Source: Deltaproteobacteria bacterium
GTDB taxonomy: Bacteria; Myxococcota; Kuafuiibacteriia; Kuafuiibacteriales; Kuafuiibacteriaceae
Assembly (NCBI GenBank): GCA_011526105.1
Contig: WYAZ01000107.1
Coordinates: 12,865-76,864 of the forward strand
Direction of reading: 5' to 3'
Length of the DNA: 64,000 nucleotides
How positions within the stretch are numbered: the first letter of the stretch is position 1; each line of letters begins with the position of its first letter. Below are positions 1 to 64,000 of the stretch, in pieces. The position numbers and the translations under genes are program-made. Below the pieces are notes generated by a model. That model saw only the letters and a program-made list of their open reading frames with translations. It made no database searches and was not told the DNA's origin.

Positions 1-1
1 G

Positions 2-1333
2 CTCGGTGGAAACTACCACGACCTGGCGTCGGGCCTCGTTGGGCAGGGTGCCCTCGACGCCCCGCGTCTCAACCGCGAGCTGACCGAGTGGATCAAACGA
101 ACGTTGGGCGAGCTCGCCGGCTGGACTGCGGGTGCCTGTCATTTCCTCGAGGGTCGTGTACCTGCGCCGCTTCATTCGATAGGGCTCGACCGCTTCAAGC
201 CTCTCGAAGAGGCGGTACGTGTGGGTTTCACGCCGGAGCAGCTTGGCCAACGCCTCGAGCGCGTCATGGCGCGGAGTCTCATCGTCAAGAAGGGCGGCGA
301 GGCGAGCTTCGAAGACCTTCGACTCTATCCCTCCGAGCAGTCAGCGCTCTCTCGCCTCGACGATGAGAAAACGTTGGCAGAGCTGCTCACCGATCTCGAA
401 GGGAGCGCGGACGCACAAGCGGCCGCCCTTCGAGCGGTGTTTCTAGGCATCGAGAGCGACCTCGTTCAGATCGGGCCTGGCCCGGTTGCCCGAGCGCAGA
501 TTCGACGGACCCAGGAGCTCGAGAACGAGCTCGTTCTGCTTCGGCAGAAGGGGAGCTTCTTCGAGGTGTTGGGGGTGACGCCAGAGTCTTCGGACATCGA
601 CGTCAAGCAACGCTACCTCGATCTCCTGGACCACTACACGAAGGACACCGCGGCGAAGGAGCTTCCTCAGCTCACGCAGGCTCGTTCGAAGATCTCGGAG
701 CTCCTCGAGAAGGCGTTCGCGGCCCTCGCCACCAAAGAGAAGCGCGAGCGTGGGGCGACCGTCGTTGCGCGCATCAGTCCGGTGAGCCAAGGCAGCGCTC
801 CCGCGCGCATGCCGAGCATCTTTCCCGGTGCCAAGGCCCAGAGCTCCGTCGAGCTCTTCGAAGAGGCGGAAGCTGCCGCTCGCAAGGCCAACTATGCGCT
901 GTGCCTTCAGAAGATCGATGAAGCCATCGACGCTCGTCCGGATCGCCTCCAGTACCGCCTGTACAAGGAGTACTACAAGGCCCTCTCTGACAAGTACGAC
1001 CGCATCACGGCGGCGAGCAACGCGATCAAAGAGATCGCCAAGCTCGTGGGAGATAACGAGCGCGTGGCAGAAGCCCATTTGCTCATGGGCCGGCTCTACA
1101 AGTTTGCGCGCAAGAAGGCCGAGGCGGGAGAGGCGTTCGAGCGCGTCCTCGAACTCGAGCCCGACAACGTCGAAGCCCAGACCGAGGTGCGCATCAAGAC
1201 CAACCGCGCGGCGGCATCGGCCGTCAAGCAGCCTTCCCGGGCCGAGTCTGCGATCTCGTTCTTCAAGAACTTGGTGAGTCCAGAGGACGACGACCCGAAG
1301 AAGAAGAAAAAGAAGAAACCTCCGCCTACGTAG
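2..1333 (+). CDS. J-like domain / TPR protein, 5' end outside window
   Basis: The frame is open from the window edge; the listed ORF starts at an internal TTG at 104. J-domain-like FFEVLGVTPESSDIDVKQRYLDLLDHY, but no HPD tripeptide. TPR-like AHLLMGRLYKFARKKAEAGEAFERVLELEPDN. Lys-rich tail KKKKKKKPPPT. Confidence 0.7.
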   Translation, partial: LGGNYHDLASGLVGQGALDAPRLNRELTEWIKRTLGELAGWTAGACHFLEGRVPAPLHSIGLDRFKPLEEAVRVGFTPEQLGQRLERVMARSLIVKKGGEASFEDLRLYPSEQSALSRLDDEKTLAELLTDLEGSADAQAAALRAVFLGIESDLVQIGPGPVARAQIRRTQELENELVLLRQKGSFFEVLGVTPESSDIDVKQRYLDLLDHYTKDTAAKELPQLTQARSKISELLEKAFAALATKEKRERGATVVARISPVSQGSAPARMPSIFPGAKAQSSVELFEEAEAAARKANYALCLQKIDEAIDARPDRLQYRLYKEYYKALSDKYDRITAASNAIKEIAKLVGDNERVAEAHLLMGRLYKFARKKAEAGEAFERVLELEPDNVEAQTEVRIKTNRAAASAVKQPSRAESAISFFKNLVSPEDDDPKKKKKKKPPPT

Positions 1334-2384
1334 AGCGGGTTTCGTCGTAAAGCCTTCGCAGGAGTTCCATGCTCGACCGCAACTCGCCTCTCGCGATCGC
1401 ATGGATTGTCTCGACGACACGCTCATTCATGGGGGTTGGGATAGCGAGCCGCTGGCCCCGCGTGACAACCTCTCCGTTCAAGAAGTCCACCGCTGGCGTT
1501 CGTCCTCGTTCGATCGCTGAGAGCATGGATGATCGAAGTCGCCGATAGCGAGCGCCCACTGCGAGCAGCAGCGTGTGTTTGCTCAGCAACGAAGGCGAGC
1601 CGGCCGACTTTCGATCGGCCTCGCTGAGGGCGATCCAATCCAAATCGAGCGTGCCCGAGACCTTCTCGAGCCGAACATTCTCTGCGCGCGCGATCTCCAC
1701 CACCTCGGTCATGATCTCGAGGGTGAGTCTGCGAACGAAGCGGTGAACGATCAGCGCCCCGAGTCGATCGCCGCCGATGGTGCCGAGCGAGGAGATGGCA
1801 CAGTTGATGGCGAGCTTGCTCCATCGCGCGCCGCGAAGATTCTCGGTGAGGTCGACCGGACCGAGGCTCTCGAGCATCAACGCGAGGTGGCGGAGCTTTT
1901 CATCCGGCGAACCTTCGAGTCGGCCGAGCGTGAAACCTCCGGCGGACGTACGCTCGTAGATGCCTGGACCCACCATGGACGCGCCCCAGGCGATCACCGC
2001 ACCGATGACTCGTTTCGCGCCGATGATGCGTGCGACGCGCTCCTCGCACAGCCCGTTCTGGAAGACGACCATTCGACCGTCCTCCGCCAGGCTCGCTCTT
2101 GCACTCTCCGCCGCTTCTTCGACCTGCGGCGGCTGCGTGGAGAGCAGGACGTAGTCGAATCGCTCGCCCGGCGGCGGCGCCGCGACCACGGGTCCGCGCA
2201 CAACGCGTGTCTCACCCTCTCCGGAAAGGAGAAAACCCGAGCGGTCAACGGCCTCCCGGATTCGGTCGTTCGTCGAGACCGCAGTGACGGAGAGTCCTTG
2301 CTCGAGCAGGTAGCCGGCGACGGTTCCCCCGATGCCACCGAGGCCCATCACGAGTATCGCGGGCGAGGCTGCTTCGGCTTCCAT
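1326..2384 (-). CDS. panE: 2-dehydropantoate 2-reductase (PanE/ApbA family)
   Basis: 352 aa. N-terminal Rossmann ILVMGLGGIGG. ApbA-type core and C-terminal domain (RWSKLAINCAISSLG..., PTPMNERV). Converges on the upstream gene with an 8-nt overlap. Confidence 0.8.
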   Translation of the reverse strand: MEAEAASPAILVMGLGGIGGTVAGYLLEQGLSVTAVSTNDRIREAVDRSGFLLSGEGETRVVRGPVVAAPPPGERFDYVLLSTQPPQVEEAAESARASLAEDGRMVVFQNGLCEERVARIIGAKRVIGAVIAWGASMVGPGIYERTSAGGFTLGRLEGSPDEKLRHLALMLESLGPVDLTENLRGARWSKLAINCAISSLGTIGGDRLGALIVHRFVRRLTLEIMTEVVEIARAENVRLEKVSGTLDLDWIALSEADRKSAGSPSLLSKHTLLLAVGARYRRLRSSMLSAIERGRTPAVDFLNGEVVTRGQRLAIPTPMNERVVETIHAIARGELRSSMELLRRLYDETRST

Positions 2385-2442
2385 GACCCGGCGAGCCTAC
2401 AAAGGAGCGTTCGTAGCGGCAACCGCGGCGCGCTGTGCTACG

Positions 2443-3411
2443 ATGGCCGTCGAATCGATCGACCGTAGAGCCGTGCTCCGGGTGATGTCCTATAACGTGC
2501 GCTACTTCGCGCACTCGCTTCGCGGTGCGGGCTCTACCCGTGGCTGCCTGCGCACCATCGCGTCGACGATCGCCCAGCTCGATCCGCCCCCGCATCTGGT
2601 CGGGCTGCAAGAGGTCGAGACCCGCTCTCTGCGCTCTCACTTCAGCCTCCCGCGTGACCGGCCAGAGCTGACGCAGTTTGACGTTCTGCTCGAGGAGCTC
2701 GAGGGCGCGCTCGAGGCGGCCGGGCGGCCGATGCGTTACAGCGGGCTCTACTTCCCCGCGCACGTGTACCAAGTGCCGGGCGCACGACCCATCTACACCA
2801 CCGGCCTCGGGATGCTCATCTCGCGTGACCTCGAGGTGGTGCTTCACAACGAACGAAGCCCCCACGACATCACCCACCGCGGCAACACGATGCCGAGCCT
2901 CAAGCAGTCGAGGATCTGCGCGCACGTTCGAGTGCGCCCACCGGGCGGTCCGAGCATCGACGTCTTCAACACGCATCTCTCTCTTCCATCTTGGAAGGAC
3001 ACACCAGGCTTCTTCACGCGCGGGCAGCCCAACATGGGCTACGGACCCAACCAGGCCCAGGAGGTGAGTCGCCTCGTCGACTTCGTCGATGATCGTCGAG
3101 AGAGCGAGCGCTTCGTGGTCTTTGGCGACTTCAACGCCTTGCCCGGCTCTCCCGCCTATCGCCAGGTGATCGACCAGCTTCGCGTGCGTGACCCGTTTCC
3201 CGGCATGACAGGTCTCTCGCCTTTGGAGCTGCGTGCGGAGTGGCCGACGGCCGGCTTCATGCATCTTCGCATGCGGCTCGACCACGTGTTCTTGGGTGCT
3301 GGCCTCGATGCGGTCGACTTCGAGGACAGTCACCCGTTCGGCCAGGTGGGCGGCAAGTGGCACGGACTCTCCGACCACGTTCCGCTGGTGGGTCGTCTCG
3401 GGAGCGGGTGA
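2443..3411 (+). CDS. endonuclease/exonuclease/phosphatase (EEP) family protein
   Basis: N-terminal LRVMSYNVRYF and C-terminal LSDHVPLVGRL are typical EEP motifs. The ORF is open from 2332. ATG 2443 was chosen because earlier starts would overlap the divergent panE start. Confidence 0.75.
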   Translation: MAVESIDRRAVLRVMSYNVRYFAHSLRGAGSTRGCLRTIASTIAQLDPPPHLVGLQEVETRSLRSHFSLPRDRPELTQFDVLLEELEGALEAAGRPMRYSGLYFPAHVYQVPGARPIYTTGLGMLISRDLEVVLHNERSPHDITHRGNTMPSLKQSRICAHVRVRPPGGPSIDVFNTHLSLPSWKDTPGFFTRGQPNMGYGPNQAQEVSRLVDFVDDRRESERFVVFGDFNALPGSPAYRQVIDQLRVRDPFPGMTGLSPLELRAEWPTAGFMHLRMRLDHVFLGAGLDAVDFEDSHPFGQVGGKWHGLSDHVPLVGRLGSG

Positions 3412-3488
3412 TCGCGGCTTTGGCCTCGGAATGATTCCCAGAGTTCGGTCTCTTGCGCGATCCGATCCCGGCCGTTCAGAATGGGGCC

Positions 3489-3959
3489 ATGGTCGAGCGC
3501 GGTGAAGACGGCAACGTCGTGGACGCGGTCCCTCGGATACTCGCCAGGCTTCAGGAAGGCCAGGCGGAGACCAATCGAAGGATCGAAGAGACCAACCAAC
3601 GACTCGATGAGACCAACCGCCAGCTCGGCGAGACGAACGAGAGCCTGAGGTTTCTCGTTCGCCTCAGCCAGGGGACTCTGCTCCGGCTCGAACGCATGGA
3701 CGAGCGTTTTGAGCGCATGGACGAGCGTTTTGAGCGCATGGACGAGCGCTTTGAGCGCATGGACGAACGCTTTGAGCGCATGGACGAACGCTTTGAGCGC
3801 ATGGACGAACGTTTCGAGTCCGTGGAGAACCGAATCGAAAACGTGGAGAAGGACGTGCGCGCCATTCGGCAGGAGATTCCCAACCGAATGAACGAACGTC
3901 TCGAGCGCGTGGAGGCACGGCTCGACGCGGTCGAAGGTCGCCTGCCCGAGGCGAGCTGA
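3489..3959 (+). CDS. all-coiled-coil protein with (ERMDERF)x6 tandem heptads
   Basis: High GC3 ORF with heptad-periodic sequence throughout (ETNQRLDETNRQLGETNESL ... RLERVEARLDAVEGRL). No signal peptide. Alternative TTG start at 3453. Confidence 0.7.
   Translation: MVERGEDGNVVDAVPRILARLQEGQAETNRRIEETNQRLDETNRQLGETNESLRFLVRLSQGTLLRLERMDERFERMDERFERMDERFERMDERFERMDERFERMDERFESVENRIENVEKDVRAIRQEIPNRMNERLERVEARLDAVEGRLPEAS
3690..3815 (+). repeat. 6 x 21-bp in-frame tandem repeat
   Basis: GA(A/G)CGCATGGACGA(G/A)CG(T/C)TT(T/C) repeated head to tail six times. Units differ only at synonymous positions. Confidence 0.95.
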
Positions 3960-3962
3960 ACT

Positions 3963-5462
3963 CTAGACGAACGCGGTGACGTTCGGGAGGTCTGCCCCGC
4001 TGGTGTCGACCCCCAGCGCGTGCAGAATCCCGGAGAAGATGTAGCGCTCCGCCATCTCCTCTTCCGGAACGGGTTCGCCGGTGGTCGGATTCCAGCCGTA
4101 GGTGAGACCGGTGTTGTAGTTCACTCCGCCCAAAACGCGGTTGCCGCGCACCATCGGTGAGATGATCGCGAAGCCGTTGTTCAGGTGGTGGCCGGTGCCG
4201 AACTCGTTGGCGTTGTTGCCGCGTGTCTTGTCGCGACCAAACTCGGTCGCGATGTAGATCATCGAGCGGTCCCAGAAGCTCTCGCCGGTCGAAGCATCGA
4301 ACTCCTGCGCCTTGAGGAGGTCGATGAGTCCGTCCGCTGCCGCGAGCAAACGGCTCCACATGATGGCCTGAGAAGCGCGGTGCGCGTTGTGTGAGTAATC
4401 GAAGGCCAGCGGGGGATTGTAGATCTCCCCCTGCAGACCGTTCGAGAGCAACACATCGAAGGAGGGGCCGATCGTGACCGTGGTCGTGACGCGATTCTTG
4501 AGGAGCAAGAACGCGAGCGCGGCTTGGGCCTGGAACGGATCCGAGGCGTAGCGCGGGAACTTCTCGCGAACCGCGGCCGCATCGGGAGACGGGGTGAGCC
4601 CATACTCGGAGAGCGGGATGCTCTGGCTGTCCTCGAGGAAGATGAGCTTCTTGATGAGCTCGCCTGCCTCCAAAGACGACTGGTTGACCGTGCGCTGCTT
4701 CTCCCAGATGGCCAGGTTCTTGGAGCCCTTGAAGGTCCGATAGAACGCGGTGTTGGGATCGAGCCTCTGATTCCTCAGCTCGCGGGCGGCGACGATCAGC
4801 TCCTTGGAAGGCAGGTCGTTGATGCCCAGGGCTCCATCGAGACCGAGCGGCCAGACGCTGGCGCCGGCCACCGGCTCATGGACCGCGAAGTCGGGCAGGT
4901 CGCGGTCGTAACCACGCTCGGAGTAACCTTGCCCGGCCATGTTGACGTTGGGCACCGGAAACGTGGCGCCGTACTCGGCCGCGACACATTCCTGAAGCGT
5001 GCGCCCCTTCCAGATCTCGTTGCCGGTCAGAGAGCGCCTCTGCGCCACGTTGTGATTGACGCTCGTGCCGGTGCAGGTCGCGACGAGGATGTCGTTCACG
5101 TTCTTGCGCAGGAAGTTCGACTGATTCGCGCTCCACGCGATGGGGATGGCGCCGGCCTCGCTGCCGCTCTGGTCGACCGCTCGAAGGGGTGAGCCCTCTG
5201 GGCTGAAGATCGCGTCATCCGGCAGCGTGTGGATCGTGCCCGGGTTGGCCGAGAGGGACCTCGGGATGGCGAGGAAGCTGTCGATGATCGACGCGCCCCC
5301 TCCAGCCGCGATCACGATCAAGAACCTCGGCTTCTTCTCTTGGTTCTGAGCCAAGCCGCGCCTGGACGCGAGCATGGAACCGAGACCGAGGCTGCCGCCG
5401 GCGGCGGCGACACCCACGCTCTTCATGAGCTGTCTGCGATTGAGTCTTCCGAGCTTATTCAT
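3963..5462 (-). CDS. DUF1501 family protein with twin-arginine signal
   Basis: The ORF is open to 5897, but the family-typical start is MNKLGRLNRRQLMKSVGVAAAGG (Tat-like RR plus hydrophobic stretch). DUF1501-like PRFLIVIAAGGGAS... and C-terminal GTGHHLNNGFAIISPMVRGNRVLGG...ILHALGVD. Confidence 0.8.
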   Translation of the reverse strand: MNKLGRLNRRQLMKSVGVAAAGGSLGLGSMLASRRGLAQNQEKKPRFLIVIAAGGGASIIDSFLAIPRSLSANPGTIHTLPDDAIFSPEGSPLRAVDQSGSEAGAIPIAWSANQSNFLRKNVNDILVATCTGTSVNHNVAQRRSLTGNEIWKGRTLQECVAAEYGATFPVPNVNMAGQGYSERGYDRDLPDFAVHEPVAGASVWPLGLDGALGINDLPSKELIVAARELRNQRLDPNTAFYRTFKGSKNLAIWEKQRTVNQSSLEAGELIKKLIFLEDSQSIPLSEYGLTPSPDAAAVREKFPRYASDPFQAQAALAFLLLKNRVTTTVTIGPSFDVLLSNGLQGEIYNPPLAFDYSHNAHRASQAIMWSRLLAAADGLIDLLKAQEFDASTGESFWDRSMIYIATEFGRDKTRGNNANEFGTGHHLNNGFAIISPMVRGNRVLGGVNYNTGLTYGWNPTTGEPVPEEEMAERYIFSGILHALGVDTSGADLPNVTAFV

Positions 5463-5476
5463 CACGTGCTCGCTTC

Positions 5477-6196
5477 CTAGTAGAAAAGAGACTCGACGCT
5501 GGTCGAGACCATAAAACAGGCGAGGATGGCCCACGAGCGCGCGGCCTTGGTGTCGCCGGACGCCGTGACCGTCTCGTAGAAGCCGCGGAGCTCCGCGATC
5601 TCCTCGGGGTTGGCTCTGCGCAGCGCGAACCTCTTGTAGAGCGCGTCGATGGCGTCGTCCACCGAAGCAGCGTTGACGTCCGCCAAGCCTCCGCTCGCGT
5701 CCATCGCCAGGTTCTTGAAGATGAGCGCGCTCTCGGGGGTGTCGAGATCCAAGTCCACGCGATTGCGACAGCCGGTGAGGGCAATGCGCTCCATCGCGAT
5801 GGGTGTCGTCTTGGTGGTCTCTTCCAGCGGTTCGAAGATGCCTAGGTTGTAGGCATCCACGCCGCCGAGCGAAATGTTGTGCACGGTCACGAAGCAATCA
5901 AAGCGATCGAGCTCCTTGCAGACCTCGTCCGCAGAAAAGCCGAGCGCAGCCGCGAAGTCCGCCCGCAGCCTGCGCTGCCGCTTGAACTGGACTCGAGCCT
6001 TCTCCGACTCGGGGATTTGGTTCTCCACCACGCCGCCATCTGGGAGCACGATCGAGCCGTCGGGCCCGAGGAGGCTGCCGTCGAGGCCGGTGCCCCCGTC
6101 TGCGCCTGGCACCGGGCCCACGGGTTCGGCGAGGCACCCCATGCCGAGCGCCGCCGTCAGGAGCGCAGCGTGGAGATAGAGCTGATCACGGAACAC
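5477..6196 (-). CDS. lipoprotein with DUF1595-like C-terminal motif
   Basis: GTG start at 6196, 7 nt after GGAGG. Lipobox LTAALGMGC. C-terminus LYKRFALRRANPEEIAELRGFYE...STSVESLFY resembles the RRP...FLY motif of DUF1595-type regions. The start overlaps the stop of the upstream gene by 11 nt. Confidence 0.6.
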   Translation of the reverse strand: MFRDQLYLHAALLTAALGMGCLAEPVGPVPGADGGTGLDGSLLGPDGSIVLPDGGVVENQIPESEKARVQFKRQRRLRADFAAALGFSADEVCKELDRFDCFVTVHNISLGGVDAYNLGIFEPLEETTKTTPIAMERIALTGCRNRVDLDLDTPESALIFKNLAMDASGGLADVNAASVDDAIDALYKRFALRRANPEEIAELRGFYETVTASGDTKAARSWAILACFMVSTSVESLFY

Positions 6197-7595
6197 CGTA
6201 GGCCTCCGATCGGACGAGGTCGTGAAGCATGCGCTCGACCCCGTGGCTGTTTTCGTTCTTGAATCGGCGCCACAGAGCGGTGAACTCCGTGAGCTCTTCG
6301 GGTCGGGGTGCCTCCCCCATGACGAGCTTCCAGTAGTCCATGAGCGTGGCTTTGGCGAACTCGTCGCTGTTCGCCGCGACCTGTGCCCACTCGACGAGAT
6401 CTCGAACCGGCTGCCCCAGCACGACCCCGGCCTCGGGGACGTTCCGCTGTCGGTTCGCGTCATAGGACCCAAACGGGAAGTTCGTGAGGCCGTGGTACTT
6501 GGCGAAGGGGTAGGTCAAAGGATCGAGGGTCGAGTGGCACTGCGAGCAGAAGGGCGCCTGAACGCCCTTGCCGTCGTAGTCCACCGGCTCGTCGTCGACC
6601 GGCCGGAGCCCCTCGAGCTTCGCGATGTCCATGCCGAGGAACGCGCGGTAGGCCTGAGCGGCCGCGGTGCGCGGAAGGTCCGTGAACATCACGTTGAGTA
6701 CGAGGTACCACTTGGTGGTGATGAGACCGGCCCGGCGGTTCTGAAGCACCGATTGAGAGAAGCCGATGTTGGTCTGCTTCACGTAGCGGGTGGGCTCGCC
6801 GCTCGTGCCGCCCTGACGGACGACGAAGTAGTCGCCGGTCAGCGCGTGGCGCGCGTCGTTGTTGTCGATCTGCGTGTACACGAAGAGGGCGTAGTCGTCG
6901 TAGTAGTTCGCCAGCGGGATCTCGCCAGCCGGATCGCCGGGGTAGCTCCCCGAGCGGATGGCCTTGAGCGGTTTGATCTTCCGGTGAGCGAGTGACCAGA
7001 GCACGCCTTCTTTGCCCCGCCAGTTCTCCGACTTCAGGCACTCGTCGAGGCGTGCGTGCAGCGCGGTCTCCTGCTCCGTCTCACCGAGCGCGCGGAACAG
7101 CTCGAGATCCTCGAACGTGGGGGACCGACCGCAGAAGTCCAGGTTCACCTTTCGGAACGCGTAGGCTCGGTCGTAGAAGCAGACGTCGTAGTCCGGATTG
7201 CGACGGAACGGCGGACATCCGCTGGTGCTCGGAAAGCTCAGGCCATCGTGTGGTTTGGTGCCCGCCGCGATCTCGTCGCCGCTGTTGAAGCCATCGCCGT
7301 CGGCGTCGATCCGCTCCGCGGCTCGAAGCGCGGCGGGGAGGTTGCTCCGGTATTGGGTCGTCGAGAGCGGACGCGTCGTGCCGGGGAGCAGCGAGGCCTC
7401 GATGGTTTGACCATACGGGTTTCGATCAGGCGGCGCGGTGTGGCAGAAGGTGCAGGCCGGCGCTCCGCCCTGACACACGGGCGCGGCAGGGTATTCTTCG
7501 CAGAAGATCGTTGGGCCGACCGGTTTGGCGTCGGCGATGCTCACCCAACCCAAAGTGAGCAGAGTGCTGACGGCGAACATCCATCCATGGGGCAT
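6186..7595 (-). CDS. secreted CXXCH protein, DUF1549/DUF1553-like (planctomycete-cytochrome-type)
   Basis: ATG 7595 lies 8 nt after GGGAGGG. Signal peptide MPHGWMFAVSTLLTLGWVSIADA. Heme-type CTFCH. RKVNLDFCGRSPTFEDLELF resembles DUF1549. FCSQCHSTLDPL resembles the DUF1553/DUF1588 CH..DP motif. Confidence 0.65.
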   Translation of the reverse strand: MPHGWMFAVSTLLTLGWVSIADAKPVGPTIFCEEYPAAPVCQGGAPACTFCHTAPPDRNPYGQTIEASLLPGTTRPLSTTQYRSNLPAALRAAERIDADGDGFNSGDEIAAGTKPHDGLSFPSTSGCPPFRRNPDYDVCFYDRAYAFRKVNLDFCGRSPTFEDLELFRALGETEQETALHARLDECLKSENWRGKEGVLWSLAHRKIKPLKAIRSGSYPGDPAGEIPLANYYDDYALFVYTQIDNNDARHALTGDYFVVRQGGTSGEPTRYVKQTNIGFSQSVLQNRRAGLITTKWYLVLNVMFTDLPRTAAAQAYRAFLGMDIAKLEGLRPVDDEPVDYDGKGVQAPFCSQCHSTLDPLTYPFAKYHGLTNFPFGSYDANRQRNVPEAGVVLGQPVRDLVEWAQVAANSDEFAKATLMDYWKLVMGEAPRPEELTEFTALWRRFKNENSHGVERMLHDLVRSEAYGVP

Positions 7596-7825
7596 CAGTG
7601 GAGCCCTCCCTTTTCTCTGGTGCGCACGAGCCGGGTCCGAGCCTCCTCCAGGTTGAGACGATATTTCATCGGTCATCCGGGGTGCCGGGCCTCAAACACC
7701 ATGAGACCCGGGCAGTTGCGGGTAGGTCTTTGAGCGCAACTGTAGGATGGTCGGCGGGTAAGCGATCCGGAGCTGCGGGCAGCGGAGCGGGCGCATCCAG
7801 GGTCGCTCCGTCCTAGGCTCGCGCG

Positions 7826-8474
7826 GTGCGCGCGCGTCGAGCCCATCATTGTCCTCGCTGTCAGATCCCCCTCGCGTCGGTGCAGAGCACGAACGTCGAG
7901 TCCTCGATGTGCGGGCGATGCCGGGGTCTCTTTCTCGCGGCCCGCGAAGCCGTCTCGACCTTCGGGAAGGATCTCGAAGCGCTCTCCGCCGCACCCATGG
8001 TGCACGTTCCATTCGATGCCCGCATCGAATGTCCCGCCGCCTGCGCGCTCATGGACGCTCGAACGCTTCACCACGAGACACACTCCGTGACCTTCGATCA
8101 CTGCCGGGCCTGCAAGGGCCTCTGGCTGGACGGCGGTGAGGTTCAACTCATCCGCCGGCTCACCTCGGAGAAGCGAGCGAGCGTGCGGACGGGGCGCGCG
8201 CATCAGCATCGCGCCTCAGCTCCTGACGCTCTTTCGGCAGTTCCACATCCGCGCCCTGTTCTACTTTCCGTTCTGGCTGATGTTCCAGCTGTTCGCTGCC
8301 TTCATTGGTGGAGGGGGCGTGGCTTGGTGGGCGCATATCGGGGGCTTCATGGGTGGCTTTGTGCTCGCCGGTCTCGCGCTCTGGCTCGTGCCAGATGCCC
8401 GCGTCACCGCTCTGGCCGCGGAGTACGCCTCGGGCCGGCGTCAGGGTCCGGCCGAAGTGAAACCTCGAGGCTGA
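7826..8474 (+). pseudogene. zf-TFIIB + rhomboid protease remnant (frameshifted, core deleted)
   Basis: Frame A (7826-): two zinc-ribbon units, CPRC...CGRCRGLF and FDHCRACKGLWLDGGEV, then Arg-rich nonsense. Frame B (8136-8474): only the last rhomboid TM segments, FWLMFQLFAAFIGGGGVAWWAHIGGFMGGFVLAGL. No GxSG catalytic-serine region is found in any frame. Confidence 0.5.
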
Positions 8475-8513
8475 GCCCATGCGCGCCGCGCGCCCTTCTG
8501 CTAGATCTTCCCC

Positions 8514-9875
8514 ATGAAGCCGTGGGCCCTGAGGAGCGATCGAGTCTTCGTGGGTGGCGCTTTCGCCCCCCGGATCATCCTTGTCCGCGATGGTCGCATC
8601 GAGGCGATCGAGTCCGCATCGACGCCGGTCCACGATCGACCGCTTCGTGACTTCGGCGCGCACGTGGTGATGCCCGGGCTCGTGGACACGCACGTTCACC
8701 TCAACCAACCTGGACGCACGGAATGGGAGGGATTCGAGACCGCGACTCGCGCCGCCGCTCGCGGCGGCATCACCACACTCGTCGACATGCCTCTCAATTC
8801 CATCCCCCCGACCACGCGGGTTGCGGCCTTCGAGCAGAAGCTCGACTCGGCCCGAGGTCGTGTGTTTGTCGATCTGGGTTTCTGGGGCGGCGTGGTGCCC
8901 GGCAACGCAGGCGACCTTGTGCCACTGCTCGAGCGAGGTGTGCTCGGCTTCAAGTGCTTCATGATCGACTCGGGGGTGCCTGAGTTTCAGCACTCGGGTG
9001 AAGCGGACATCCGCGAGGCGCTGCTCGTGCTCAAAGATACGGGCGCACCGCTTCTGGCGCACGCGGAGCTCGAGCCACCCATCGCACTCGCCGCGCTGAA
9101 GCTGAAGGGCAAAGACTTCCGCCGCTACGCCACCTTCCTCGCCTCCCGGCCGCCCGAGGCCGAAGACCAAGCGGTGCGGCTCCTGGCCGAACTCGCGGCG
9201 GCGACCGGTGCTCGTGTGCACGTCGTTCATCAAGCCTCCGCGGGAAGTCTCGGAATCTTTGAAGCGGCGAAGAACGATGGCCACCGGCTCTCGGGCGAGA
9301 CCTGCCCTCACTACCTTCACTTCGCGGCGGAGCAGATCCCGGACGGCGCGACGCAGTACAAGTGCGTCCCGCCGATTCGCGAGTCTTCGCACCGCGATGC
9401 CCTCTGGAGCGCGCTTCTGACCGGAGTGCTGGACTGTGTCGTCTCGGACCACTCGCCATGCACGCCGAGCCTGAAGCAACCCGAGCTCGGAGACTTCGGC
9501 CAGGCCTGGGGGGGCATTTCGTCCGTGCAACTCACCTTGCCGGTGACCTGGTCGGGCCTGCGGGCTCGTGGTCTCGGGATGGAGCGGCTGCCCCAGTGGA
9601 TGAGCGAGCATCCCGCACGGCTCGCCGGGCTCACCCAAAAGGGCGCCATCGCGGTCGGCAAGGACGCGGACTTTGTGGTTTGGGACCCGGAGGCCGAAGT
9701 GCAGATCTGCGGCGCCGACCTCTCCCATCGACACGCGATCACCCCGTATGAAGGAGAGCGCTTGCTCGGGAAGGTGTTCGCCACGTATGTCCGAGGTCGT
9801 GCGGTGTTCGAAGACGGCGTGCTGCTCGGCCCACCGGCCGGTGAGCTGCTGCTCGGCCGCAGAGGTTCCGTATGA
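8514..9875 (+). CDS. allB: allantoinase
   Basis: 453 aa. PGLVDTHVHLNQPGRTEWEGFETATRAAARGGITTLVDMPLNS is the allantoinase/cyclic amidohydrolase signature. Confidence 0.9.
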   Translation: MKPWALRSDRVFVGGAFAPRIILVRDGRIEAIESASTPVHDRPLRDFGAHVVMPGLVDTHVHLNQPGRTEWEGFETATRAAARGGITTLVDMPLNSIPPTTRVAAFEQKLDSARGRVFVDLGFWGGVVPGNAGDLVPLLERGVLGFKCFMIDSGVPEFQHSGEADIREALLVLKDTGAPLLAHAELEPPIALAALKLKGKDFRRYATFLASRPPEAEDQAVRLLAELAAATGARVHVVHQASAGSLGIFEAAKNDGHRLSGETCPHYLHFAAEQIPDGATQYKCVPPIRESSHRDALWSALLTGVLDCVVSDHSPCTPSLKQPELGDFGQAWGGISSVQLTLPVTWSGLRARGLGMERLPQWMSEHPARLAGLTQKGAIAVGKDADFVVWDPEAEVQICGADLSHRHAITPYEGERLLGKVFATYVRGRAVFEDGVLLGPPAGELLLGRRGSV

Positions 9876-10876
9876 ACGACAAGCCCATGCCCGCCCACTG
9901 GATTGACCTCGCGTCCGCACGTGTCGGTGGTCGCGCGCTCGTCACCAATGACGAGTTCTTCGCCGGCAAGGAGAATCTCCTCCGCGAGGCAGACGCGGTG
10001 TTTGATCCGCATGCCTACACCGACCGCGGCAAGCTGATGGATGGCTGGGAGTCTCGTCGCAGGCGGGAGGACGGCCACGACTGGTGTGTTGTTCGGCTCG
10101 GGATCCCCGGGCTCGTGCGTCGCGTCGTCGTGGACACCGCGTTCTTTCGCGGCAACTTCCCGGCGCAGTGCTCGGTCGATGCGTGTTTCGTCGACGAAGT
10201 GCCATCGCTCTCGTGGCTCGCGAACGAAGCCCCCTGGCAGAACATGGTGCAGCGGACCGACCTTCAGGGTGACTGCAAGAACGCGGTCGAGGTCTCGAGT
10301 TCACACCGAGTGAGCCATCTCCGGCTCAACATCTTCCCCGACGGCGGGGTGGCGCGCCTTCGCGTCCACGGCGAAGCCGCACCCGACTGGAAGGAGCTCG
10401 CGTCCCGGGGCCAGGTCGATCTCGCCGCTCTCGAGAACGGTGGGGTCGCGCTGTCTTGCAGCGATATGTTCTTCTCCGACCGGAACAACCTCTTGCGGCC
10501 CGGACTCAGCACCCATATGGGCGACGGCTGGGAGACCAAGCGCCGCCGCGGCCCCGGACACGACTGGGTCGTGGTGAAGCTGGGACACCCCGGGGTCATC
10601 GAGCGGGTTGTCGTCGACACCAGCCACTTCAAGGGCAACGCACCGGCGTCCTGTGATCTCGACTTCGCCACCGACCCGAGCGCCAGCGTCGATGATCTCG
10701 GCCGTCGTGAAGAACTCTGGACCCCGCTCAGCGCGCGTCGTCCGCTCATCCCCGACAACGTACACGAGTTTCGCGTGGACTCGAGAGCTCAGGCCGCAAC
10801 CCACGTGCGCCTGCGCATCCATCCGGACGGAGGGGTGGCCCGGCTCCGCGTGTTCGGCCGGGTCGCCTCGGCATGA
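9872..10876 (+). CDS. alc: allantoicase
   Basis: Two allantoicase repeats: MDGWESRRRREDGHDWCVVRLG and GDGWETKRRRGPGHDWVVVKLG. ATGA overlap with allB. Confidence 0.9.
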   Translation: MNDKPMPAHWIDLASARVGGRALVTNDEFFAGKENLLREADAVFDPHAYTDRGKLMDGWESRRRREDGHDWCVVRLGIPGLVRRVVVDTAFFRGNFPAQCSVDACFVDEVPSLSWLANEAPWQNMVQRTDLQGDCKNAVEVSSSHRVSHLRLNIFPDGGVARLRVHGEAAPDWKELASRGQVDLAALENGGVALSCSDMFFSDRNNLLRPGLSTHMGDGWETKRRRGPGHDWVVVKLGHPGVIERVVVDTSHFKGNAPASCDLDFATDPSASVDDLGRREELWTPLSARRPLIPDNVHEFRVDSRAQAATHVRLRIHPDGGVARLRVFGRVASA

Positions 10877-11379
10877 GCGGACTAGACCGTCTCAACCACC
10901 TGTCGCCGAGCGAGGCGCAAGCCGCCTTGCGACAGTGCTGTGGTTCGGAGGCGTGGGCGCGGCTCATGGGTGATGCGCGCCCTTTTGCCTCCTTCGGGGC
11001 GCTCACCGCCGCCGCGGACCGAAGCTTCGATGCGCTAACGCCCGAGGACTGGATGGAGGCCTTTGCGTCGCACCCTCGGCTCGGTGAGAAGAAGAACGTG
11101 CATCAAAGCGACACTGCGAACGCGTGGTCTGCTTCGGAGCAGAGCAGAGTGGAGGATGCCGAGGTCGATACGAAGCGGACGCTCGCCGAGCTGAACGAGC
11201 GGTACTTCCAGAAGTACGGCTTCACGTTCATTCTGTGTGCCAGCGGGCGCTCAGCGGCCGAGATGGTCGACTCGGTTCGGTCGCGACTCGGAAACTCGAA
11301 GGAAGAAGAACGGCGCATCGCCGCCGGAGAGCAGCGCAAGATTACGCGCTTGCGACTAGAGAGGCTGGTTTTGGCATGA
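10873..11379 (+). CDS. uraD: 2-oxo-4-hydroxy-4-carboxy-5-ureidoimidazoline (OHCU) decarboxylase
   Basis: 168 aa. LRQCCGSEAWARLM... and AFASHPRLGE motifs. 4-nt overlaps with alc and uraH. Confidence 0.85.
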   Translation: MSGLDRLNHLSPSEAQAALRQCCGSEAWARLMGDARPFASFGALTAAADRSFDALTPEDWMEAFASHPRLGEKKNVHQSDTANAWSASEQSRVEDAEVDTKRTLAELNERYFQKYGFTFILCASGRSAAEMVDSVRSRLGNSKEEERRIAAGEQRKITRLRLERLVLA

Positions 11380-11711
11380 CGGTATCCACTCACATTCTCG
11401 ACACCGCAAAGGGCCGACCCGCGGCCGGCGTGAAGGTCGTCATCGAGCGCAAGGAGCTGAGCGGCTTCACGCCCATCGCCTCCGCGGTCACGGATGACGA
11501 TGGGCGCGTGAAGCAACTACTTTCTGCGAACCAGAGCACGGCCGGTGAATATCGGGCCACCTTCGATGTGGGGGCGTATTTTGCGAACCACGGCGATAAG
11601 TCGTTCTATCCCGAGGTGCACGTCATCTTCACGATCGAGGCGCCCGCGGAGCACTACCACGTGCCTCTGCTTCTGAGCCCTTTCGGCTACTCCACGTACC
11701 GGGGGTCTTGA
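11376..11711 (+). CDS. uraH: 5-hydroxyisourate hydrolase (transthyretin-like)
   Basis: 111 aa from an internal ATG of the 195-aa ORF. STHILDTAKGRPAAGV... and the diagnostic C-terminal HVPLLLSPFGYSTYRGS. Confidence 0.9.
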   Translation: MTVSTHILDTAKGRPAAGVKVVIERKELSGFTPIASAVTDDDGRVKQLLSANQSTAGEYRATFDVGAYFANHGDKSFYPEVHVIFTIEAPAEHYHVPLLLSPFGYSTYRGS

Positions 11712-11715
11712 GCTC

Positions 11716-13257
11716 CTAGGGTCGAAAGCTTCGAACGATCTGAACGAGCCCGTCCACGGTCTCGGGCTGAGTGGCGAGATCTGGGTTCGCCGGCATGAGC
11801 GGGCTCTTGCCCACCGGGACGCCACCTTCGAGGATAACCTTCTTCAGCCCCGCGTCGTCGACCGACGCTTGCCACCCTGGATCCGAAAACGCGCGCGGGC
11901 GCGGGTTGAGGCTCGCGCTGGCTGGGCCGTCACCCTGGCCCGAGGCTCCGTGGCACAACGCGCAGCGAGACTCGTAGATGGCCCACGCGGCGTGGCTCTT
12001 CGGCGGGGAGATGGCTTTGGGGCCTGATGCGGTCGTGCTGGTGGGCAGGGGCGCTACAGGCGCTCGAGGTTCGGTCTTGAACACCTGGGCTCCGGCCTCG
12101 TACCAGGCCGCGATCACGCCCCGCTCTTCCTCAGTGATGCCGGTGAGGTTGGCGAGCGGCATGACGCGATGGAGCGCGGTGGTCTCGTAGATCGCGCGCG
12201 CGTGCCGTTCGATGTCGTCCGGGCGATCGAAGGCGAATCCGAGCGGCGCCGAGGCAAAGGCCGGATGGCCCGGAGTCTGGGCGTGACACAAGAGGCATCG
12301 ACGCGTGATGACGCCGTGCGCCTCTGCGAAGCCCACCGCCGCGGTCGGTCGGACAACCCGCGGACGGGGCGAGGACACGAGCGCGAGCCCGATCATGCCG
12401 GCGGCGGCGGCCGGGAGCAGCCAGGGGGCTTTGATGCCCCGGCCATGGAGATTGAAGTAGTGGCGAGCCATCGCCCCGCACACAAAGAGGCCGACCAACA
12501 ACCCCCAGGCCATGGGATGGCCGTAGGTGAAGGGGAAGTGGTTGCTGATCATGATGAACAGCACCGGCAGCGTGAAGTAGTTGTTGTGAAGAGAGCGCCG
12601 CGCGGCCCCGATGCCGAACTTCGCTTCGGGCTCCCTGCCCGCGAGCATGGCGTCCACCATCACCCGTTGGTTGGGGATGATGACGAAGAAGACGTTGGCC
12701 GCCATGATGGTGCCCAGCGACGCGCCCACGTGAAGATAGGCGGCCCGCGGGCCGAGCACTTGCTCGAGCCCGTAGGCGAGGCCCGCGACCAGCACCAATC
12801 CGAGCGCGAAGAAGGCCAGGCCCTTCTCCACCAGAGGGGTTCGGCACAAGAGGTCGTACACGAACCAAGAGAGGATGAGCGCGGCGACGCCGACGCTGAC
12901 CGCCGCCACAGGCGAGATGCTCGAGACACCCGGGTCCACCATGAACACCTTCGCGTTCAAGTAGTAGACGGTGATGAGGAGACAGACGCCGGTGACCCAC
13001 GTGAGGTAGGCCTCCCACTTGAACCAGTGCAGGATCTTTGGGAGCTTCTCGGGGGCGACCTTGTACTTGATGACCCGGTAGAAGGCGCCGCCGTGGACCG
13101 ACCACAACCCGCCCGCGACTTCACTTGGCTGATCGTCTTCCTCGCGGATGTGGTTGTTGAGCCACGTGAAGTAGAACGACGTCCCGATCCACGCCGCTCC
13201 AAACACGAAGTGGAGCCAGCGAAAGACGAGCGCCAGCCAGTCGATGGCGTCGTTCAT
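11716..13257 (-). CDS. puuD: urate hydroxylase PuuD (integral-membrane cytochrome c urate oxidase)
   Basis: Start MNDAIDWLALVFRWLHFVFGAAWIGTSFYFTWLNN...LHWFKWEAYLTWVTG (PuuD membrane domain). C-terminal cytochrome c modules CLLCH and CALCH. The ORF is open further upstream, but that part overlaps the preceding gene. Confidence 0.85.
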   Translation of the reverse strand: MNDAIDWLALVFRWLHFVFGAAWIGTSFYFTWLNNHIREEDDQPSEVAGGLWSVHGGAFYRVIKYKVAPEKLPKILHWFKWEAYLTWVTGVCLLITVYYLNAKVFMVDPGVSSISPVAAVSVGVAALILSWFVYDLLCRTPLVEKGLAFFALGLVLVAGLAYGLEQVLGPRAAYLHVGASLGTIMAANVFFVIIPNQRVMVDAMLAGREPEAKFGIGAARRSLHNNYFTLPVLFIMISNHFPFTYGHPMAWGLLVGLFVCGAMARHYFNLHGRGIKAPWLLPAAAAGMIGLALVSSPRPRVVRPTAAVGFAEAHGVITRRCLLCHAQTPGHPAFASAPLGFAFDRPDDIERHARAIYETTALHRVMPLANLTGITEEERGVIAAWYEAGAQVFKTEPRAPVAPLPTSTTASGPKAISPPKSHAAWAIYESRCALCHGASGQGDGPASASLNPRPRAFSDPGWQASVDDAGLKKVILEGGVPVGKSPLMPANPDLATQPETVDGLVQIVRSFRP

Positions 13258-14687
13258 GCTTTCTTGCGCCGGTTCTCGACGATCGTCGGAAAGGAGCGGC
13301 TCTGCAGCTCCTCCATGGTCAGCCCGGTGGCGAGTGCCTCGGATTCGAGGAGTGCGCCGCAGGATATTCCGCGCAGGAAGTAATTGAGTAGACCCTGGCC
13401 GGTCGCGGCGTCGTCGAAGACATCCCCCACCAAGGTCGCTTGGGCCGCCACCTTGATGAAGTTCTGAAGACGCATCGAGGTCGCGGGCAGGTCGCGGAGA
13501 AAGAAGTCGAAGACCGCGGCGTATCGAGTGGCGAGCTGCCCGGGATGCAGATCCCAGCCCTGGTAGTAGCCGTTTCGCAGCGAATGCTGGATGTGGCGCA
13601 CGTGCAGGCGCCACGCGTCGTGGACCACGCGAAGGTTCTCGGCCTGTTCTTGCGCGCTGAGCTGCTCTCCCCTGTGAGGAGGCACGGGCATGATATTGGT
13701 CGCGCCGTCCGAGATGGGGATGCCGGTGCTCCCGAAGGTCGTGGTCATGACGTGTTTGGCGTGATCACACGCCATGTGCGCCATGTCTTGATAGCTCGCG
13801 GTCACGCCGCAGCCGGCGGTGTAGTCGTAGGTTCCAAAGTGCGCGCCGGCGAGGCGACCTTCACCTGCGTCGATCCACTGAGGCATCATGCTGCGGCCGT
13901 CGAAGTCGAGGATGGACTGCGTGGTCTCGACCATGACCTCGAAACGCAACGTCTTGGGCGGTAGCCCGAGTCCTCGCTCGAGCTCCGAGAGCACGGAGAC
14001 GAGGATCCGCACCTGCTCGACGTGTGTGATCTTGGGTAAGGTGACGAAGAAGCCGTCCCATCGACCGCCGCTTTTCGCATAGGTGGTCGCGAACAGGTCG
14101 AGGGTGCGCAGGCTTCGCTGCCACAGGCCTTGGGTCAGCGGCTTGATGCGAATGCCACAGAACGGCGATGAGACGCCGGAGGTCACGGCTTCTGCGAGGG
14201 CTTTGGCCGCTCGCTCGGCGTGATGATCCTCTTCCGTGTCGGGGCGGCTCCCAAAACCGTCCTCGAAGTCGATGCGGAAGTCCTCCACCGCCTCTCGAGC
14301 GAGCTTGGCCCGAACGCGCTCGAACACGCGGTGGGCGCGCCAAGCCGCCGGGTGTGCAGCTTCGATGGCCTCGTTCGAGGACTCCAAGCTCTTGGTGAGC
14401 GACTCGATCTTCGATCGGGTCGTGGGCAGCGTCTCCGCGCCCTCGAGATCGATGGCGCGAGCGAAGGTACAGAAGTCGGAACCGTAGCGTTCGAGATGAG
14501 CGAGGGCGAGCTCGCCCAGCTTCTTGATGGTGTTGGCCTCGAAAAGCTGCGCTCCGCCGTACACCGTGTGCACCGGCTGCCGCGCTCCGGACTCACCGCG
14601 GTAGCGTAGCGCGAGGGCCTCGTGCACCGGTGAGAGGCGAGCTTGGAGTGTGGTCAGGTACGAATCGCTGAGATGAGTTCTGGGCAT
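13254..14687 (-). CDS. uncharacterised CitE / HpcH / malate-synthase-like TIM-barrel protein
   Basis: 477 aa. Three family-type motifs in the right order: FRIDFEDGFG (DxED), FEVMVETTQSIL (hhhE[TS]) and GAHFGTYDYTAGCG (G..D[LY]....G). ATGA stop/start overlap with puuD. Confidence 0.55.
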   Translation of the reverse strand: MPRTHLSDSYLTTLQARLSPVHEALALRYRGESGARQPVHTVYGGAQLFEANTIKKLGELALAHLERYGSDFCTFARAIDLEGAETLPTTRSKIESLTKSLESSNEAIEAAHPAAWRAHRVFERVRAKLAREAVEDFRIDFEDGFGSRPDTEEDHHAERAAKALAEAVTSGVSSPFCGIRIKPLTQGLWQRSLRTLDLFATTYAKSGGRWDGFFVTLPKITHVEQVRILVSVLSELERGLGLPPKTLRFEVMVETTQSILDFDGRSMMPQWIDAGEGRLAGAHFGTYDYTAGCGVTASYQDMAHMACDHAKHVMTTTFGSTGIPISDGATNIMPVPPHRGEQLSAQEQAENLRVVHDAWRLHVRHIQHSLRNGYYQGWDLHPGQLATRYAAVFDFFLRDLPATSMRLQNFIKVAAQATLVGDVFDDAATGQGLLNYFLRGISCGALLESEALATGLTMEELQSRSFPTIVENRRKKA

Positions 14688-14697
14688 GGCGCTCTCT

Positions 14698-16080
14698 TCA
14701 GTTCTCTTCGGGACGATAGGCCTCGGCGTCGAGATCGAAGCGTTTCAGCCATCGGTAAACCTGTTGACGGTGTCGATTCAGCGCTCGCGCGACCTGCGCG
14801 ACGTTTCCACCGTGCGTACGGAGCAGCAGGGCAAGCTCTTCGCGCGAGGGCGGCTCTTCTTCTACGACGACCTCCGAGCTCGGCGGCACCGGAGCGCTGC
14901 TGGGTCGAGGGCCGGGGCTCTGACTCGTGGGTTTGGGTTTGAGGTGCGGGGGCAGAGCGTTGAGCCCCACGCGGTCGAGGTTCTGAACGAAGAGGCGGGT
15001 TCGTTCGGCGGCGTGTTTCAGCTCTCGGATGTTTTGCGGCCAGTCGTGAACCAGCAACGCTTCCGCCGCTTCGGTGCTGAGGGGCTTCGCGGCGACGCCG
15101 AGGAAGTGACGAAAGAACGGGAGGATCTCCTCGCGGCGCTCCGAGAGCGCGGGGAGATCGAGCACGAAGCCCGCGAGCCGCGCGTAGAGGTCTTCGCGAA
15201 ACAAGCCCCGCTCCACCAGCCGGTCGAGTGCTTGATGCGTGGCGGCGATGACCCGAACGTCGACCTCGATCTCGCGATCGGATCCCACCGGACGCACCTT
15301 TCCCTCTTGCAGTGCTCTAAGGAGGGCCGGTTGCTGTTCGAGAGGGAGCTCCGCGATCTCGTCGAGGAAGAGTGTGCCGCCATCTGCGGCCGCGAACAGG
15401 CCAGAGCGCGCCGCCTTGGCCCCGGAGAACGCGCCCGCGGTGTGTCCAAAGAGCTCGCTGCCGATGAGTTCGCGAGAGAAGGTGGAGCAGTTGACCGCAA
15501 CCAGCTTGCCAGGGCGGCGGCTCCGCTCGTGGATCCGATGGGACATGACCTCTTTGCCGGCGCCGGTGGGACCGATGATCAGAATGGGCAGCTCGGTGGG
15601 GGCGGCGAGATCGGCGCCCGCCTCCGCGAGCGCTCGCGCCGGGGAGACACCCGGGCTCAGCTCGGGCGTGGCGAGGCCATCGGGCACGACGATTTCGGAG
15701 TAGACGAGGATGGTGTCGCCGATGCGAAGCACAGCCCCGGCCGTGAGTTCGGCCCGGTCGAGCTTGTGACCGTTGAGAAAGCTCCCGTTCTTGCTGCCCA
15801 GGTCTTTGGCGATGAAGCACCCGCTGCGTTTGTCGAACCCGACTTCGAGATGTTGGCGGCTCGCACGCGCGTCATCGAGGGTGATGCCGTCGGGTCCTGG
15901 CTCGCGGCCGAAGACCAGGGTGCCCTTGTCCTCGAGTTCAAAGAAGGTCTCGCCCGCGACGAGCTCGCGCGGCGGTACACCCTGACCATCCTGGGCCAGG
16001 GTCAGCGTTCGGATGCGCCGTTCCCGGAGGAGCTCCGGCGTGGGCGCGATCTCCGTGGTCATCGACGGAGGAATGCGCAT
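14698..16080 (-). CDS. sigma54-dependent transcriptional activator with N-terminal FHA domain
   Basis: FHA: LVFGREPGPDGITLDDARASRQHLEV...KDLGSKNGSFLNG. AAA+ region: GPTGAGKE, GAFSGA (GAFTGA variant), LFLDEI. C-terminal Fis-type HTH: NVAQVARALNRHRQQVYRWLKRF. Confidence 0.9.
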   Translation of the reverse strand: MRIPPSMTTEIAPTPELLRERRIRTLTLAQDGQGVPPRELVAGETFFELEDKGTLVFGREPGPDGITLDDARASRQHLEVGFDKRSGCFIAKDLGSKNGSFLNGHKLDRAELTAGAVLRIGDTILVYSEIVVPDGLATPELSPGVSPARALAEAGADLAAPTELPILIIGPTGAGKEVMSHRIHERSRRPGKLVAVNCSTFSRELIGSELFGHTAGAFSGAKAARSGLFAAADGGTLFLDEIAELPLEQQPALLRALQEGKVRPVGSDREIEVDVRVIAATHQALDRLVERGLFREDLYARLAGFVLDLPALSERREEILPFFRHFLGVAAKPLSTEAAEALLVHDWPQNIRELKHAAERTRLFVQNLDRVGLNALPPHLKPKPTSQSPGPRPSSAPVPPSSEVVVEEEPPSREELALLLRTHGGNVAQVARALNRHRQQVYRWLKRFDLDAEAYRPEEN

Positions 16081-16152
16081 GAGAGGCCCGGGAGCCGTAA
16101 CCTAGAGGGGCACCCTAGGCAATCCCGGATCTCGGATGATACTGGAGCCGAG

Positions 16153-17286
16153 ATGCACCCTGCCTATACCGAGGAGCACCAGGCCTTCCGCGCGCTGGTT
16201 CGTCGATTCGTCGAGACCGAGGTCACCCCCCATGTGGAGGCCTGGGAAGAGGCCAAGAGCTTCCCTCGCGCGCTCTACCGGAAGGCGGGCGAGGTGGGGC
16301 TGCTCGGGGTCGGCTATCCGGAGGCGTACGGCGGCACCCCGGCCGACATCTTCTACTCCATCGTGCTCTGTGAGGAGGTGGCCAAGGCAGGCAGCGGCGG
16401 CGTCAGCGCGGGTCTTCTCTCTCACGGCATCGCCATCCCGCCGATCGTCGCGCTTGGATCCGCGGCCCTGAAGGCCAAGGTTGTGCCCACGGTGATCCGC
16501 GGGGAGAAGATCGCGGCGCTCGCGGTCACCGAACCCTCCGGAGGCTCGGACGTGGCCAACCTTCAGACCACGGCCCGCCGCGAAGGCGAGCACTTCGTCG
16601 TGAGCGGTTCCAAGACGTTCATCACCTCCGGGATGCGCGCAGACTTCTACACCGTCGCGGTTCGAACGGGCGGCGAAGGTATGGGTGGGATCTCACTGCT
16701 CCTCATCGATCGCGACACCCCGGGCTTCACGGCCACGCCGCTCGAGAAGATGGGGTGGTGGGCCTCCGACACTGCCACCTTGTACTTCGACGAGTGCCGC
16801 GTCCCGGTCTCGAACCTCATCGGGGAAGAGAACCAAGGCTTCTTCGGGCTCATGCTCAACTTCAACCACGAGCGCATCGCGATCGCGGCGAACGCGTATG
16901 CCTTCTCCGCCGTCTGCTACGAGGAGGCGGTGGCCTGGGCTCGGGAGCGTGTGACCTTTGGGAGACCGCTCCTCAGTCGCCAGGTGATTCGTCACAAGCT
17001 CGTGGACATGGCGATGCACATCCACTCCACCCGGTGTTTCCTCGAAGCCACCGCGTATCGAGTGATGCAGGGCGAGTCCCCGATCGCAGAGATCTGCATG
17101 CTCAAGAACCACGCCACGCAGTGCCTGGAGCACTGCGCGAAGGAGGCGGTTCAGATCCTCGGCGGCGCCGGGTACATTCGGGGCGCGAAGTCGGAGCGCA
17201 TCTACCGCGAGACGAAGGTCCTCGCCATCGGCGGCGGGGCGGAGGAGATCATGAAGGAGCTCGCCTCCAAACACCTCGGCTGGTGA
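16153..17286 (+). CDS. acyl-CoA dehydrogenase
   Basis: 377 aa from an internal ATG of an 866-aa ORF; the 5' part of that ORF is antisense to the sigma54 activator. ALAVTEPSGGSDVANL, GSKTFITSG, ILGGAGYIRG...ERIYRETKVLAIGGGAEEI. Confidence 0.9.
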   Translation: MHPAYTEEHQAFRALVRRFVETEVTPHVEAWEEAKSFPRALYRKAGEVGLLGVGYPEAYGGTPADIFYSIVLCEEVAKAGSGGVSAGLLSHGIAIPPIVALGSAALKAKVVPTVIRGEKIAALAVTEPSGGSDVANLQTTARREGEHFVVSGSKTFITSGMRADFYTVAVRTGGEGMGGISLLLIDRDTPGFTATPLEKMGWWASDTATLYFDECRVPVSNLIGEENQGFFGLMLNFNHERIAIAANAYAFSAVCYEEAVAWARERVTFGRPLLSRQVIRHKLVDMAMHIHSTRCFLEATAYRVMQGESPIAEICMLKNHATQCLEHCAKEAVQILGGAGYIRGAKSERIYRETKVLAIGGGAEEIMKELASKHLGW

Positions 17287-17330
17287 CCTGACGCTCGCGC
17301 AGACGGTCCGCGCCGTGTTAGATCCCGAAC

Positions 17331-18665
17331 GTGGCCCGAATCCGCAACCGTCGCCGGACCTTGGACCACGTCCCATCACTCACCGCGTACGTGCTCGCCA
17401 CCGGTCGGCGAATCGCCCCCTTTGGGGACACGGTCGGAGAGGTCCGGCTAGGAAACCGGAGCCTCGCGGAGCAGCAAGACCTCGTGTTCCGCGCGATCGG
17501 CGCCAGGGTTCAACGCGTCGAGCGACTGCCGGAGAAACTCGATACACCCAGCCTGGTCCTGCTCGATGACGTTTACCTCTCCTACGTGATGCTCGAGCAG
17601 TTCGTCGCGCTCGCACACGAACGAGGAAGCAACGCGCGACTTGCGCTCGAGAAGCTCGGAGGTCCCTCGAATCGGGTTGCGCTCATGGGGGTCGAAGAGG
17701 TGGACGACGGCCTCTCCCGCAAGCTCGAGCTCTACGGGCTCTGGTACGTGGCGGACGGGGACGGGGCCGCCTCGAGCTCTGCCGCCGAGTTGAGCACGCG
17801 CCTCGACAGCACGTGCCGTCCGCTCATCGTGCCGCGCCAAGAGATCACGGAGAAGCTGCGCATGCCCAAGGTGCCGGGCTCCGATCAGGACGCGGTGGAG
17901 GTGCCGGTCACGGCGCGGGTCGTGGGTCACGTGCGCCACTGGGTTCACGTGCTTCGCTTGAACCAGATGCTGATCGGGGTCTCTTTGTGGGACCACATCC
18001 GCCAGAATCGCGGGCGAGTTCGGCGCCATTTCATACGCGCGTTCTTTGCGACGCTCTTCGGGGACCGCTCCCTCGATCGTCGCCGGATCCTCGCGCGAAT
18101 GTTCGGAGGTCTAAACGTCATCGAGGAGGGTGCGCGCATTCATCCAACGGCGGAGGTGCGCGGATCTTTCATCGGCCGAAACGCGCGAATTGGCGCGGGC
18201 GCGAAGATCCGGAGCTCAATGATCGGAGAGGGCGCGGTCATCACCGAGGATGCGTGCATCAACCACTCGGTCATCGGAGAGCGCTGCCTGGTCCTTCGCG
18301 ACACGTACATGCTCGGTTGTGTGGCGTATCCCGAATCCACCCTCTCGAACTACAAGGTGCAGCTATCGGTTTTTGGGCGGCGTTCGTTTCTCACCGCCTC
18401 GGTCGCGCTGGTCGACGCGAAGTTTCACGGGAACGTGAAGGTGCAGCATGAGGGCAAGATCGAGGACACCGGATCTCCGTTCCTAGGGGTGTGTCTGGGG
18501 CACGACGTGGTGCTGGGCGCGCACGTCACGGTGCAGGCGGGGCGCGCCATCCCCAACGGCTATGAGATCGTGACGCCGCCCGGGCTCGTACTTCGCGAGC
18601 TCCCGCTCGGACTGCCACAGAAGAAGCCGCTCGTGGTCGAGAACGGCACCCTTCGGCCACTTTGA
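17331..18665 (+). CDS. degenerate nucleotidyltransferase-like / left-handed beta-helix (hexapeptide) protein
   Basis: GTG start. C-terminal hexapeptide-type repeats IEEGARIHPTAEVRGSFIGRNARIGAGAKIRSSMIGEGAVITEDACINHSVIGERCLV. The N-terminal region resembles an NTP-transferase fold but lacks a clean GxGxR motif. Confidence 0.55.
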   Translation: MARIRNRRRTLDHVPSLTAYVLATGRRIAPFGDTVGEVRLGNRSLAEQQDLVFRAIGARVQRVERLPEKLDTPSLVLLDDVYLSYVMLEQFVALAHERGSNARLALEKLGGPSNRVALMGVEEVDDGLSRKLELYGLWYVADGDGAASSSAAELSTRLDSTCRPLIVPRQEITEKLRMPKVPGSDQDAVEVPVTARVVGHVRHWVHVLRLNQMLIGVSLWDHIRQNRGRVRRHFIRAFFATLFGDRSLDRRRILARMFGGLNVIEEGARIHPTAEVRGSFIGRNARIGAGAKIRSSMIGEGAVITEDACINHSVIGERCLVLRDTYMLGCVAYPESTLSNYKVQLSVFGRRSFLTASVALVDAKFHGNVKVQHEGKIEDTGSPFLGVCLGHDVVLGAHVTVQAGRAIPNGYEIVTPPGLVLRELPLGLPQKKPLVVENGTLRPL

Positions 18666-18695
18666 ACTCGAACCGCCGGGGTCGATTGAGCCGTT

Positions 18696-20033
18696 CTACT
18701 TGGGAGCGAGCTCGATCGCTCGTCCGTGCAGTCTCCATCCCAGCGCGCTCGCGGGTCGCGCGGCGGTTCGCTCCGCGATGTAGTGACGTGCGAGGTTGTT
18801 CTGCTTCGATCGGAGCGCGGCTTCGATGAGCGTGAGGTTGATGATGTCGCGTTGCGCGTGGCTCCCCCCGAACCGCCAGGCGCCGTCGCGTGCGGCGACG
18901 ATCTCCTGAGCGGCCTCGATGTAGCGGCCCTGGCCGAACGCGGCAAAGCCTCGCGCGAGCGGCCTCGAGACCTCTCGGCTCATCATGCCGTTGAGTGTCA
19001 CGGCCGAAGCGGCTTGGTTGATGTCATCCATGAGTCGGGCCATCGGCGCCTCCCGGCCTGTGGCCACGAAGGCGATGAGAGCATGCAGATCGTTGAAAGC
19101 GTAGAAGCCGCGTTCGCTGTCGAGCTTCTGCTCCCACACGCGCGCGATCGTCTGGAAGCGGGATCCCACGTCCACCCCCGCCATTTGGAGGCGCCAGAGC
19201 AGCGTTGTGGCGTCGACCATCGTCATCGATAGGTCGAGAGCGGGATCGGGGTAGATCACCCGGTCGTAGAGATCGAGCACCTGGCCGTACTGACCCCGAT
19301 CGAACTGAAACAGCGCGAGGTGCCACCAGTTGTGGAAGGCCAGCGCGTTGTGTGGGGCCCAGTCCCTCTCTCTCGAAGCGAGAAAGTGAATGCCTTCTTC
19401 CACGCGGCCGCTCATCTCGTAGACGTGGACCGCCGCGTGAACCGCCCATCCATCCTTGGGCTCGAGCGTCAGGGCCCTCAGCGCCGTCGCCTCGGCCTCC
19501 GCGTATTGGTTACACTCCTCCAGGCCGAAGGCGTACATGCCGAGCAGGTAGGAGTAGCCGGGCACACTCGGGCTCCAGTGCGGGAGGATTCGGCTGACGC
19601 GATTCCGCAGGTTCTGAGCGTCACCTCGGAGAAAGTCGACGAGGTGCGCGGTCTGCGCGGCGAAGATGTCCCGCGGGTAGTCGACGAGCACCTCGTCGTA
19701 GAGCGCACAGCCCTTGTCCCACGCACCGCTCACCAACCGCTCCGCGGCGGCGACCAGCCCCTTCTCTCGGTCGTTGGCGCGCGAGAGGAGCTTCTGCGCT
19801 TCGGTGACGCTCTCCGCGGCGATGTTCCTGAATCGAGCCTCGCCAAAGGTCATGAGGATGCCGGCCTTCACCGCGTGCGCGAGCACGAAGTCGGGCTGCT
19901 CCGCGAGCGCCAGATCGAGCGTGGCGATCGCATCGCCGACGTACGATTGGTACTGGCGCAGCGCGAGCTCGTGCAGCTCGATGGCCTTCGCATTGTCGCA
20001 GGAGACGGGGTTGGCACGTGCGTCGGTCTTCAT
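18696..20033 (-). CDS. TPR protein, TTC38-like
   Basis: 445 aa from MKTDARANPVSCDNAKA. TTC38-family-like layout (...YLLGMYAFGLEECNQYAEAE...GWAVHAAVHVYEMSGR...NWWHLALF...). Confidence 0.65.
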   Translation of the reverse strand: MKTDARANPVSCDNAKAIELHELALRQYQSYVGDAIATLDLALAEQPDFVLAHAVKAGILMTFGEARFRNIAAESVTEAQKLLSRANDREKGLVAAAERLVSGAWDKGCALYDEVLVDYPRDIFAAQTAHLVDFLRGDAQNLRNRVSRILPHWSPSVPGYSYLLGMYAFGLEECNQYAEAEATALRALTLEPKDGWAVHAAVHVYEMSGRVEEGIHFLASRERDWAPHNALAFHNWWHLALFQFDRGQYGQVLDLYDRVIYPDPALDLSMTMVDATTLLWRLQMAGVDVGSRFQTIARVWEQKLDSERGFYAFNDLHALIAFVATGREAPMARLMDDINQAASAVTLNGMMSREVSRPLARGFAAFGQGRYIEAAQEIVAARDGAWRFGGSHAQRDIINLTLIEAALRSKQNNLARHYIAERTAARPASALGWRLHGRAIELAPK

Positions 20034-20110
20034 GGTCGACCGAGATGCTTGCCCGAGTCGAGCGATGGGCGCAACTCGTCCCCCGCGAAAGCCACGCCTC
20101 GGACGGGACA

Positions 20111-20887
20111 CTAGCTCCGCAGCACCACGCGGAAGTGGCCCTTCCACCACGTCACTCCGTCGCGACCCTCCGGGGTGAGCGCGATGATCAGGCTCTCTTC
20201 ATCCGAGTTGCAGACCCCGCAAGAGTCGTTCGGGGCAAGGAACGGATCACCTTCGAAGTAGAGTTGCGTCGTGAGCGGCGTGTAACCGGGCCGACTGAAG
20301 GTGAAGTGTACGTGGGCGGGACGCATGCCGCCCGCGTCGGGATAATTGCCAGGCCTTACGCTCGTAAAGGCGAAGCGACCGTCGGCATCGCTCATGAGCA
20401 GCGCGCGCAGGCGATAGTCCGCCGAGGTTGTGTCGTATCGGCCCTCGGCGTCGGCTTGCCACACGTCGATCACTGCGCCATCGAGCGGGGTCTGACAGTC
20501 TGGATCCAGCACGACGCCGGTGATCTCCAAGCGGTCGCCCGGCTCCTCGGCGCCCACGAGGCTCGCGCGCGAAGGAGCGCCGGGTCGAAAGAAGGGCCCA
20601 GTGACATCGCTGGCGGTGGGTTCGCAACTCGCCGGCCCTGCATCCCATCCGGCGTCCGGCCCCGCGCCCAGATCTGTGACACTCGCGTCCAAGCCCGAGC
20701 CGCCGTCCAGCGCGACGTCGAGGCCAAAGCCCGCATCCGACCCGAGATCGGAATCACCGAGATCGATGGTCCCCGGCAAGGCCTCGCCGCATCCCGAGGC
20801 GGAGGCCGCCGCGAGGGCGGCCGAACCAAACGAGAGGCAGCGGATGGCTGAGCGGCGGTCGAGGGCGAGCGCGGTGCGATGAGCCAT
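20111..20887 (-). CDS. intradiol ring-cleavage dioxygenase with Tat-type signal and D/G/S-rich linker
   Basis: MAHRTALALDRRSAIRCLSFGSAALAAASASGC, then a low-complexity linker, then the dioxygenase core TGPFFRPGAP...IDVWQADAEGRYD...RPAHVHFTFS. Alternative ATG at 20923. Confidence 0.8.
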   Translation of the reverse strand: MAHRTALALDRRSAIRCLSFGSAALAAASASGCGEALPGTIDLGDSDLGSDAGFGLDVALDGGSGLDASVTDLGAGPDAGWDAGPASCEPTASDVTGPFFRPGAPSRASLVGAEEPGDRLEITGVVLDPDCQTPLDGAVIDVWQADAEGRYDTTSADYRLRALLMSDADGRFAFTSVRPGNYPDAGGMRPAHVHFTFSRPGYTPLTTQLYFEGDPFLAPNDSCGVCNSDEESLIIALTPEGRDGVTWWKGHFRVVLRS

Positions 20888-20927
20888 GGGGTGAGTATGC
20901 TGGGTTTCTCGAAGGCTCTCCATTAGA

Positions 20928-21845
20928 ATGATGAGGATGAATCGTGCGAACCTCGTGAACGGTATCTGGTCTTATCTTCCCGCGTTTCGTGCGGTGGCTG
21001 AGACCGAGCACCTTCCTACCGCCGCGAAGGCGCTTCACGTGGTGCCCTCAGCCTTGTCTCGTTCCGTTCGCCTGCTCGAGGAGGCGGTCGGCGAGCAGCT
21101 CTTTGCTCGGCAGGGCCGGCGGCTCGTGCTCAACGCTCAGGGCCGTGCGCTGCTGGACGCCGTGCGCGAGAGCGTGGGCACCATCGAGCGTGGGTTGGCA
21201 CGCGCCGGCGAGCAGGACTTCGAGGGTGAGCTGCGGGTGGGCACCATCGGGGTCCTGACGAATCATGTGGTGCTCCCGATCTTGCTCGATCTCGTCGCCG
21301 AGCGGCCGAAGATCGTACCGACCATGCGGGCCTGTGGCGCGCGCGAGTCGAATCACCGGCTCGCCATCGGTGCGCTCGACCTCGCGTTCTACTACGACGC
21401 CACGTCCATGGACGGTGTTTGGTGCGAGCGCCTCGGCGCTCTCGGTGCCTCTGTCTACTGTGGGCGTCGTCATCCGTTGTTTGCCGCCAAGCGAGTCACT
21501 CAGAAGATGTTGCTGGAACATCCGTTTTCCGTGCCTCAGATCGGCGACCGCAACGTGCCCATGGACGGATGGCCGGTGCACCTCGAGCGCAAAGTGGGGA
21601 TGCGCATCGAGCTCTTGCTCACGAACTTAGATGTCGCGCTCTCGGGACGCTTTGTTTGTGTGTTGCCGGATGTGGTCGCGCTGCCCCACGCTCGGGCCAA
21701 GCGTCTTCGACGATTCTCCTTCGATCTCGTTCCGCCCATCGAGGTCTATGGCGCCTGCCGCGAGGGCGACCAGGACCGCGACTTACATCGGCGTGTCTTT
21801 GGCGCGGTGCGCGAGTCGATCGAAGAGCTGAGTTCTAAGGAATGA
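20928..21845 (+). CDS. LysR-family transcriptional regulator
   Basis: N-terminal HTH LPAFRAVAETEHLPTAAKALHVVPSALSRSVRLLEEAVGEQLFARQGRRLVLN followed by a LysR substrate-binding domain. Divergent from the dioxygenase gene. Confidence 0.85.
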   Translation: MMRMNRANLVNGIWSYLPAFRAVAETEHLPTAAKALHVVPSALSRSVRLLEEAVGEQLFARQGRRLVLNAQGRALLDAVRESVGTIERGLARAGEQDFEGELRVGTIGVLTNHVVLPILLDLVAERPKIVPTMRACGARESNHRLAIGALDLAFYYDATSMDGVWCERLGALGASVYCGRRHPLFAAKRVTQKMLLEHPFSVPQIGDRNVPMDGWPVHLERKVGMRIELLLTNLDVALSGRFVCVLPDVVALPHARAKRLRRFSFDLVPPIEVYGACREGDQDRDLHRRVFGAVRESIEELSSKE

Positions 21846-23376
21846 GGACAAACTCGATGCGACGGTTCTCGGCTCGACCCGCGGCCGTGTTGTTGTCGGC
21901 GATGGGGTGGTTGGGGCCCAATCCCTTCGCCTCCACACGGGTGGGACCCACGCCCTGCGCGAGCAGGTAAGCGCGGACCGCATCCGCGCGCTGTTGAGAC
22001 AGCTCGAGGTTGACCTCGAGCTTCCCCGATGTGTCGGTGTGTCCTTGCACTTCCATACGGAGGTTCGTGAACTCGAGCAGCACCTTGGCGGCTTGGTTCA
22101 AGATGTCGAACGAACTCTTCTCGATCTCGGCGCTGCCGGCCTTGAACGTGATGCCCTTGATCTTGCCGGTGAACTTCTTCACGGCCTCCGGCAGCTCATC
22201 GGGACAGCCATCCTCGTCTTCGAAGCCGTTCTTGGTCTCGGGCTCCGCCGGACACTGATCGAGTTCGTCCGAGACCCCGTCGTCGTCGGTGTCGCGCGTG
22301 GGACAACCTGAGGGCTCGGGTCCGGGTTCGGTGGGGCAGCGATCGCGCACCGTCGGGATTCCGTCGCCGTCCGGGTCGGGATCGGGACAGCCCGACGGTG
22401 CGGGGCCGGACTCATCCGGACACTCGTCGCTCGCGTCGGTCACTCCGTCCTTGTCCCTGTCGCGCGGCGGGCAGCCATCCGGGGTGTTCGCGGCAGCGTC
22501 CGGACAGGCGTCATCCTGGTCGGGCACGCCGTCACCATCCGAGTCTTCGAGGGGGCAGCCATCGGGTCCTTCTCCCGGCTCGTCCACGCAGGCGTCTCGA
22601 TCGTCGGGGACCTGGTCGTTGTCTTGGTCTTTTGCCGGGCAGCCGTCGGGGGGCAGGCCCTTCTCGCTCGGGCACTTGTCCTGATCGCCGCGCACTCCGT
22701 CGCCGTCGGGATCCGGATCCTCTTCGCCCTCACGACCGAGCACGAAGCTCACCCCGAAGAGCACCTCGAAGTGGTTGGCGCTTGGATCGTCATCGGGCGA
22801 GTCGATGGGATCGACCCCGCCAGAGACGATATGGCGTGCATCTAGACGCAGGGTGAAGTTCTTGTGGGCGAAGTACTTGCCACCCAGGCCCCAATGGAAC
22901 GCGAGGTCGGCGTCGCTTCCCAGCGCCTCATCGGCAGAGTTCCCGATGAGCGTCCCCATGCCCATCACCGCGAAGGGCGCGAACCGTCCGATGGGATACT
23001 GGCCGACCACCTGACCGCGCGCCGCGAGGAGCATGTATCCTTCGCTGCTCCGTTTGGTGCTCGTGGGTGCGAGCGCACCCTCGAACTCGAGCCCCACGTA
23101 TGGAATCGGGAAGTACGCTGCGCGGAGACCGAGCTCGGGCGCGACGTTTCCGATCGGTTGGTGGATGGCCACGGTGGGGTCGTAGAGCTCGTGTCGGCTC
23201 GAGATGATGCCGAGACCAGCGAAGAGCCCGAGCTCGACCACGTGATCGTTCCAAGCGAGTGGGTCTCTCTCAGCCGTTGGGGTGGGGGCTGGCTTCTTCT
23301 GTGCCTGCGCCGAACCGACGGTCGAGAAGAGCGTCAACGCGCCGAAGAGAAGGGCCTCGAACCTTGTCGTTCTCAT
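21835..23376 (-). CDS. OmpA-family outer-membrane protein with thrombospondin type-3 repeats
   Basis: Signal peptide LLFGALTLFSTVGSAQA. N-terminal beta-barrel-like region. Repeated DxDxDGxxDxxDxCP units. C-terminal OmpA domain VQGHTDTSG...NLELSQQRADAV...NRRIEFVL. Confidence 0.9.
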   Translation of the reverse strand: MRTTRFEALLFGALTLFSTVGSAQAQKKPAPTPTAERDPLAWNDHVVELGLFAGLGIISSRHELYDPTVAIHQPIGNVAPELGLRAAYFPIPYVGLEFEGALAPTSTKRSSEGYMLLAARGQVVGQYPIGRFAPFAVMGMGTLIGNSADEALGSDADLAFHWGLGGKYFAHKNFTLRLDARHIVSGGVDPIDSPDDDPSANHFEVLFGVSFVLGREGEEDPDPDGDGVRGDQDKCPSEKGLPPDGCPAKDQDNDQVPDDRDACVDEPGEGPDGCPLEDSDGDGVPDQDDACPDAAANTPDGCPPRDRDKDGVTDASDECPDESGPAPSGCPDPDPDGDGIPTVRDRCPTEPGPEPSGCPTRDTDDDGVSDELDQCPAEPETKNGFEDEDGCPDELPEAVKKFTGKIKGITFKAGSAEIEKSSFDILNQAAKVLLEFTNLRMEVQGHTDTSGKLEVNLELSQQRADAVRAYLLAQGVGPTRVEAKGLGPNHPIADNNTAAGRAENRRIEFVLIP

Positions 23377-23441
23377 GGGTTGGGCAAGGCTTAGGACAAG
23401 GACAGGTTGGTCGCAAGGTGGGTCTGCTATAGTCAGGCCTC

Positions 23442-25112
23442 ATGTTGCGCGGGGTTTTCTGCCTGATATCGATGACGTGTGTGCTCGCCTGTGCGGAGGA
23501 CCCCTGCCGACAGGACGCGCCCAGCGTACAGATCGAGGTCGTCGCCGACGAGGTGTCTCGGGCGACCTCCATCCGAGAGATCGATGTGCGCCTTCGGTAT
23601 CAGGACCGTACCGTGGCCAAGAACTTTCAGCTCGACGACGAGCTCTTCGATGGCCGGGCCTCGCTCGAGGTCGTGCTCGATCCTCCACCCAGCGGCAGTT
23701 TCATGCTCGAAGTGGAGGTCGAGGCTCGGGCCGCCGGTTTAAGGCTCGTCGAGACTACGCAGGCCGAAGCCACAGCGGATGGCTGTAATCGAATCTCGAT
23801 CGACCTCACCGACAGTGTTCCTCCTCCCCCCGGAGATGCAGGGGTCGATGCGGGCGGGCCCGACGTGGGTCGGCCGCCCGGCGACGCCGGGGCGGATGCC
23901 GGATTGGACGCCGGTCTTCCCGATCTCGGTCAACCCGAGATCTGCGGAGACGGCGTCGTCACAAACCTCGAGGCTTGCGACGACGGCAACGAGCTGGACA
24001 GAGATGGATGCTCAGGCTGCGCGGTCGATGATGGCTTTGGATGCAGCGGCTCACCCAGCCGTTGTGAGATCTGGTGGAACCCGGACTACGCCCATCGTCG
24101 ACGGGTCGCGGTCGCGGTCGGGCCGAAGTCCCCCTTCAACGGCTATCAGTCCTACACGCTCCGGGTGCAAGGCCTCGACACCGCTCGTCTCATCGAGGCG
24201 GGCGAGCTCGGAGGCAACTGCGCCGATCTCCGGGTGGTGCTTGCCGATCAGGCCCAGGACGCAGCGGCTGCGCTTCCGCGGAACATCGTGCGCTGCGGGT
24301 CGACCGACACGGAGGTCCACTTCATGTCGCCAGTGGATCTCCCGGCCAATACGCTCGTCGATCGCTTCTTCATCTACTTCGGAGGCCCGAACGCTCCGGT
24401 CGAAGAGCAGCCGAGCAGCCGCAACGTCTACTTGTTCTACGATGACGCCACGAGTGACCGCCGAGGCCGCTACGTCCACGGTCGCATCGACGACTGGTAC
24501 GACGCCTGGGACGACTCTCTGTCTTGGAACTCGAACGGCTACTACAACTACAGCTCCCCGAACGACACCGTGAGTGGTTATCGACGGGTGATGGAGGAAC
24601 GCGACGTGTACGCGGAGGCTGAGTTCTATCACACCGGCTGTGCCCCGCAGAACATGGTCACCGGCATCATCCTTCGCGGCATCATCGCCGGCGGCAGCAC
24701 CATCACCGAGACCGCGGATCACTACTACTTTTCGGGTCGGCTCGATCAGGCCGGCTGCGGCGAAGGCTACGTCGAGGACGGAGACATCTCCCGTGGGCAC
24801 TGGCGGAGCACCATCGTCGATGGCGACAAGCCCCCGCAGATCACCTCCAACGTCTGGCGCAAGCACGCTCTTGCCGCGGTGGGCGAGGATCTTACGACCC
24901 TAACCTCTTGGGACTCGGACACCGCTTGGTCCAGTCCCGGTTTCCCCGATCGGGCCCCCCTTGTCCGTGGCACCGATCCCGCCGCCGCGAGCTCACCGGG
25001 TTTTGCTGCGTTCATCACCACGCAGGACACTGGTCGGATCCGTCGCTTCCTGGTGAGGCGCTTCACGGATCCGGAACCCCTGGTGAACCTCGGGCCGCAG
25101 GAGAGCCTCTAG
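23442..25112 (+). CDS. lipoprotein with myxococcus cysteine-rich repeat and DUF2341/LamG-like region
   Basis: Lipobox CVLAC. D/A/G linker. ICGDGVVTNLEACDDGNELDRDGCSGC. WWNPDYAHRRRVAV resembles the DUF2341 start. Confidence 0.6.
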   Translation: MLRGVFCLISMTCVLACAEDPCRQDAPSVQIEVVADEVSRATSIREIDVRLRYQDRTVAKNFQLDDELFDGRASLEVVLDPPPSGSFMLEVEVEARAAGLRLVETTQAEATADGCNRISIDLTDSVPPPPGDAGVDAGGPDVGRPPGDAGADAGLDAGLPDLGQPEICGDGVVTNLEACDDGNELDRDGCSGCAVDDGFGCSGSPSRCEIWWNPDYAHRRRVAVAVGPKSPFNGYQSYTLRVQGLDTARLIEAGELGGNCADLRVVLADQAQDAAAALPRNIVRCGSTDTEVHFMSPVDLPANTLVDRFFIYFGGPNAPVEEQPSSRNVYLFYDDATSDRRGRYVHGRIDDWYDAWDDSLSWNSNGYYNYSSPNDTVSGYRRVMEERDVYAEAEFYHTGCAPQNMVTGIILRGIIAGGSTITETADHYYFSGRLDQAGCGEGYVEDGDISRGHWRSTIVDGDKPPQITSNVWRKHALAAVGEDLTTLTSWDSDTAWSSPGFPDRAPLVRGTDPAAASSPGFAAFITTQDTGRIRRFLVRRFTDPEPLVNLGPQESL

Positions 25113-25162
25113 AGCGCCTCCTTCGGCTTGACCCTCGCCCGTCGGGGGCCGAAGACGGGTCC

Positions 25163-25912
25163 ATGGCTCCGATTGTTCGCATCGAGAACGTAGTGAAAGA
25201 GTACCCCCTCGGGAACCTCGTCGTCCGAGCACTCCAAGGGGTGGATCTCAGCATCGATCGCGGCGAGTTCACGACTATCGCGGGGCCTTCTGGCAGCGGA
25301 AAGACGACCCTACTCAACTTGATTGGCTGCGTGGACGTCCCGACCTCGGGGGTGGTGGAGATCGACGGGGATTCGACCTCGAAGCTTCACGACAAAGAGC
25401 TGACTCGGCTCCGTTTGCACAAGATCGGCTTCATCTTTCAGAGCTTCAATCTCGTCTCCGTTCTCGATCTGTTTCAGAACGTCGAGTTTCCGCTCCTGCT
25501 TCAGGGAGGGCTCACGAAGAAGGAGCGCGAGCTGCGGGTCCGCGACATGGTCGACAAGGTGGGCCTCACGCCTCAGCTGAGGCAGCGTCCGAACGAGCTC
25601 TCCGGTGGGCAAAGGCAGCGTGTGGCCATCGCTCGCGCTCTGGTCACGAAGCCCAAGTTGGTGCTCGCGGATGAACCCACCGCGAACCTGGACTCCGTCA
25701 CCGGCCTGGCCATCATCGAGCTCATGCGGGAGATGAACGCCAAGGAGTCCACCACATTCATATTCTCCACGCATGACCCCAAGGTCATGGAACACGCCTC
25801 TCGCATCGTTCACATCGTCGATGGCCGCATTCACAGCGATGAACGAACCGATTTCCTCTCGTCCCCGCTCGCTGAGACGGGTGGGCGCGCGGAAGCGCAG
25901 GCCGCGCCGTGA
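25163..25912 (+). CDS. ABC transporter ATP-binding protein (LolD/MacB type)
   Basis: Walker A GPSGSGKTT. Signature LSGGQRQRVAIARAL. Walker B LVLADEPT. Internal ATG of a longer ORF. Confidence 0.9.
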   Translation: MAPIVRIENVVKEYPLGNLVVRALQGVDLSIDRGEFTTIAGPSGSGKTTLLNLIGCVDVPTSGVVEIDGDSTSKLHDKELTRLRLHKIGFIFQSFNLVSVLDLFQNVEFPLLLQGGLTKKERELRVRDMVDKVGLTPQLRQRPNELSGGQRQRVAIARALVTKPKLVLADEPTANLDSVTGLAIIELMREMNAKESTTFIFSTHDPKVMEHASRIVHIVDGRIHSDERTDFLSSPLAETGGRAEAQAAP

Positions 25913-28029
25913 ACAGCCTCTCCTATTGGGCGGTGCTCTTTGTCGCCTCCGTCCGCAACATCTTCACACACAAGCTGAAGAGCGCGGTGGTGGGGCTGCT
26001 CATGTGTTTTGGGACCGGCTTGGTGGTGACCGGGACCGCGCTGCTCGACAGCATGGAAGACTCCATGTCCAAGAGCATCACCTCGAGCCTCGCCGGACAT
26101 CTGCAGGTCTACTCTGCCGAGGCCAAGGACGAGCTCGCGCTCTTTGGCGGGATGATGATGGGTCGCGAGGACATCGGGCGAATCGCCAACTTCGAAGATC
26201 TCGAGCGCGTGGCGGAGCAGGTCGAGAACGTGCGGGCCATCGTGCCGATGGGCATCGACATCGCCAGCATCACCGGCGGCAACGAAACCGACCGTGTCGC
26301 GGATACGCTGCGGACCGCAGTGGCGGCTCGAGATCAGGCCCAGATCGACCTCTTGCGTTTGCAGCTCAGCCTCATGGCGGACGCGCTGCGAAGTGAGTTC
26401 GAGGCCAAGCAGGCCATCACCGCCGACAAGGAGGCGCTGGCCGCCGACCTTCAGAACCTCGACCGACTCCAATCGGATGCCTTCTGGTTGAGTCTGTCGG
26501 ACGACCCGGAGCTGGCGATCCAGTTCATCGAGACCAAGATCGCCCCGATGTCCTCGGATGGCCTCATCGTCTATCTCCGCTACGTCGGGACCGACTTGGA
26601 CGAGTTTACGAAGAATTTCGAGCGATTCGAGATCGTCAAAGGCGAGGCGGTGCCGGCGGGCCACCGTGGCTTCCTGTTCGCCGAGAAGTTCTACGAGGAC
26701 CACGTGAAGCACAAGGTGGCCAGGGACCTAGATCGCATTCATCGTCAGGTGCACGAAGAAGAGAAGACGATCGCCGAGGATGCGCTGCTTCGGACCAAGG
26801 TCGGGCAGATGTCCCGTCAGTACCGCCGCATCTCCTTTCAGCTTCGCCCCGATGACGCCCAGAACTTGACCTCGGAGCTCCGGACCATGATGCCGGAAGT
26901 TCGTGCGAAGGATGGCGCTGAGCCGAGCCTCGAGGTGCTGCTGCAGGCTTTCCTCGAGGTGAACGATCAGAACCTCGATGAGCGCTACGCCTACTTCTAC
27001 GAATCGATCGCGCCCAAGATCGAGTTGTACAAGATCAAGGTCGGCGACGTGATGACCATTCGCGCCTATACCCGCAGCGGTTACCTGAAGGCCGTCAACA
27101 CCAAGGTCTACGGCACCTTCAACTTCCGTGGGCTCGAGCGCTCCGATCTCGCGGCCGCGGCCAACTTGATGGACATCGTCACCTTTCGAGATCTGTACGG
27201 CCTGATGAGCGAGACCCGGCGGGAGGAGCTCGAGCAGATCCGCGAGGAGGTCGGGGCGGCTGAGATCGATCGCCAGAACGCCGAGGACACCTTGTTTGGC
27301 GGAAGCGGCCAGTCACTGGTGGCGGCCCCCGAAGACACCGCCGGTTTTGATGAGTTCCGCGGCCAGGACCTCGCCGGGATCCGCGAGGACCTCGCGGAGG
27401 CCTACAACCAACGCTTCGACGCCGAAACCGTCGCGCGCGGGGTCGCTCTGAACGCGGCGGTGGTGCTCGAGGACCCAGACCGTCTCGATGAGACCAAGGC
27501 GGCGCTGCAGGCGGCCTTCGACCGCTCCGGCCAACCCATGAAGGTCGTGGACTGGCAGACCGCCTCGGGTATCGTCGGGCAGTTCATCATCGTGATTCGG
27601 CTCGTGCTCTACGTGGCCATCTTCATCATCTTCCTCGTCGCGCTCGTCATCATCAACAACACGATGGTCATGGCCACGATGGAACGCACCACCGAGATCG
27701 GCACCTTGAGGGCCATGGGCGCCCAGCGGAGCACGGTCATGACCATGTTTCTCTTCGAGACGGTGGTGCTGGGCCTGCTCGCCGGGGTCGCGGGTGCGCT
27801 CGGCGGCGCGCTCTTCGTGACTTGGCTCGGCCATGTCGGCATCCCGGCCGGAAACCAAGACACCCTCATCTTCCTCTTTGGTGGGCCGCGGATGTATCCG
27901 GCCTTTGGCCTCGCGAACCTCGCGGTGGGGCTCGTCTCCATCTTGGTGGTGAGCCTCGTTTCGACGCTCTATCCCGCCCGGCTCGCGACACGTATCCCGC
28001 CGGTGGTGGCCATGCAGGCGAAGGACTGA
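25909..28029 (+). CDS. ABC transporter permease, FtsX/MacB-type with very large periplasmic domain
   Basis: GTGA start/stop overlap with the ATPase gene. TM1 LKSAVVGLLMCFGTGLVVTG. About 500-aa extracytoplasmic region. C-terminal FtsX module EIGTLRAMGAQRS.... Confidence 0.85.
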   Translation: MNSLSYWAVLFVASVRNIFTHKLKSAVVGLLMCFGTGLVVTGTALLDSMEDSMSKSITSSLAGHLQVYSAEAKDELALFGGMMMGREDIGRIANFEDLERVAEQVENVRAIVPMGIDIASITGGNETDRVADTLRTAVAARDQAQIDLLRLQLSLMADALRSEFEAKQAITADKEALAADLQNLDRLQSDAFWLSLSDDPELAIQFIETKIAPMSSDGLIVYLRYVGTDLDEFTKNFERFEIVKGEAVPAGHRGFLFAEKFYEDHVKHKVARDLDRIHRQVHEEEKTIAEDALLRTKVGQMSRQYRRISFQLRPDDAQNLTSELRTMMPEVRAKDGAEPSLEVLLQAFLEVNDQNLDERYAYFYESIAPKIELYKIKVGDVMTIRAYTRSGYLKAVNTKVYGTFNFRGLERSDLAAAANLMDIVTFRDLYGLMSETRREELEQIREEVGAAEIDRQNAEDTLFGGSGQSLVAAPEDTAGFDEFRGQDLAGIREDLAEAYNQRFDAETVARGVALNAAVVLEDPDRLDETKAALQAAFDRSGQPMKVVDWQTASGIVGQFIIVIRLVLYVAIFIIFLVALVIINNTMVMATMERTTEIGTLRAMGAQRSTVMTMFLFETVVLGLLAGVAGALGGALFVTWLGHVGIPAGNQDTLIFLFGGPRMYPAFGLANLAVGLVSILVVSLVSTLYPARLATRIPPVVAMQAKD

Positions 28030-28032
28030 GGC

Positions 28033-29379
28033 ATGAACACCGTGTACTTCGAGATCGCCGCTCGCAACTTGCTCCAGTCGAAGCGCCGCACGTTCCTTCT
28101 CGGCCTGGCCTTGGCGCTGGTGACCATGCTCTTGGTCATGCTCCTCGCGCTCTCGCAGGGGCTCACCGAGACCATGATCCGGTCGGCGACCACGCTCTCG
28201 GCCGGGCATATCAACGTCGCCGGCTTCTACAAGGCGAACGCCAACGACGCGGCACCGATGGTCACGAACGTGGATGCGATCCGGAAGATCGTCGAGGAGA
28301 ACACTCCAGGGCTCGACTACGTCGTCGATAGGCATCGTGGTTGGGCCCGGGTCGTGAGCGAGAGTTCCTCCACGCAAGCCGGGTTGACCGGCATCGACAT
28401 TCGCTCGGAGCCGCGTTTTGGGCAGACCATCCAGCTGGCGCTGGAGAGTGACTACAAGGAGGGCGGACGGGCCGAGGTCGTCGGCCGCCTCGAGGATCTC
28501 GAGCAGCCGGACAGCGTGCTGATCTTTGCCGCCCAGGCCAAGCGCCTCGAGGTCGGCGTGGGCGACGCGCTCACGGTGATCATCGAGACCCTCAATGGTG
28601 CGCGCAACACCACCGACGTCACGGTCGTCGCGGTCGCCAAAGACCTCGGCATGATGAGCAACTGGAGCATGTTTCTCCCCAAGCAGACCATCCTCGATAT
28701 GTACCGCTTGAAGTCGGACACGACCGGCGCGGTGATGGTCTATCTGAAGGACATCGAAGAGTCCGAGAAGGTCATGGGGACGCTGCGTGAGGTGTTTGTC
28801 GATCGGGGCTACGTCCTCATGGACCACGACCCGCAGCCGTTCTGGATGAAGTTTGAGCGGGTCTCCGGCGAAGACTGGCTCGGTCAGAAGCTCGACCTCA
28901 CCATCTGGAGGGACGAGGTCTCCTTCCTCGAGTTCGTCTTCACCGCGGTGAACACGGTCTCGTTCTTCCTGCTGGGCATCCTGCTGGTCATCATCGTCGT
29001 CGGCATCATGAACAGCATGTACATGTCGGTGCGCGAGCGCACGCGCGAGGTCGGGACCATCCGTGCCATCGGCATGCCCAAGTATGGGGTGCTCGGCATG
29101 TTCATGCTCGAAGCGGTGGTACTCGGCATCGTCGCTACGACGGTGGGCGGGCTCATGGGCGCGGCCTTCTCGGCTGCGATTGACGCCTGGGCTCCGCCGG
29201 TGCCGGTCGAGGCGGTGCAGGCGATTCTGATGAGCGACCGGCTGCACCTCGCGGTCCGGCCGGGTCAGATCATCACCGCCATCGTCGCCTTTAGTCTCGT
29301 GACCATGCTGGCCTCACTGTGGCCGGCGCTCAAGGCGGCCAAGATGCAGCCGGTCGACGCCATCCACTCTGCTGGCTAG
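28033..29379 (+). CDS. ABC transporter permease, FtsX/MacB-type (second subunit)
   Basis: 448 aa. N-terminal TM, a periplasmic domain, then the FtsX module EVGTIRAIGMPKYGV...LKAAKMQPVDAI. Confidence 0.85.
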   Translation: MNTVYFEIAARNLLQSKRRTFLLGLALALVTMLLVMLLALSQGLTETMIRSATTLSAGHINVAGFYKANANDAAPMVTNVDAIRKIVEENTPGLDYVVDRHRGWARVVSESSSTQAGLTGIDIRSEPRFGQTIQLALESDYKEGGRAEVVGRLEDLEQPDSVLIFAAQAKRLEVGVGDALTVIIETLNGARNTTDVTVVAVAKDLGMMSNWSMFLPKQTILDMYRLKSDTTGAVMVYLKDIEESEKVMGTLREVFVDRGYVLMDHDPQPFWMKFERVSGEDWLGQKLDLTIWRDEVSFLEFVFTAVNTVSFFLLGILLVIIVVGIMNSMYMSVRERTREVGTIRAIGMPKYGVLGMFMLEAVVLGIVATTVGGLMGAAFSAAIDAWAPPVPVEAVQAILMSDRLHLAVRPGQIITAIVAFSLVTMLASLWPALKAAKMQPVDAIHSAG

Positions 29380-29388
29380 GAGGAACCC

Positions 29389-30168
29389 ATGAAGTCTCTT
29401 GCCCCTCTCTTTGTCGTTCTTCTTTCAGCGGCGTTTGCGCCGCGCGCGGCCCATGCGCTCGGACAGAGCGAGGTCGACGCCATCGTCAAGGAGCTGGACG
29501 AACGTCAGCGGAACAACGGTGACTACAAGTCGCTCGTCTACATCGAGCAGAAGGAGAAGAACAAGAACGACCTCATCTATCAAGCGGTGGTGTATCGGCG
29601 CGATGAAGACGACAAGCTCATGATCCTGTTCATGCAGCCCAAGGCGGAGGCGGGCAAAGGTTACCTCCGCATCGACAAGAACCTCTTCATGTACGATCCC
29701 ACGGTGGGCCGGTGGGAGCGACGGACCGAGCGCGAGCGAATTGGTGGCACGGACTCGAGGCGGGCGGATTTCGATGAGTCGCGTATGGCCGAGGAGTTTG
29801 ACGCGCGGTTTGTGGCGACCGAGAAGCTCGGGGCGTTTGATGTGGCGCACCTGAAGCTCTCTGCGAAGAAGGGCGTGGATGTCGCTTATCCGGTGCTCGA
29901 GCTCTGGGTCGACACGAAGACCGGGAACTTGCTGAAGCAGCAGGAGATCGCTCTGTCGGGTCGATTGATGCGCACCTCCTATTATCCGAAGTGGGAGAAG
30001 ATGCACTCGCCCTCCAAGGGCAGCGACGTCTACTTCCCGAAAGAGATACGCATCTTCGACGAGGTCGAGAAGGGCAACCAGACGCTCATTGTGATGCAGA
30101 AGGTCGACCTCTCCTCGCTCGAGGCCAACATGTTCACGAAGGCCTGGCTCGAGAGTAAGAGCCGATGA
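29389..30168 (+). CDS. LolA-like outer-membrane lipoprotein-sorting protein
   Basis: Signal peptide LFVVLLSAAFAPRAAHA. LolA_like-type sequence (YIEQKEKNKNDLIYQAVVYRRDEDDKLMILFMQPKAEAGKGYLRIDKNLFMYDP). Confidence 0.7.
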   Translation: MKSLAPLFVVLLSAAFAPRAAHALGQSEVDAIVKELDERQRNNGDYKSLVYIEQKEKNKNDLIYQAVVYRRDEDDKLMILFMQPKAEAGKGYLRIDKNLFMYDPTVGRWERRTERERIGGTDSRRADFDESRMAEEFDARFVATEKLGAFDVAHLKLSAKKGVDVAYPVLELWVDTKTGNLLKQQEIALSGRLMRTSYYPKWEKMHSPSKGSDVYFPKEIRIFDEVEKGNQTLIVMQKVDLSSLEANMFTKAWLESKSR

Positions 30169-31727
30169 GAGCGCTCATGCTCGGCAGCTTGCTGAGCCTG
30201 TTCGGGGGCGCCGCCTTCGCGCAGTCCGAAAGCGACCGCGAGGCCGCGATCTTTGGTGAGGTGCCGAGCGTAGGCACGTCCAGCACCGCGACCGTCGCTG
30301 AGTCCCAGCGCCTCGAAGACGCGCTCTTTGGATCTGAAACGGTCACTCCGAGCGCTGAGGGCACCTCGTCTCCAGACGGCGACTTTGGCTGGGTCCAGGA
30401 GAAGCTCGGCGCCGCGCACGACTACCTCGAGCTCGGAGGGTTCTTGTGGCTGCGCGGGCAGTACAGCTTCGTCGACGGTGAGAATCCGGAGACCTATGCG
30501 CTTCAGAGCCCCAACTTCGCAGACCTCTACCTCGACGCGCGCCCGAACGATCGCGTGCGCGCCTATTTTCGAGGTCGGCTTCGGTACGATCCTTCGATCG
30601 CGGAGGGCAGCCCGGGCTTCTTGGGCACGACGCTCGAGGAGACACGAGTGCAGCTCGACCAGCTCTGGCTCAAGTTCGACATCGCTCGCACCGTTTTTGT
30701 CACGCTGGGCAAAGAACGCATCAAGTGGGGGGTCGGCCGCTTCTGGATCCCCACCGACTTCTTGAACCAGCAGGTGCTCGATCCGCTCAACGGAGTTGTG
30801 CTCTTCGACGAGCGGCTGGGCGTCAACATGCTCAAGCTTCACGTGCCGGTGGAGTCGCTCGGGTGGAACTTCTACGCGATCGCGACGACGGACGATGCGT
30901 TCTCGCCGGAGCGGGTGGGCGGCGCCTTCAAGGCCGAGTTTCTCGTGGGTCAGACCGAGCTCGCTCTGGCCGCCAACGTTCGCAAGGACGCACCGGTGCG
31001 GCTGGGGGCCACGGTGTCCACTGGGGTCTGGCTCTTTGACCTTCGGGCCGAGGCCTCGATCGAGCACGGCAACAAGCAGGCCTTCGTGCGTGGTCAGTGT
31101 CGTCCCAACGCGTTCATCGACGGCGTGAACCGAGGCACCATCGATGTGCTCGGCCGGCCCTTGGAGCTCGACAGCTACCCCGAGTTCTTCGGAGAGGCGT
31201 ACTCCCGCGAAGACGAGTGGATTCCTCGAGCGGTGTTCGGGGCCGAGTTCGGACTGGGCGTATTCGACGACGATACGCTCTATTTGGGGGCCGAGTACTT
31301 CTACAACGGAGCGGGCTACGGAGGCTCCGACCTCTACTACTGCTTGGCGACGCGCGGCGCCTTCACGCCGTTCTTTCTCGGCGAGCACTACGCCGCGCTC
31401 TATGCGCTGCTTCCGGCGCCGGGGCGCTGGGACGACTCCACCTTTGTGCTCTCTTCCATCGCCAACCTCTCGGATCTATCGTCGGTCCTTCGCTTCGACT
31501 TCACGCAGCTTCTGTTTCGATACTTGAGCCTCAACGCCTTTCTGCAGGTGCACTTCGGCGAGGCGGGGGACGAGTTCAGCTTCGCGGCGGAGACCATCCC
31601 GCTGGAGCTGCCTGCGGGTTTGCCGGAGTCGGTGACGAACGACCCCACGGTTCAGCTGCTTGCGGCCGGTCTCAGGGTGGACAAGCCGATCTTCGAGGTC
31701 GGCTTTGGGTTGCGCTTGAACTATTGA
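30165..31727 (+). CDS. putative outer-membrane beta-barrel protein
   Basis: ATGA overlap with the LolA-like gene. Signal peptide [12 protein letters not shown]. Alternating-hydrophobicity strands. C-terminal beta-signal-like [11 protein letters not shown]. Confidence 0.6.
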
Positions 31728-31759
31728 GCCCTGCGCGCCCTCGTGGGTATGCTCGCGGC

Positions 31760-32926
31760 ATGAATCAGCCGCGAGTGATCATGCAGGACGACGAGATCTT
31801 CACCGAGGAGCATCGTGCGTTTCGAAAGACGGTGCGCCAGTTCGCCGACAGCCTCGCCCCTCACGCCGAGGAGTGGGATGAGGCGGGCATCTTTCCCAAG
31901 GAGATCTTCAAGCAGGCGGCCGATCTCGGCCTGATGGGCATTCGGGTTCCGGAGGCTTGGGGCGGCAGTCACCTCGATTGGTGGTTCACGACTTGTTACG
32001 TGGAGGAGCTCGTCCACACGTACAGCGCCGGCCTCAACATGGCCCTGATGGTGCAGTCGGACATGGCCACCCCGATCATCGCGGAGATCGGCAGCGACGA
32101 GATCAAGCGCGAGTTTCTGCTCCCTGCCGTCCAGGGAGACAAGATCGCCGCCCTCGGGGTGAGCGAGCCCGGCGGAGGCTCCGACGTGGCGGCGATTCGC
32201 ACCACCGCGCGTTCGGACGGTGACGACTACATCATCAACGGTCAGAAGCTGTGGATCACCAACGGCAGCCGCGCCGACTTCATCACGCTCGCGGTGCGAA
32301 CCGGTGACGACGGCTTCGGTGGCATATCGCTGGTGGTGTTCCCCACCGACGTCAAAGGCTTTCACGTCGGAAAGAAGCTCAAGAAGATCGGCAACAAGTG
32401 CTCGGACACCGCCGAGCTGTTCTTCGAGGACTGCCGCATACCCAAACGCTACATCCTCGGTGAAGAGAATATGGGCTTCTATCACATCATGACGAACTTC
32501 CAGGGCGAGCGACTCGTGGCGGCGCTGGGGTGTGTGGCAGGCATGCAACTCGCGGTGCGAGATGCGGTCCGCTACGGCAACGAGCGCAGCGCCTTCGGCA
32601 AGCCGATCGCGAAGTTTCAGGTGTGGCGGCACAAGCTCGCCGAACACCTCACCGCGATCGAGGCGGCCAAGCGGCTCGGCTATTTCGCGGTGGACAAGGT
32701 CATGAAGGACTCCGCAGGCGCTACACGGGAGATCACGATGGCGAAGTTGTTCGCGGGGGACCTCGCGCAGAAGGTTATCTACGACTGCATGCAGATGTAC
32801 GGGGGGTTTGGGTACACGACGGAGTACCCGATCAGTCGTGCCTTCACCGACGTTCGCCTCATCACGGTCGGCGGCGGCACCTCCGAGATCATGAAGGAGA
32901 TCCTCGTGAAGCTCGAGGGCCTCTAG
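31760..32926 (+). CDS. acyl-CoA dehydrogenase (second paralogue)
   Basis: 388 aa from an internal [60 protein letters not shown]. Confidence 0.9.
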
Positions 32927-32951
32927 GTAGTCAAAAAGGCGACCCAGCATC

Positions 32952-34097
32952 TTGAAATCCTGGCCTCGCGGTGGTCTGCTGGCCCCAAGGCCAAACGTGT
33001 CGTCCTTTCTCCGTTGCCGCTCTGCGCGCTTGCTCACCGCTGTCATCCTCTCCTGCCCCATGGCCTGCGGGGACGACGAGCCCGTGCGACCGGACGCCGG
33101 GCCCGCCTGTACCGCCAACGCAACCGAGTGCGCCGCTCGTGGGGCGAACTGTGGACGCGTGGACCTCCCAGACGGGACCTGCATCGTCTGCGGCACTTGC
33201 TCCAACGGGACCGAGACCTGTGGCGGCTCCGGGCAGGCCAACGTCTGCGGGTGCACGCCGCGAAACTGCGTCGAGCTGGGATTTGAGTGCGGCATGCAAG
33301 ACAGCATGTGCGGAGGCATGATCGATTGCGGCGTCTGTCTCGGCGGCGCGGACTGCATCGCCGGTAAATGTTCGAAGATCCTCGCGCTCGAAGAGCGTTG
33401 TGAGCGGACGCCCGAAGCCTGTGACGTCGGCCTCAAGTGCTGCGAGGTCGGCGGGACCGAGAGCGTATGCCTCACCGCGGACCCCAGCGGCAACTGCCCT
33501 CCGCCCAAGGCCGACATCGTGCTCGACCGCAACGCGACCGCCACCACCCTCAGCTTCGAGACGCTGAGCTTCCAACCAACCTCGTGCGCCATCTCCGATG
33601 GCTGCATCCCCGGGCCGGGGACGTATCAGCTCCTTCGTTTCGCGACCCAGATCAACAACGTCGGGCGAGCGGCGCTGTCGGCCGGCACGCCGGCGAGAGA
33701 TCCAGACTTCGTCTACGACATGTGCCACATGCACTATCACTTCGATGGCTATATGACCTTTTCACTGCGCGCGCAGGAGACCGACGGGAGCCCAGGGGCG
33801 GTGGTCGCGGGCGGAGGCAAGTACGCCTACTGCATCGAGGACGTCAGTCGCGTGGCCCCGCTGCTTCCGGGCTCTCCGGAGAACGCGTTCTATCAATGCG
33901 GAGACGGAAGTCGGCCGCAGGGTCTGTCGGTGGGCTGGGGCGACTTGTATGAGGCGGCGCTCGATTGTCAGTGGGTGGACATCACGGGGGTGGCGCCTGG
34001 AGCCTACGTGCTCGAGCTCGTGGCCAACCCCGACCGAAAACTCGACGAGAGCCGCTTCGAGAACAACACGCTCTTGGTGCCGGTGGTCATTCGCTGA
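32952..34097 (+). CDS. lysyl oxidase (LOX) family protein with Cys-rich N-terminal region
   Basis: The C-terminal half aligns by eye with the animal LOX catalytic domain. CHMHYHFDGY corresponds to CHQHYH (Cu site). GGGKYAYCIEDV corresponds to HKASFCLEDT. QGLSVGWGDLYEAALDCQWVDITGVAPGAYVLELVANP...ESRFENN corresponds to [38 protein letters not shown]...ESDYTNN. TTG start; lipoprotein-like LLTAVILSCPMAC. Confidence 0.85.
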   Translation: MKSWPRGGLLAPRPNVSSFLRCRSARLLTAVILSCPMACGDDEPVRPDAGPACTANATECAARGANCGRVDLPDGTCIVCGTCSNGTETCGGSGQANVCGCTPRNCVELGFECGMQDSMCGGMIDCGVCLGGADCIAGKCSKILALEERCERTPEACDVGLKCCEVGGTESVCLTADPSGNCPPPKADIVLDRNATATTLSFETLSFQPTSCAISDGCIPGPGTYQLLRFATQINNVGRAALSAGTPARDPDFVYDMCHMHYHFDGYMTFSLRAQETDGSPGAVVAGGGKYAYCIEDVSRVAPLLPGSPENAFYQCGDGSRPQGLSVGWGDLYEAALDCQWVDITGVAPGAYVLELVANPDRKLDESRFENNTLLVPVVIR

Positions 34098-34112
34098 TCG
34101 ACCGGATCGACC

Positions 34113-34964
34113 TCACTTGAGTCGGATCTCGAAGACCTTCTTGACCTGGGCCCGCTGCTCCGAGCTGAGCTTAGCCCAGTCGACGTAGCCCAGCGCGTCG
34201 CGGCGTTTCGAGACGAGCTCGATGACCGCCTCGTCGGTCGGCAGACGTCGGACTCGCTCGAGGCCCTCTTCCTTCTTGGCCTCGAAGTGATCCTTGATCG
34301 CCTGGTGGCTCGTGCCGAGCACGAGTTCGAGAAACACCTTCCTCAGGGCCGGGGCTCGATAGCGACCCACCGGCTTGGCGCTCGACCCGTCGGCCCAACG
34401 TCGCTCTTCTAGGTAGATGCGTTGGATCTCTTCTGTGGAGAGCTCGGTCACAGGGTTGTCGGGATGGACGATCACCGCGAGGTGTTCGGGTGGTGTCTCC
34501 TCGATAGGGAGCACCTCTGCGTCCGGCGACGGGGTCGGTGTTGGAGTCGGTGTTGGAGTTGGTGCCTTCCCCACCGCCTCGATGGCTGGTTCGGGCTCGA
34601 CGGCGGTTGCGGGCTCCGGCCGTGGATCGGGCGCGGGTTCCGGTGCGCTCTCCACATACGCGAAATCGGGGTCGGGCACCGCGATGGGCACCGGGATCTT
34701 CACCTCAGGGACCCGTCCAATCTGGGTGAGGATGCGACTCGTCACGACGACCGCGAGCGCGAGTGTGATGAGCACGCCCCCGGCCGCGAGCCATCGAGGC
34801 TTGGCTTGGGTCGGCGAGACCACGGTCGTCGGCGCATCCGAGATCCGAGTCGAGAGGGCGGGGGCGAAGGAAGGCCGCGCAGGACTTCGAGCGCTCCGCT
34901 TTCCGGGAATCGGCTCGGTGGGTTCGTCGTCCGTGTCCCGATCGTCTTTTGGATGGATGCCCAT
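34113..34964 (-). CDS. membrane-anchored protein with Pro-rich spacer and PBP (PstS-like) domain
   Basis: 283 aa from MGIHPKDD. TM WLAAGGVLITLALAVVVT. (TP)n spacer. AVIVHPDNPVTELSTEEIQRIYL...W.DGS resembles a periplasmic phosphate-binding-like domain. Confidence 0.6.
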   Translation of the reverse strand: MGIHPKDDRDTDDEPTEPIPGKRSARSPARPSFAPALSTRISDAPTTVVSPTQAKPRWLAAGGVLITLALAVVVTSRILTQIGRVPEVKIPVPIAVPDPDFAYVESAPEPAPDPRPEPATAVEPEPAIEAVGKAPTPTPTPTPTPSPDAEVLPIEETPPEHLAVIVHPDNPVTELSTEEIQRIYLEERRWADGSSAKPVGRYRAPALRKVFLELVLGTSHQAIKDHFEAKKEEGLERVRRLPTDEAVIELVSKRRDALGYVDWAKLSSEQRAQVKKVFEIRLK

Positions 34965-35140
34965 CGCCACCAGGCAGGGTAGAGAGAACGAGAAAGACGA
35001 GCAACGAAACGATCCGTTCGAGCGCGCCGGATCGCAGGAAGGTGGCGTTTCGCCCTCGTGAAACCCCGTCGGCGTGCCCGATGGGCGGGCCCCGCCTCTT
35101 TGTCTCAGCCCTCGTACCGTATCCCACCGCGGCCTCGATT

Positions 35141-35189
35141 GTGACGTCACGCGGACGTCCGCGGCGGAGCGTGACACCGCCTGTGTCAC
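35141..35189. promoter_or_regulatory. cluster of three dyad-symmetric sites (candidate enhancer/UAS)
   Basis: GTGACGTCAC (35141-35150), CGCGGACGTCCGCG (35150-35163) and GTGACAccgcctgTGTCAC (35171-35189). They lie 115-160 bp upstream of the -24/-12-like element. Confidence 0.3.
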
Positions 35190-35302
35190 CTCTAGGGCGG
35201 GTCCACGTCGCTCGAGCTAGAACGCCGCAGAAGCGCCTTTTCGAGCGCGCACGGTCGCGATCCCGCCGTCTGCGCCGAACTCCGATCACGGCGCTGCGCG
35301 GC

Positions 35303-35317
35303 TGGCACGCCAGTTGA
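35303..35317 (+). promoter_or_regulatory. candidate sigma54 (-24/-12) promoter
   Basis: cTGGCACGccagTTGAa against consensus TGGCACG-N4-TTGC(A/T). Spacing is correct and the only core mismatch is C->A at -12. It lies 61 nt upstream of the ATG at 35378, which has a strong AAGGAG RBS. Confidence 0.45.
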
Positions 35318-35377
35318 AATAGGTCTCTTCGTCCCGCGCAACCACAAAGCGGGCGCTCAAACGAAGGAGATACTCAA

Positions 35378-36667
35378 ATGGTCGCTGCAATCGTTCACAA
35401 CCCTCTCATTCACGCTCGCCCCGCAAACAACAGTGTTGGCACTCAGGTCAACGACATCCTCGGCAAGTACGGCCTGCCCGGCGGCTTGCTCGGCGCACAG
35501 ATCGACGCGCTCATGGGCAATCAGCTCGGCGCGCTCAACAACCTCAAGGACGCTTTCCAAGAGGCGGCCCTCGGTCGCGGCACCACTGGTCTCGAGCGCA
35601 TGCTCGGTCGACCGCTCCCTCCCTCTGGTTTTGTGCCGAGCCCTGCGCAGCAGTTGGCCAATCACCTCGCGCCGAACGGCTACGCGACGGTGCGGCACCA
35701 GATGGATCTCGCCCCCGGCCACAGCGACTCGCCGCTCGCTCGCTTGTTCGACCCGGCTCGACGCAACGCCGCGCAGTTCGAGGCCGCGCTCAACAAGAGC
35801 CCGTTCCTGAAGGCCGCCTTCGAGCGGGCCATCGGCGGCAAGGTGATCGCGGATGATCGGACCGACGGAAAGCTCACCATCGAGCGCAAGATTCCTCGGC
35901 CCCGCATGCCGGCCCTCCCTGGTCTGCAGCTCGGTCAGACCGCCGCTGGTTTGCTCGGTGCCATGGACCACGCGATTCAATCGCAGCTCGGCGGTATCGC
36001 CGGCGCGGGTCAGGCCGCTGGTTCCTTTGGACTCGGCGCGCTGCAGTCGCTGCTCGGCGGTCTCGGCGGCGGGCTGAACAGCCTCCCCGGTGTGGGTGGC
36101 GGTTCATGGAACCCGAACGCTCGGCCTGGGCTCATCAACAACAACGGACGCGCGGAGGAGAACAAGCATCAGGCCGAGATCGACTCGCTGATGAAGGATC
36201 CATCCCTCTCGGTCGAGGATAAGATCACGCTGATGCTCATGCTCATCATGAAGAAGATGGACAAGGACATCGAAGCGCAAGGTCAGCACATCAACCAGGT
36301 TCAGCAGCAGCAGAACAAGCAGGGCGCGAACGGCCAGGCGGCCGGCGCCTCGAACGGCGGCGGGGGAATCCTCGGCTCCATCGGTGGCTTGCTCGGTGGT
36401 GCCGCGGGCACCGCGCTCGGCGGCCCGATCGGCGGGATGCTCGGCGGTCAGCTCGGTGGCGCGCTCGGCGGTGCGGCCAATAACGCGGCTGGTGGAGCGG
36501 CGGGCGGCGCCCAGGGCGGCGAGAGCAGCTCGCCCTCCATCGACATCGAGACCACGAAGCTGAAGCGCATGATGGATAAGCGCTCGCAGATGTTCGACAT
36601 GCTCCGGCAGATCATCGACAAGTACAACGAGACCGCCAAGGGCATGATTCAGAGCATCGGCCGATAA
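35378..36667 (+). CDS. Cys-free, glycine-zipper-rich harpin-like protein (hypothetical, probably secreted)
   Basis: 429 aa with an AAGGAG RBS. No Cys and no Sec signal. Two (GGxx)n tracts: LLGGLGGGLNSLPGVGGG and GGLLGGAAGTALGGPIGGMLGGQLGGALGG. Two amphipathic helices: SVEDKITLMLMLIMKKMDKDIEAQ and TKLKRMMDKRSQMFDMLRQIIDKYNETAKGMIQSIGR. Confidence 0.75.
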   Translation: MVAAIVHNPLIHARPANNSVGTQVNDILGKYGLPGGLLGAQIDALMGNQLGALNNLKDAFQEAALGRGTTGLERMLGRPLPPSGFVPSPAQQLANHLAPNGYATVRHQMDLAPGHSDSPLARLFDPARRNAAQFEAALNKSPFLKAAFERAIGGKVIADDRTDGKLTIERKIPRPRMPALPGLQLGQTAAGLLGAMDHAIQSQLGGIAGAGQAAGSFGLGALQSLLGGLGGGLNSLPGVGGGSWNPNARPGLINNNGRAEENKHQAEIDSLMKDPSLSVEDKITLMLMLIMKKMDKDIEAQGQHINQVQQQQNKQGANGQAAGASNGGGGILGSIGGLLGGAAGTALGGPIGGMLGGQLGGALGGAANNAAGGAAGGAQGGESSSPSIDIETTKLKRMMDKRSQMFDMLRQIIDKYNETAKGMIQSIGR

Positions 36668-36701
36668 GTTCGGAGGCTCGAGAAGTTTCGGAAGGGGAGG
36701 G

Positions 36702-36742
36702 GGCCCCGGTCATCGAGAGGTGACCGGGGCCTTCGCTTTCTT
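36702..36742 (+). terminator. rho-independent-type terminator
   Basis: Perfect 11-bp stem GGCCCCGGTCA / TGACCGGGGCC with an 8-nt loop, followed by TTCGCTTTCTT. It starts 35 nt after the stop codon. Confidence 0.6.
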
Positions 36743-36770
36743 GGGGCATGTATGGAGGAGCGGGAGTTGA

Positions 36771-36912
36771 ATCGGAGGCGGAGAGACGTCGCAGGCCCCG
36801 GTGGCACCGCTCTCGGGGAACGGCCTTTTGCCTCCGCCTTTCGCCCTCCTGGCTCGGCGGGTCCCCTCTCGCGGTGCCGCCGGGGCCCGCGACGTCGCGT
36901 GCGGCTCTGCGT
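36771..36912 (+). repeat. long-hairpin repeat, copy A
   Basis: Outer stem GACGTCGCAGGCCCCGGTGGCACCGC / GCGGTGCCGCCGGGGCCCGCGACGTC (36785-36896). Inner helix GGGGAACGGCC / GGCGGGTCCCC. Pyrimidine-rich apical loop. Near-identical to copy B. Confidence 0.9.
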
Positions 36913-36996
36913 GTCACTGACCGACCGACGTTTGGGGTGACTCGATTGAGTTCGGCGGTCTCCACGCGGAAGCGTGAGACCAGAACGCTTTCCTGT

Positions 36997-37530
36997 TCAG
37001 TTCGGAAACAGACGCAGGATGCGGTCGCGGTTGTCTGAGAGCACCTCTTGGAACACTTCAGGCACGTTCGCACGTTCGAAAGCTCGAGCGACGGTTTCTC
37101 GCGGCAGCCGTTCGTGGGTGATCAGGTGGCGGATATCTGCGAGATCACCATCATCCGCGCGGCATGCCTTGCTCAGGATCATGTCCAGCGGGCCCAGCAC
37201 TTCGAGCTGAAGGCGATCGAGCACGAGAGCGAGACGTCGGCACGAGGAACGCCACTCAGGGGTGAGGATCTGTTGTTCGGGGCCCCAGATGTGGCTGAGG
37301 TACAGACCCTCGGGTGCGAGCTCTGCGTTGGTACGTTCTAGGGCGGCGCCCAGGTTCGCCTCCTCGATCAAGGCTTCGATCTCTCGATCGTCTGCCAGTA
37401 GGTCTACATCTTCGGTGGCCCGTGAGAGGCCGTAGCCGAGGATCATCGCGGCTCCCCCCATGAGTCGGATGCGCGCGGGCCCCTCGAGGTGACGATCGAG
37501 CGTCCGGATGATCTTCTCGGCCGCGCTCAT
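36997..37530 (-). CDS. small Pol-beta-fold nucleotidyltransferase (AbiEii / DUF6036-like)
   Basis: 177 aa from an internal ATG of a longer ORF. NTase signature LMGGAAMILGYGLSRATEDVDLL (GG-x14-DVD). Downstream LDMILSKACRADDGDLADI. ATGA overlap with the upstream gene. Confidence 0.6.
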   Translation of the reverse strand: MSAAEKIIRTLDRHLEGPARIRLMGGAAMILGYGLSRATEDVDLLADDREIEALIEEANLGAALERTNAELAPEGLYLSHIWGPEQQILTPEWRSSCRRLALVLDRLQLEVLGPLDMILSKACRADDGDLADIRHLITHERLPRETVARAFERANVPEVFQEVLSDNRDRILRLFPN

Positions 37531-38027
37531 CCGACGCGCGCTTTCACTCGCAGTAGCCTCTTTGGATCGTAACGCACCGTCGGTCGTCGGGTGTCGCGCA
37601 CGGGGTGCGCGTCGACCACCATCTGAATCGCCTGAACGGCCTCGTTCTGCTCCTGTTCGGGAATGAGGCCAAGGACCCACGCGAGCACCGAGTCTGCCTT
37701 CTCTCTGCGCGCGCCCAGCCAAAGCCGGGCGGGATCGAGACGACCCGATTGAAGCATTCGAACGATGAGTTTCACGACCCGAACCTCGGCCGGCGCCTGG
37801 GGCTGGAGGAGACCGACGACGATATCCTCGAGCGAGAGCGCAGGGTCCAACTCGCCGAGGTCGGAGCGATCCGAGTAGGCCCCGCGAAAGCCGCGCAGAT
37901 TCGCTTGGTCGATGAGGTACTCCTGTGGGCCCATGCTTCCGGCTCGTCGTGCAAGCGCGTCTCGGAAGAAGGAGCGGTGGCACGGCACGCCAAGTTTCTC
38001 TGCGTAGGTGGGCTCCACGAGGCTCAT
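37527..38027 (-). CDS. hypothetical protein, putative partner/antitoxin of the nucleotidyltransferase
   Basis: 166 aa from MSLVEPTYAEKLG. High GC3. Translationally coupled to the NTase gene. No family motif recognised. Confidence 0.5.
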   Translation of the reverse strand: MSLVEPTYAEKLGVPCHRSFFRDALARRAGSMGPQEYLIDQANLRGFRGAYSDRSDLGELDPALSLEDIVVGLLQPQAPAEVRVVKLIVRMLQSGRLDPARLWLGARREKADSVLAWVLGLIPEQEQNEAVQAIQMVVDAHPVRDTRRPTVRYDPKRLLRVKARVG

Positions 38028-38127
38028 CCTAGCATGGCGAAGCTGTTCCTCGCGACGACGCAGGAACGTCGATCGAGGCCATCGAGCGTCGCGCTCGCGG
38101 CGCCCCTCGGCGCGGAGGGGAGGTTGC

Positions 38128-38271
38128 ATCGGAGGGCGGAGAGACGTCGCTGGGCCCCGGTGGCACCGCTCTCGGGGAACGTCCTTTTGCCTCCGCCTTT
38201 CGCCCTCCTGGCTCGGCGGGTCCCCTCTCGCGGTGCCACCGGGGCCCGCGACGTCGCGTGCGGCTCTGCGT
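38128..38271 (+). repeat. long-hairpin repeat, copy B
   Basis: Same element as copy A with a few substitutions and a 1-nt bulge in the outer stem (hairpin 38143-38255). Confidence 0.9.
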
Positions 38272-38288
38272 CTCGGTTGACGTGTCGA

Positions 38289-38795
38289 GTGGGTGGCCGT
38301 AGCACTTCGCTCGTGGCGCTTTCGATCGACGTGAAGCTCGATAAGGATGCGGATGTTGCGTGGCCGGATCGTTGTGTCGTTTGCGATCGACCTGCGCCCA
38401 ATCATGCCGCGCGCTTCTCGGACCGAAGCACCAGTCTGTGGACGACGATCACCATGCAGTTCGCGAAGAAGGTCCACGTCTCAGCGCCGGCCTGTCCGGG
38501 CTGTGCGGTGCGACTCGAACGCCGGCATCGCCTCGAGAAGGTCGGGATGGTTTCTACCGTGCTCGGCGGAACGTGGCTCGGTCTTGCGTTCGTGGCGCCC
38601 CTGTTTCCCGCATGGGGCAAGGTCTGGGTCGCGGGCGCGTGCGGGCTGGCGGCCTATGTGCCACTGGTCGGGCTCCAGGTCTTCTGGGCGCCCCCGTTCT
38701 CCATCACCGCTTGGGGCCGCGAGATCGCCTACGAGTTTACGAATGAAGGGTACGCGAGGGAGTTTGCCGAGTTGAACCGTTCGGAAGCGAGCTGA
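38289..38795 (+). CDS. small membrane protein with CxxC...CxxC zinc-ribbon-like N-terminus
   Basis: In-frame GTG (38289) or TTG (38277) just after repeat B. CVVCDR...CPGC, then two hydrophobic segments (MVSTVLGGTWLGLAFVAPLF, VWVAGACGLAAYVPLVGLQVFW). The start is uncertain. Confidence 0.45.
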   Translation: MGGRSTSLVALSIDVKLDKDADVAWPDRCVVCDRPAPNHAARFSDRSTSLWTTITMQFAKKVHVSAPACPGCAVRLERRHRLEKVGMVSTVLGGTWLGLAFVAPLFPAWGKVWVAGACGLAAYVPLVGLQVFWAPPFSITAWGREIAYEFTNEGYAREFAELNRSEAS

Positions 38796-38825
38796 GCCGA
38801 GCGCCAAGCGTTATACTTCGGCCCG

Positions 38826-40181
38826 ATGTCCGGCTCGCGTCCCATCACCGGCGGTTCGAACGCGAGCTCGATCGGCACCCACGTCACGGGCGCGAACACG
38901 CCCGCTCCGCTCGAATCGGCGACCGGATCGAACGCCTCGGGGCCAACCGGCTCACTGTTTCCGGCGAGCGCGGGCGACGAGGTCTCCAAGCGAGACCTCA
39001 CGATCTTCACCGCGATGCTCTCCGGACAGATCGCGGTGAAGGACGGGATGAGGTCCATCGCGCTTTCTGGCGGTTGGCCGATTCGCACCGCGAACGGCTA
39101 CTTGTTCGCGCGTCCGGGTGAAGGCGAAGAAGAGCTCAGCCTCATCGGTGATCACAACGGATGGCAGGCCGCACCCATGGAGAAGAAGGGCGACTTGTTC
39201 TGGACGCACGCCCCGGTGCTGAGCCCAGAGGGCACGCTTCGATACAAGTTCAGCGCCGGACCCGGGCGAGACTTCGCCGACCCGTGGGCGCGTCGATATC
39301 TCTACGAGGGCGACCTTGAGCAGGGTGATCGCGAGATCTCCTTCATTCGCACCCACCAGCCGCACCTCGAGCGATGGCCGCTGGTCTCCGACGGAAGCTT
39401 CGATCCGCGGACGATCCAAGTCTGGGTGCCCAAGGGTCCCATCGAACGCATCCTCTATGTGCACGACGGCCAGAACCAGTTCAGACCGCGGGCGACGCCG
39501 TTTGGTGCTTGGTCGACCGACAAGGCGGTGGGCCCGAGAACGATGGTGGTGGGAATCGAGGCCAACCTTGACCCGCTCAAACGCGCCCTCGAATACACGG
39601 ATACGAAGAACTGGCTGTACACCAGGAGCACCGGTTGGCAGGAGGCCGGCGGCGACGGGGAGAAGTACGCTGCGTTTTGTCACAACACGGTCGTCGACTT
39701 CATCGAGTCCCGCTACGCCAACCCGAAGAAGCGCGGCATCATGGGCTCCTCACTCGGCGGCGTCGCCGCCTACCTTCAGTCGCGGCAAGACCCAAGCGCC
39801 TACGACTTCGTCGCTTGCCTCTCCTCCACCTTCGGATTCGGAGGTCTCGAAGTCGAGGGCCTCAAAGAGGGGACGAAGGACACTTCCGAGATTCGAAAAA
39901 GCACCTCCATCCCGCTCGTCGATCGGATGACCGAGCACCAGTTCGGTGAGCAGCGCCCGGTCTACTACTTCTACTCGGGCGGTCACCCGGGCGGCGCCGA
40001 CAACTACGACGCAACGCTGAAAGCCGCGCAGACCATCGCGGCCAAGCCTGGCTACGGCTGGGACACCAACGTCTTCCACGCCCACGCGCCGGGCGTGCCG
40101 CACGGCGAGGTCGGCTGGCGGGCCCTGCTGGCGCGAGAGCAGACGCAGAAGAACCCGATCCGGATCTTCGAGGCGCTCTAG
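38826..40181 (+). CDS. esterase-family alpha/beta hydrolase with N-terminal E-set/CBM48-like domain
   Basis: LSLIGDHNGWQAAPMEKKGDLFW (E-set-like). ILYVHDGQN and GIMGSSLGGVAA (GxSxG) are typical of the putative esterase / enterochelin-esterase-like family. The first ~70 codons may not be coding. Confidence 0.7.
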   Translation: MSGSRPITGGSNASSIGTHVTGANTPAPLESATGSNASGPTGSLFPASAGDEVSKRDLTIFTAMLSGQIAVKDGMRSIALSGGWPIRTANGYLFARPGEGEEELSLIGDHNGWQAAPMEKKGDLFWTHAPVLSPEGTLRYKFSAGPGRDFADPWARRYLYEGDLEQGDREISFIRTHQPHLERWPLVSDGSFDPRTIQVWVPKGPIERILYVHDGQNQFRPRATPFGAWSTDKAVGPRTMVVGIEANLDPLKRALEYTDTKNWLYTRSTGWQEAGGDGEKYAAFCHNTVVDFIESRYANPKKRGIMGSSLGGVAAYLQSRQDPSAYDFVACLSSTFGFGGLEVEGLKEGTKDTSEIRKSTSIPLVDRMTEHQFGEQRPVYYFYSGGHPGGADNYDATLKAAQTIAAKPGYGWDTNVFHAHAPGVPHGEVGWRALLAREQTQKNPIRIFEAL

Positions 40182-40198
40182 GCTCCGCATTCTGCGTC

Positions 40199-40340
40199 GC
40201 GAGCCCGCAGTGCAAAGCGACGGGACCCGGGACGACCGCACGCCTCGAGGGGACTCGCCGAGCCAGGATGGCGAGAGGCGGAGGCCGGAGGCCGTTCCCC
40301 GAGAGGGGTGCGGTCGTCCCGGGTTCCGTCGCGTTCGTCC
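40199..40340 (-). repeat. long-hairpin repeat, copy C (inverted orientation, diverged)
   Basis: Core GAGGGGACtCGCCGAGCCAGGAtGGCGAgAGGCGGAGGC...GGCCGTTCCCCGAGAG matches the reverse complement of A/B. The outer stem has a different sequence but is still self-complementary: GCGACGGGACCCGGGACGACCGCAC / GTGCGGTCGTCCCGGGTTCCGTCGC (40217-40332). Confidence 0.8.
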
Positions 40341-40358
40341 GTTCTCCGGTCCTCCTCC

Positions 40359-40378
40359 CTCTCTCTCTCTCTCTCTCT
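40359..40378. repeat. (CT)10 dinucleotide microsatellite within a ~45-nt polypyrimidine tract
   Basis: ctctctctctctctctctct read directly. It lies 68 nt upstream of the lipoprotein ATG at 40446. Confidence 0.95.
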
Positions 40379-40445
40379 CCACTCGCTCTCCCCAGGCCGG
40401 CCCCGCAAAAACCCGGCTTCCCAGGCCTTGCGTGGCCTGCTAGGA

Positions 40446-41081
40446 ATGCGCCCCATGCGACGAATTCTCCCCCTCCTCCTCACGCTCCCTCTCATGTTCG
40501 CAGTTGCCTGTGGCGACAGTGAAGGCGACGCCGATACCGGCGTCACCACCGACCTCGGTACGGCCTCCGACAGCGGCGTCCGTCCCGACGCAAACGTTCA
40601 GGCCGACACCGGCGTTCGTAATGACGCGGGCACGCCCGCCGACTCGGGCACGCCGTCGGACTCTGGCACGCCGACCGACTCTGGCACGCCCACTGACTCG
40701 GGCACACCCGCCGACTCGGGCACGCCGACCGACGCGGGCAACATCCCGGACGCGGGCACCAGCACCTCCGGTGCGTGCACGAACACCGCCGACGAGACCG
40801 CGATCGACACCACCGGCGAAGCGGCGCTCACCACGGCGACGCGAGACTGCATCGTGGGCTGCATCCTCGATCCGAACCGCGTGGATTGCACCGCTCAATG
40901 CATGACCGACAGCACGGGCATCTCGCTGCCTTGCACCACGTGCTTCGCAGATCGAGCGAACTGTGCGGTGGTGAACTGCTCGGCAGCTGGATGTCTCACC
41001 GATCCGAGCAGTCAGGGCTGCGCAGACTGTCAGATCCAGAACAACTGCGTGAGCAACTTCGAGACCTGCTCGGGTCTCTGA
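40446..41081 (+). CDS. lipoprotein with D(S/A)GTPx hexapeptide repeats and Cys-rich C-terminal domain
   Basis: MRPMRRILPLLLTLPLMFAVAC (lipobox). Tandem DSGTP(S/T/A) units. C-terminal domain with 12+ Cys (CIVGCILDPNRVDCTAQC...CADCQIQNNC). Confidence 0.75.
   Translation: MRPMRRILPLLLTLPLMFAVACGDSEGDADTGVTTDLGTASDSGVRPDANVQADTGVRNDAGTPADSGTPSDSGTPTDSGTPTDSGTPADSGTPTDAGNIPDAGTSTSGACTNTADETAIDTTGEAALTTATRDCIVGCILDPNRVDCTAQCMTDSTGISLPCTTCFADRANCAVVNCSAAGCLTDPSSQGCADCQIQNNCVSNFETCSGL
40623..40766 (+). repeat. 8 x 18-bp in-frame tandem repeat (6 tight + 2 degenerate)
   Basis: GAC(T/G)C(G/T)GGCAC(G/A)CC(N)(N)(N)(N) units encoding DAGTPA DSGTPS DSGTPT DSGTPT DSGTPA DSGTPT DAGNIP DAGTST. Confidence 0.9.
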
Positions 41082-41091
41082 ACGCGTTCAC

Positions 41092-41745
41092 TCAGAATCG
41101 GAACAAGAGATCCGTGAAGGGAGTCGTGTCCTCGTCATAGAGGACACGACTCTCGAGCAACCTCGCCGACACGAAGCTGAAGTGCGGCGAGAGCATCGCG
41201 TGATACTTCTCCCGGCTTCGGTGCCGCGCGTAGCGGTCTCGAAAGTCTTCCTCCTCCACCTGACGCCGTAGCTCCACATCCGTGGGAACGGTGAGGTAGA
41301 GGTACTTCACTCGCCTCGCCATGACCGGTACGACCTCCGACAGCGCGCGGTCGGGCACATACTGCAGCACCGAGGTGCAGAGCCCGAGGTCAAAAGGACG
41401 GGCGCGCTTTCGCTTGCCCTCGCGCCTGGCCCAGGTCTCGAGGTCTTCGTTCACGAGCTCGAGCTTCATGCCCTTCACCGGCGCGAGCTCTCGCTTGTCG
41501 GCCCGGCGGAACGCGTAGCGCGAGGGTTCGAGCCCGTAGGCCCGAGCAGGGAGAAAGGTCTCGAGCATCTGCGCGAAGAGGTGTCCGAGTCCGAAGCCGA
41601 AGTCGATGATGCTCTCGACGTGCATGTACTCGAGGTCGAAGCAGCTCTTCAGGTACGCCGCATGTTGGTCGGCGTTGACGATCCCGTCCATGGTCTCCGG
41701 TTCTCCGTAGTTGTCCCGCCAGTACTTCTCCTCGAAGGCCGCCAT
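41092..41745 (-). CDS. class I SAM-dependent methyltransferase
   Basis: 217 aa. Motif I IIDFGFGLGHL. Motif post-I/II region FDLGLCTSVLQYV. Confidence 0.7.
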   Translation of the reverse strand: MAAFEEKYWRDNYGEPETMDGIVNADQHAAYLKSCFDLEYMHVESIIDFGFGLGHLFAQMLETFLPARAYGLEPSRYAFRRADKRELAPVKGMKLELVNEDLETWARREGKRKRARPFDLGLCTSVLQYVPDRALSEVVPVMARRVKYLYLTVPTDVELRRQVEEEDFRDRYARHRSREKYHAMLSPHFSFVSARLLESRVLYDEDTTPFTDLLFRF

Positions 41746-41909
41746 CCGGCTTGATTACCGCCAATCGGGCCCTTCGCCCAGTCGGGCTTGACGCGGGGTC
41801 CGGTCTGGTTGGATCTAGGCGGCGCGTGGTCTTTGGACGCCGAAAGAGCGAGCTCGAGAACCGGCTCGCCCAGGAGCCCGAGTACCGGCCGGTGGTGCTC
41901 GCTCGGCTG

Positions 41910-43190
41910 ATGCATCCGACCCAGATCGCGGCGGCTTCGCGTTACCAGGTGGGCGATCTGATTCGTGTGCCACGGACCGGCGGGCACTTCTCGCTCGGTC
42001 TGGTGACCGAACGCAAAGACTCCGGCGAGCTCGTGGTGCAGGTCCACTCTCAAAAGAGCGGCAAGCCGAGCATCAAAGAGCTCGACGCGGTGGCGGTGGC
42101 CAAGGCCAACCCGCTCAAGATCGGGGACTTCTTCGAACTCGAAGGCGTGAGCTTTTGGATCACCGGCATCGACGACGAGGGCGAGTTTGTCGTCCTCACC
42201 GACACCGGCGAGCGCGTGGACCCCGCCGAGTTTCGGCAGAGACTCGAGGCCGCGATTGTAGCTTTGGACGCCGCGGACACCGTGCAGATGAGCGCTTCAG
42301 AGCTGAGAAAAGCCAGGGATGGGGCGAAGGAGCGCGCCCCGACCACACCGCTACCTTTGGCCCGCCCCATGGATGGCTCGCCCTACGTGCCCATCGAGTC
42401 GATCTTCGATGCGAGCAGCGCCACCGGCCTCATCGCGGGCAACAAGGAGACCGACACTGTGTATGGGCTCGTATCGCCCATGGCCGGCGCGGCGCTGCAT
42501 ACCGATCGCGGACACAACTACAAGAGCTGGAACGAGGACGGGGGCGCGCTCTTCGCGGACAGACGAGGCCGTCTCTACGTCGGCGTCTTCGATCAGGCGG
42601 GCGGAGAGGGCAGCGATGCCAATCACCTCGGGGCCGCCAGCGCGGTGGCCGCGCAGGCCTTGTTCGATCAAATGCGAGAGTCCGCGCGCGCGGACCACGG
42701 ACCGGAGGAGGCGCTCGAGGCGCTCGCGCAGGCCGCGCTCCGAGCCCACCGCGCGATCTTGGCCCGCGGTCATGGCGAGGTGAGCACCTTCGTGGCGGCC
42801 CGCATCGACGAGACCGATGCGCTCATCGTGAACGTGGGTGACTCCGGGGCGATGCACTTCGACGCGCAGGGCGTCTTGCTGGACCGAACCCAGCCCCAGG
42901 GGGTCGGACGAATCCTGCTCGAGGGTCTGGGGATGACCCGAGAGAACCGGGACCCCCAGCAAGAGTCGTATCGCTGGCTCATCGCGCCAGGTCACCACCT
43001 CGTGTTTGGCAGCGACGGCCTGCTCGACTCCAAGCTCGACCCAAAGGAGATCGGTCAGATGGTTCGTTCTGCCCCTTCGGCCGCGCAGGCGACCCGGATG
43101 CTGCGAGACGAGGTCCGAGAACGCATGCGTACCAAGACCGGCAAGCCTGACAACCTCACCGTCCTGGTGGTCCGCATCGGGGAAAAGTAG
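41910..43190 (+). CDS. PP2C-family Ser/Thr phosphatase with unknown N-terminal domain
   Basis: PP2C motifs NEDGGALF, VGVFDQAGGEG, VNVGDSGA, LVFGSDGL, NLTVLVV. The ORF is open from TTG 41751, but that would leave 5 bp to the divergent gene, so ATG 41910 is preferred. Confidence 0.75.
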   Translation: MHPTQIAAASRYQVGDLIRVPRTGGHFSLGLVTERKDSGELVVQVHSQKSGKPSIKELDAVAVAKANPLKIGDFFELEGVSFWITGIDDEGEFVVLTDTGERVDPAEFRQRLEAAIVALDAADTVQMSASELRKARDGAKERAPTTPLPLARPMDGSPYVPIESIFDASSATGLIAGNKETDTVYGLVSPMAGAALHTDRGHNYKSWNEDGGALFADRRGRLYVGVFDQAGGEGSDANHLGAASAVAAQALFDQMRESARADHGPEEALEALAQAALRAHRAILARGHGEVSTFVAARIDETDALIVNVGDSGAMHFDAQGVLLDRTQPQGVGRILLEGLGMTRENRDPQQESYRWLIAPGHHLVFGSDGLLDSKLDPKEIGQMVRSAPSAAQATRMLRDEVRERMRTKTGKPDNLTVLVVRIGEK

Positions 43191-43240
43191 CCCCTGAGGC
43201 TAGGTTGGCGAGGGGGGCCGTAGTAGCCTCATGAACGCCC

Positions 43241-44035
43241 ATGGCGCTTCAGGGCCAGATCCAGGACTTCGGGCTCGCCGACGTCCTCCAGATCAGCTGG
43301 CACTCCGGCAAGTCCGGATGGCTGCATTTGGAGAACGACGTCGACGAGATCATCGCGACGATCCAGGACGGCTGGGTGATGAACGTGGAGGCCGAGCCTC
43401 CGCGAGACTCCTTGCTCGGCCGGCGGCTCGCCCGGAACGCGGTGCTCTCTCATGCGCAGCTCGGGGCGGCGCTTCGGCAGCGAAACCAAACGCAGCAAGG
43501 CTTGGCCAAGATTCTCCACGACTTCGGCATGGTCCCGCTCGAGCTCCTGAAACAGCACGCCACCGTCATCGCCCTCGACGCCATCTTCGAGGTCTTCACC
43601 TGGCCCGCGGGCACCTATAAGTTCGTCGAAGGTCCGGTGAACCCGGATGGCTCTTGGATGGAGCCCATCCACATCGAGCGCCTTCTCACCAACGGCATCT
43701 GGCTGGTGGATGAGTGGCGGGCGCTTCGTGATCGCGTGCCGTCGCTCGAGTTCAAAGTCGTGCAGAGAGCAGCGCTTCCCGAAGAATCGGCGGAGCCCTC
43801 ATTCGACGATGCGATGTTCCTCGGGGAGCAGCCCAGCAGTCCGGCGGTCGAAGAAAACGAGCGCGTCGTGCATGCACTCTGCGAGGGTCACGCAGTGGAC
43901 GCGCTCTTGGACATCTCGCCCTTCGATCGCTTCGAGACCCTGAAGTGCGTGGTGCATCTGCAGGAGGCCGGATACATCGGCTACGACAACCCGAGTCTCC
44001 CGCCTCCGCTCCCGGTTCGAGATCTGGGCACCTGA
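43241..44035 (+). CDS. DUF4388 (PATAN) domain protein
   Basis: N-terminal LQGQIQDFGLADVLQISWHSGKSGWLHLEN... is the typical DUF4388 opening. Confidence 0.75.
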   Translation: MALQGQIQDFGLADVLQISWHSGKSGWLHLENDVDEIIATIQDGWVMNVEAEPPRDSLLGRRLARNAVLSHAQLGAALRQRNQTQQGLAKILHDFGMVPLELLKQHATVIALDAIFEVFTWPAGTYKFVEGPVNPDGSWMEPIHIERLLTNGIWLVDEWRALRDRVPSLEFKVVQRAALPEESAEPSFDDAMFLGEQPSSPAVEENERVVHALCEGHAVDALLDISPFDRFETLKCVVHLQEAGYIGYDNPSLPPPLPVRDLGT

Positions 44036-44042
44036 GGGCGCT

Positions 44043-44711
44043 CTAGCGAGCCAAGAAGCCGATCTCCCCGTCCGCGGTCTGCACCAACACGAATCCGTCG
44101 GGGGCGGCGTAGTTCTCGAGAACGAAGACCTGAGTGCCCATCTGAAGGCGCGCCACGACGTGGCCCTCCGGATGCGCTTTGGCGCGGAGTTCGGCGTTTC
44201 GTGCGAGTGTGCTCGGCTTGCCGATTCGGATCTCGGGCGCGAAGGTGTCGCGGCCTGGTCGGCTCATCGACCTCGACGCATTCCAAGCCTCGGTCATCGC
44301 CTTGCCGATCGTCTCCTGGATTCGACGTCCGCCGAGGAGCGCGGCGGTGAGGCCTCGCTGCAGTCCCTCTCGAAGAAGCTCCATCGCAGCGTCGAAGGAG
44401 CGCCACGTCACGTCACGGGTCTGTTGTCCGAGCTTCTCGAGCCTCCACGCGGGGTCTCGCTTGAGCGCGTCCATTTGGGCCATGACGGAGCGGTCGCTCC
44501 TCAGCTTGGCCTTGTCGGCCTCGATGGAAGCGCTGGGCGGGCGAGAGAGCTCGGCGACCCCTCGGATCTCGGTGCGGGAGAGGAGCGGCCAGTTTCGGCG
44601 CCCCGGACGGGCAGCGGTGTGCGGCTCGACCTTGGATGGCCTCAGAGCCCGCGGGCTGATGAGTTCCGTGCGATCGCGGCGGGCTACGAGGATGCTGTGC
44701 TCTTGCGCCAT
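44043..44711 (-). CDS. hypothetical protein with C-terminal SH3-like domain
   Basis: C-terminus AKAHPEGHVVARLQMGTQVFVLENYAAPDGFVLVQTADGEIGFL resembles bacterial SH3_3. ATG 44711; the ORF extends to TTG 44729. Confidence 0.5.
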   Translation of the reverse strand: MAQEHSILVARRDRTELISPRALRPSKVEPHTAARPGRRNWPLLSRTEIRGVAELSRPPSASIEADKAKLRSDRSVMAQMDALKRDPAWRLEKLGQQTRDVTWRSFDAAMELLREGLQRGLTAALLGGRRIQETIGKAMTEAWNASRSMSRPGRDTFAPEIRIGKPSTLARNAELRAKAHPEGHVVARLQMGTQVFVLENYAAPDGFVLVQTADGEIGFLAR

Positions 44712-44861
44712 GGTCTCAACACGCTGCAATCGCGGATCCCATGAGAATGACCCAGGAAACGGCCGAAAACGGGCTTGATCCGGACAGTTGCTGGGGACAA
44801 GACTACCCAGCTCGCTCGAAATCGAGCAATCGGACCCCGGTGGCCTTCTACGACCCGAGGC

Positions 44862-45299
44862 TCAGTGGGAGTAGTCGCGGAGCATCTTGTTGAGCTCCAT
44901 GGTGTGCTGCTCTTCTTGGCCGATCTGCCCGCGGGCGTACTCCTCGAGGTACACGCTGCGGTCTTGGACCTCTTTGAGGAGCCGCTTGTAAAGGTCGAGC
45001 GCAGTGGTCTCATGCGAGAGGCTCTCGTGCAGGATGTCGCGCACCGAGTGCTTGTAGCTCTCTTCCATGCGGGCGATGCCGAGGCTCGGGTGCCCGCCGA
45101 GACCGGTCAGGATCTCGCCCGCGGACTGGGCGTGCAGGAGCGACTCGGTCGCCTGAGCCTTCATGAACTGAACCAGCGGGATCCGGTTGGGTCCGATGAT
45201 CATCAGGGAGTAGTGCGTGTAGCGTACGACCCCCGCGAGTTCGTACTCCATGATCTGGTTGAGAATCTCGACTGTCTTCTCGACATTGAGGTCTTTCAC
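44862..45299 (-). CDS. ferritin-like / bacterioferritin-like di-iron protein
   Basis: 145 aa. Four-helix di-iron ligand pattern E...ExxH...E...ExxH (EYELAG; ESLLHAQ; HETTALD; EEQHTME). Confidence 0.75.
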   Translation of the reverse strand: MKDLNVEKTVEILNQIMEYELAGVVRYTHYSLMIIGPNRIPLVQFMKAQATESLLHAQSAGEILTGLGGHPSLGIARMEESYKHSVRDILHESLSHETTALDLYKRLLKEVQDRSVYLEEYARGQIGQEEQHTMELNKMLRDYSH

Positions 45300-45308
45300 C
45301 GGTCCCTC

Positions 45309-46817
45309 CTACACCGAGACCACGAGCTCGATCAAACCTTCTTCGATGAGTCGACTGATCGTCTCCATGAGGCCCCGAGCGGTCTCCGAGGATCCCGGGA
45401 CGTTCGCCTGTTCAGCGTAGGTCTGGAAGGTTTGGGCGATGCTCGGGCTCGTCAGCAAAGGGTGGAGGCGCTCTGGCTGGACGCCCGGTGGACTGTCGAT
45501 GGTGCCGAGTGCGAGGGGCCGTCGCCGGTCGACGAAGCAGGCTCGATTTCGAATCAGCCCCTCGGAGGCGACGGCCCGCATTTCGACGATCAGCTCCGGA
45601 CGAGCACGCAACCCGAGACGATCGCCGCCCAGCCGGGTGAGCTGATCCATGAACTCGGAGCGTCGCCGCGCGCGCTCCGAGAACGGGACCGGTGGCAATC
45701 GGTCGGAGCGAAGCGTGCCCGCGCGGGCTCGATCTCTCCAAAACGGACTCTGTTCGTATCCAGACTGCTCGTAGAACGACCGTGCAAGCTCGCCGTAGGT
45801 GGCGGCGAGGCGCTCCTGCGTTCGATCGTAGAAAGACGTCGCCATCTCGGTGTCGCTCGGATGCGCGGTGATCGTGTTCACCACGCTCGCGGCGACCAGG
45901 CCGCTGTGGATGGCCTTGTAGACGCCTTGCGACGTGAGCGGATCGGCCACGAACCCCGCGTCCCCCAGGAGCAGAAAGCCGGGGCCGGCGTATGCGCTCG
46001 CGTCGTACCATGTCGCGTCGTGCGCGCGGGGTGGCGCGAACATGACCGCACCTTCGAGCACCCCGCGGAGCAGCTCTGAGCGCGCGAGGGCCGAGTGGTA
46101 ACGTTCCTCGCCGCTTCGATGGCGAAGCTCACCCACGTCGAAGCCCACCGTCACCGAACGGGTCCCGTCCCCGAGCAGCACCGACCAGATCCAGCCGTCT
46201 TCCTGCATCTCGAAGACGGTATCCTCGGCCGGGAAGTCACGCGGCGGCTTCGCGTTCTTCCAGCGCGCATAGAGCGCCACGGTCTTCTCTGAACTCCGGC
46301 GGGTGAGGCCGAGACGTCGCGCGATGACGCGAGCGCCCCCCGAGGCATCCAAGACGAGCTTCCCGTGCATCGTGCGTCGAGTGCCGGTCTCTTCATCTCG
46401 GAAGACGACGCCAGAGACCGCGCCCTCCGAGCGCACCAAGCCTTCCACACGCGCCTGCACCAGGCTGCATCCGGCCGATCGACTGCGTTCGAGCAAGATC
46501 TGATCGAAGGCGCCGCGATCGACCTGATGTCCGAGCTCCACCCCCTTGGGCGAATAGAGATGCCGCTCGGGACCCGCGCCACGGGACGTCGTGGTGCCGG
46601 CCATGCGCACAAAGCCGGCGGCGTCCACGTCTTTCTGAACGCCCAAGAGCTCGAGCAGCGGTCCGACCTTCGGCGGCAGTGATTCGCCGATCTGAAATCG
46701 CGGGAAGGTCCGCCGCTCGAGAACGTGTACGCGATGTCCCAGCGCCGCGAGGGCGATTCCGGCCGAGCTCCCTGCGGGGCCGCCCCCAATGATCACGACG
46801 TCCGAGTGCTCGAGCAT
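45309..46817 (-). CDS. FAD-dependent oxidoreductase (halogenase / geranylgeranyl-reductase-like) with ~130-aa C-terminal extension
   Basis: DVVIIGGGPAGSSAGIALA (GxGxxG). LLLGDAGFVADPLTSQGV (GD motif). GWIWSVL at the position of the halogenase WxWxIP motif, which is not intact. Its start overlaps the stop of the multi-FHA gene (TGATG). Confidence 0.75.
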   Translation of the reverse strand: MLEHSDVVIIGGGPAGSSAGIALAALGHRVHVLERRTFPRFQIGESLPPKVGPLLELLGVQKDVDAAGFVRMAGTTTSRGAGPERHLYSPKGVELGHQVDRGAFDQILLERSRSAGCSLVQARVEGLVRSEGAVSGVVFRDEETGTRRTMHGKLVLDASGGARVIARRLGLTRRSSEKTVALYARWKNAKPPRDFPAEDTVFEMQEDGWIWSVLLGDGTRSVTVGFDVGELRHRSGEERYHSALARSELLRGVLEGAVMFAPPRAHDATWYDASAYAGPGFLLLGDAGFVADPLTSQGVYKAIHSGLVAASVVNTITAHPSDTEMATSFYDRTQERLAATYGELARSFYEQSGYEQSPFWRDRARAGTLRSDRLPPVPFSERARRRSEFMDQLTRLGGDRLGLRARPELIVEMRAVASEGLIRNRACFVDRRRPLALGTIDSPPGVQPERLHPLLTSPSIAQTFQTYAEQANVPGSSETARGLMETISRLIEEGLIELVVSV

Positions 46818-48109
46818 CAAGGGCGGAGCTCGAACTCGAGGGTCTGGTCGCCGATGCGGAAGCGGTCGTGGTTCGTGATGCGGGTGGGCGCACGCATCAC
46901 TTCCTCGCCCAGCCAGATCCCACCGGCGCTCTCGAGATCCTCGAGAAAGTACTCCGCACCGCGCTTCGTCACCTTGCAGTGCGTTCGCGAGACGGTGGGG
47001 CACTTCACGACTAGGTCACAATTCCGCGATCGGCCGATGAGGAACTCGTCCTTGTCGACCACCGACCACTCTCCGGGGATGTAACAAACACGGAGCACCG
47101 CATGCGTCTCCGCGGTCTTGGCCTCGCGAGACGGAAGTTTTCGAGGGAGGGAGAGACGAAACCAGGAGCCACCGATCGTGAAGCTCTCGCCATCGTGTAC
47201 GACTTGGGGTTGACGGTGCTCGGGCGGGTCGTCTTGATTCCAAAGCAGCCCCACCCATCGTCCTCCGCGTCGCCCGAGCCCCAGCACGTAGCTGGCTGGA
47301 CGATGCGACGTGAGGTGGATCTGTTCATCGTCACCGCCGCCGAGCGTGATGCGGCCGTTCTCGATCGCGTGAACCGTGCCAGAACGCGCGATGAGGGCAG
47401 GGCGCTGCCCGGCGTCGCTTGGAGGCCCGTCTTCGCTGGGGCGGAGCTCGATCAAGACCTGGCACTCACCGATGCCGATCTCGTCCTCGGCGTGCAGGCG
47501 CTGAACGCCGGTGGATAGCGTCTGGTCGCCGCGCCGGATGCCCGAGGCCGAACCCAGGTCCTCGATGCAGAACCCCTGCGGCGTTCGGCGAATGGCGGCG
47601 TGGTTTCGGGAGACCGTCGGAGACGCGATGCGCAGATCGGCGGACTTCGATCGGCCGATGATGAACTCGTCCTTCATGACCGGGACCCACGCGCCCGGCT
47701 CCGACGAGGCCCAGAGAATCTGCGACGTAGAGACGTCAGCCGGCGAGGTCTCGATGGTGGGGGCTTGCTCCAGTCCGGGCAGCGGCGGCTTGGTGCCGAC
47801 CTCGCCGTTCTCGAGACGACAACTCAGGACGGTGTCACCCATCCGGAAGGCGTCTCCGTGCTCGATCCGCTTCGTCGAATTGAGCTTCTGCTTCTGAAAG
47901 TAGGTTCCGCTCGAGCTCTTGAGATCCTCGATGAAGAACGCGTCGGTGTCGAAGTAGATGCGGCAGTGACGCCGTGAGACCTGAGACGCCCCGAGCACGA
48001 GATCGCAGGAACGGCTCCGGCCGATGAAGAACTCGCTGCGTTCGACAGGGATCCACTCGTCGGGTTGCCGATCGATGGCGACCAAGAGTCTTTGTGTGCC
48101 CCCGCCCAC
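46817..48109 (-). CDS. multi-FHA-domain protein (three canonical + one degenerate FHA)
   Basis: FFIGRSRSCDLVL..VSRRHCRI; FIIGRSKSADLRI..VSRNHAAI; FLIGRSRNCDLVV..VSRTHCKV. A fourth, degenerate beta-sandwich-like segment lies between the second and third. Confidence 0.85.
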   Translation of the reverse strand: MGGGTQRLLVAIDRQPDEWIPVERSEFFIGRSRSCDLVLGASQVSRRHCRIYFDTDAFFIEDLKSSSGTYFQKQKLNSTKRIEHGDAFRMGDTVLSCRLENGEVGTKPPLPGLEQAPTIETSPADVSTSQILWASSEPGAWVPVMKDEFIIGRSKSADLRIASPTVSRNHAAIRRTPQGFCIEDLGSASGIRRGDQTLSTGVQRLHAEDEIGIGECQVLIELRPSEDGPPSDAGQRPALIARSGTVHAIENGRITLGGGDDEQIHLTSHRPASYVLGLGRRGGRWVGLLWNQDDPPEHRQPQVVHDGESFTIGGSWFRLSLPRKLPSREAKTAETHAVLRVCYIPGEWSVVDKDEFLIGRSRNCDLVVKCPTVSRTHCKVTKRGAEYFLEDLESAGGIWLGEEVMRAPTRITNHDRFRIGDQTLEFELRP

Positions 48110-48176
48110 GGAGCCGCAGGATACGGGAGGAAAGAATCCTTCGCCAAGTGGATATGAGGGGCTATACTCCCGCCCT

Positions 48177-48389
48177 GTGCAGGCCGGTTTATGGGCGTTC
48201 TGGGCGGTGTTTGCCTCGATCTCGGTGATTGGAACCGTGGCGGTCTATCCGGGCGTGAGGCGGCACGTGCCTTCCCGGGTCAACACCGTCCTCGCGGCCT
48301 CCATGAGCGCGTCGCTCTTTGCCGCGATGCTGGCGCTGGCGGCGGGCGCGATGGTGAACGCGGTGGTCCTGATCTTCACTGGCCCTTGA
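48177..48389 (+). CDS. small two-TM membrane protein (hypothetical)
   Basis: GTG start. 70 aa. LWAFWAVFASISVIGTVAVY and SLFAAMLALAAGAMVNAVVLIF. High GC3. No homology clue. Confidence 0.35.
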   Translation: MQAGLWAFWAVFASISVIGTVAVYPGVRRHVPSRVNTVLAASMSASLFAAMLALAAGAMVNAVVLIFTGP

Positions 48390-48398
48390 GGCGCTTCG

Positions 48399-49031
48399 CT
48401 ATCGCTTCTCGACCCAGCTCAGGTTCACGATGGTGCCGGACTCGCCGACGCCGGCCATGGCCTGAGCGCCCACCTGGACCTTGTCCTTCTCTGCCGCGAC
48501 CATCACCATGTCCATCGGACCGGCCTTGGTGGCGGTACGCTTCACCTTGAAGCCCTCTTGCTCGAGGTGCTTGGCATAGAAGTCTCCGACCGCGGTGGGA
48601 TCGAGCTCGCTCTTGAGGGAAGCGGTCCGCATCAGGCCGCTCTTGTCGGAGTCCATGGATCCGGTGCGGAGCACCGTGGTGTCTTCGGGGACCGGCAGCG
48701 GGAAGTCTTTGGGCAGCTCACCCTCGGAGGCCTCGCCGAGGACCACCTTGCCATCCGGGCCATCGATCGTGACCTTTCCGTTCTCCTGCTTGTAGACCGC
48801 CTCACCGTCGTCGGTTTTGATGGTGACCTGGTTGTCGCCGGTGGCGATGACCGCGGTCTTTCCGTCCTTGGTCTTAATCTCGACCTTCTTGCCGTCGATC
48901 GAGACCTCGTTGCCGGTGGCCGCTTCGATCGCTTTCTCGGAGGCCTTTTTGGCGAGGAAGTCACACCCCACGAGCATGGGGGACCACGCTGCCGCTGTGA
49001 TCAGAACGAGACTGTACGCGGGGTTCTTCAT
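48399..49031 (-). CDS. lipoprotein (hypothetical)
   Basis: MKNPAYSLVLITAAAWSPMLVGC lipobox. Lys/Asp/Gly-rich beta-hairpin-like repeats (VSIDGKKVEIKTKDGKTAVIATGDNQVTIKTDDG). Confidence 0.7.
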   Translation of the reverse strand: MKNPAYSLVLITAAAWSPMLVGCDFLAKKASEKAIEAATGNEVSIDGKKVEIKTKDGKTAVIATGDNQVTIKTDDGEAVYKQENGKVTIDGPDGKVVLGEASEGELPKDFPLPVPEDTTVLRTGSMDSDKSGLMRTASLKSELDPTAVGDFYAKHLEQEGFKVKRTATKAGPMDMVMVAAEKDKVQVGAQAMAGVGESGTIVNLSWVEKR

Positions 49032-49040
49032 GCCTCTCGC

Positions 49041-50945
49041 TTAGCGCGTTTCGTCTCGGCTTGCATCCCCAGTGCGCTCCGGTCCGAGCCAGCCATCGAG
49101 CCGTCGTCCATGTGTGGCATTCGTCCAGGGTAAGGTCTCGAGTTCTCGACCCGAAACCGGGCGTTCCCCGAGCACGAGGGGCAGGTCACGAACGCGGCCT
49201 CTGCGGCTGAGGGTGAGGCTGGTTGCTTCTGCGGGGCTCAGGGTCTCGAGGAGGTCTGTCCACCGGCTGCTCGTGGCCCTCAGATCACCGATGGCCAGCA
49301 CCTCGTCTTCGGCGGAGACGCCCGCTCGCCACGCTGGGCTGTCGCGGACCACCTCGGTGACAAAGAGACGCTCACCGTCCGCGCGGGTCCCGATCCCGAT
49401 CCACGGCTTCCTCTTGGCCTTCTTGTCCTTCGATTCCGCGAAGCGAAGGCCGAAGTAGTCGAGGCCTGCCTCCACGTCGAGCTCGTCGGTGCTGACCAGG
49501 GTCTTCGCGAGCCAAGTACGAACCCCCTTGCCGGCCACTTCGGCGACGACATCTTGGAACTCCGCCTCGGTGTAGCCGCGCTCCCCGGAGTACAGCGCGA
49601 AGGCGCGTCGCATGACATCGTCGAGGCTCTTGGTGTCGCGGGTCGCCTCTCGAATCTTCGCATCGAGCACAAAGGCCACGAGGGCGCCCTTTACGTAGTA
49701 GCTGATGCGGGCGTTGAGCGCGTTCTCGTCTGGGCGGTAGTATTTGATCCACGCATCGTAGCTGGAGGACTGCAGGTCCTGCACTCGTCGCCCCGGGGTG
49801 CCGCGGAAACGGTCGATCGTCTTCGCCAGACGCTGCAGGTACTCCTTGCGATCGAAGAGGCCGGCCCGGCGCGCGAGCAGGTCATCGTAGTAGGATGTGA
49901 CCCCTTCTGCGATCCAGAGGCTCTTCGTATAGACCTCGTTCTCGTAGTCGAAGGGCCCCAGCTCGACGGGGCGGAGGCGTTTGACGTTCCAAGCGTGGAA
50001 GATCTCGTGACTCGCGAGACTCAGCCAATCACGATACTTCTCCTCCGACTGCATCGAGAGACCGCTGGCCATCAAGACCGAGGAGTCCCGGTGCTCGAGT
50101 CCACCGCTGCTCTCGGTGAGCAGATTGAAGAGGTAGTAGCGCGGGTACGGCAGGCTCCCCCAGAGCTCGCGATGACGTTCGACGAGACGCTGGACGTCCG
50201 TTGCCGCCCGAGCATGGTCCCACTTGGCGGTGTCGCCGTGGCTGACGATCGAATGCTCGATCCCGTCGAGCTCGAACGTGACGGTGGTCGCGGTTCCGAC
50301 CAGGAACGGGCTATCGACGAGCTCATCATAGTCTTTTGCGAGGAACGTCTCCGGGTCCTCCTCGTGCGCCCTTAGTGTGGTCGCGATGTTATGCCACTCC
50401 ACCGGCTTGGTGATGGATACGATGTGCTCCGACTGCATGGCCTCGGGGTCGGCGAAGAAGACGGTGGTGCCGGTGATGAACGCGCCGTCGACGTCCACGA
50501 AGCTGGTGCGGACCGTCATCTCGTTCGCATACACCTTGTAGCTGAGCTGGATGCGGTCATGGCCCATGGTGCTCACGCGGACTCGGTTCTTTCGAGTGCG
50601 TTCGAGCGGCAGCGCGGCGCCGGAGGCGTCCGTTGCGACCAGCGCCTCAACGTTTCGCATGTATTCGCGGACGAGGTACGAGCCCGGGGTCCAGACCGGA
50701 AGAAACAGCTCGAGCGCGCTGCGATCGCGGGCGGGAAAGGTCGCCTGAACCTCGATGTAGTGCGTGTGAGGCTCGGGGAACGAGAGCTCGTAGAGAACGG
50801 GTGAAGCGGTGGAGCTCGCGGTGCTCGTCCGGGTCTTTGGCGCCGGCACCGGGGACGCGGGCTTGGGCTCGGGAGGTGTGGCCTTCTTGGCTTCGACGCA
50901 CGCGGAGACGAGAGCGATGAGGCAGATTGAATGACTCAGGCGCAC
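49041..50945 (-). CDS. M61 glycyl aminopeptidase with C-terminal PDZ domain
   Basis: Lipoprotein-type signal LIALVSAC. HEIFHAWN zinc motif. M61-typical FPEPHTHYIEV...LPVWTPGSYLVREY. PDZ-like VTEVVRDSPAWRAGVSAEDEVLAIG. Confidence 0.85.
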   Translation of the reverse strand: MRLSHSICLIALVSACVEAKKATPPEPKPASPVPAPKTRTSTASSTASPVLYELSFPEPHTHYIEVQATFPARDRSALELFLPVWTPGSYLVREYMRNVEALVATDASGAALPLERTRKNRVRVSTMGHDRIQLSYKVYANEMTVRTSFVDVDGAFITGTTVFFADPEAMQSEHIVSITKPVEWHNIATTLRAHEEDPETFLAKDYDELVDSPFLVGTATTVTFELDGIEHSIVSHGDTAKWDHARAATDVQRLVERHRELWGSLPYPRYYLFNLLTESSGGLEHRDSSVLMASGLSMQSEEKYRDWLSLASHEIFHAWNVKRLRPVELGPFDYENEVYTKSLWIAEGVTSYYDDLLARRAGLFDRKEYLQRLAKTIDRFRGTPGRRVQDLQSSSYDAWIKYYRPDENALNARISYYVKGALVAFVLDAKIREATRDTKSLDDVMRRAFALYSGERGYTEAEFQDVVAEVAGKGVRTWLAKTLVSTDELDVEAGLDYFGLRFAESKDKKAKRKPWIGIGTRADGERLFVTEVVRDSPAWRAGVSAEDEVLAIGDLRATSSRWTDLLETLSPAEATSLTLSRRGRVRDLPLVLGERPVSGRELETLPWTNATHGRRLDGWLGPERTGDASRDETR

Positions 50946-51730
50946 AAGGCCTCCTTGATGGCTCGCACCCGGGCGACCGATACTGGCTTGGTCCAGTCTG
51001 AATCTTCTTTGAGGGCGGTGCCCACGATCACCCCGCTCGCACGTTGACGCAGCTGTGGCGCCTGAAGGGCGGTGACCCCGGAGCCTACGAGCACCGGGCG
51101 GTCGGCGCTCGCTGCCGCCTCCATGTCTTCGAACGCGGTGAGGTCGCCGGTCGAGCGGCCGGTCACGATCAGGGCGTCGGCCCCACAGAAGACGGACCCT
51201 CGAGCGATGTCTTCGAGGGAGAGGTCGGCGGTCACGGCATGAGCGGCATGCTTCTTCTTGATGTCCGCCCAGATCGACACCTCGGCGTTTAGGTTTCGGC
51301 GTGCTCTCAGAAGCGAGCCGGCGCTCGCGTCGAGCCAGCCTTCATCTGCGACGTGTGCATACGCGAAGGCCTCGACGCGCACGAAGCTCGCTCCGGCCGC
51401 GACCGCGACGCCCAGCGCCTCGAGGTTGGCGGCGGCGAGGATCTGTACCCCGATGGGCTTGCCCAAAGATGCGAGCTGATGCGTGGCGACCGCCATGGCG
51501 GCGGTGGTCTCGGGTGTTGCGTGGCCGCGAAGATACGGCAGGTCACCCATGTTCTCGACGAGCAAAGCGTCGACTCCGCCTTCAATCAATCGCTCCGCGT
51601 CACGAAGGGCGGACTCGAGGACGTGCTTCATCGAACCTCGATAGCCCGGGCTCCCAGGGAGAGGCTCCAGATGCACCATGCCGATAAACGCACACTCGTC
51701 CGATGACGGCGCTCGAAGCTCCAGCTTCAT
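50936..51730 (-). CDS. BtpA/SgcQ family TIM-barrel protein
   Basis: IGMVHLEPLPGSPGY...VDALLVENMGDLPY...VGSGVT are typical of BtpA. 10-nt overlap with the M61 gene. Confidence 0.75.
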   Translation of the reverse strand: MKLELRAPSSDECAFIGMVHLEPLPGSPGYRGSMKHVLESALRDAERLIEGGVDALLVENMGDLPYLRGHATPETTAAMAVATHQLASLGKPIGVQILAAANLEALGVAVAAGASFVRVEAFAYAHVADEGWLDASAGSLLRARRNLNAEVSIWADIKKKHAAHAVTADLSLEDIARGSVFCGADALIVTGRSTGDLTAFEDMEAAASADRPVLVGSGVTALQAPQLRQRASGVIVGTALKEDSDWTKPVSVARVRAIKEALCA

Positions 51731-51780
51731 GGCTACCTTCTACAGCGGCACGGCGTGAGAGTGAACCACTGTGGCCGGTT

Positions 51781-52206
51781 CTATGGGCCCTGGTGGGTGG
51801 GGTCGGCCACAATGGCGTCGCGACCCGCCAGATACCAGGAGATCGCGGCGCCGAGAGAGAGAATGACGAGGACCGCGAGCACCAGCACGATCGTCGAAGT
51901 GGAGGAACGCTTTCGTGCCGCGAGTCGGAGGGGGGGCGGCTCGAGCTCCGGCTCCGTGGGTGCGTCGAGTGCGGGCTTGGGCCGAGGCTTCGGGGCCGCC
52001 GGACTCGGCGGCTTGCTCGGGGCCGCGGCGACGCTGGGGAGCGAAGGTGCTACGAGGCGAGCGCTCGCCGCGCGGATCGGAGGGAGCGTCTGCTCGAGAT
52101 CCAAGCGGGCCGCACCTGCATCATCGAGCGTAGCGCCGAACGGGTCGATCCCGCTGGTCTTGGGCAGGTCGCGATGTGTCTCTTGGCTGTCGCTCGAGCG
52201 CCCCAT
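51781..52206 (-). CDS. Pro/Ala-rich protein with C-terminal TM anchor (hypothetical)
   Basis: It shares its wobble position with a + strand ORF, so GC3 cannot discriminate. The minus frame has normal GC2 and a clean TM (TIVLVLAVLVILSLGAAISWYL). The plus frame is Gly/Ser/Arg junk. The ORF is open to 52392 and the start is uncertain. Confidence 0.4.
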   Translation of the reverse strand: MGRSSDSQETHRDLPKTSGIDPFGATLDDAGAARLDLEQTLPPIRAASARLVAPSLPSVAAAPSKPPSPAAPKPRPKPALDAPTEPELEPPPLRLAARKRSSTSTIVLVLAVLVILSLGAAISWYLAGRDAIVADPTHQGP

Positions 52207-52369
52207 CCGAACCGTGGGCAAGCCGTCGGGCTCGGCGGCCCTTGGGACCGTCGAGCGCGCCTCTCCGGACTCCGGCTCGGACCAGGAGAAAGGGTCGTCT
52301 TCGTTCCTCGTCAACCCGAAGCAGCATAGCGCAACTCGAGTCCCAGGACCTACTTCAGGCCCTGACGCC

Positions 52370-64000: not shown

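Follow-up and report, generated by a model that had tools for sequence, protein, structure and literature searches.

The window gene and its transcript

The gene under study lies on the forward strand of the 64-kb stretch of DNA analysed here (the window). It encodes a protein of 429 amino acids, one of the dispersed members of a T3SS-associated family of Myxococcota proteins that so far has no name and that we call FAM. The gene and its flanking signals, the latter recognised by sequence inspection, are as follows.

35303–35317, forward strand: sigma54-type promoter-like element, TGGCAC-N5-TTGA (-24/-12 class)
35363–35369, forward strand: Shine-Dalgarno sequence GAAGGAG, 8 nt 5' of the ATG
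35378–36667, forward strand: coding sequence with ATG start, 429 amino acids; dispersed FAM paralogue
36699–36744, forward strand: intrinsic-terminator-like hairpin (36699–36734), whose 16-bp stem includes 11 G-C pairs, with a T-rich tail after it

This is a genuine, expressed gene. Its third-position GC content is 0.82, and RNA contigs from two metatranscriptomes start at 35340/35343 and stop at 36680/36697, with a word depth of 7–11 over the gene compared to 0–3.5 over its neighbours. A strain variant carries 12 synonymous and nine non-synonymous changes and an in-frame insertion of 3 nt, and keeps the reading frame. Transcription is predicted to start near 35329. The limits of the RNA contigs fit a single-gene transcript running from the sigma54-like promoter to the hairpin terminator, in agreement with an earlier note on this DNA, which had given the gene its own promoter of this type and a terminator. 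Motifs of this class are enriched in front of dispersed paralogues: they precede six of 27 FAM genes, each of these six being dispersed, where the background rate is 0.019 per 250 nt. With its own promoter, terminator and mRNA, the window copy would be controlled separately from the secretion operon, as is usual for effector and harpin genes.

No T3SS core gene was found within the 64-kb window, and no chaperone or T3SS gene lies within 30 kb of the window copy. Downstream of the gene are 122-nt direct repeats at 36794–36915 and 38153–38274. The repeats described earlier thus exist, but they do not simply bracket an accessory stretch: a third, inverted copy at 40233–40311 indicates an interspersed intergenic repeat.

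Architecture of the protein and its family

The window protein contains no cysteine, one tryptophan (W244) and 72 glycines (16.8%); the composition given in the earlier note was correct, and both peptides it quoted were found verbatim. There is no signal-peptide-like hydrophobic core at the N-terminus and no lipobox. In many FAM homologues the conserved domain begins no more than about five residues after Met1, which leaves no space for a cleaved signal. The protein can be divided into five parts.

35429–35902, forward strand: N-terminal globular domain, about residues 18–175, conserved in full-length FAM members in two alignments
35969–36121, forward strand: first uncharged Gly-rich tract, residues 198–248, matching a Met/Gly/Pro-rich low-complexity region of the relatives; predicted to be disordered
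36197–36322, forward strand: conserved helix 1 of the C-terminal module, residues 274–315, DPSLSVEDKITLMLMLIMKKMDKDIEAQ...QQQQ, from alignments and AlphaFold2
36320–36520, forward strand: linker expanded into a glycine zipper, residues 315–381, 67 residues without charge
36530–36664, forward strand: conserved C-terminal amphipathic helix 2, residues 385–429, SPSIDIETTKLKRMMDKRSQMFDMLRQIIDKYNETAKGMIQSIGR, the best conserved part of FAM

AlphaFold2 predicts the N-terminal domain with pLDDT values of 90–96 (residues 20–75 and 105–175) and helix 1 with values of 75–90. A Foldseek comparison, which the earlier note had suggested, was run against the PDB with two AlphaFold2 models (24 and 81 sequences) and produced no structural match: nothing below E = 3.5 was returned for the models, nor any known fold for the N-terminal domain below that value. 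The invariant or near-invariant columns of helix 1 are D274, E280, D281, M288, K293, D295, I298 and Q301. In helix 2, S387, D389, E391, K394, K401, R402, M405, F406, L409, I412, Y416, N417, T419, A420, K421, I424 and R429 are invariant, and this helix is common to proteins with unrelated N-termini. Judged from the alignments, the conserved unit of FAM is the C-terminal helix-linker-helix module.

The linker between the two helices is variable across FAM, and short and polar in most relatives. In the window copy two long predicted helices flank the 67-residue uncharged zipper, whereas the orthologues embedded in a T3SS locus (see below) have a short polar linker. The zipper contains seven consecutive GxxxG units at residues 336–364, centred on GGP, and is only moderately hydrophobic (best 19-residue Kyte-Doolittle mean, 1.31). 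Of the two glycine-zipper tracts proposed earlier, both are present as charge-free Gly-rich tracts (residues 198–248 and 315–381), but the zipper is absent from most relatives. It is a subclade-specific insert, and no FAM-wide trait.

The protein is not the orphan it was taken for. A word-indexed search found more than 165 homologues, and a full HMMER search found 426 clusters at 50% identity, in which all named matches are uncultured Myxococcota or 'Deltaproteobacteria' MAGs. A scan of species-representative genomes yielded 37 FAM loci. Most come from MAGs labelled Myxococcota or 'Deltaproteobacteria', and five are on short contigs that had been binned to other phyla. FAM is restricted to a Myxococcota lineage that is uncultured and often met in activated sludge and bioreactors. 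There are six or more dispersed paralogues per genome, and family members contain between zero and six cysteines. In a neighbour-joining tree, the window copy forms a dispersed subclade with two other members (L001 and L043), adjoining the T3SS-embedded clade. Our literature searches found no description of FAM, which defines a new domain family consisting of an N-terminal globular fold with no match in the PDB and a C-terminal two-helix module.

Searched against Pfam, NCBIfam and the sequences of the PDB, neither the single protein nor the family profile gave more than noise from coiled coils (influenza HA2, E about 0.05) and a weak match to the glycine zipper of SlyB. In particular, no harpin model was matched by the window protein or by any of 81 relatives, at any threshold. 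The harpin-like helices described earlier reflect a likeness of composition only. It is very improbable that the window protein is a true homologue of the plant-pathogen harpins (HrpN, HrpZ, PopA, Hpa1) that elicits plant responses. It does share with them a Gly-rich, Met-containing sequence, few cysteines (none in the window copy), the lack of a signal peptide, extensive disorder and an association with T3SSs, and harpin genes, too, often lie outside the core operon under their own promoter. However, the window protein has a confidently predicted globular N-terminal domain and a strongly conserved C-terminal module, FAM members are not uniformly Cys-free, and the hosts are wastewater and bioreactor Myxococcota, not plant pathogens.

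The T3SS locus and fused relatives

One FAM copy per genome occupies a fixed slot, while the other copies, including that of the window, are dispersed. The gene order sctU-orf151-TPR-FAM-TPR-sctV is kept in at least 12 genomes, among them the MAG that holds the closest homologue of the window protein; the fuller locus reads (fliK-like)-sctQ-fliO-like-sctR-sctS-sctT-sctU-orf151-TPR-FAM-TPR-sctV. The synteny with sctU, sctV and the two LcrH-like TPR genes survives unrelated insertions. For at least 17 further FAM proteins and orthologues of the TPR protein TPR258, the longest contig has the same length, which suggests that the two genes share a contig. On TIGR01399 (cutoff 692) SctV reaches 848 bits, and on FlhA (cutoff 772) 686 bits; being above the first cutoff and below the second, it marks the system as non-flagellar. 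FAM is tied to this non-flagellar T3SS of the lineage. The C-terminal helix of orf151 faintly echoes that of FAM (0.6–5.5 bits), which we regard as a hint only. No ATPase, ring, secretin or needle gene was seen in the locus: an upstream walk for sctN, sctJ, sctC and sctF showed that it begins at the fliK-like gene, with unrelated genes beyond.

Both TPR proteins find their best match in TIGR02552, LcrH_SycD (E = 3e-25 and 3e-26), and match LcrH (30–40 bits) and IpgC (21 bits) directly; they failed to match YscY (1.5–2.6 bits) or YscG. In injectisomes, class II chaperones of the LcrH/SycD/IpgC type bind the pore-forming translocators, and their genes are normally found beside those of the translocators, as in lcrH-yopB-yopD and ipgC-ipaB-ipaC, gene orders that were also seen in this analysis. 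Like the genes of YopB/YopD, IpaB/IpaC and SseC, the embedded FAM gene directly follows an LcrH/SycD-like gene in a T3SS operon. FAM proteins are similar in size to injectisome translocators (about 400 residues, compared to 363 for IpaC and 306 for YopD), and resemble them in lacking a Sec signal and in having long helices as well as an amphipathic, conserved helix at the C-terminus; the window paralogue is also alike in its uncharged segment between helices. They differ in having no classical hydrophobic transmembrane helices, in their many dispersed paralogues, and in the second LcrH-like gene that separates FAM from sctV.

FAM also differs from the translocators in that no significant sequence similarity could be detected. 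A profile of the module, built from 149 sequences and used in hmmsearch with reversed-sequence controls, scored at noise level against YopB/D, LcrV, IpaB/C/D and NopX/HrpF, with 6 bits for IpaC and 2.7 bits for YopB, and hhalign against six IpaC/SipC sequences gave a probability of 0.7% (E = 0.04). By eye, the C-terminus is reminiscent of the flagellar rod/hook motif, of SctF and especially of IpaC (...LLNIIDSINQS...IAGNIRA), but none of these likenesses was significant by hmmsearch or hhalign, and they were dropped as evidence of homology. Nor was a match to SseC taken as evidence, since it came from a single member among 81, which scored 20 bits where the cutoff is 30.2. The PxLxxP motif for binding class II chaperones turned up in one orthologue from the T3SS locus, but the embedded orthologues as a group do not conserve it, and it was likewise dropped.

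The position of the embedded gene could alternatively point to an export-gate cofactor, cytoplasmic or an early substrate, comparable to YscX/YscY: the module would bind the highly conserved TPR protein encoded beside sctV, and the pair would dock on SctV and control the choice of substrate. The order FAM-TPR-sctV does mirror yscX-yscY-sctV on pCD1, a TPR protein matches the SctY model weakly (E about 1e-6), and TPR258 is 82–96% identical across MAGs whose FAM proteins are only 55–67% identical, as would be expected of a core machine part. Yet the FAM module has no similarity to YscX by the same profile, the TPR proteins are far closer to LcrH/IpgC than to YscY, and the numerous dispersed paralogues and the fusions to translocator and effector domains (see below) fit cargo better than a lone regulator. 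We consider such a cofactor improbable.

We consider it equally improbable that FAM polymerises as an axial subunit of the myxobacterial T3SS, whether needle, filament or sheath. In that case the helix-linker-helix would assemble into a tube as a needle-type hairpin, and the N-terminal domains would lie on its outer surface. The two long conserved helices have heptad-like spacing and end in ...IIQSIGR, comparable to the helix-loop-helix of SctF and flagellar axial proteins, whose conserved C-terminal helix ends hydrophobic-polar-Arg. Variable N-terminal domains on a constant C-terminal module would also suit this arrangement, as would the helix of orf151, and the FliK-like ruler gene in the locus (Flg_hook, 34 bits; cutoff 29.8) implies that something is measured. 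However, the C-terminal resemblance to needle subunits put forward earlier did not survive comparison. Against five SctF proteins, MxiH and YscF among them, the module profile scored −1.1 to 0.8 bits, no better than against reversed sequences, and it was at noise level against SctI and against seven axial proteins of the flagellum, including those of rod, hook and junction. At E ≤ 10, no Pfam model (T3SS_needle_F included) matched the full protein, either of the two helices or the short relatives, and neither PF09392 nor Flg_bbr_C was hit. Needle subunits are hairpins of 70–90 residues with chaperones of the YscE/YscG type; the flanking chaperones of FAM are of the translocator class, and the window protein, with its long disordered tracts, is about five times longer. 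Needle-sized 'hairpin-only' relatives of ~100 residues were also considered, but the one inspected (104 residues) was an N-run artefact of assembly.

In some relatives the C-terminal module is fused to NolX (PF05819, 84–91 bits) and HrpF/HrpK1 translocator (PF16937, 58–60 bits) repeats; P0176 scores 84 and 58 bits on the two models, and L024 91 and 60 bits. HrpF/NopX are T3SS translocon proteins from bacteria associated with plants. In the fused relatives bona fide NolX and HrpF repeats stand ahead of the module, which replaces the hydrophobic C-terminal domain of HrpF/NopX and is unlike the C-termini of either protein. One such fusion comes from a genome that also contains a T3SS locus. What these relatives have in common with the window protein is the module alone; a Pfam search of the latter found neither NolX nor HrpF/HrpK1 domains. 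Other relatives carry the module fused to DUF1521 (34–39 bits), the domain responsible for autocleavage in NopE1, a T3SS effector of rhizobia.

These fusions also bear on whether the window protein could be a T3SS-independent glycine-zipper membrane protein, either a SlyB/C19orf12-like stress or envelope protein or a bacteriocin-like toxin, whose C-terminal helices serve oligomerisation only and whose relatives lie near T3SS genes by coincidence. SlyB is the best PDB sequence match (E = 0.045), and eight of 81 relatives give C19orf12-like matches of 25–28 bits, below the 30-bit cutoff; the window protein itself matches no Pfam glycine-zipper 2TM or C19orf12-like model. The window copy shares with these proteins a GGxx repeat of period four, about 30–40 uncharged residues and a central Pro/Gly break, and its dispersed location, own promoter and distance from any secretion gene agree with independence. 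But the zipper belongs to one subclade while the rest of the protein is unrelated to SlyB, and coincidence is hard to reconcile with the synteny or with the HrpF/NolX and DUF1521 fusions. Moreover, a protein without Sec signal or lipobox would still require a dedicated exporter to reach the envelope. We therefore regard T3SS independence as unlikely.

A candidate secreted component of the myxobacterial T3SS

The earlier note had proposed a T3SS-type substrate or secreted pore former. The window copy itself adjoins no secretion gene, but the embedded orthologues beside LcrH/SycD-class genes and the fusions to HrpF/NolX and DUF1521 lend strong circumstantial support to this proposal. On balance, we favour somewhat the reading that the window protein belongs to a new family, is exported by the T3SS and acts on membranes in the manner of a translocator or harpin, with a linker that has grown into a glycine zipper. 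The argument for its secretion and membrane activity is one of guilt by association.

According to the mechanism we propose, a FAM protein would be synthesised without a Sec signal, held in an export-competent state by an LcrH-like chaperone encoded in the cluster, and exit the cell via the T3SS. Outside the cytoplasm it would act as a translocator- or harpin-like membrane-active agent, with the conserved C-terminal two-helix module driving oligomerisation or docking and the disordered Gly/Met-rich regions touching the target membrane. In the window paralogue, the uncharged zipper between the helices may also contact or enter the membrane.

Several points count against export and membrane activity. 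There is no core T3SS gene in the window and no adjacent chaperone gene; the protein has no detectable likeness in sequence or fold to any known translocator, harpin, needle, tip or effector; the hydrophobicity of its zipper is modest; and PxLxxP is not conserved. The T3SS locus seen here lacks ATPase, ring, secretin and needle genes, and its machine may not extend to the cell surface. Export is also called into question by Abby & Rocha, who argued that secretion by Myxo-type systems may not go outwards (PMC3459982).

Among all non-flagellar T3SSs, those of myxobacteria are the ones that branch at the root. They have been reported to lack a secretin, needle, tip and translocon (PMC3459982), and a 'needleless' T3SS* of Myxococcus xanthus is needed for prey lysis (PMC10849154, PMC12075869). 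It is plausible that FAM is a candidate for the secreted, membrane-active component that these systems are thought to lack. A more far-reaching and rather doubtful extension is that FAM represents the missing extracellular components of the early-branching system, a class of cargo set by the common C-terminal helix-linker-helix module and not by the N-terminus. The LcrH-like chaperones beside SctV would read the module, and varied payloads would reach prey or neighbour cells. The candidate payloads, N-terminal or in the linker, are the novel globular domain, the HrpF/NolX repeats, DUF1521 and the glycine zipper.

Being conserved, expanded, transcribed, wedged between translocator-class chaperone genes and, in some relatives, fused to HrpF/NolX repeats, FAM proteins are concrete candidates for secreted or membrane-active components. 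With them, two questions on myxobacterial T3SSs can be put to a direct test, namely whether there is any protein export and whether pores are formed. The new domain family is available for database curation, and its hosts are recurrent members of activated-sludge and bioreactor communities. If FAM does represent such a cargo class, the lineage would preserve an intermediate between flagellar export and injectisome translocation.

The target gene and its surroundings

The target gene and the signals around it are as follows.

35303-35317: sigma54-type motif TGGCAC-N5-TTGA, upstream of the gene (sequence reading)
Upstream of the gene: ribosome-binding site GAAGGAG (sequence reading)
35378-36667, + strand: open reading frame of 429 aa with an ATG start
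36699-36734: terminator with a 16-bp stem, downstream of the gene

The earlier note had placed the reading frame correctly, and the protein is, as described there, free of Cys, with a single Trp (W244); both peptides quoted from it are found in the protein. Gly accounts for 72 residues, and the third-position GC of the frame is 0.82, compared to a window GC of 65%. Two stretches are free of charges, aa 198-248 and aa 315-381, the second having seven consecutive GxxxG motifs (aa 336-364) with GGP at the centre.

Near-identical DNA is present in at least 20 metagenome runs (bioreactor, activated sludge, sludge), and it also occurs among the contigs assembled from about 20 metatranscriptome runs. 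RNA contigs in two metatranscriptomes span 35340/35343 to 36680/36697, as a single-gene transcript would be expected to look, starting a few bases past the predicted sigma54 start (~35329) and ending at the terminator. Word depth was 7-11 on the target versus 0-3.5 on the adjoining genes, a crude contig measure to which DNA carry-over may contribute. A strain variant differs from the target by 12 synonymous and nine non-synonymous codon changes, the majority of the latter in the Gly linker; on an RNA contig from run X26, it also carries an in-frame 3-nt insertion (window 36346-36351) and clustered substitutions in the glycine-zipper tract. Changes of this kind are what a coding sequence under constraint shows; the insertion also means that linker length differs even among close strains. 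The target gene is real and transcribed.

There are no T3SS core genes in the 64-kb window. The neighbours of the target encode a lysyl-oxidase-domain protein, a PBP-like protein, a DUF6036 nucleotidyltransferase and an esterase; genes farther away serve ordinary metabolism and transport. The lysyl-oxidase-domain gene (32952-34097, + strand, E = 2e-28), whose product has a Cys-rich N-terminal half, lies ~1.3 kb 5' of the target, past the divergent PBP-like gene, and is also found on short metagenome contigs bearing the target. Repeats were said to bracket an accessory stretch. The ~122-nt copies downstream of the target, which have an internal palindrome, are real (36794-36915 and 38153-38274, direct), but a third, inverted copy at 40233-40311 does not fit a simple bracket. 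With three intergenic copies within 3.5 kb, the repeat is an interspersed one and resembles a REP- or MITE-like element more than the two borders of a single island. Between the first two copies, a frame at 36997-37983 (- strand) has a DUF6036/AbiEii-like nucleotidyltransferase domain (E = 6e-12) and might represent a module of the toxin-antitoxin or abortive-infection type; its long N-terminal extension is probably not translated.

Elsewhere in the window, genes for urate/allantoin catabolism are clustered at 8514-14687; they encode an amidohydrolase, an allantoicase, an OHCU decarboxylase, a fusion of cytochrome c with a urate oxidase N-terminal domain, and DUF6986. Third-position GC peaks within the window at 24908-31727, where a cluster resembling those for lipoprotein or macrolide exporters encodes an ABC ATPase, two FtsX/MacB-type permeases, a LolA-like protein and a 520-aa domain-free protein. 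Coding tandem repeats occur at 3669-3847 (21-nt unit, giving ERMDERF heptads in a coiled-coil protein of 168 aa) and 40567-40764 (18-nt unit, D-S/A-G-T-P type).

A lineage-specific family with a conserved C-terminal module

The protein had been called an orphan, which is wrong: a word-indexed search returned more than 165 homologues, and HMMER found 426 clusters at E <= 1e-3 in a search space of 1.84 billion cluster representatives. All named matches are 'hypothetical protein' from uncultured Myxococcota, Myxococcales or 'Deltaproteobacteria' genomes. FAM, as we call this unnamed family, is large and lineage-specific. Scanning 185,579 species-representative genomes by pattern, which would overlook diverged copies, gave 37 FAM loci, up to six per genome, all in MAGs and none in cultured Myxococcia. 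The majority are in Myxococcota/'Deltaproteobacteria' MAGs; five lie on short contigs that were placed in bins of other phyla.

Our alignments (A1 and A2) divide FAM proteins into three parts: a conserved N-terminal domain (~aa 18-175), a variable middle region rich in Gly, Met and Pro, and a strongly conserved C-terminal module. The module consists of helix 1 (DPSLTVEDKVTLMxMLIMKKMDxDIERQAQYINSIQQQQ), a linker varying greatly in length and composition, and helix 2 (SPSIDVETMKLKRMIDKRSQMFDMLRQIIDKYNxTAKGIIQSIGR). An AlphaFold2 model using 81 sequences has a mean pLDDT of 66.8, with values of 90-96 in the N-terminal domain; the helix at aa 258-315 is fairly confident, the C-terminal helix moderate, and the Gly tracts are disordered. 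The proposed glycine zipper does exist in the window protein, where it lies in the module linker, but is limited to a FAM subclade. That the target is a glycine-zipper membrane protein acting independently of a T3SS is an unlikely reading.

Other proteins share only the C-terminal module with FAM and have different N-terminal regions, several of which are hallmarks of T3SS-secreted proteins. Two of these fusions (P0176 and L024, the latter from the same genome as one T3SS locus) match NolX with 84-91 bits (cutoff 26) and the HrpF/HrpK1 translocator domain with 58-60 bits (cutoff 31). A third, P0205, matches NolX with 29.6 bits, P0138 and P0143 match DUF1521 with 34-39 bits (cutoff 23.6), and P0073 has RTX repeats. 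The metal-induced autocleavage domain of NopE1, a rhizobial T3SS effector, is a DUF1521 domain. Whereas NopX/HrpF have a hydrophobic C-terminal domain, the NolX fusions have the FAM module in its place; there is no sequence similarity between the two. The FAM module is combined elsewhere with translocator and effector domains.

The T3SS operon slot

Relative genomes contain one FAM copy in a fixed order: sctU, a 151-aa frame (orf151), a TPR gene (~168 aa), FAM, a second TPR gene (~258 aa, TPR258) and sctV. First met in three look-ups, this slot was then found in at least 10 different MAGs when all fetched loci were searched by tblastn with the locus proteins. The MAG containing the closest homologue of the window protein (51% identity) has it too; the embedded copy there was overlooked by the pattern scan. 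FAM and the TPR gene that follows it remain with sctV even in loci with unrelated inserted genes. An identical longest-contig size is shared by at least 17 more FAM proteins and TPR258 orthologues, and several such contigs are just 6-14 kb. The end of orf151 (L002 8576-9031 and orthologues) is a helix, …AMLxLLERYNxLAExVYxRLL, with a faint resemblance to the C-terminal helix of FAM; all eight orthologues exceed reversed controls, by just 0.6-5.5 bits.

With the SctV model (cutoff 692), SctV of the locus reaches 848 bits, versus 686 with FlhA (cutoff 772), and SctR clears the SctR cutoffs. Therefore, the locus is non-flagellar. Its genes (L060/L061 of MAG JADJPE01, and L002) nevertheless follow the flagellar order: fliK-like, fliM/N-like sctQ, fliO-like, fliP, fliQ, fliR, flhB ... 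flhA. No ATPase, ring, secretin or needle genes are present in the locus, and only unrelated genes lie upstream of the fliK-like gene; such components, if they exist, are encoded outside it.

Both TPR proteins match TIGR02552 (SycD/LcrH family T3SS chaperone) best, with E = 3e-25 and 3e-26 and scores of 88-92 bits, slightly below the 104.8-bit cutoff. Compared directly, they score 30 and 40 bits against Yersinia LcrH and 21 bits against Shigella IpgC, and many orthologues are labelled LcrH/SycD chaperones by JGI. Both are homologues of translocator-class chaperones. FAM sits within the operon of a non-flagellar T3SS, with an LcrH-class chaperone gene on either side; in injectisome loci, genes of this class precede pore-forming translocators (lcrH-yopB-yopD, ipgC-ipaB-ipaC).

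TPR258 (L002 11359-12135 and orthologues), immediately 5' of sctV, is 82-96% identical among MAGs, on par with SctV (87-91%), while the adjoining FAM protein is just 55-67% identical. This level of conservation suggests a core machine role for TPR258. Together with the FAM-TPR-sctV order, which parallels yscX-yscY-sctV, it would suit a YscX-like export-gate cofactor. We rate this reading as quite improbable; YscY, YscG, SycN, LcrG and FlgN gave no match to either TPR protein in direct comparison.

A sigma54-type motif precedes six of 27 FAM genes, at -60 to -108, against a background of 0.019 per 250 nt. Each of these genes is a dispersed paralogue, located outside the T3SS operon, and the motif is therefore probably functional in that subset.

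Relation to known proteins and proposed role

Pfam, NCBIfam and PDB sequence searches with the protein, with its two helices, with short relatives and with the family profile returned nothing significant, and the best PDB match in Foldseek, the check proposed earlier, was no better than E = 3.5. A profile of 149 C-terminal modules was run with reversed sequences as controls against five SctF, SctI, FlgB/C/E/F/G/K/L, IpaB/C/D, YopB, YopD, LcrV, YscX, YscP, YopN and others. No target rose above the controls, save IpaC-type proteins with a full-length alignment of 6-8 bits; hhalign between these two families put the probability at 0.7%, with E = 0.04 as a single comparison, which we take as not significant.

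Given these results, the likeness to harpins noted by eye holds for composition but not for sequence or fold, and true harpin homology is most improbable. The likeness to needle subunits is unsupported, all five SctF proteins being within the reversed-control level. A polymerising axial subunit is kept alive as an explanation by the fliK-like ruler gene in the locus (Flg_hook domain, 34 bits, cutoff 29.8), with a likelihood we consider low. Tests of membership placed FAM in none of the known translocator, harpin or needle families.

A translocator- or harpin-like role is the most likely, at slightly better than even chances. FAM proteins would leave the cell via the T3SS of the lineage, helped by the flanking LcrH-class chaperones, and would act on a membrane. 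The window copy would be a paralogue with separate, sigma54-driven regulation and with a linker expanded into a glycine zipper.

Our literature search found no paper describing FAM. In the work of Abby & Rocha (PMC3459982), the Myxococcales T3SS falls at the root of the non-flagellar systems and is reported to have no secretin, needle, tip or translocon, with the caveat that fast-evolving tip and translocon homologues could be overlooked. Reviews of Myxococcus predation still call the T3SS* needle-less and without translocon homologues (PMC10849154, PMC12075869). FAM stands apart from the established families of these components, yet its context and architecture point to a translocator- or harpin-like T3SS function.

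Follow-up and report, generated by a model that had tools for sequence, protein, structure and literature searches.

How three long hairpins came to lie around a small two-gene module, and what they have to do with the genes they flank, is the question raised by a chromosomal locus of an uncultured bacterium in the phylum Myxococcota. Within 3.6 kb of the DNA analyzed here (64 kb, hereafter the window), three intergenic, non-coding hairpin elements of ~160 nt each were found (copies A, B, and C; Table 1).

Table 1. Coordinates of the hairpin elements and of the neighboring two-gene module in the window.
Feature	Position	Strand	Remarks
Copy A, whole unit	36757-36915	-	extent from A/B similarity; hairpin arms 36785-36825 and 36856-36896
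Copy B, whole unit	38114-38274	-	same orientation as A; arms about 38143-38178 and 38221-38255
Copy C, whole unit	40186-40354	+	inverted relative to A/B; arms 40214-40253 and 40296-40335
Apical core of C	40233-40311	+	counterpart 36804-36882 in A, 38163-38236 in B
Two-gene module (context, outside the repeat)	36997-38027	-	B upstream, A downstream
Partner gene, 166 aa	37527-38027	-	part of the two-gene module
DUF6036/AbiEii-like nucleotidyltransferase, 177 aa	36997-37530	-	part of the toxin-antitoxin-like two-gene module

Extent and genomic position of the elements

The similarity between the direct repeats A and B started and ended sharply (93.8% identity across 161 nt; 98% in the hairpin portion), and the DNA flanking the two copies was unrelated. 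C matched them only as an inverted copy and only over its 79-nt core (84%); outside this core, its stem and tail resembled those of A/B marginally, in an unchanged register (p = 0.03 on the 3′ side). A first-pass annotation of this DNA had placed three copies here, A and B nearly identical in the same orientation and C inverted and diverged, and our comparison agreed with it on all these points, with units that ran slightly longer. The loop core CCGAGCCAGGAnGGCGAnAGGCGGAGGC occurred exactly three times in 64 kb, with none expected from shuffles. The unit continued asymmetrically beyond the hairpin, with a short arm on the 5′ side and a CT-rich tail on the 3′ side. The G+C content of the element sequence was 73-74%.

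All copies were intergenic, as annotated, and none of the reading frames across them was coding-like. The distance from the nucleotidyltransferase stop codon downstream to A is 81 nt, and A lies about 20 nt beyond the terminator of a 429-aa gene. B lies 86 nt upstream of the ATG of the partner gene, with the nucleotidyltransferase operon (ATG 38027, minus strand) starting on one side of it and a small membrane ORF starting divergently on the other; for this ORF, the frame ending at 38795 replaces the one annotated earlier (38347-38775). C begins 5 nt past the stop codon of an esterase gene and ends 100 nt before the ATG of a lipoprotein gene. Read in one common element sense, A on the minus strand and C on the plus strand both come just after the 3′ end of a gene; B is outside every gene's 3′ UTR, upstream of its operon. 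A scan for intrinsic terminators recovered a canonical one at 36699-36744 and none at A, B, or C, the tails of which are CT-rich. Two further sequences were seen beside the copies: a (TC)10 run following C (40360-40379), and, left of A on the plus strand, a single unpartnered GTTGAAT, which lies on the wrong side for an integron attC site.

Hairpin fold and stem comparison

Every copy folded stably on either strand, with -90 to -103 kcal/mol and z scores of -5.7 to -7.8; none of 200 shuffles folded as well. For A, the plus strand gave -96 kcal/mol (z -5.7) and the minus strand -93 kcal/mol (z -6.5); for B, the values were -95.6 and -90.5 kcal/mol, with z about -6 for both; and for C, -103 kcal/mol (z -7.8). 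The two strands of the element thus folded about equally. The outer stem, previously put at ~26 bp, measured 25-26 bp: A carried one G-T and one C-A mismatch, B (26 bp) had a one-base bulge as its sole flaw, and C (25 bp) a single G-T, which accounts for the one mismatch noted before. Three of the four non-Watson-Crick positions were G-U in the element sense shared by A and C.

The apical part of the earlier description had to be revised. The proposed 11-bp inner helix was imperfect when paired by hand (8-9 of 11 pairs), and folding programs favored a 5-bp GGGGA/TCCCC helix, predicted to close a three-way junction with two small hairpins. The loops of these hairpins read AGGA(G/T) and, in C, GGA, and the linker between them is GGCGGAGG. 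RNAalifold returned this three-way junction as the single common fold across A, B, and C. The element has a conserved apical domain of about 52-62 nt on a GC-rich clamp stem of 25-26 bp. By inspection, the 3′ tails (CTCCGCCT in A, CTCCGCC in B, and CTCCGG in C) could pair with the GGAGG-rich loop.

When the stems of B and C were compared in true register, 23 pairs could be aligned, of which 14 were identical, eight had changed on both sides with pairing kept, and one had gone from G-C to G-T; none was broken. The arms were 61-65% identical vs. 87-88% for the 52-nt apical core, in line with the loop core conservation annotated in all copies, and the stems of A/B and C share an ACCGC/GCGGT top and a CCCGG center. 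The annotated pattern of pairing kept while sequence drifts comes from two independent sequences (A and B counting as one, plus C), so that no statistical test of covariation is possible. A conserved center with drifting ends is the reverse of the pattern of MITEs recognized by a transposase.

Comparison with the sister lineage

Two relatives from a sister lineage (L025 and L026), with 86-88% DNA identity to the window, kept the gene order (429-aa gene, terminator, nucleotidyltransferase pair, and esterase) and had neither A nor B; the site of C was not recovered in this comparison. At the site of A, 42 unaligned nt were present in the relatives vs. 250 in the window, and the distance from terminator to stop codon was 52 vs. 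258 nt, with no clean junction between the empty and the occupied site. The absence of B fell within a deletion of ~485 bp that also took half of the membrane ORF, and is therefore uninformative on the age of B.

The nucleotidyltransferase pair (88.4% identity to the relative) was about as diverged as the flanking genes (86-87.5%), which indicates that the pair was inherited vertically. This lineage, the sole close relative, is syntenic and has the nucleotidyltransferase pair without A and B, so that neither copy is essential to these genes. Around homologous pairs elsewhere in Myxococcota, the spacers measured about 10-160 bp, and a long hairpin was found in none. The elements are very unlikely to have served as recombination sites through which the flanked genes arrived.

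Search for further copies and for mobility genes

Beyond A, B, and C, no copy was found in the about 76 kb of this genome that were read. Exact-pattern scans of GTDB genomes, JGI metagenomes, and IMG/VR returned none either, with 20-25 specified bases, such that a copy with even one mismatch would be missed. BLAST found no similar sequences or ends in plasmids or phages. The window gave no match to Rfam 15 families at the gathering score, and over the three copies none even at E up to 10. As annotated before, the 64-kb window contained no transposase, reverse transcriptase, or integrase, and no other recombinase or RAYT was found in it; none of its ORFs encoded a PF01797-type protein (RAYT, Y1 transposase). 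In the literature, we found no description of small palindromic repeats of this kind in Myxococcota. Since all three copies lie within 3.6 kb and no others were found, a dispersed family was not demonstrated.

Other palindromic elements were present in the window. One at 56615-56785, unrelated to the copies, has 25-nt terminal inverted repeats with arms 121 nt apart, and another at 59739-59808 has an inverted copy about 7.1 kb away, which indicates that the organism carries this class of element. Apart from the element at 56615-56785, the window held no other inverted repeats with arms of ≥25 nt and >80% complementarity. Short-read assemblies break at exactly the points where the three hairpin copies lie.

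Comparison with known repeat families

Correia elements (CREE/NEMIS) of Neisseria are non-autonomous, about 100-155 bp long, and have long inverted ends that fold into a ~25-bp hairpin; they are intergenic near gene ends, vary in presence among related strains and, when co-transcribed, form an RNase III substrate that alters mRNA stability. The ~160-nt unit, the 25-26-bp hairpin, the intergenic position, and the absence of A in the sister lineage resemble these. In Correia elements, however, the 26-bp terminal repeats are conserved, a TA target is duplicated, an IHF site is present, and copies number in the hundreds, whereas here the ends drift and the center is conserved, the sites show no duplication, G+C is high, and three copies are known. 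The ERIC/IRU elements of enterobacteria are imperfect palindromes of ~127 bp, conserved in their central inverted repeat, and occur in either orientation between genes and in transcribed regions, with, to our knowledge, no associated transposase and no target duplication. They are dispersed in tens to hundreds of copies; the present element differs in being unrelated in sequence, in belonging to another phylum, and in its clustering. REP/BIME sequences, linked to RAYT, an IS200/IS605-like transposase, are GC-rich extragenic palindromes, often at gene 3′ ends, sometimes clustered and without target duplication, and act as mRNA 3′ stabilizers. REPs are simple stem-loops of 20-40 nt with a conserved 5′ tetranucleotide and hundreds of copies, while the present unit is four to five times longer, has a branched apex, and lacks a RAYT among the ORFs of the window.

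The MITE/REP-like candidate of the first-pass annotation remained the best fit in that a discrete unit appears to have been copied, without its flanks, into intergenic DNA. As for the marks of a MITE, long inverted arms are present, but the unit extends beyond them and they are its least conserved part; inspection of the three sites found no target-site duplication, no common target motif, and no shared or duplicated bases at the boundaries; and in place of many dispersed copies and a parent IS, there are three in about 76 kb and no transposase in the window.

Origin and possible role of the elements

The annotation had also proposed cassette exchange. The hairpins would then be recombination sites, serving as an attC-like single-strand substrate or through RecA homology to insert, excise, or invert small groups of genes, e.g., the toxin-antitoxin-like pair or the esterase with the membrane ORF. 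Integron attC sites are imperfect palindromes of 57-141 nt, more conserved in structure than in sequence, that lie 3′ of promoterless or toxin-antitoxin cassettes and are clustered about 1 kb apart. The near-identical direct repeats A and B surround a pair of genes of a kind often met in integron cassette arrays, and three copies within 4 kb at cassette-like spacing have a superficial likeness to an integrase-less attC cluster; a length of ~120-140 nt with imperfect dyad symmetry also recalls long attC sites, e.g., the Vibrio cholerae repeats. The stem bases, however, read GACGTCGC...GCGACGTC in A and B (GACGTCGC/GCGACGTC) and GCGACGG...CCGTCGC in C (GCGAC/GTCGC), with no RYYYAAC...GTTRRRY pair and hence no R″/R′ boxes, and the nearly perfect stems have neither the unpaired spacer nor the extrahelical bases of attC. 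The orientation is mixed, C being inverted, no integrase or other recombinase accompanies the copies in 64 kb, and no hairpins were found beside the homologous pairs of other Myxococcota. With the module at the same locus and equally diverged in a relative without A and B, synteny largely refutes this reading for the nucleotidyltransferase module, and we regard recombination sites as very improbable here.

A further reading is a structured RNA with a dedicated role, as a UTR module acting in cis or as a small RNA. Its clamp helix would present the three-way junction and the GGA/GGAGG loops to a CsrA-like GGA-binding protein, to the ribosomal anti-Shine-Dalgarno, or to its own CT-rich tail, and usefulness at several genes would explain the duplication. 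A conserved apex on drifting stems, here with eight compensated pairs, is what a functional RNA classically shows, and the common fold, the G-U bias in the sense of A and C, their place directly 3′ of a gene, and the possible pairing of every 3′ tail with the loop point the same way. Against this, the pattern comes from two independent sequences, both strands fold about equally, Rfam gave no match, and neither a sigma-70-like promoter nor a U-tract terminator flanks the copies; the relative manages the same genes without A and B, B lies upstream of an operon rather than 3′ of a gene, and the GGAGG/CCTCC complementarity is of low complexity and may be due to chance. We consider such an RNA unlikely. 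The compensated pairs would lose their meaning if only the ~80-nt core were repeated, and possibly mobile, and had landed in unrelated pre-existing palindromes, the differing stems being host hairpins rather than covariation. The BLAST similarity between A/B and C does end at the 79-nt core, stem and flank homology is marginal vs. shuffles (p 0.02-0.07), and the best local alignment on the 5′ side is out of hairpin register. This would, however, require two unrelated host palindromes of near-equal length (25 and 26 bp) that happen to share the top and center motifs and 14 of 23 pairs in register; moreover, the 3′ stem and CT-rich tail align in the expected register, and the window offers no other palindromes with 25-bp arms and short spacers as targets, which makes a core-only origin improbable. 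Similarly doubtful is a self-contained module, new to Myxococcota and functional as RNA or single-stranded DNA, that would have a truly covarying stem and act as a decoy for a GGA-binding regulator or the ribosome or as an integrase-independent hairpin site for shuffling small gene modules. The failure to find further copies and the syntenic relative without A and B lowered the more exciting readings.

For the remaining explanation, a lineage-restricted, non-autonomous palindromic repeat of the REP/BIME, ERIC/IRU, or Correia kind, probably co-transcribed with its neighbors, we see about an even chance. Such an element would have been copied whole, without flanking DNA, into intergenic sites by a function encoded elsewhere. 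A and B would be a recent duplicate pair, or would have been kept alike through gene conversion, and C would be an older, inverted copy. Complementarity of the arms could be maintained by selection on hairpin formation in RNA or single-stranded DNA; alternatively, intrastrand templated repair of quasi-palindromes might fix both arms together. Position and orientation are consistent with transcription along with adjacent genes, and in their common sense A and C would lie within the 3′ untranslated region of the upstream gene, where a 25-bp double-stranded RNA stem may act as a 3′ barrier or RNase III target and thus alter the fate of the mRNA.

In Myxococcota, the catalogue of small palindromic repeats is poor. 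As one more lineage-specific repeat family, with three known copies and no demonstrated activity, the elements are of value mainly for annotation. A family that combines a conserved, branched apex with a covarying 25-bp clamp could nevertheless serve to mark recent genome change in this uncultured lineage and, if transcribed, would provide a ready-made RNase III or stability signal beside a toxin-antitoxin-like module.

Structure and Genomic Setting of the Repeats

The three intergenic palindromic repeats, copies A, B, and C (see table), lie in DNA of 64.8% G+C from a thinly sampled lineage of Myxococcota, placed by gene content and protein neighbors. Copies A and B are direct repeats (161 nt, 93.8% identity; 98% in the hairpin), and C is inverted, with a 79-nt core (40233–40311) matching both at 84%. 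The loop motif picked out in the first-pass annotation occurred three times in 64 kb, against zero expected. Each copy was predicted to fold into a long hairpin on either strand (−90 to −103 kcal/mol, z −5.7 to −7.8), and no other inverted repeat with arms of at least 25 nt and more than 80% complementarity was found in the window, except an unrelated element at 56615–56785. All six frames across the copies were open, and none had a coding-like codon-position composition.

The element sense is here the plus strand for C and the minus strand for A and B. Read this way, every unit is made up of a short 5′ arm (A and B, CGCAGAGCCGCA; C, CGCGAGCCCGCA), a GC-rich clamp of 25–26 bp, an apical domain, and a CT-rich tail (A, TCTCCGCCTCCGAT...; C, CGTCCGTTCTCCGGTCCTCC...). 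At the apex, RNAfold and RNAalifold predicted a 5-bp GGGGA/TCCCC helix closing a three-way junction, in preference to the 11-bp inner helix proposed earlier, which is imperfect. Two small apical hairpins joined by a GGCGGAGG linker were predicted, the first with the loop AGGAG in A and B and GGA in C, the second with AAAAG or GGA. Every copy has the potential for 6–8 bp of pairing between its GGAGG-rich apical loop and its CT-rich 3′ tail (A, CTCCGCCT; B, CTCCGCC; C, CTCCGG), which might produce a pseudoknot or alternative folding; the motifs are of low complexity, and only two of the sequences are independent. Directly 3′ of the tail of C is a (TC)10 microsatellite (40360–40379) that may have arisen from the tail by slippage expansion.

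Features of the region containing copies A–C
Feature	Position	Strand	Remarks
429-aa gene	35378–36667	+	no Pfam family
Canonical terminator of 429-aa gene	36699–36744	+	
Copy A	36757–36915	− (element sense)	
DUF6036/AbiEii-like nucleotidyltransferase	36997–37530	−	
166-aa partner gene	37527–38027	−	
Copy B	38114–38274	− (element sense)	
Small membrane ORF	38454–38795	+	frame ends at 38795; Logan gene call starts at 38454
Esterase	38826–40181	+	
Copy C	~40186–40354	+ (element sense)	extent by profile alignment
Repeat-rich lipoprotein gene	40455–41081	+	

In the element sense, the nucleotidyltransferase stop codon is followed by A after 81 nt and the esterase stop codon by C after 5 nt, and B precedes the nucleotidyltransferase operon by 86 nt. 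All major ORFs of the 64 kb were scanned against Pfam, which identified ordinary chromosomal genes (among them purine catabolism, acyl-CoA dehydrogenases, ABC/MacB transport, peptidases, and YebC) and, in agreement with the first reading, no transposase, integrase, or reverse transcriptase, nor a Y1 transposase.

Comparison of the Stems

The stems of B and C were compared in true register over 23 pairs, with two independent sequences, as A and B are effectively one: 14 pairs were unchanged, 8 had changed on both sides and still paired, one had gone from G-C to G-T, and none was broken. Identity between B and C was 61–65% in the arms vs. 87–88% in the 52-nt apex. On these stem counts and identities, the earlier claim that structure was kept while sequence drifted holds. 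Homology of A/B with C beyond the 79-nt core was marginal against shuffles (p 0.02–0.07), as might be seen if a shared core had been combined with unrelated palindromes as stems; the equal stem lengths, the ACCGC/GCGGT top common to the stems, and the 14 pairs identical in register argue against such an origin, which retains some residual probability.

The arms could have been kept complementary by selection on the hairpin or, equally, by templated repair of quasi-palindromes, an established mutational mechanism that corrects both arms together; compensated changes alone are therefore no proof of RNA function. Variants of A and B across samples comprised a single variable site, lying between stretches of more than 31 nt common to A and B. 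This may be an assembly-graph artifact and was not counted toward gene conversion.

Search for Further Copies

Rfam gave no match, either at the gathering score or at E-values up to 10, and the 25-base core used as an exact pattern, which misses any copy with a mismatch, had no match in GTDB species genomes or JGI metagenomes. An exact right-half pattern returned five matches from the JGI metagenomes, all to one unrelated coding sequence, and of three exact patterns searched in IMG/VR, two had no match and the loosest gave three chance matches. There was no match in plasmids and phages by BLAST, nor among mis-called proteins with a six-frame concatenated peptide query, and a profile of one translated frame, searched against 1.84 billion representatives, recovered only a CRISPR-like translated repeat. 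No further copy was found by nhmmer at maximum sensitivity in the window and in 52 retrieved loci, or in the ~12 kb of the same genome read beyond the window (~9 kb on the left, 2.9 kb on the right).

The organism was detected at 99.1% identity in one JGI sample, in which the A–C region was not picked up. Its Logan short-read contigs were continuous through C and broken within both A and B, the behavior to be expected of a near-identical pair, and the Logan samples of the organism contain no near-identical twin of C. That these searches yielded no further copies counts against the finding by the first-pass annotation's own reckoning. Short-read contigs also break at coding in-frame tandem repeats of 21-nt units (MDERFER) at 3690–3810; the lipoprotein gene contains similarly in-frame repeats of 18-nt units (40567–40764).

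Comparison With Relatives

A 90%-identical homolog of the nucleotidyltransferase was found on two ENA metagenome contigs of a sister lineage (L025 and L026). L025 aligned with the window at 86–88% DNA identity over three blocks, namely the 429-aa gene's 3′ end plus terminator, the entire nucleotidyltransferase pair, and the 5′ half of the esterase, and gene order is thus identical. A profile search with the repeat gave no match on either contig. At the site of A, the relative has 42 unaligned nt vs. 250 in the window, and 52 nt vs. 258 from terminator to stop codon; neither target-site duplications nor a clean empty site could be defined there. At the site of B, the relative has ~35 nt vs. ~528, and the gap also takes the 5′ half of the membrane ORF. 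Because its ends share GCATGGC/GCATCGC (by eye), this gap looks like a deletion in the relative and gives no information on the age of B. In the sister lineage (L025 601–835 against window 38040–38795), the small membrane ORF lacks its 5′ half (~485-bp gap) and ~60 nt internally, and is a decaying pseudogene.

The divergence of the nucleotidyltransferase pair matches that of its flanks, and the pair was therefore in place already in the common ancestor; it was not acquired along with A and B. Distant homologous pairs (55–65% identity) are widespread in Myxococcota in unrelated neighborhoods (including loci L027, L040, and L041), a recurrence that suggests a mobile toxin-antitoxin or defense-like module with an uncharacterized partner. 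No long hairpin was found in the spacers (~10–160 bp) of these distant pairs. In the window, the nucleotidyltransferase and its ~170-aa partner (36997–38027) overlap by 4 bp (ATGA), and no library searched assigned the partner to a family. Relatives of the esterase in GTDB reached only 29–31% identity, and the nearest ortholog outside the lineage (46%, protein database) had no hairpin after the gene on its contig. A core look-alike (CAGGATGGCGAG) on a contig with a 75%-identical nucleotidyltransferase (L048) was short and not significant, and a resemblance of the A/B flanks to the membrane ORF's 3′ end, seen by eye, was not significant in self-BLAST and was dropped.

Other Palindromic Elements

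An element of ~70 nt (59739–59808) with a perfect 10-bp hairpin (CCCCAGGGCC-GCAG-GGCCCTGGGG) has an inverted, 91%-identical copy ~7.1 kb away, just past the right end of the window (L050 1–70), and the two constitute a second palindromic repeat family. They form both ends of one 7178-bp Logan contig in 17 samples, and tandem repeats of 15–16 nt (GTGAGTGAGGCCGTG-like; 59684–59735) precede the copy in the window. The 171-nt intergenic element at 56615–56785, with 25-nt terminal inverted repeats (GCCTAGAGCTCATCTCAAAACCCCC; 96% complementary), looks MITE-like; its AT content exceeds that of the surrounding sequence, and one end of a Logan contig (L001) falls within the element. In another myxobacterial genome (Myxococcales MAG JACKDN010000056.1; L022 6464–6639), a 36-nt palindrome (CCCTGCCC...GGGCAGGG) occurs three times at spacings of 60–80 nt and is a REP/BIME-like cluster.

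Nature of the Repeats

The suggestion that the copies are recombination sites for cassette exchange fails on several counts: the relative is syntenic without A and B, attC boxes are absent at the stem bases, the stems are near-perfect without an unpaired spacer, the copies are in mixed orientation, and there is no recombinase in the 64 kb. Retron msd, 6S RNA, and CRISPR readings were rejected for want of a reverse transcriptase, an Rfam match, and an array, respectively. A discrete unit, its absence from the sister lineage at an otherwise aligned site, and the other small palindromic elements in the genome point to repeats of the REP/ERIC/Correia type, to which we give roughly an even chance; a non-coding palindromic unit would have been copied without its flanks into intergenic DNA. 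Of the MITE/REP-like origin first proposed, this part fits, and the classical MITE mechanism is unsupported, as there are neither target duplications nor conserved ends. A structured-RNA role is kept in play by the conserved apex, by the position of A and C in one sense 3′ of genes, and by G-U bookkeeping of 3 to 1 in the common sense of A and C; we regard such a role as unlikely, and more novel readings, even taken jointly, as less likely still.

No match to described families was found, and no literature on such palindromic repeats in Myxococcota. With no further copies and with synteny lacking A and B in the sole close relative, an outcome the first-pass annotation had itself named as adverse, the finding is weakened but not erased, since both the structure and the compensation in the stems are genuine. 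Correia elements are substrates of RNase III. By analogy, a 25-bp perfect duplex would, if transcribed, likewise be an RNase III substrate, which is the most concrete mechanistic prediction for these repeats.
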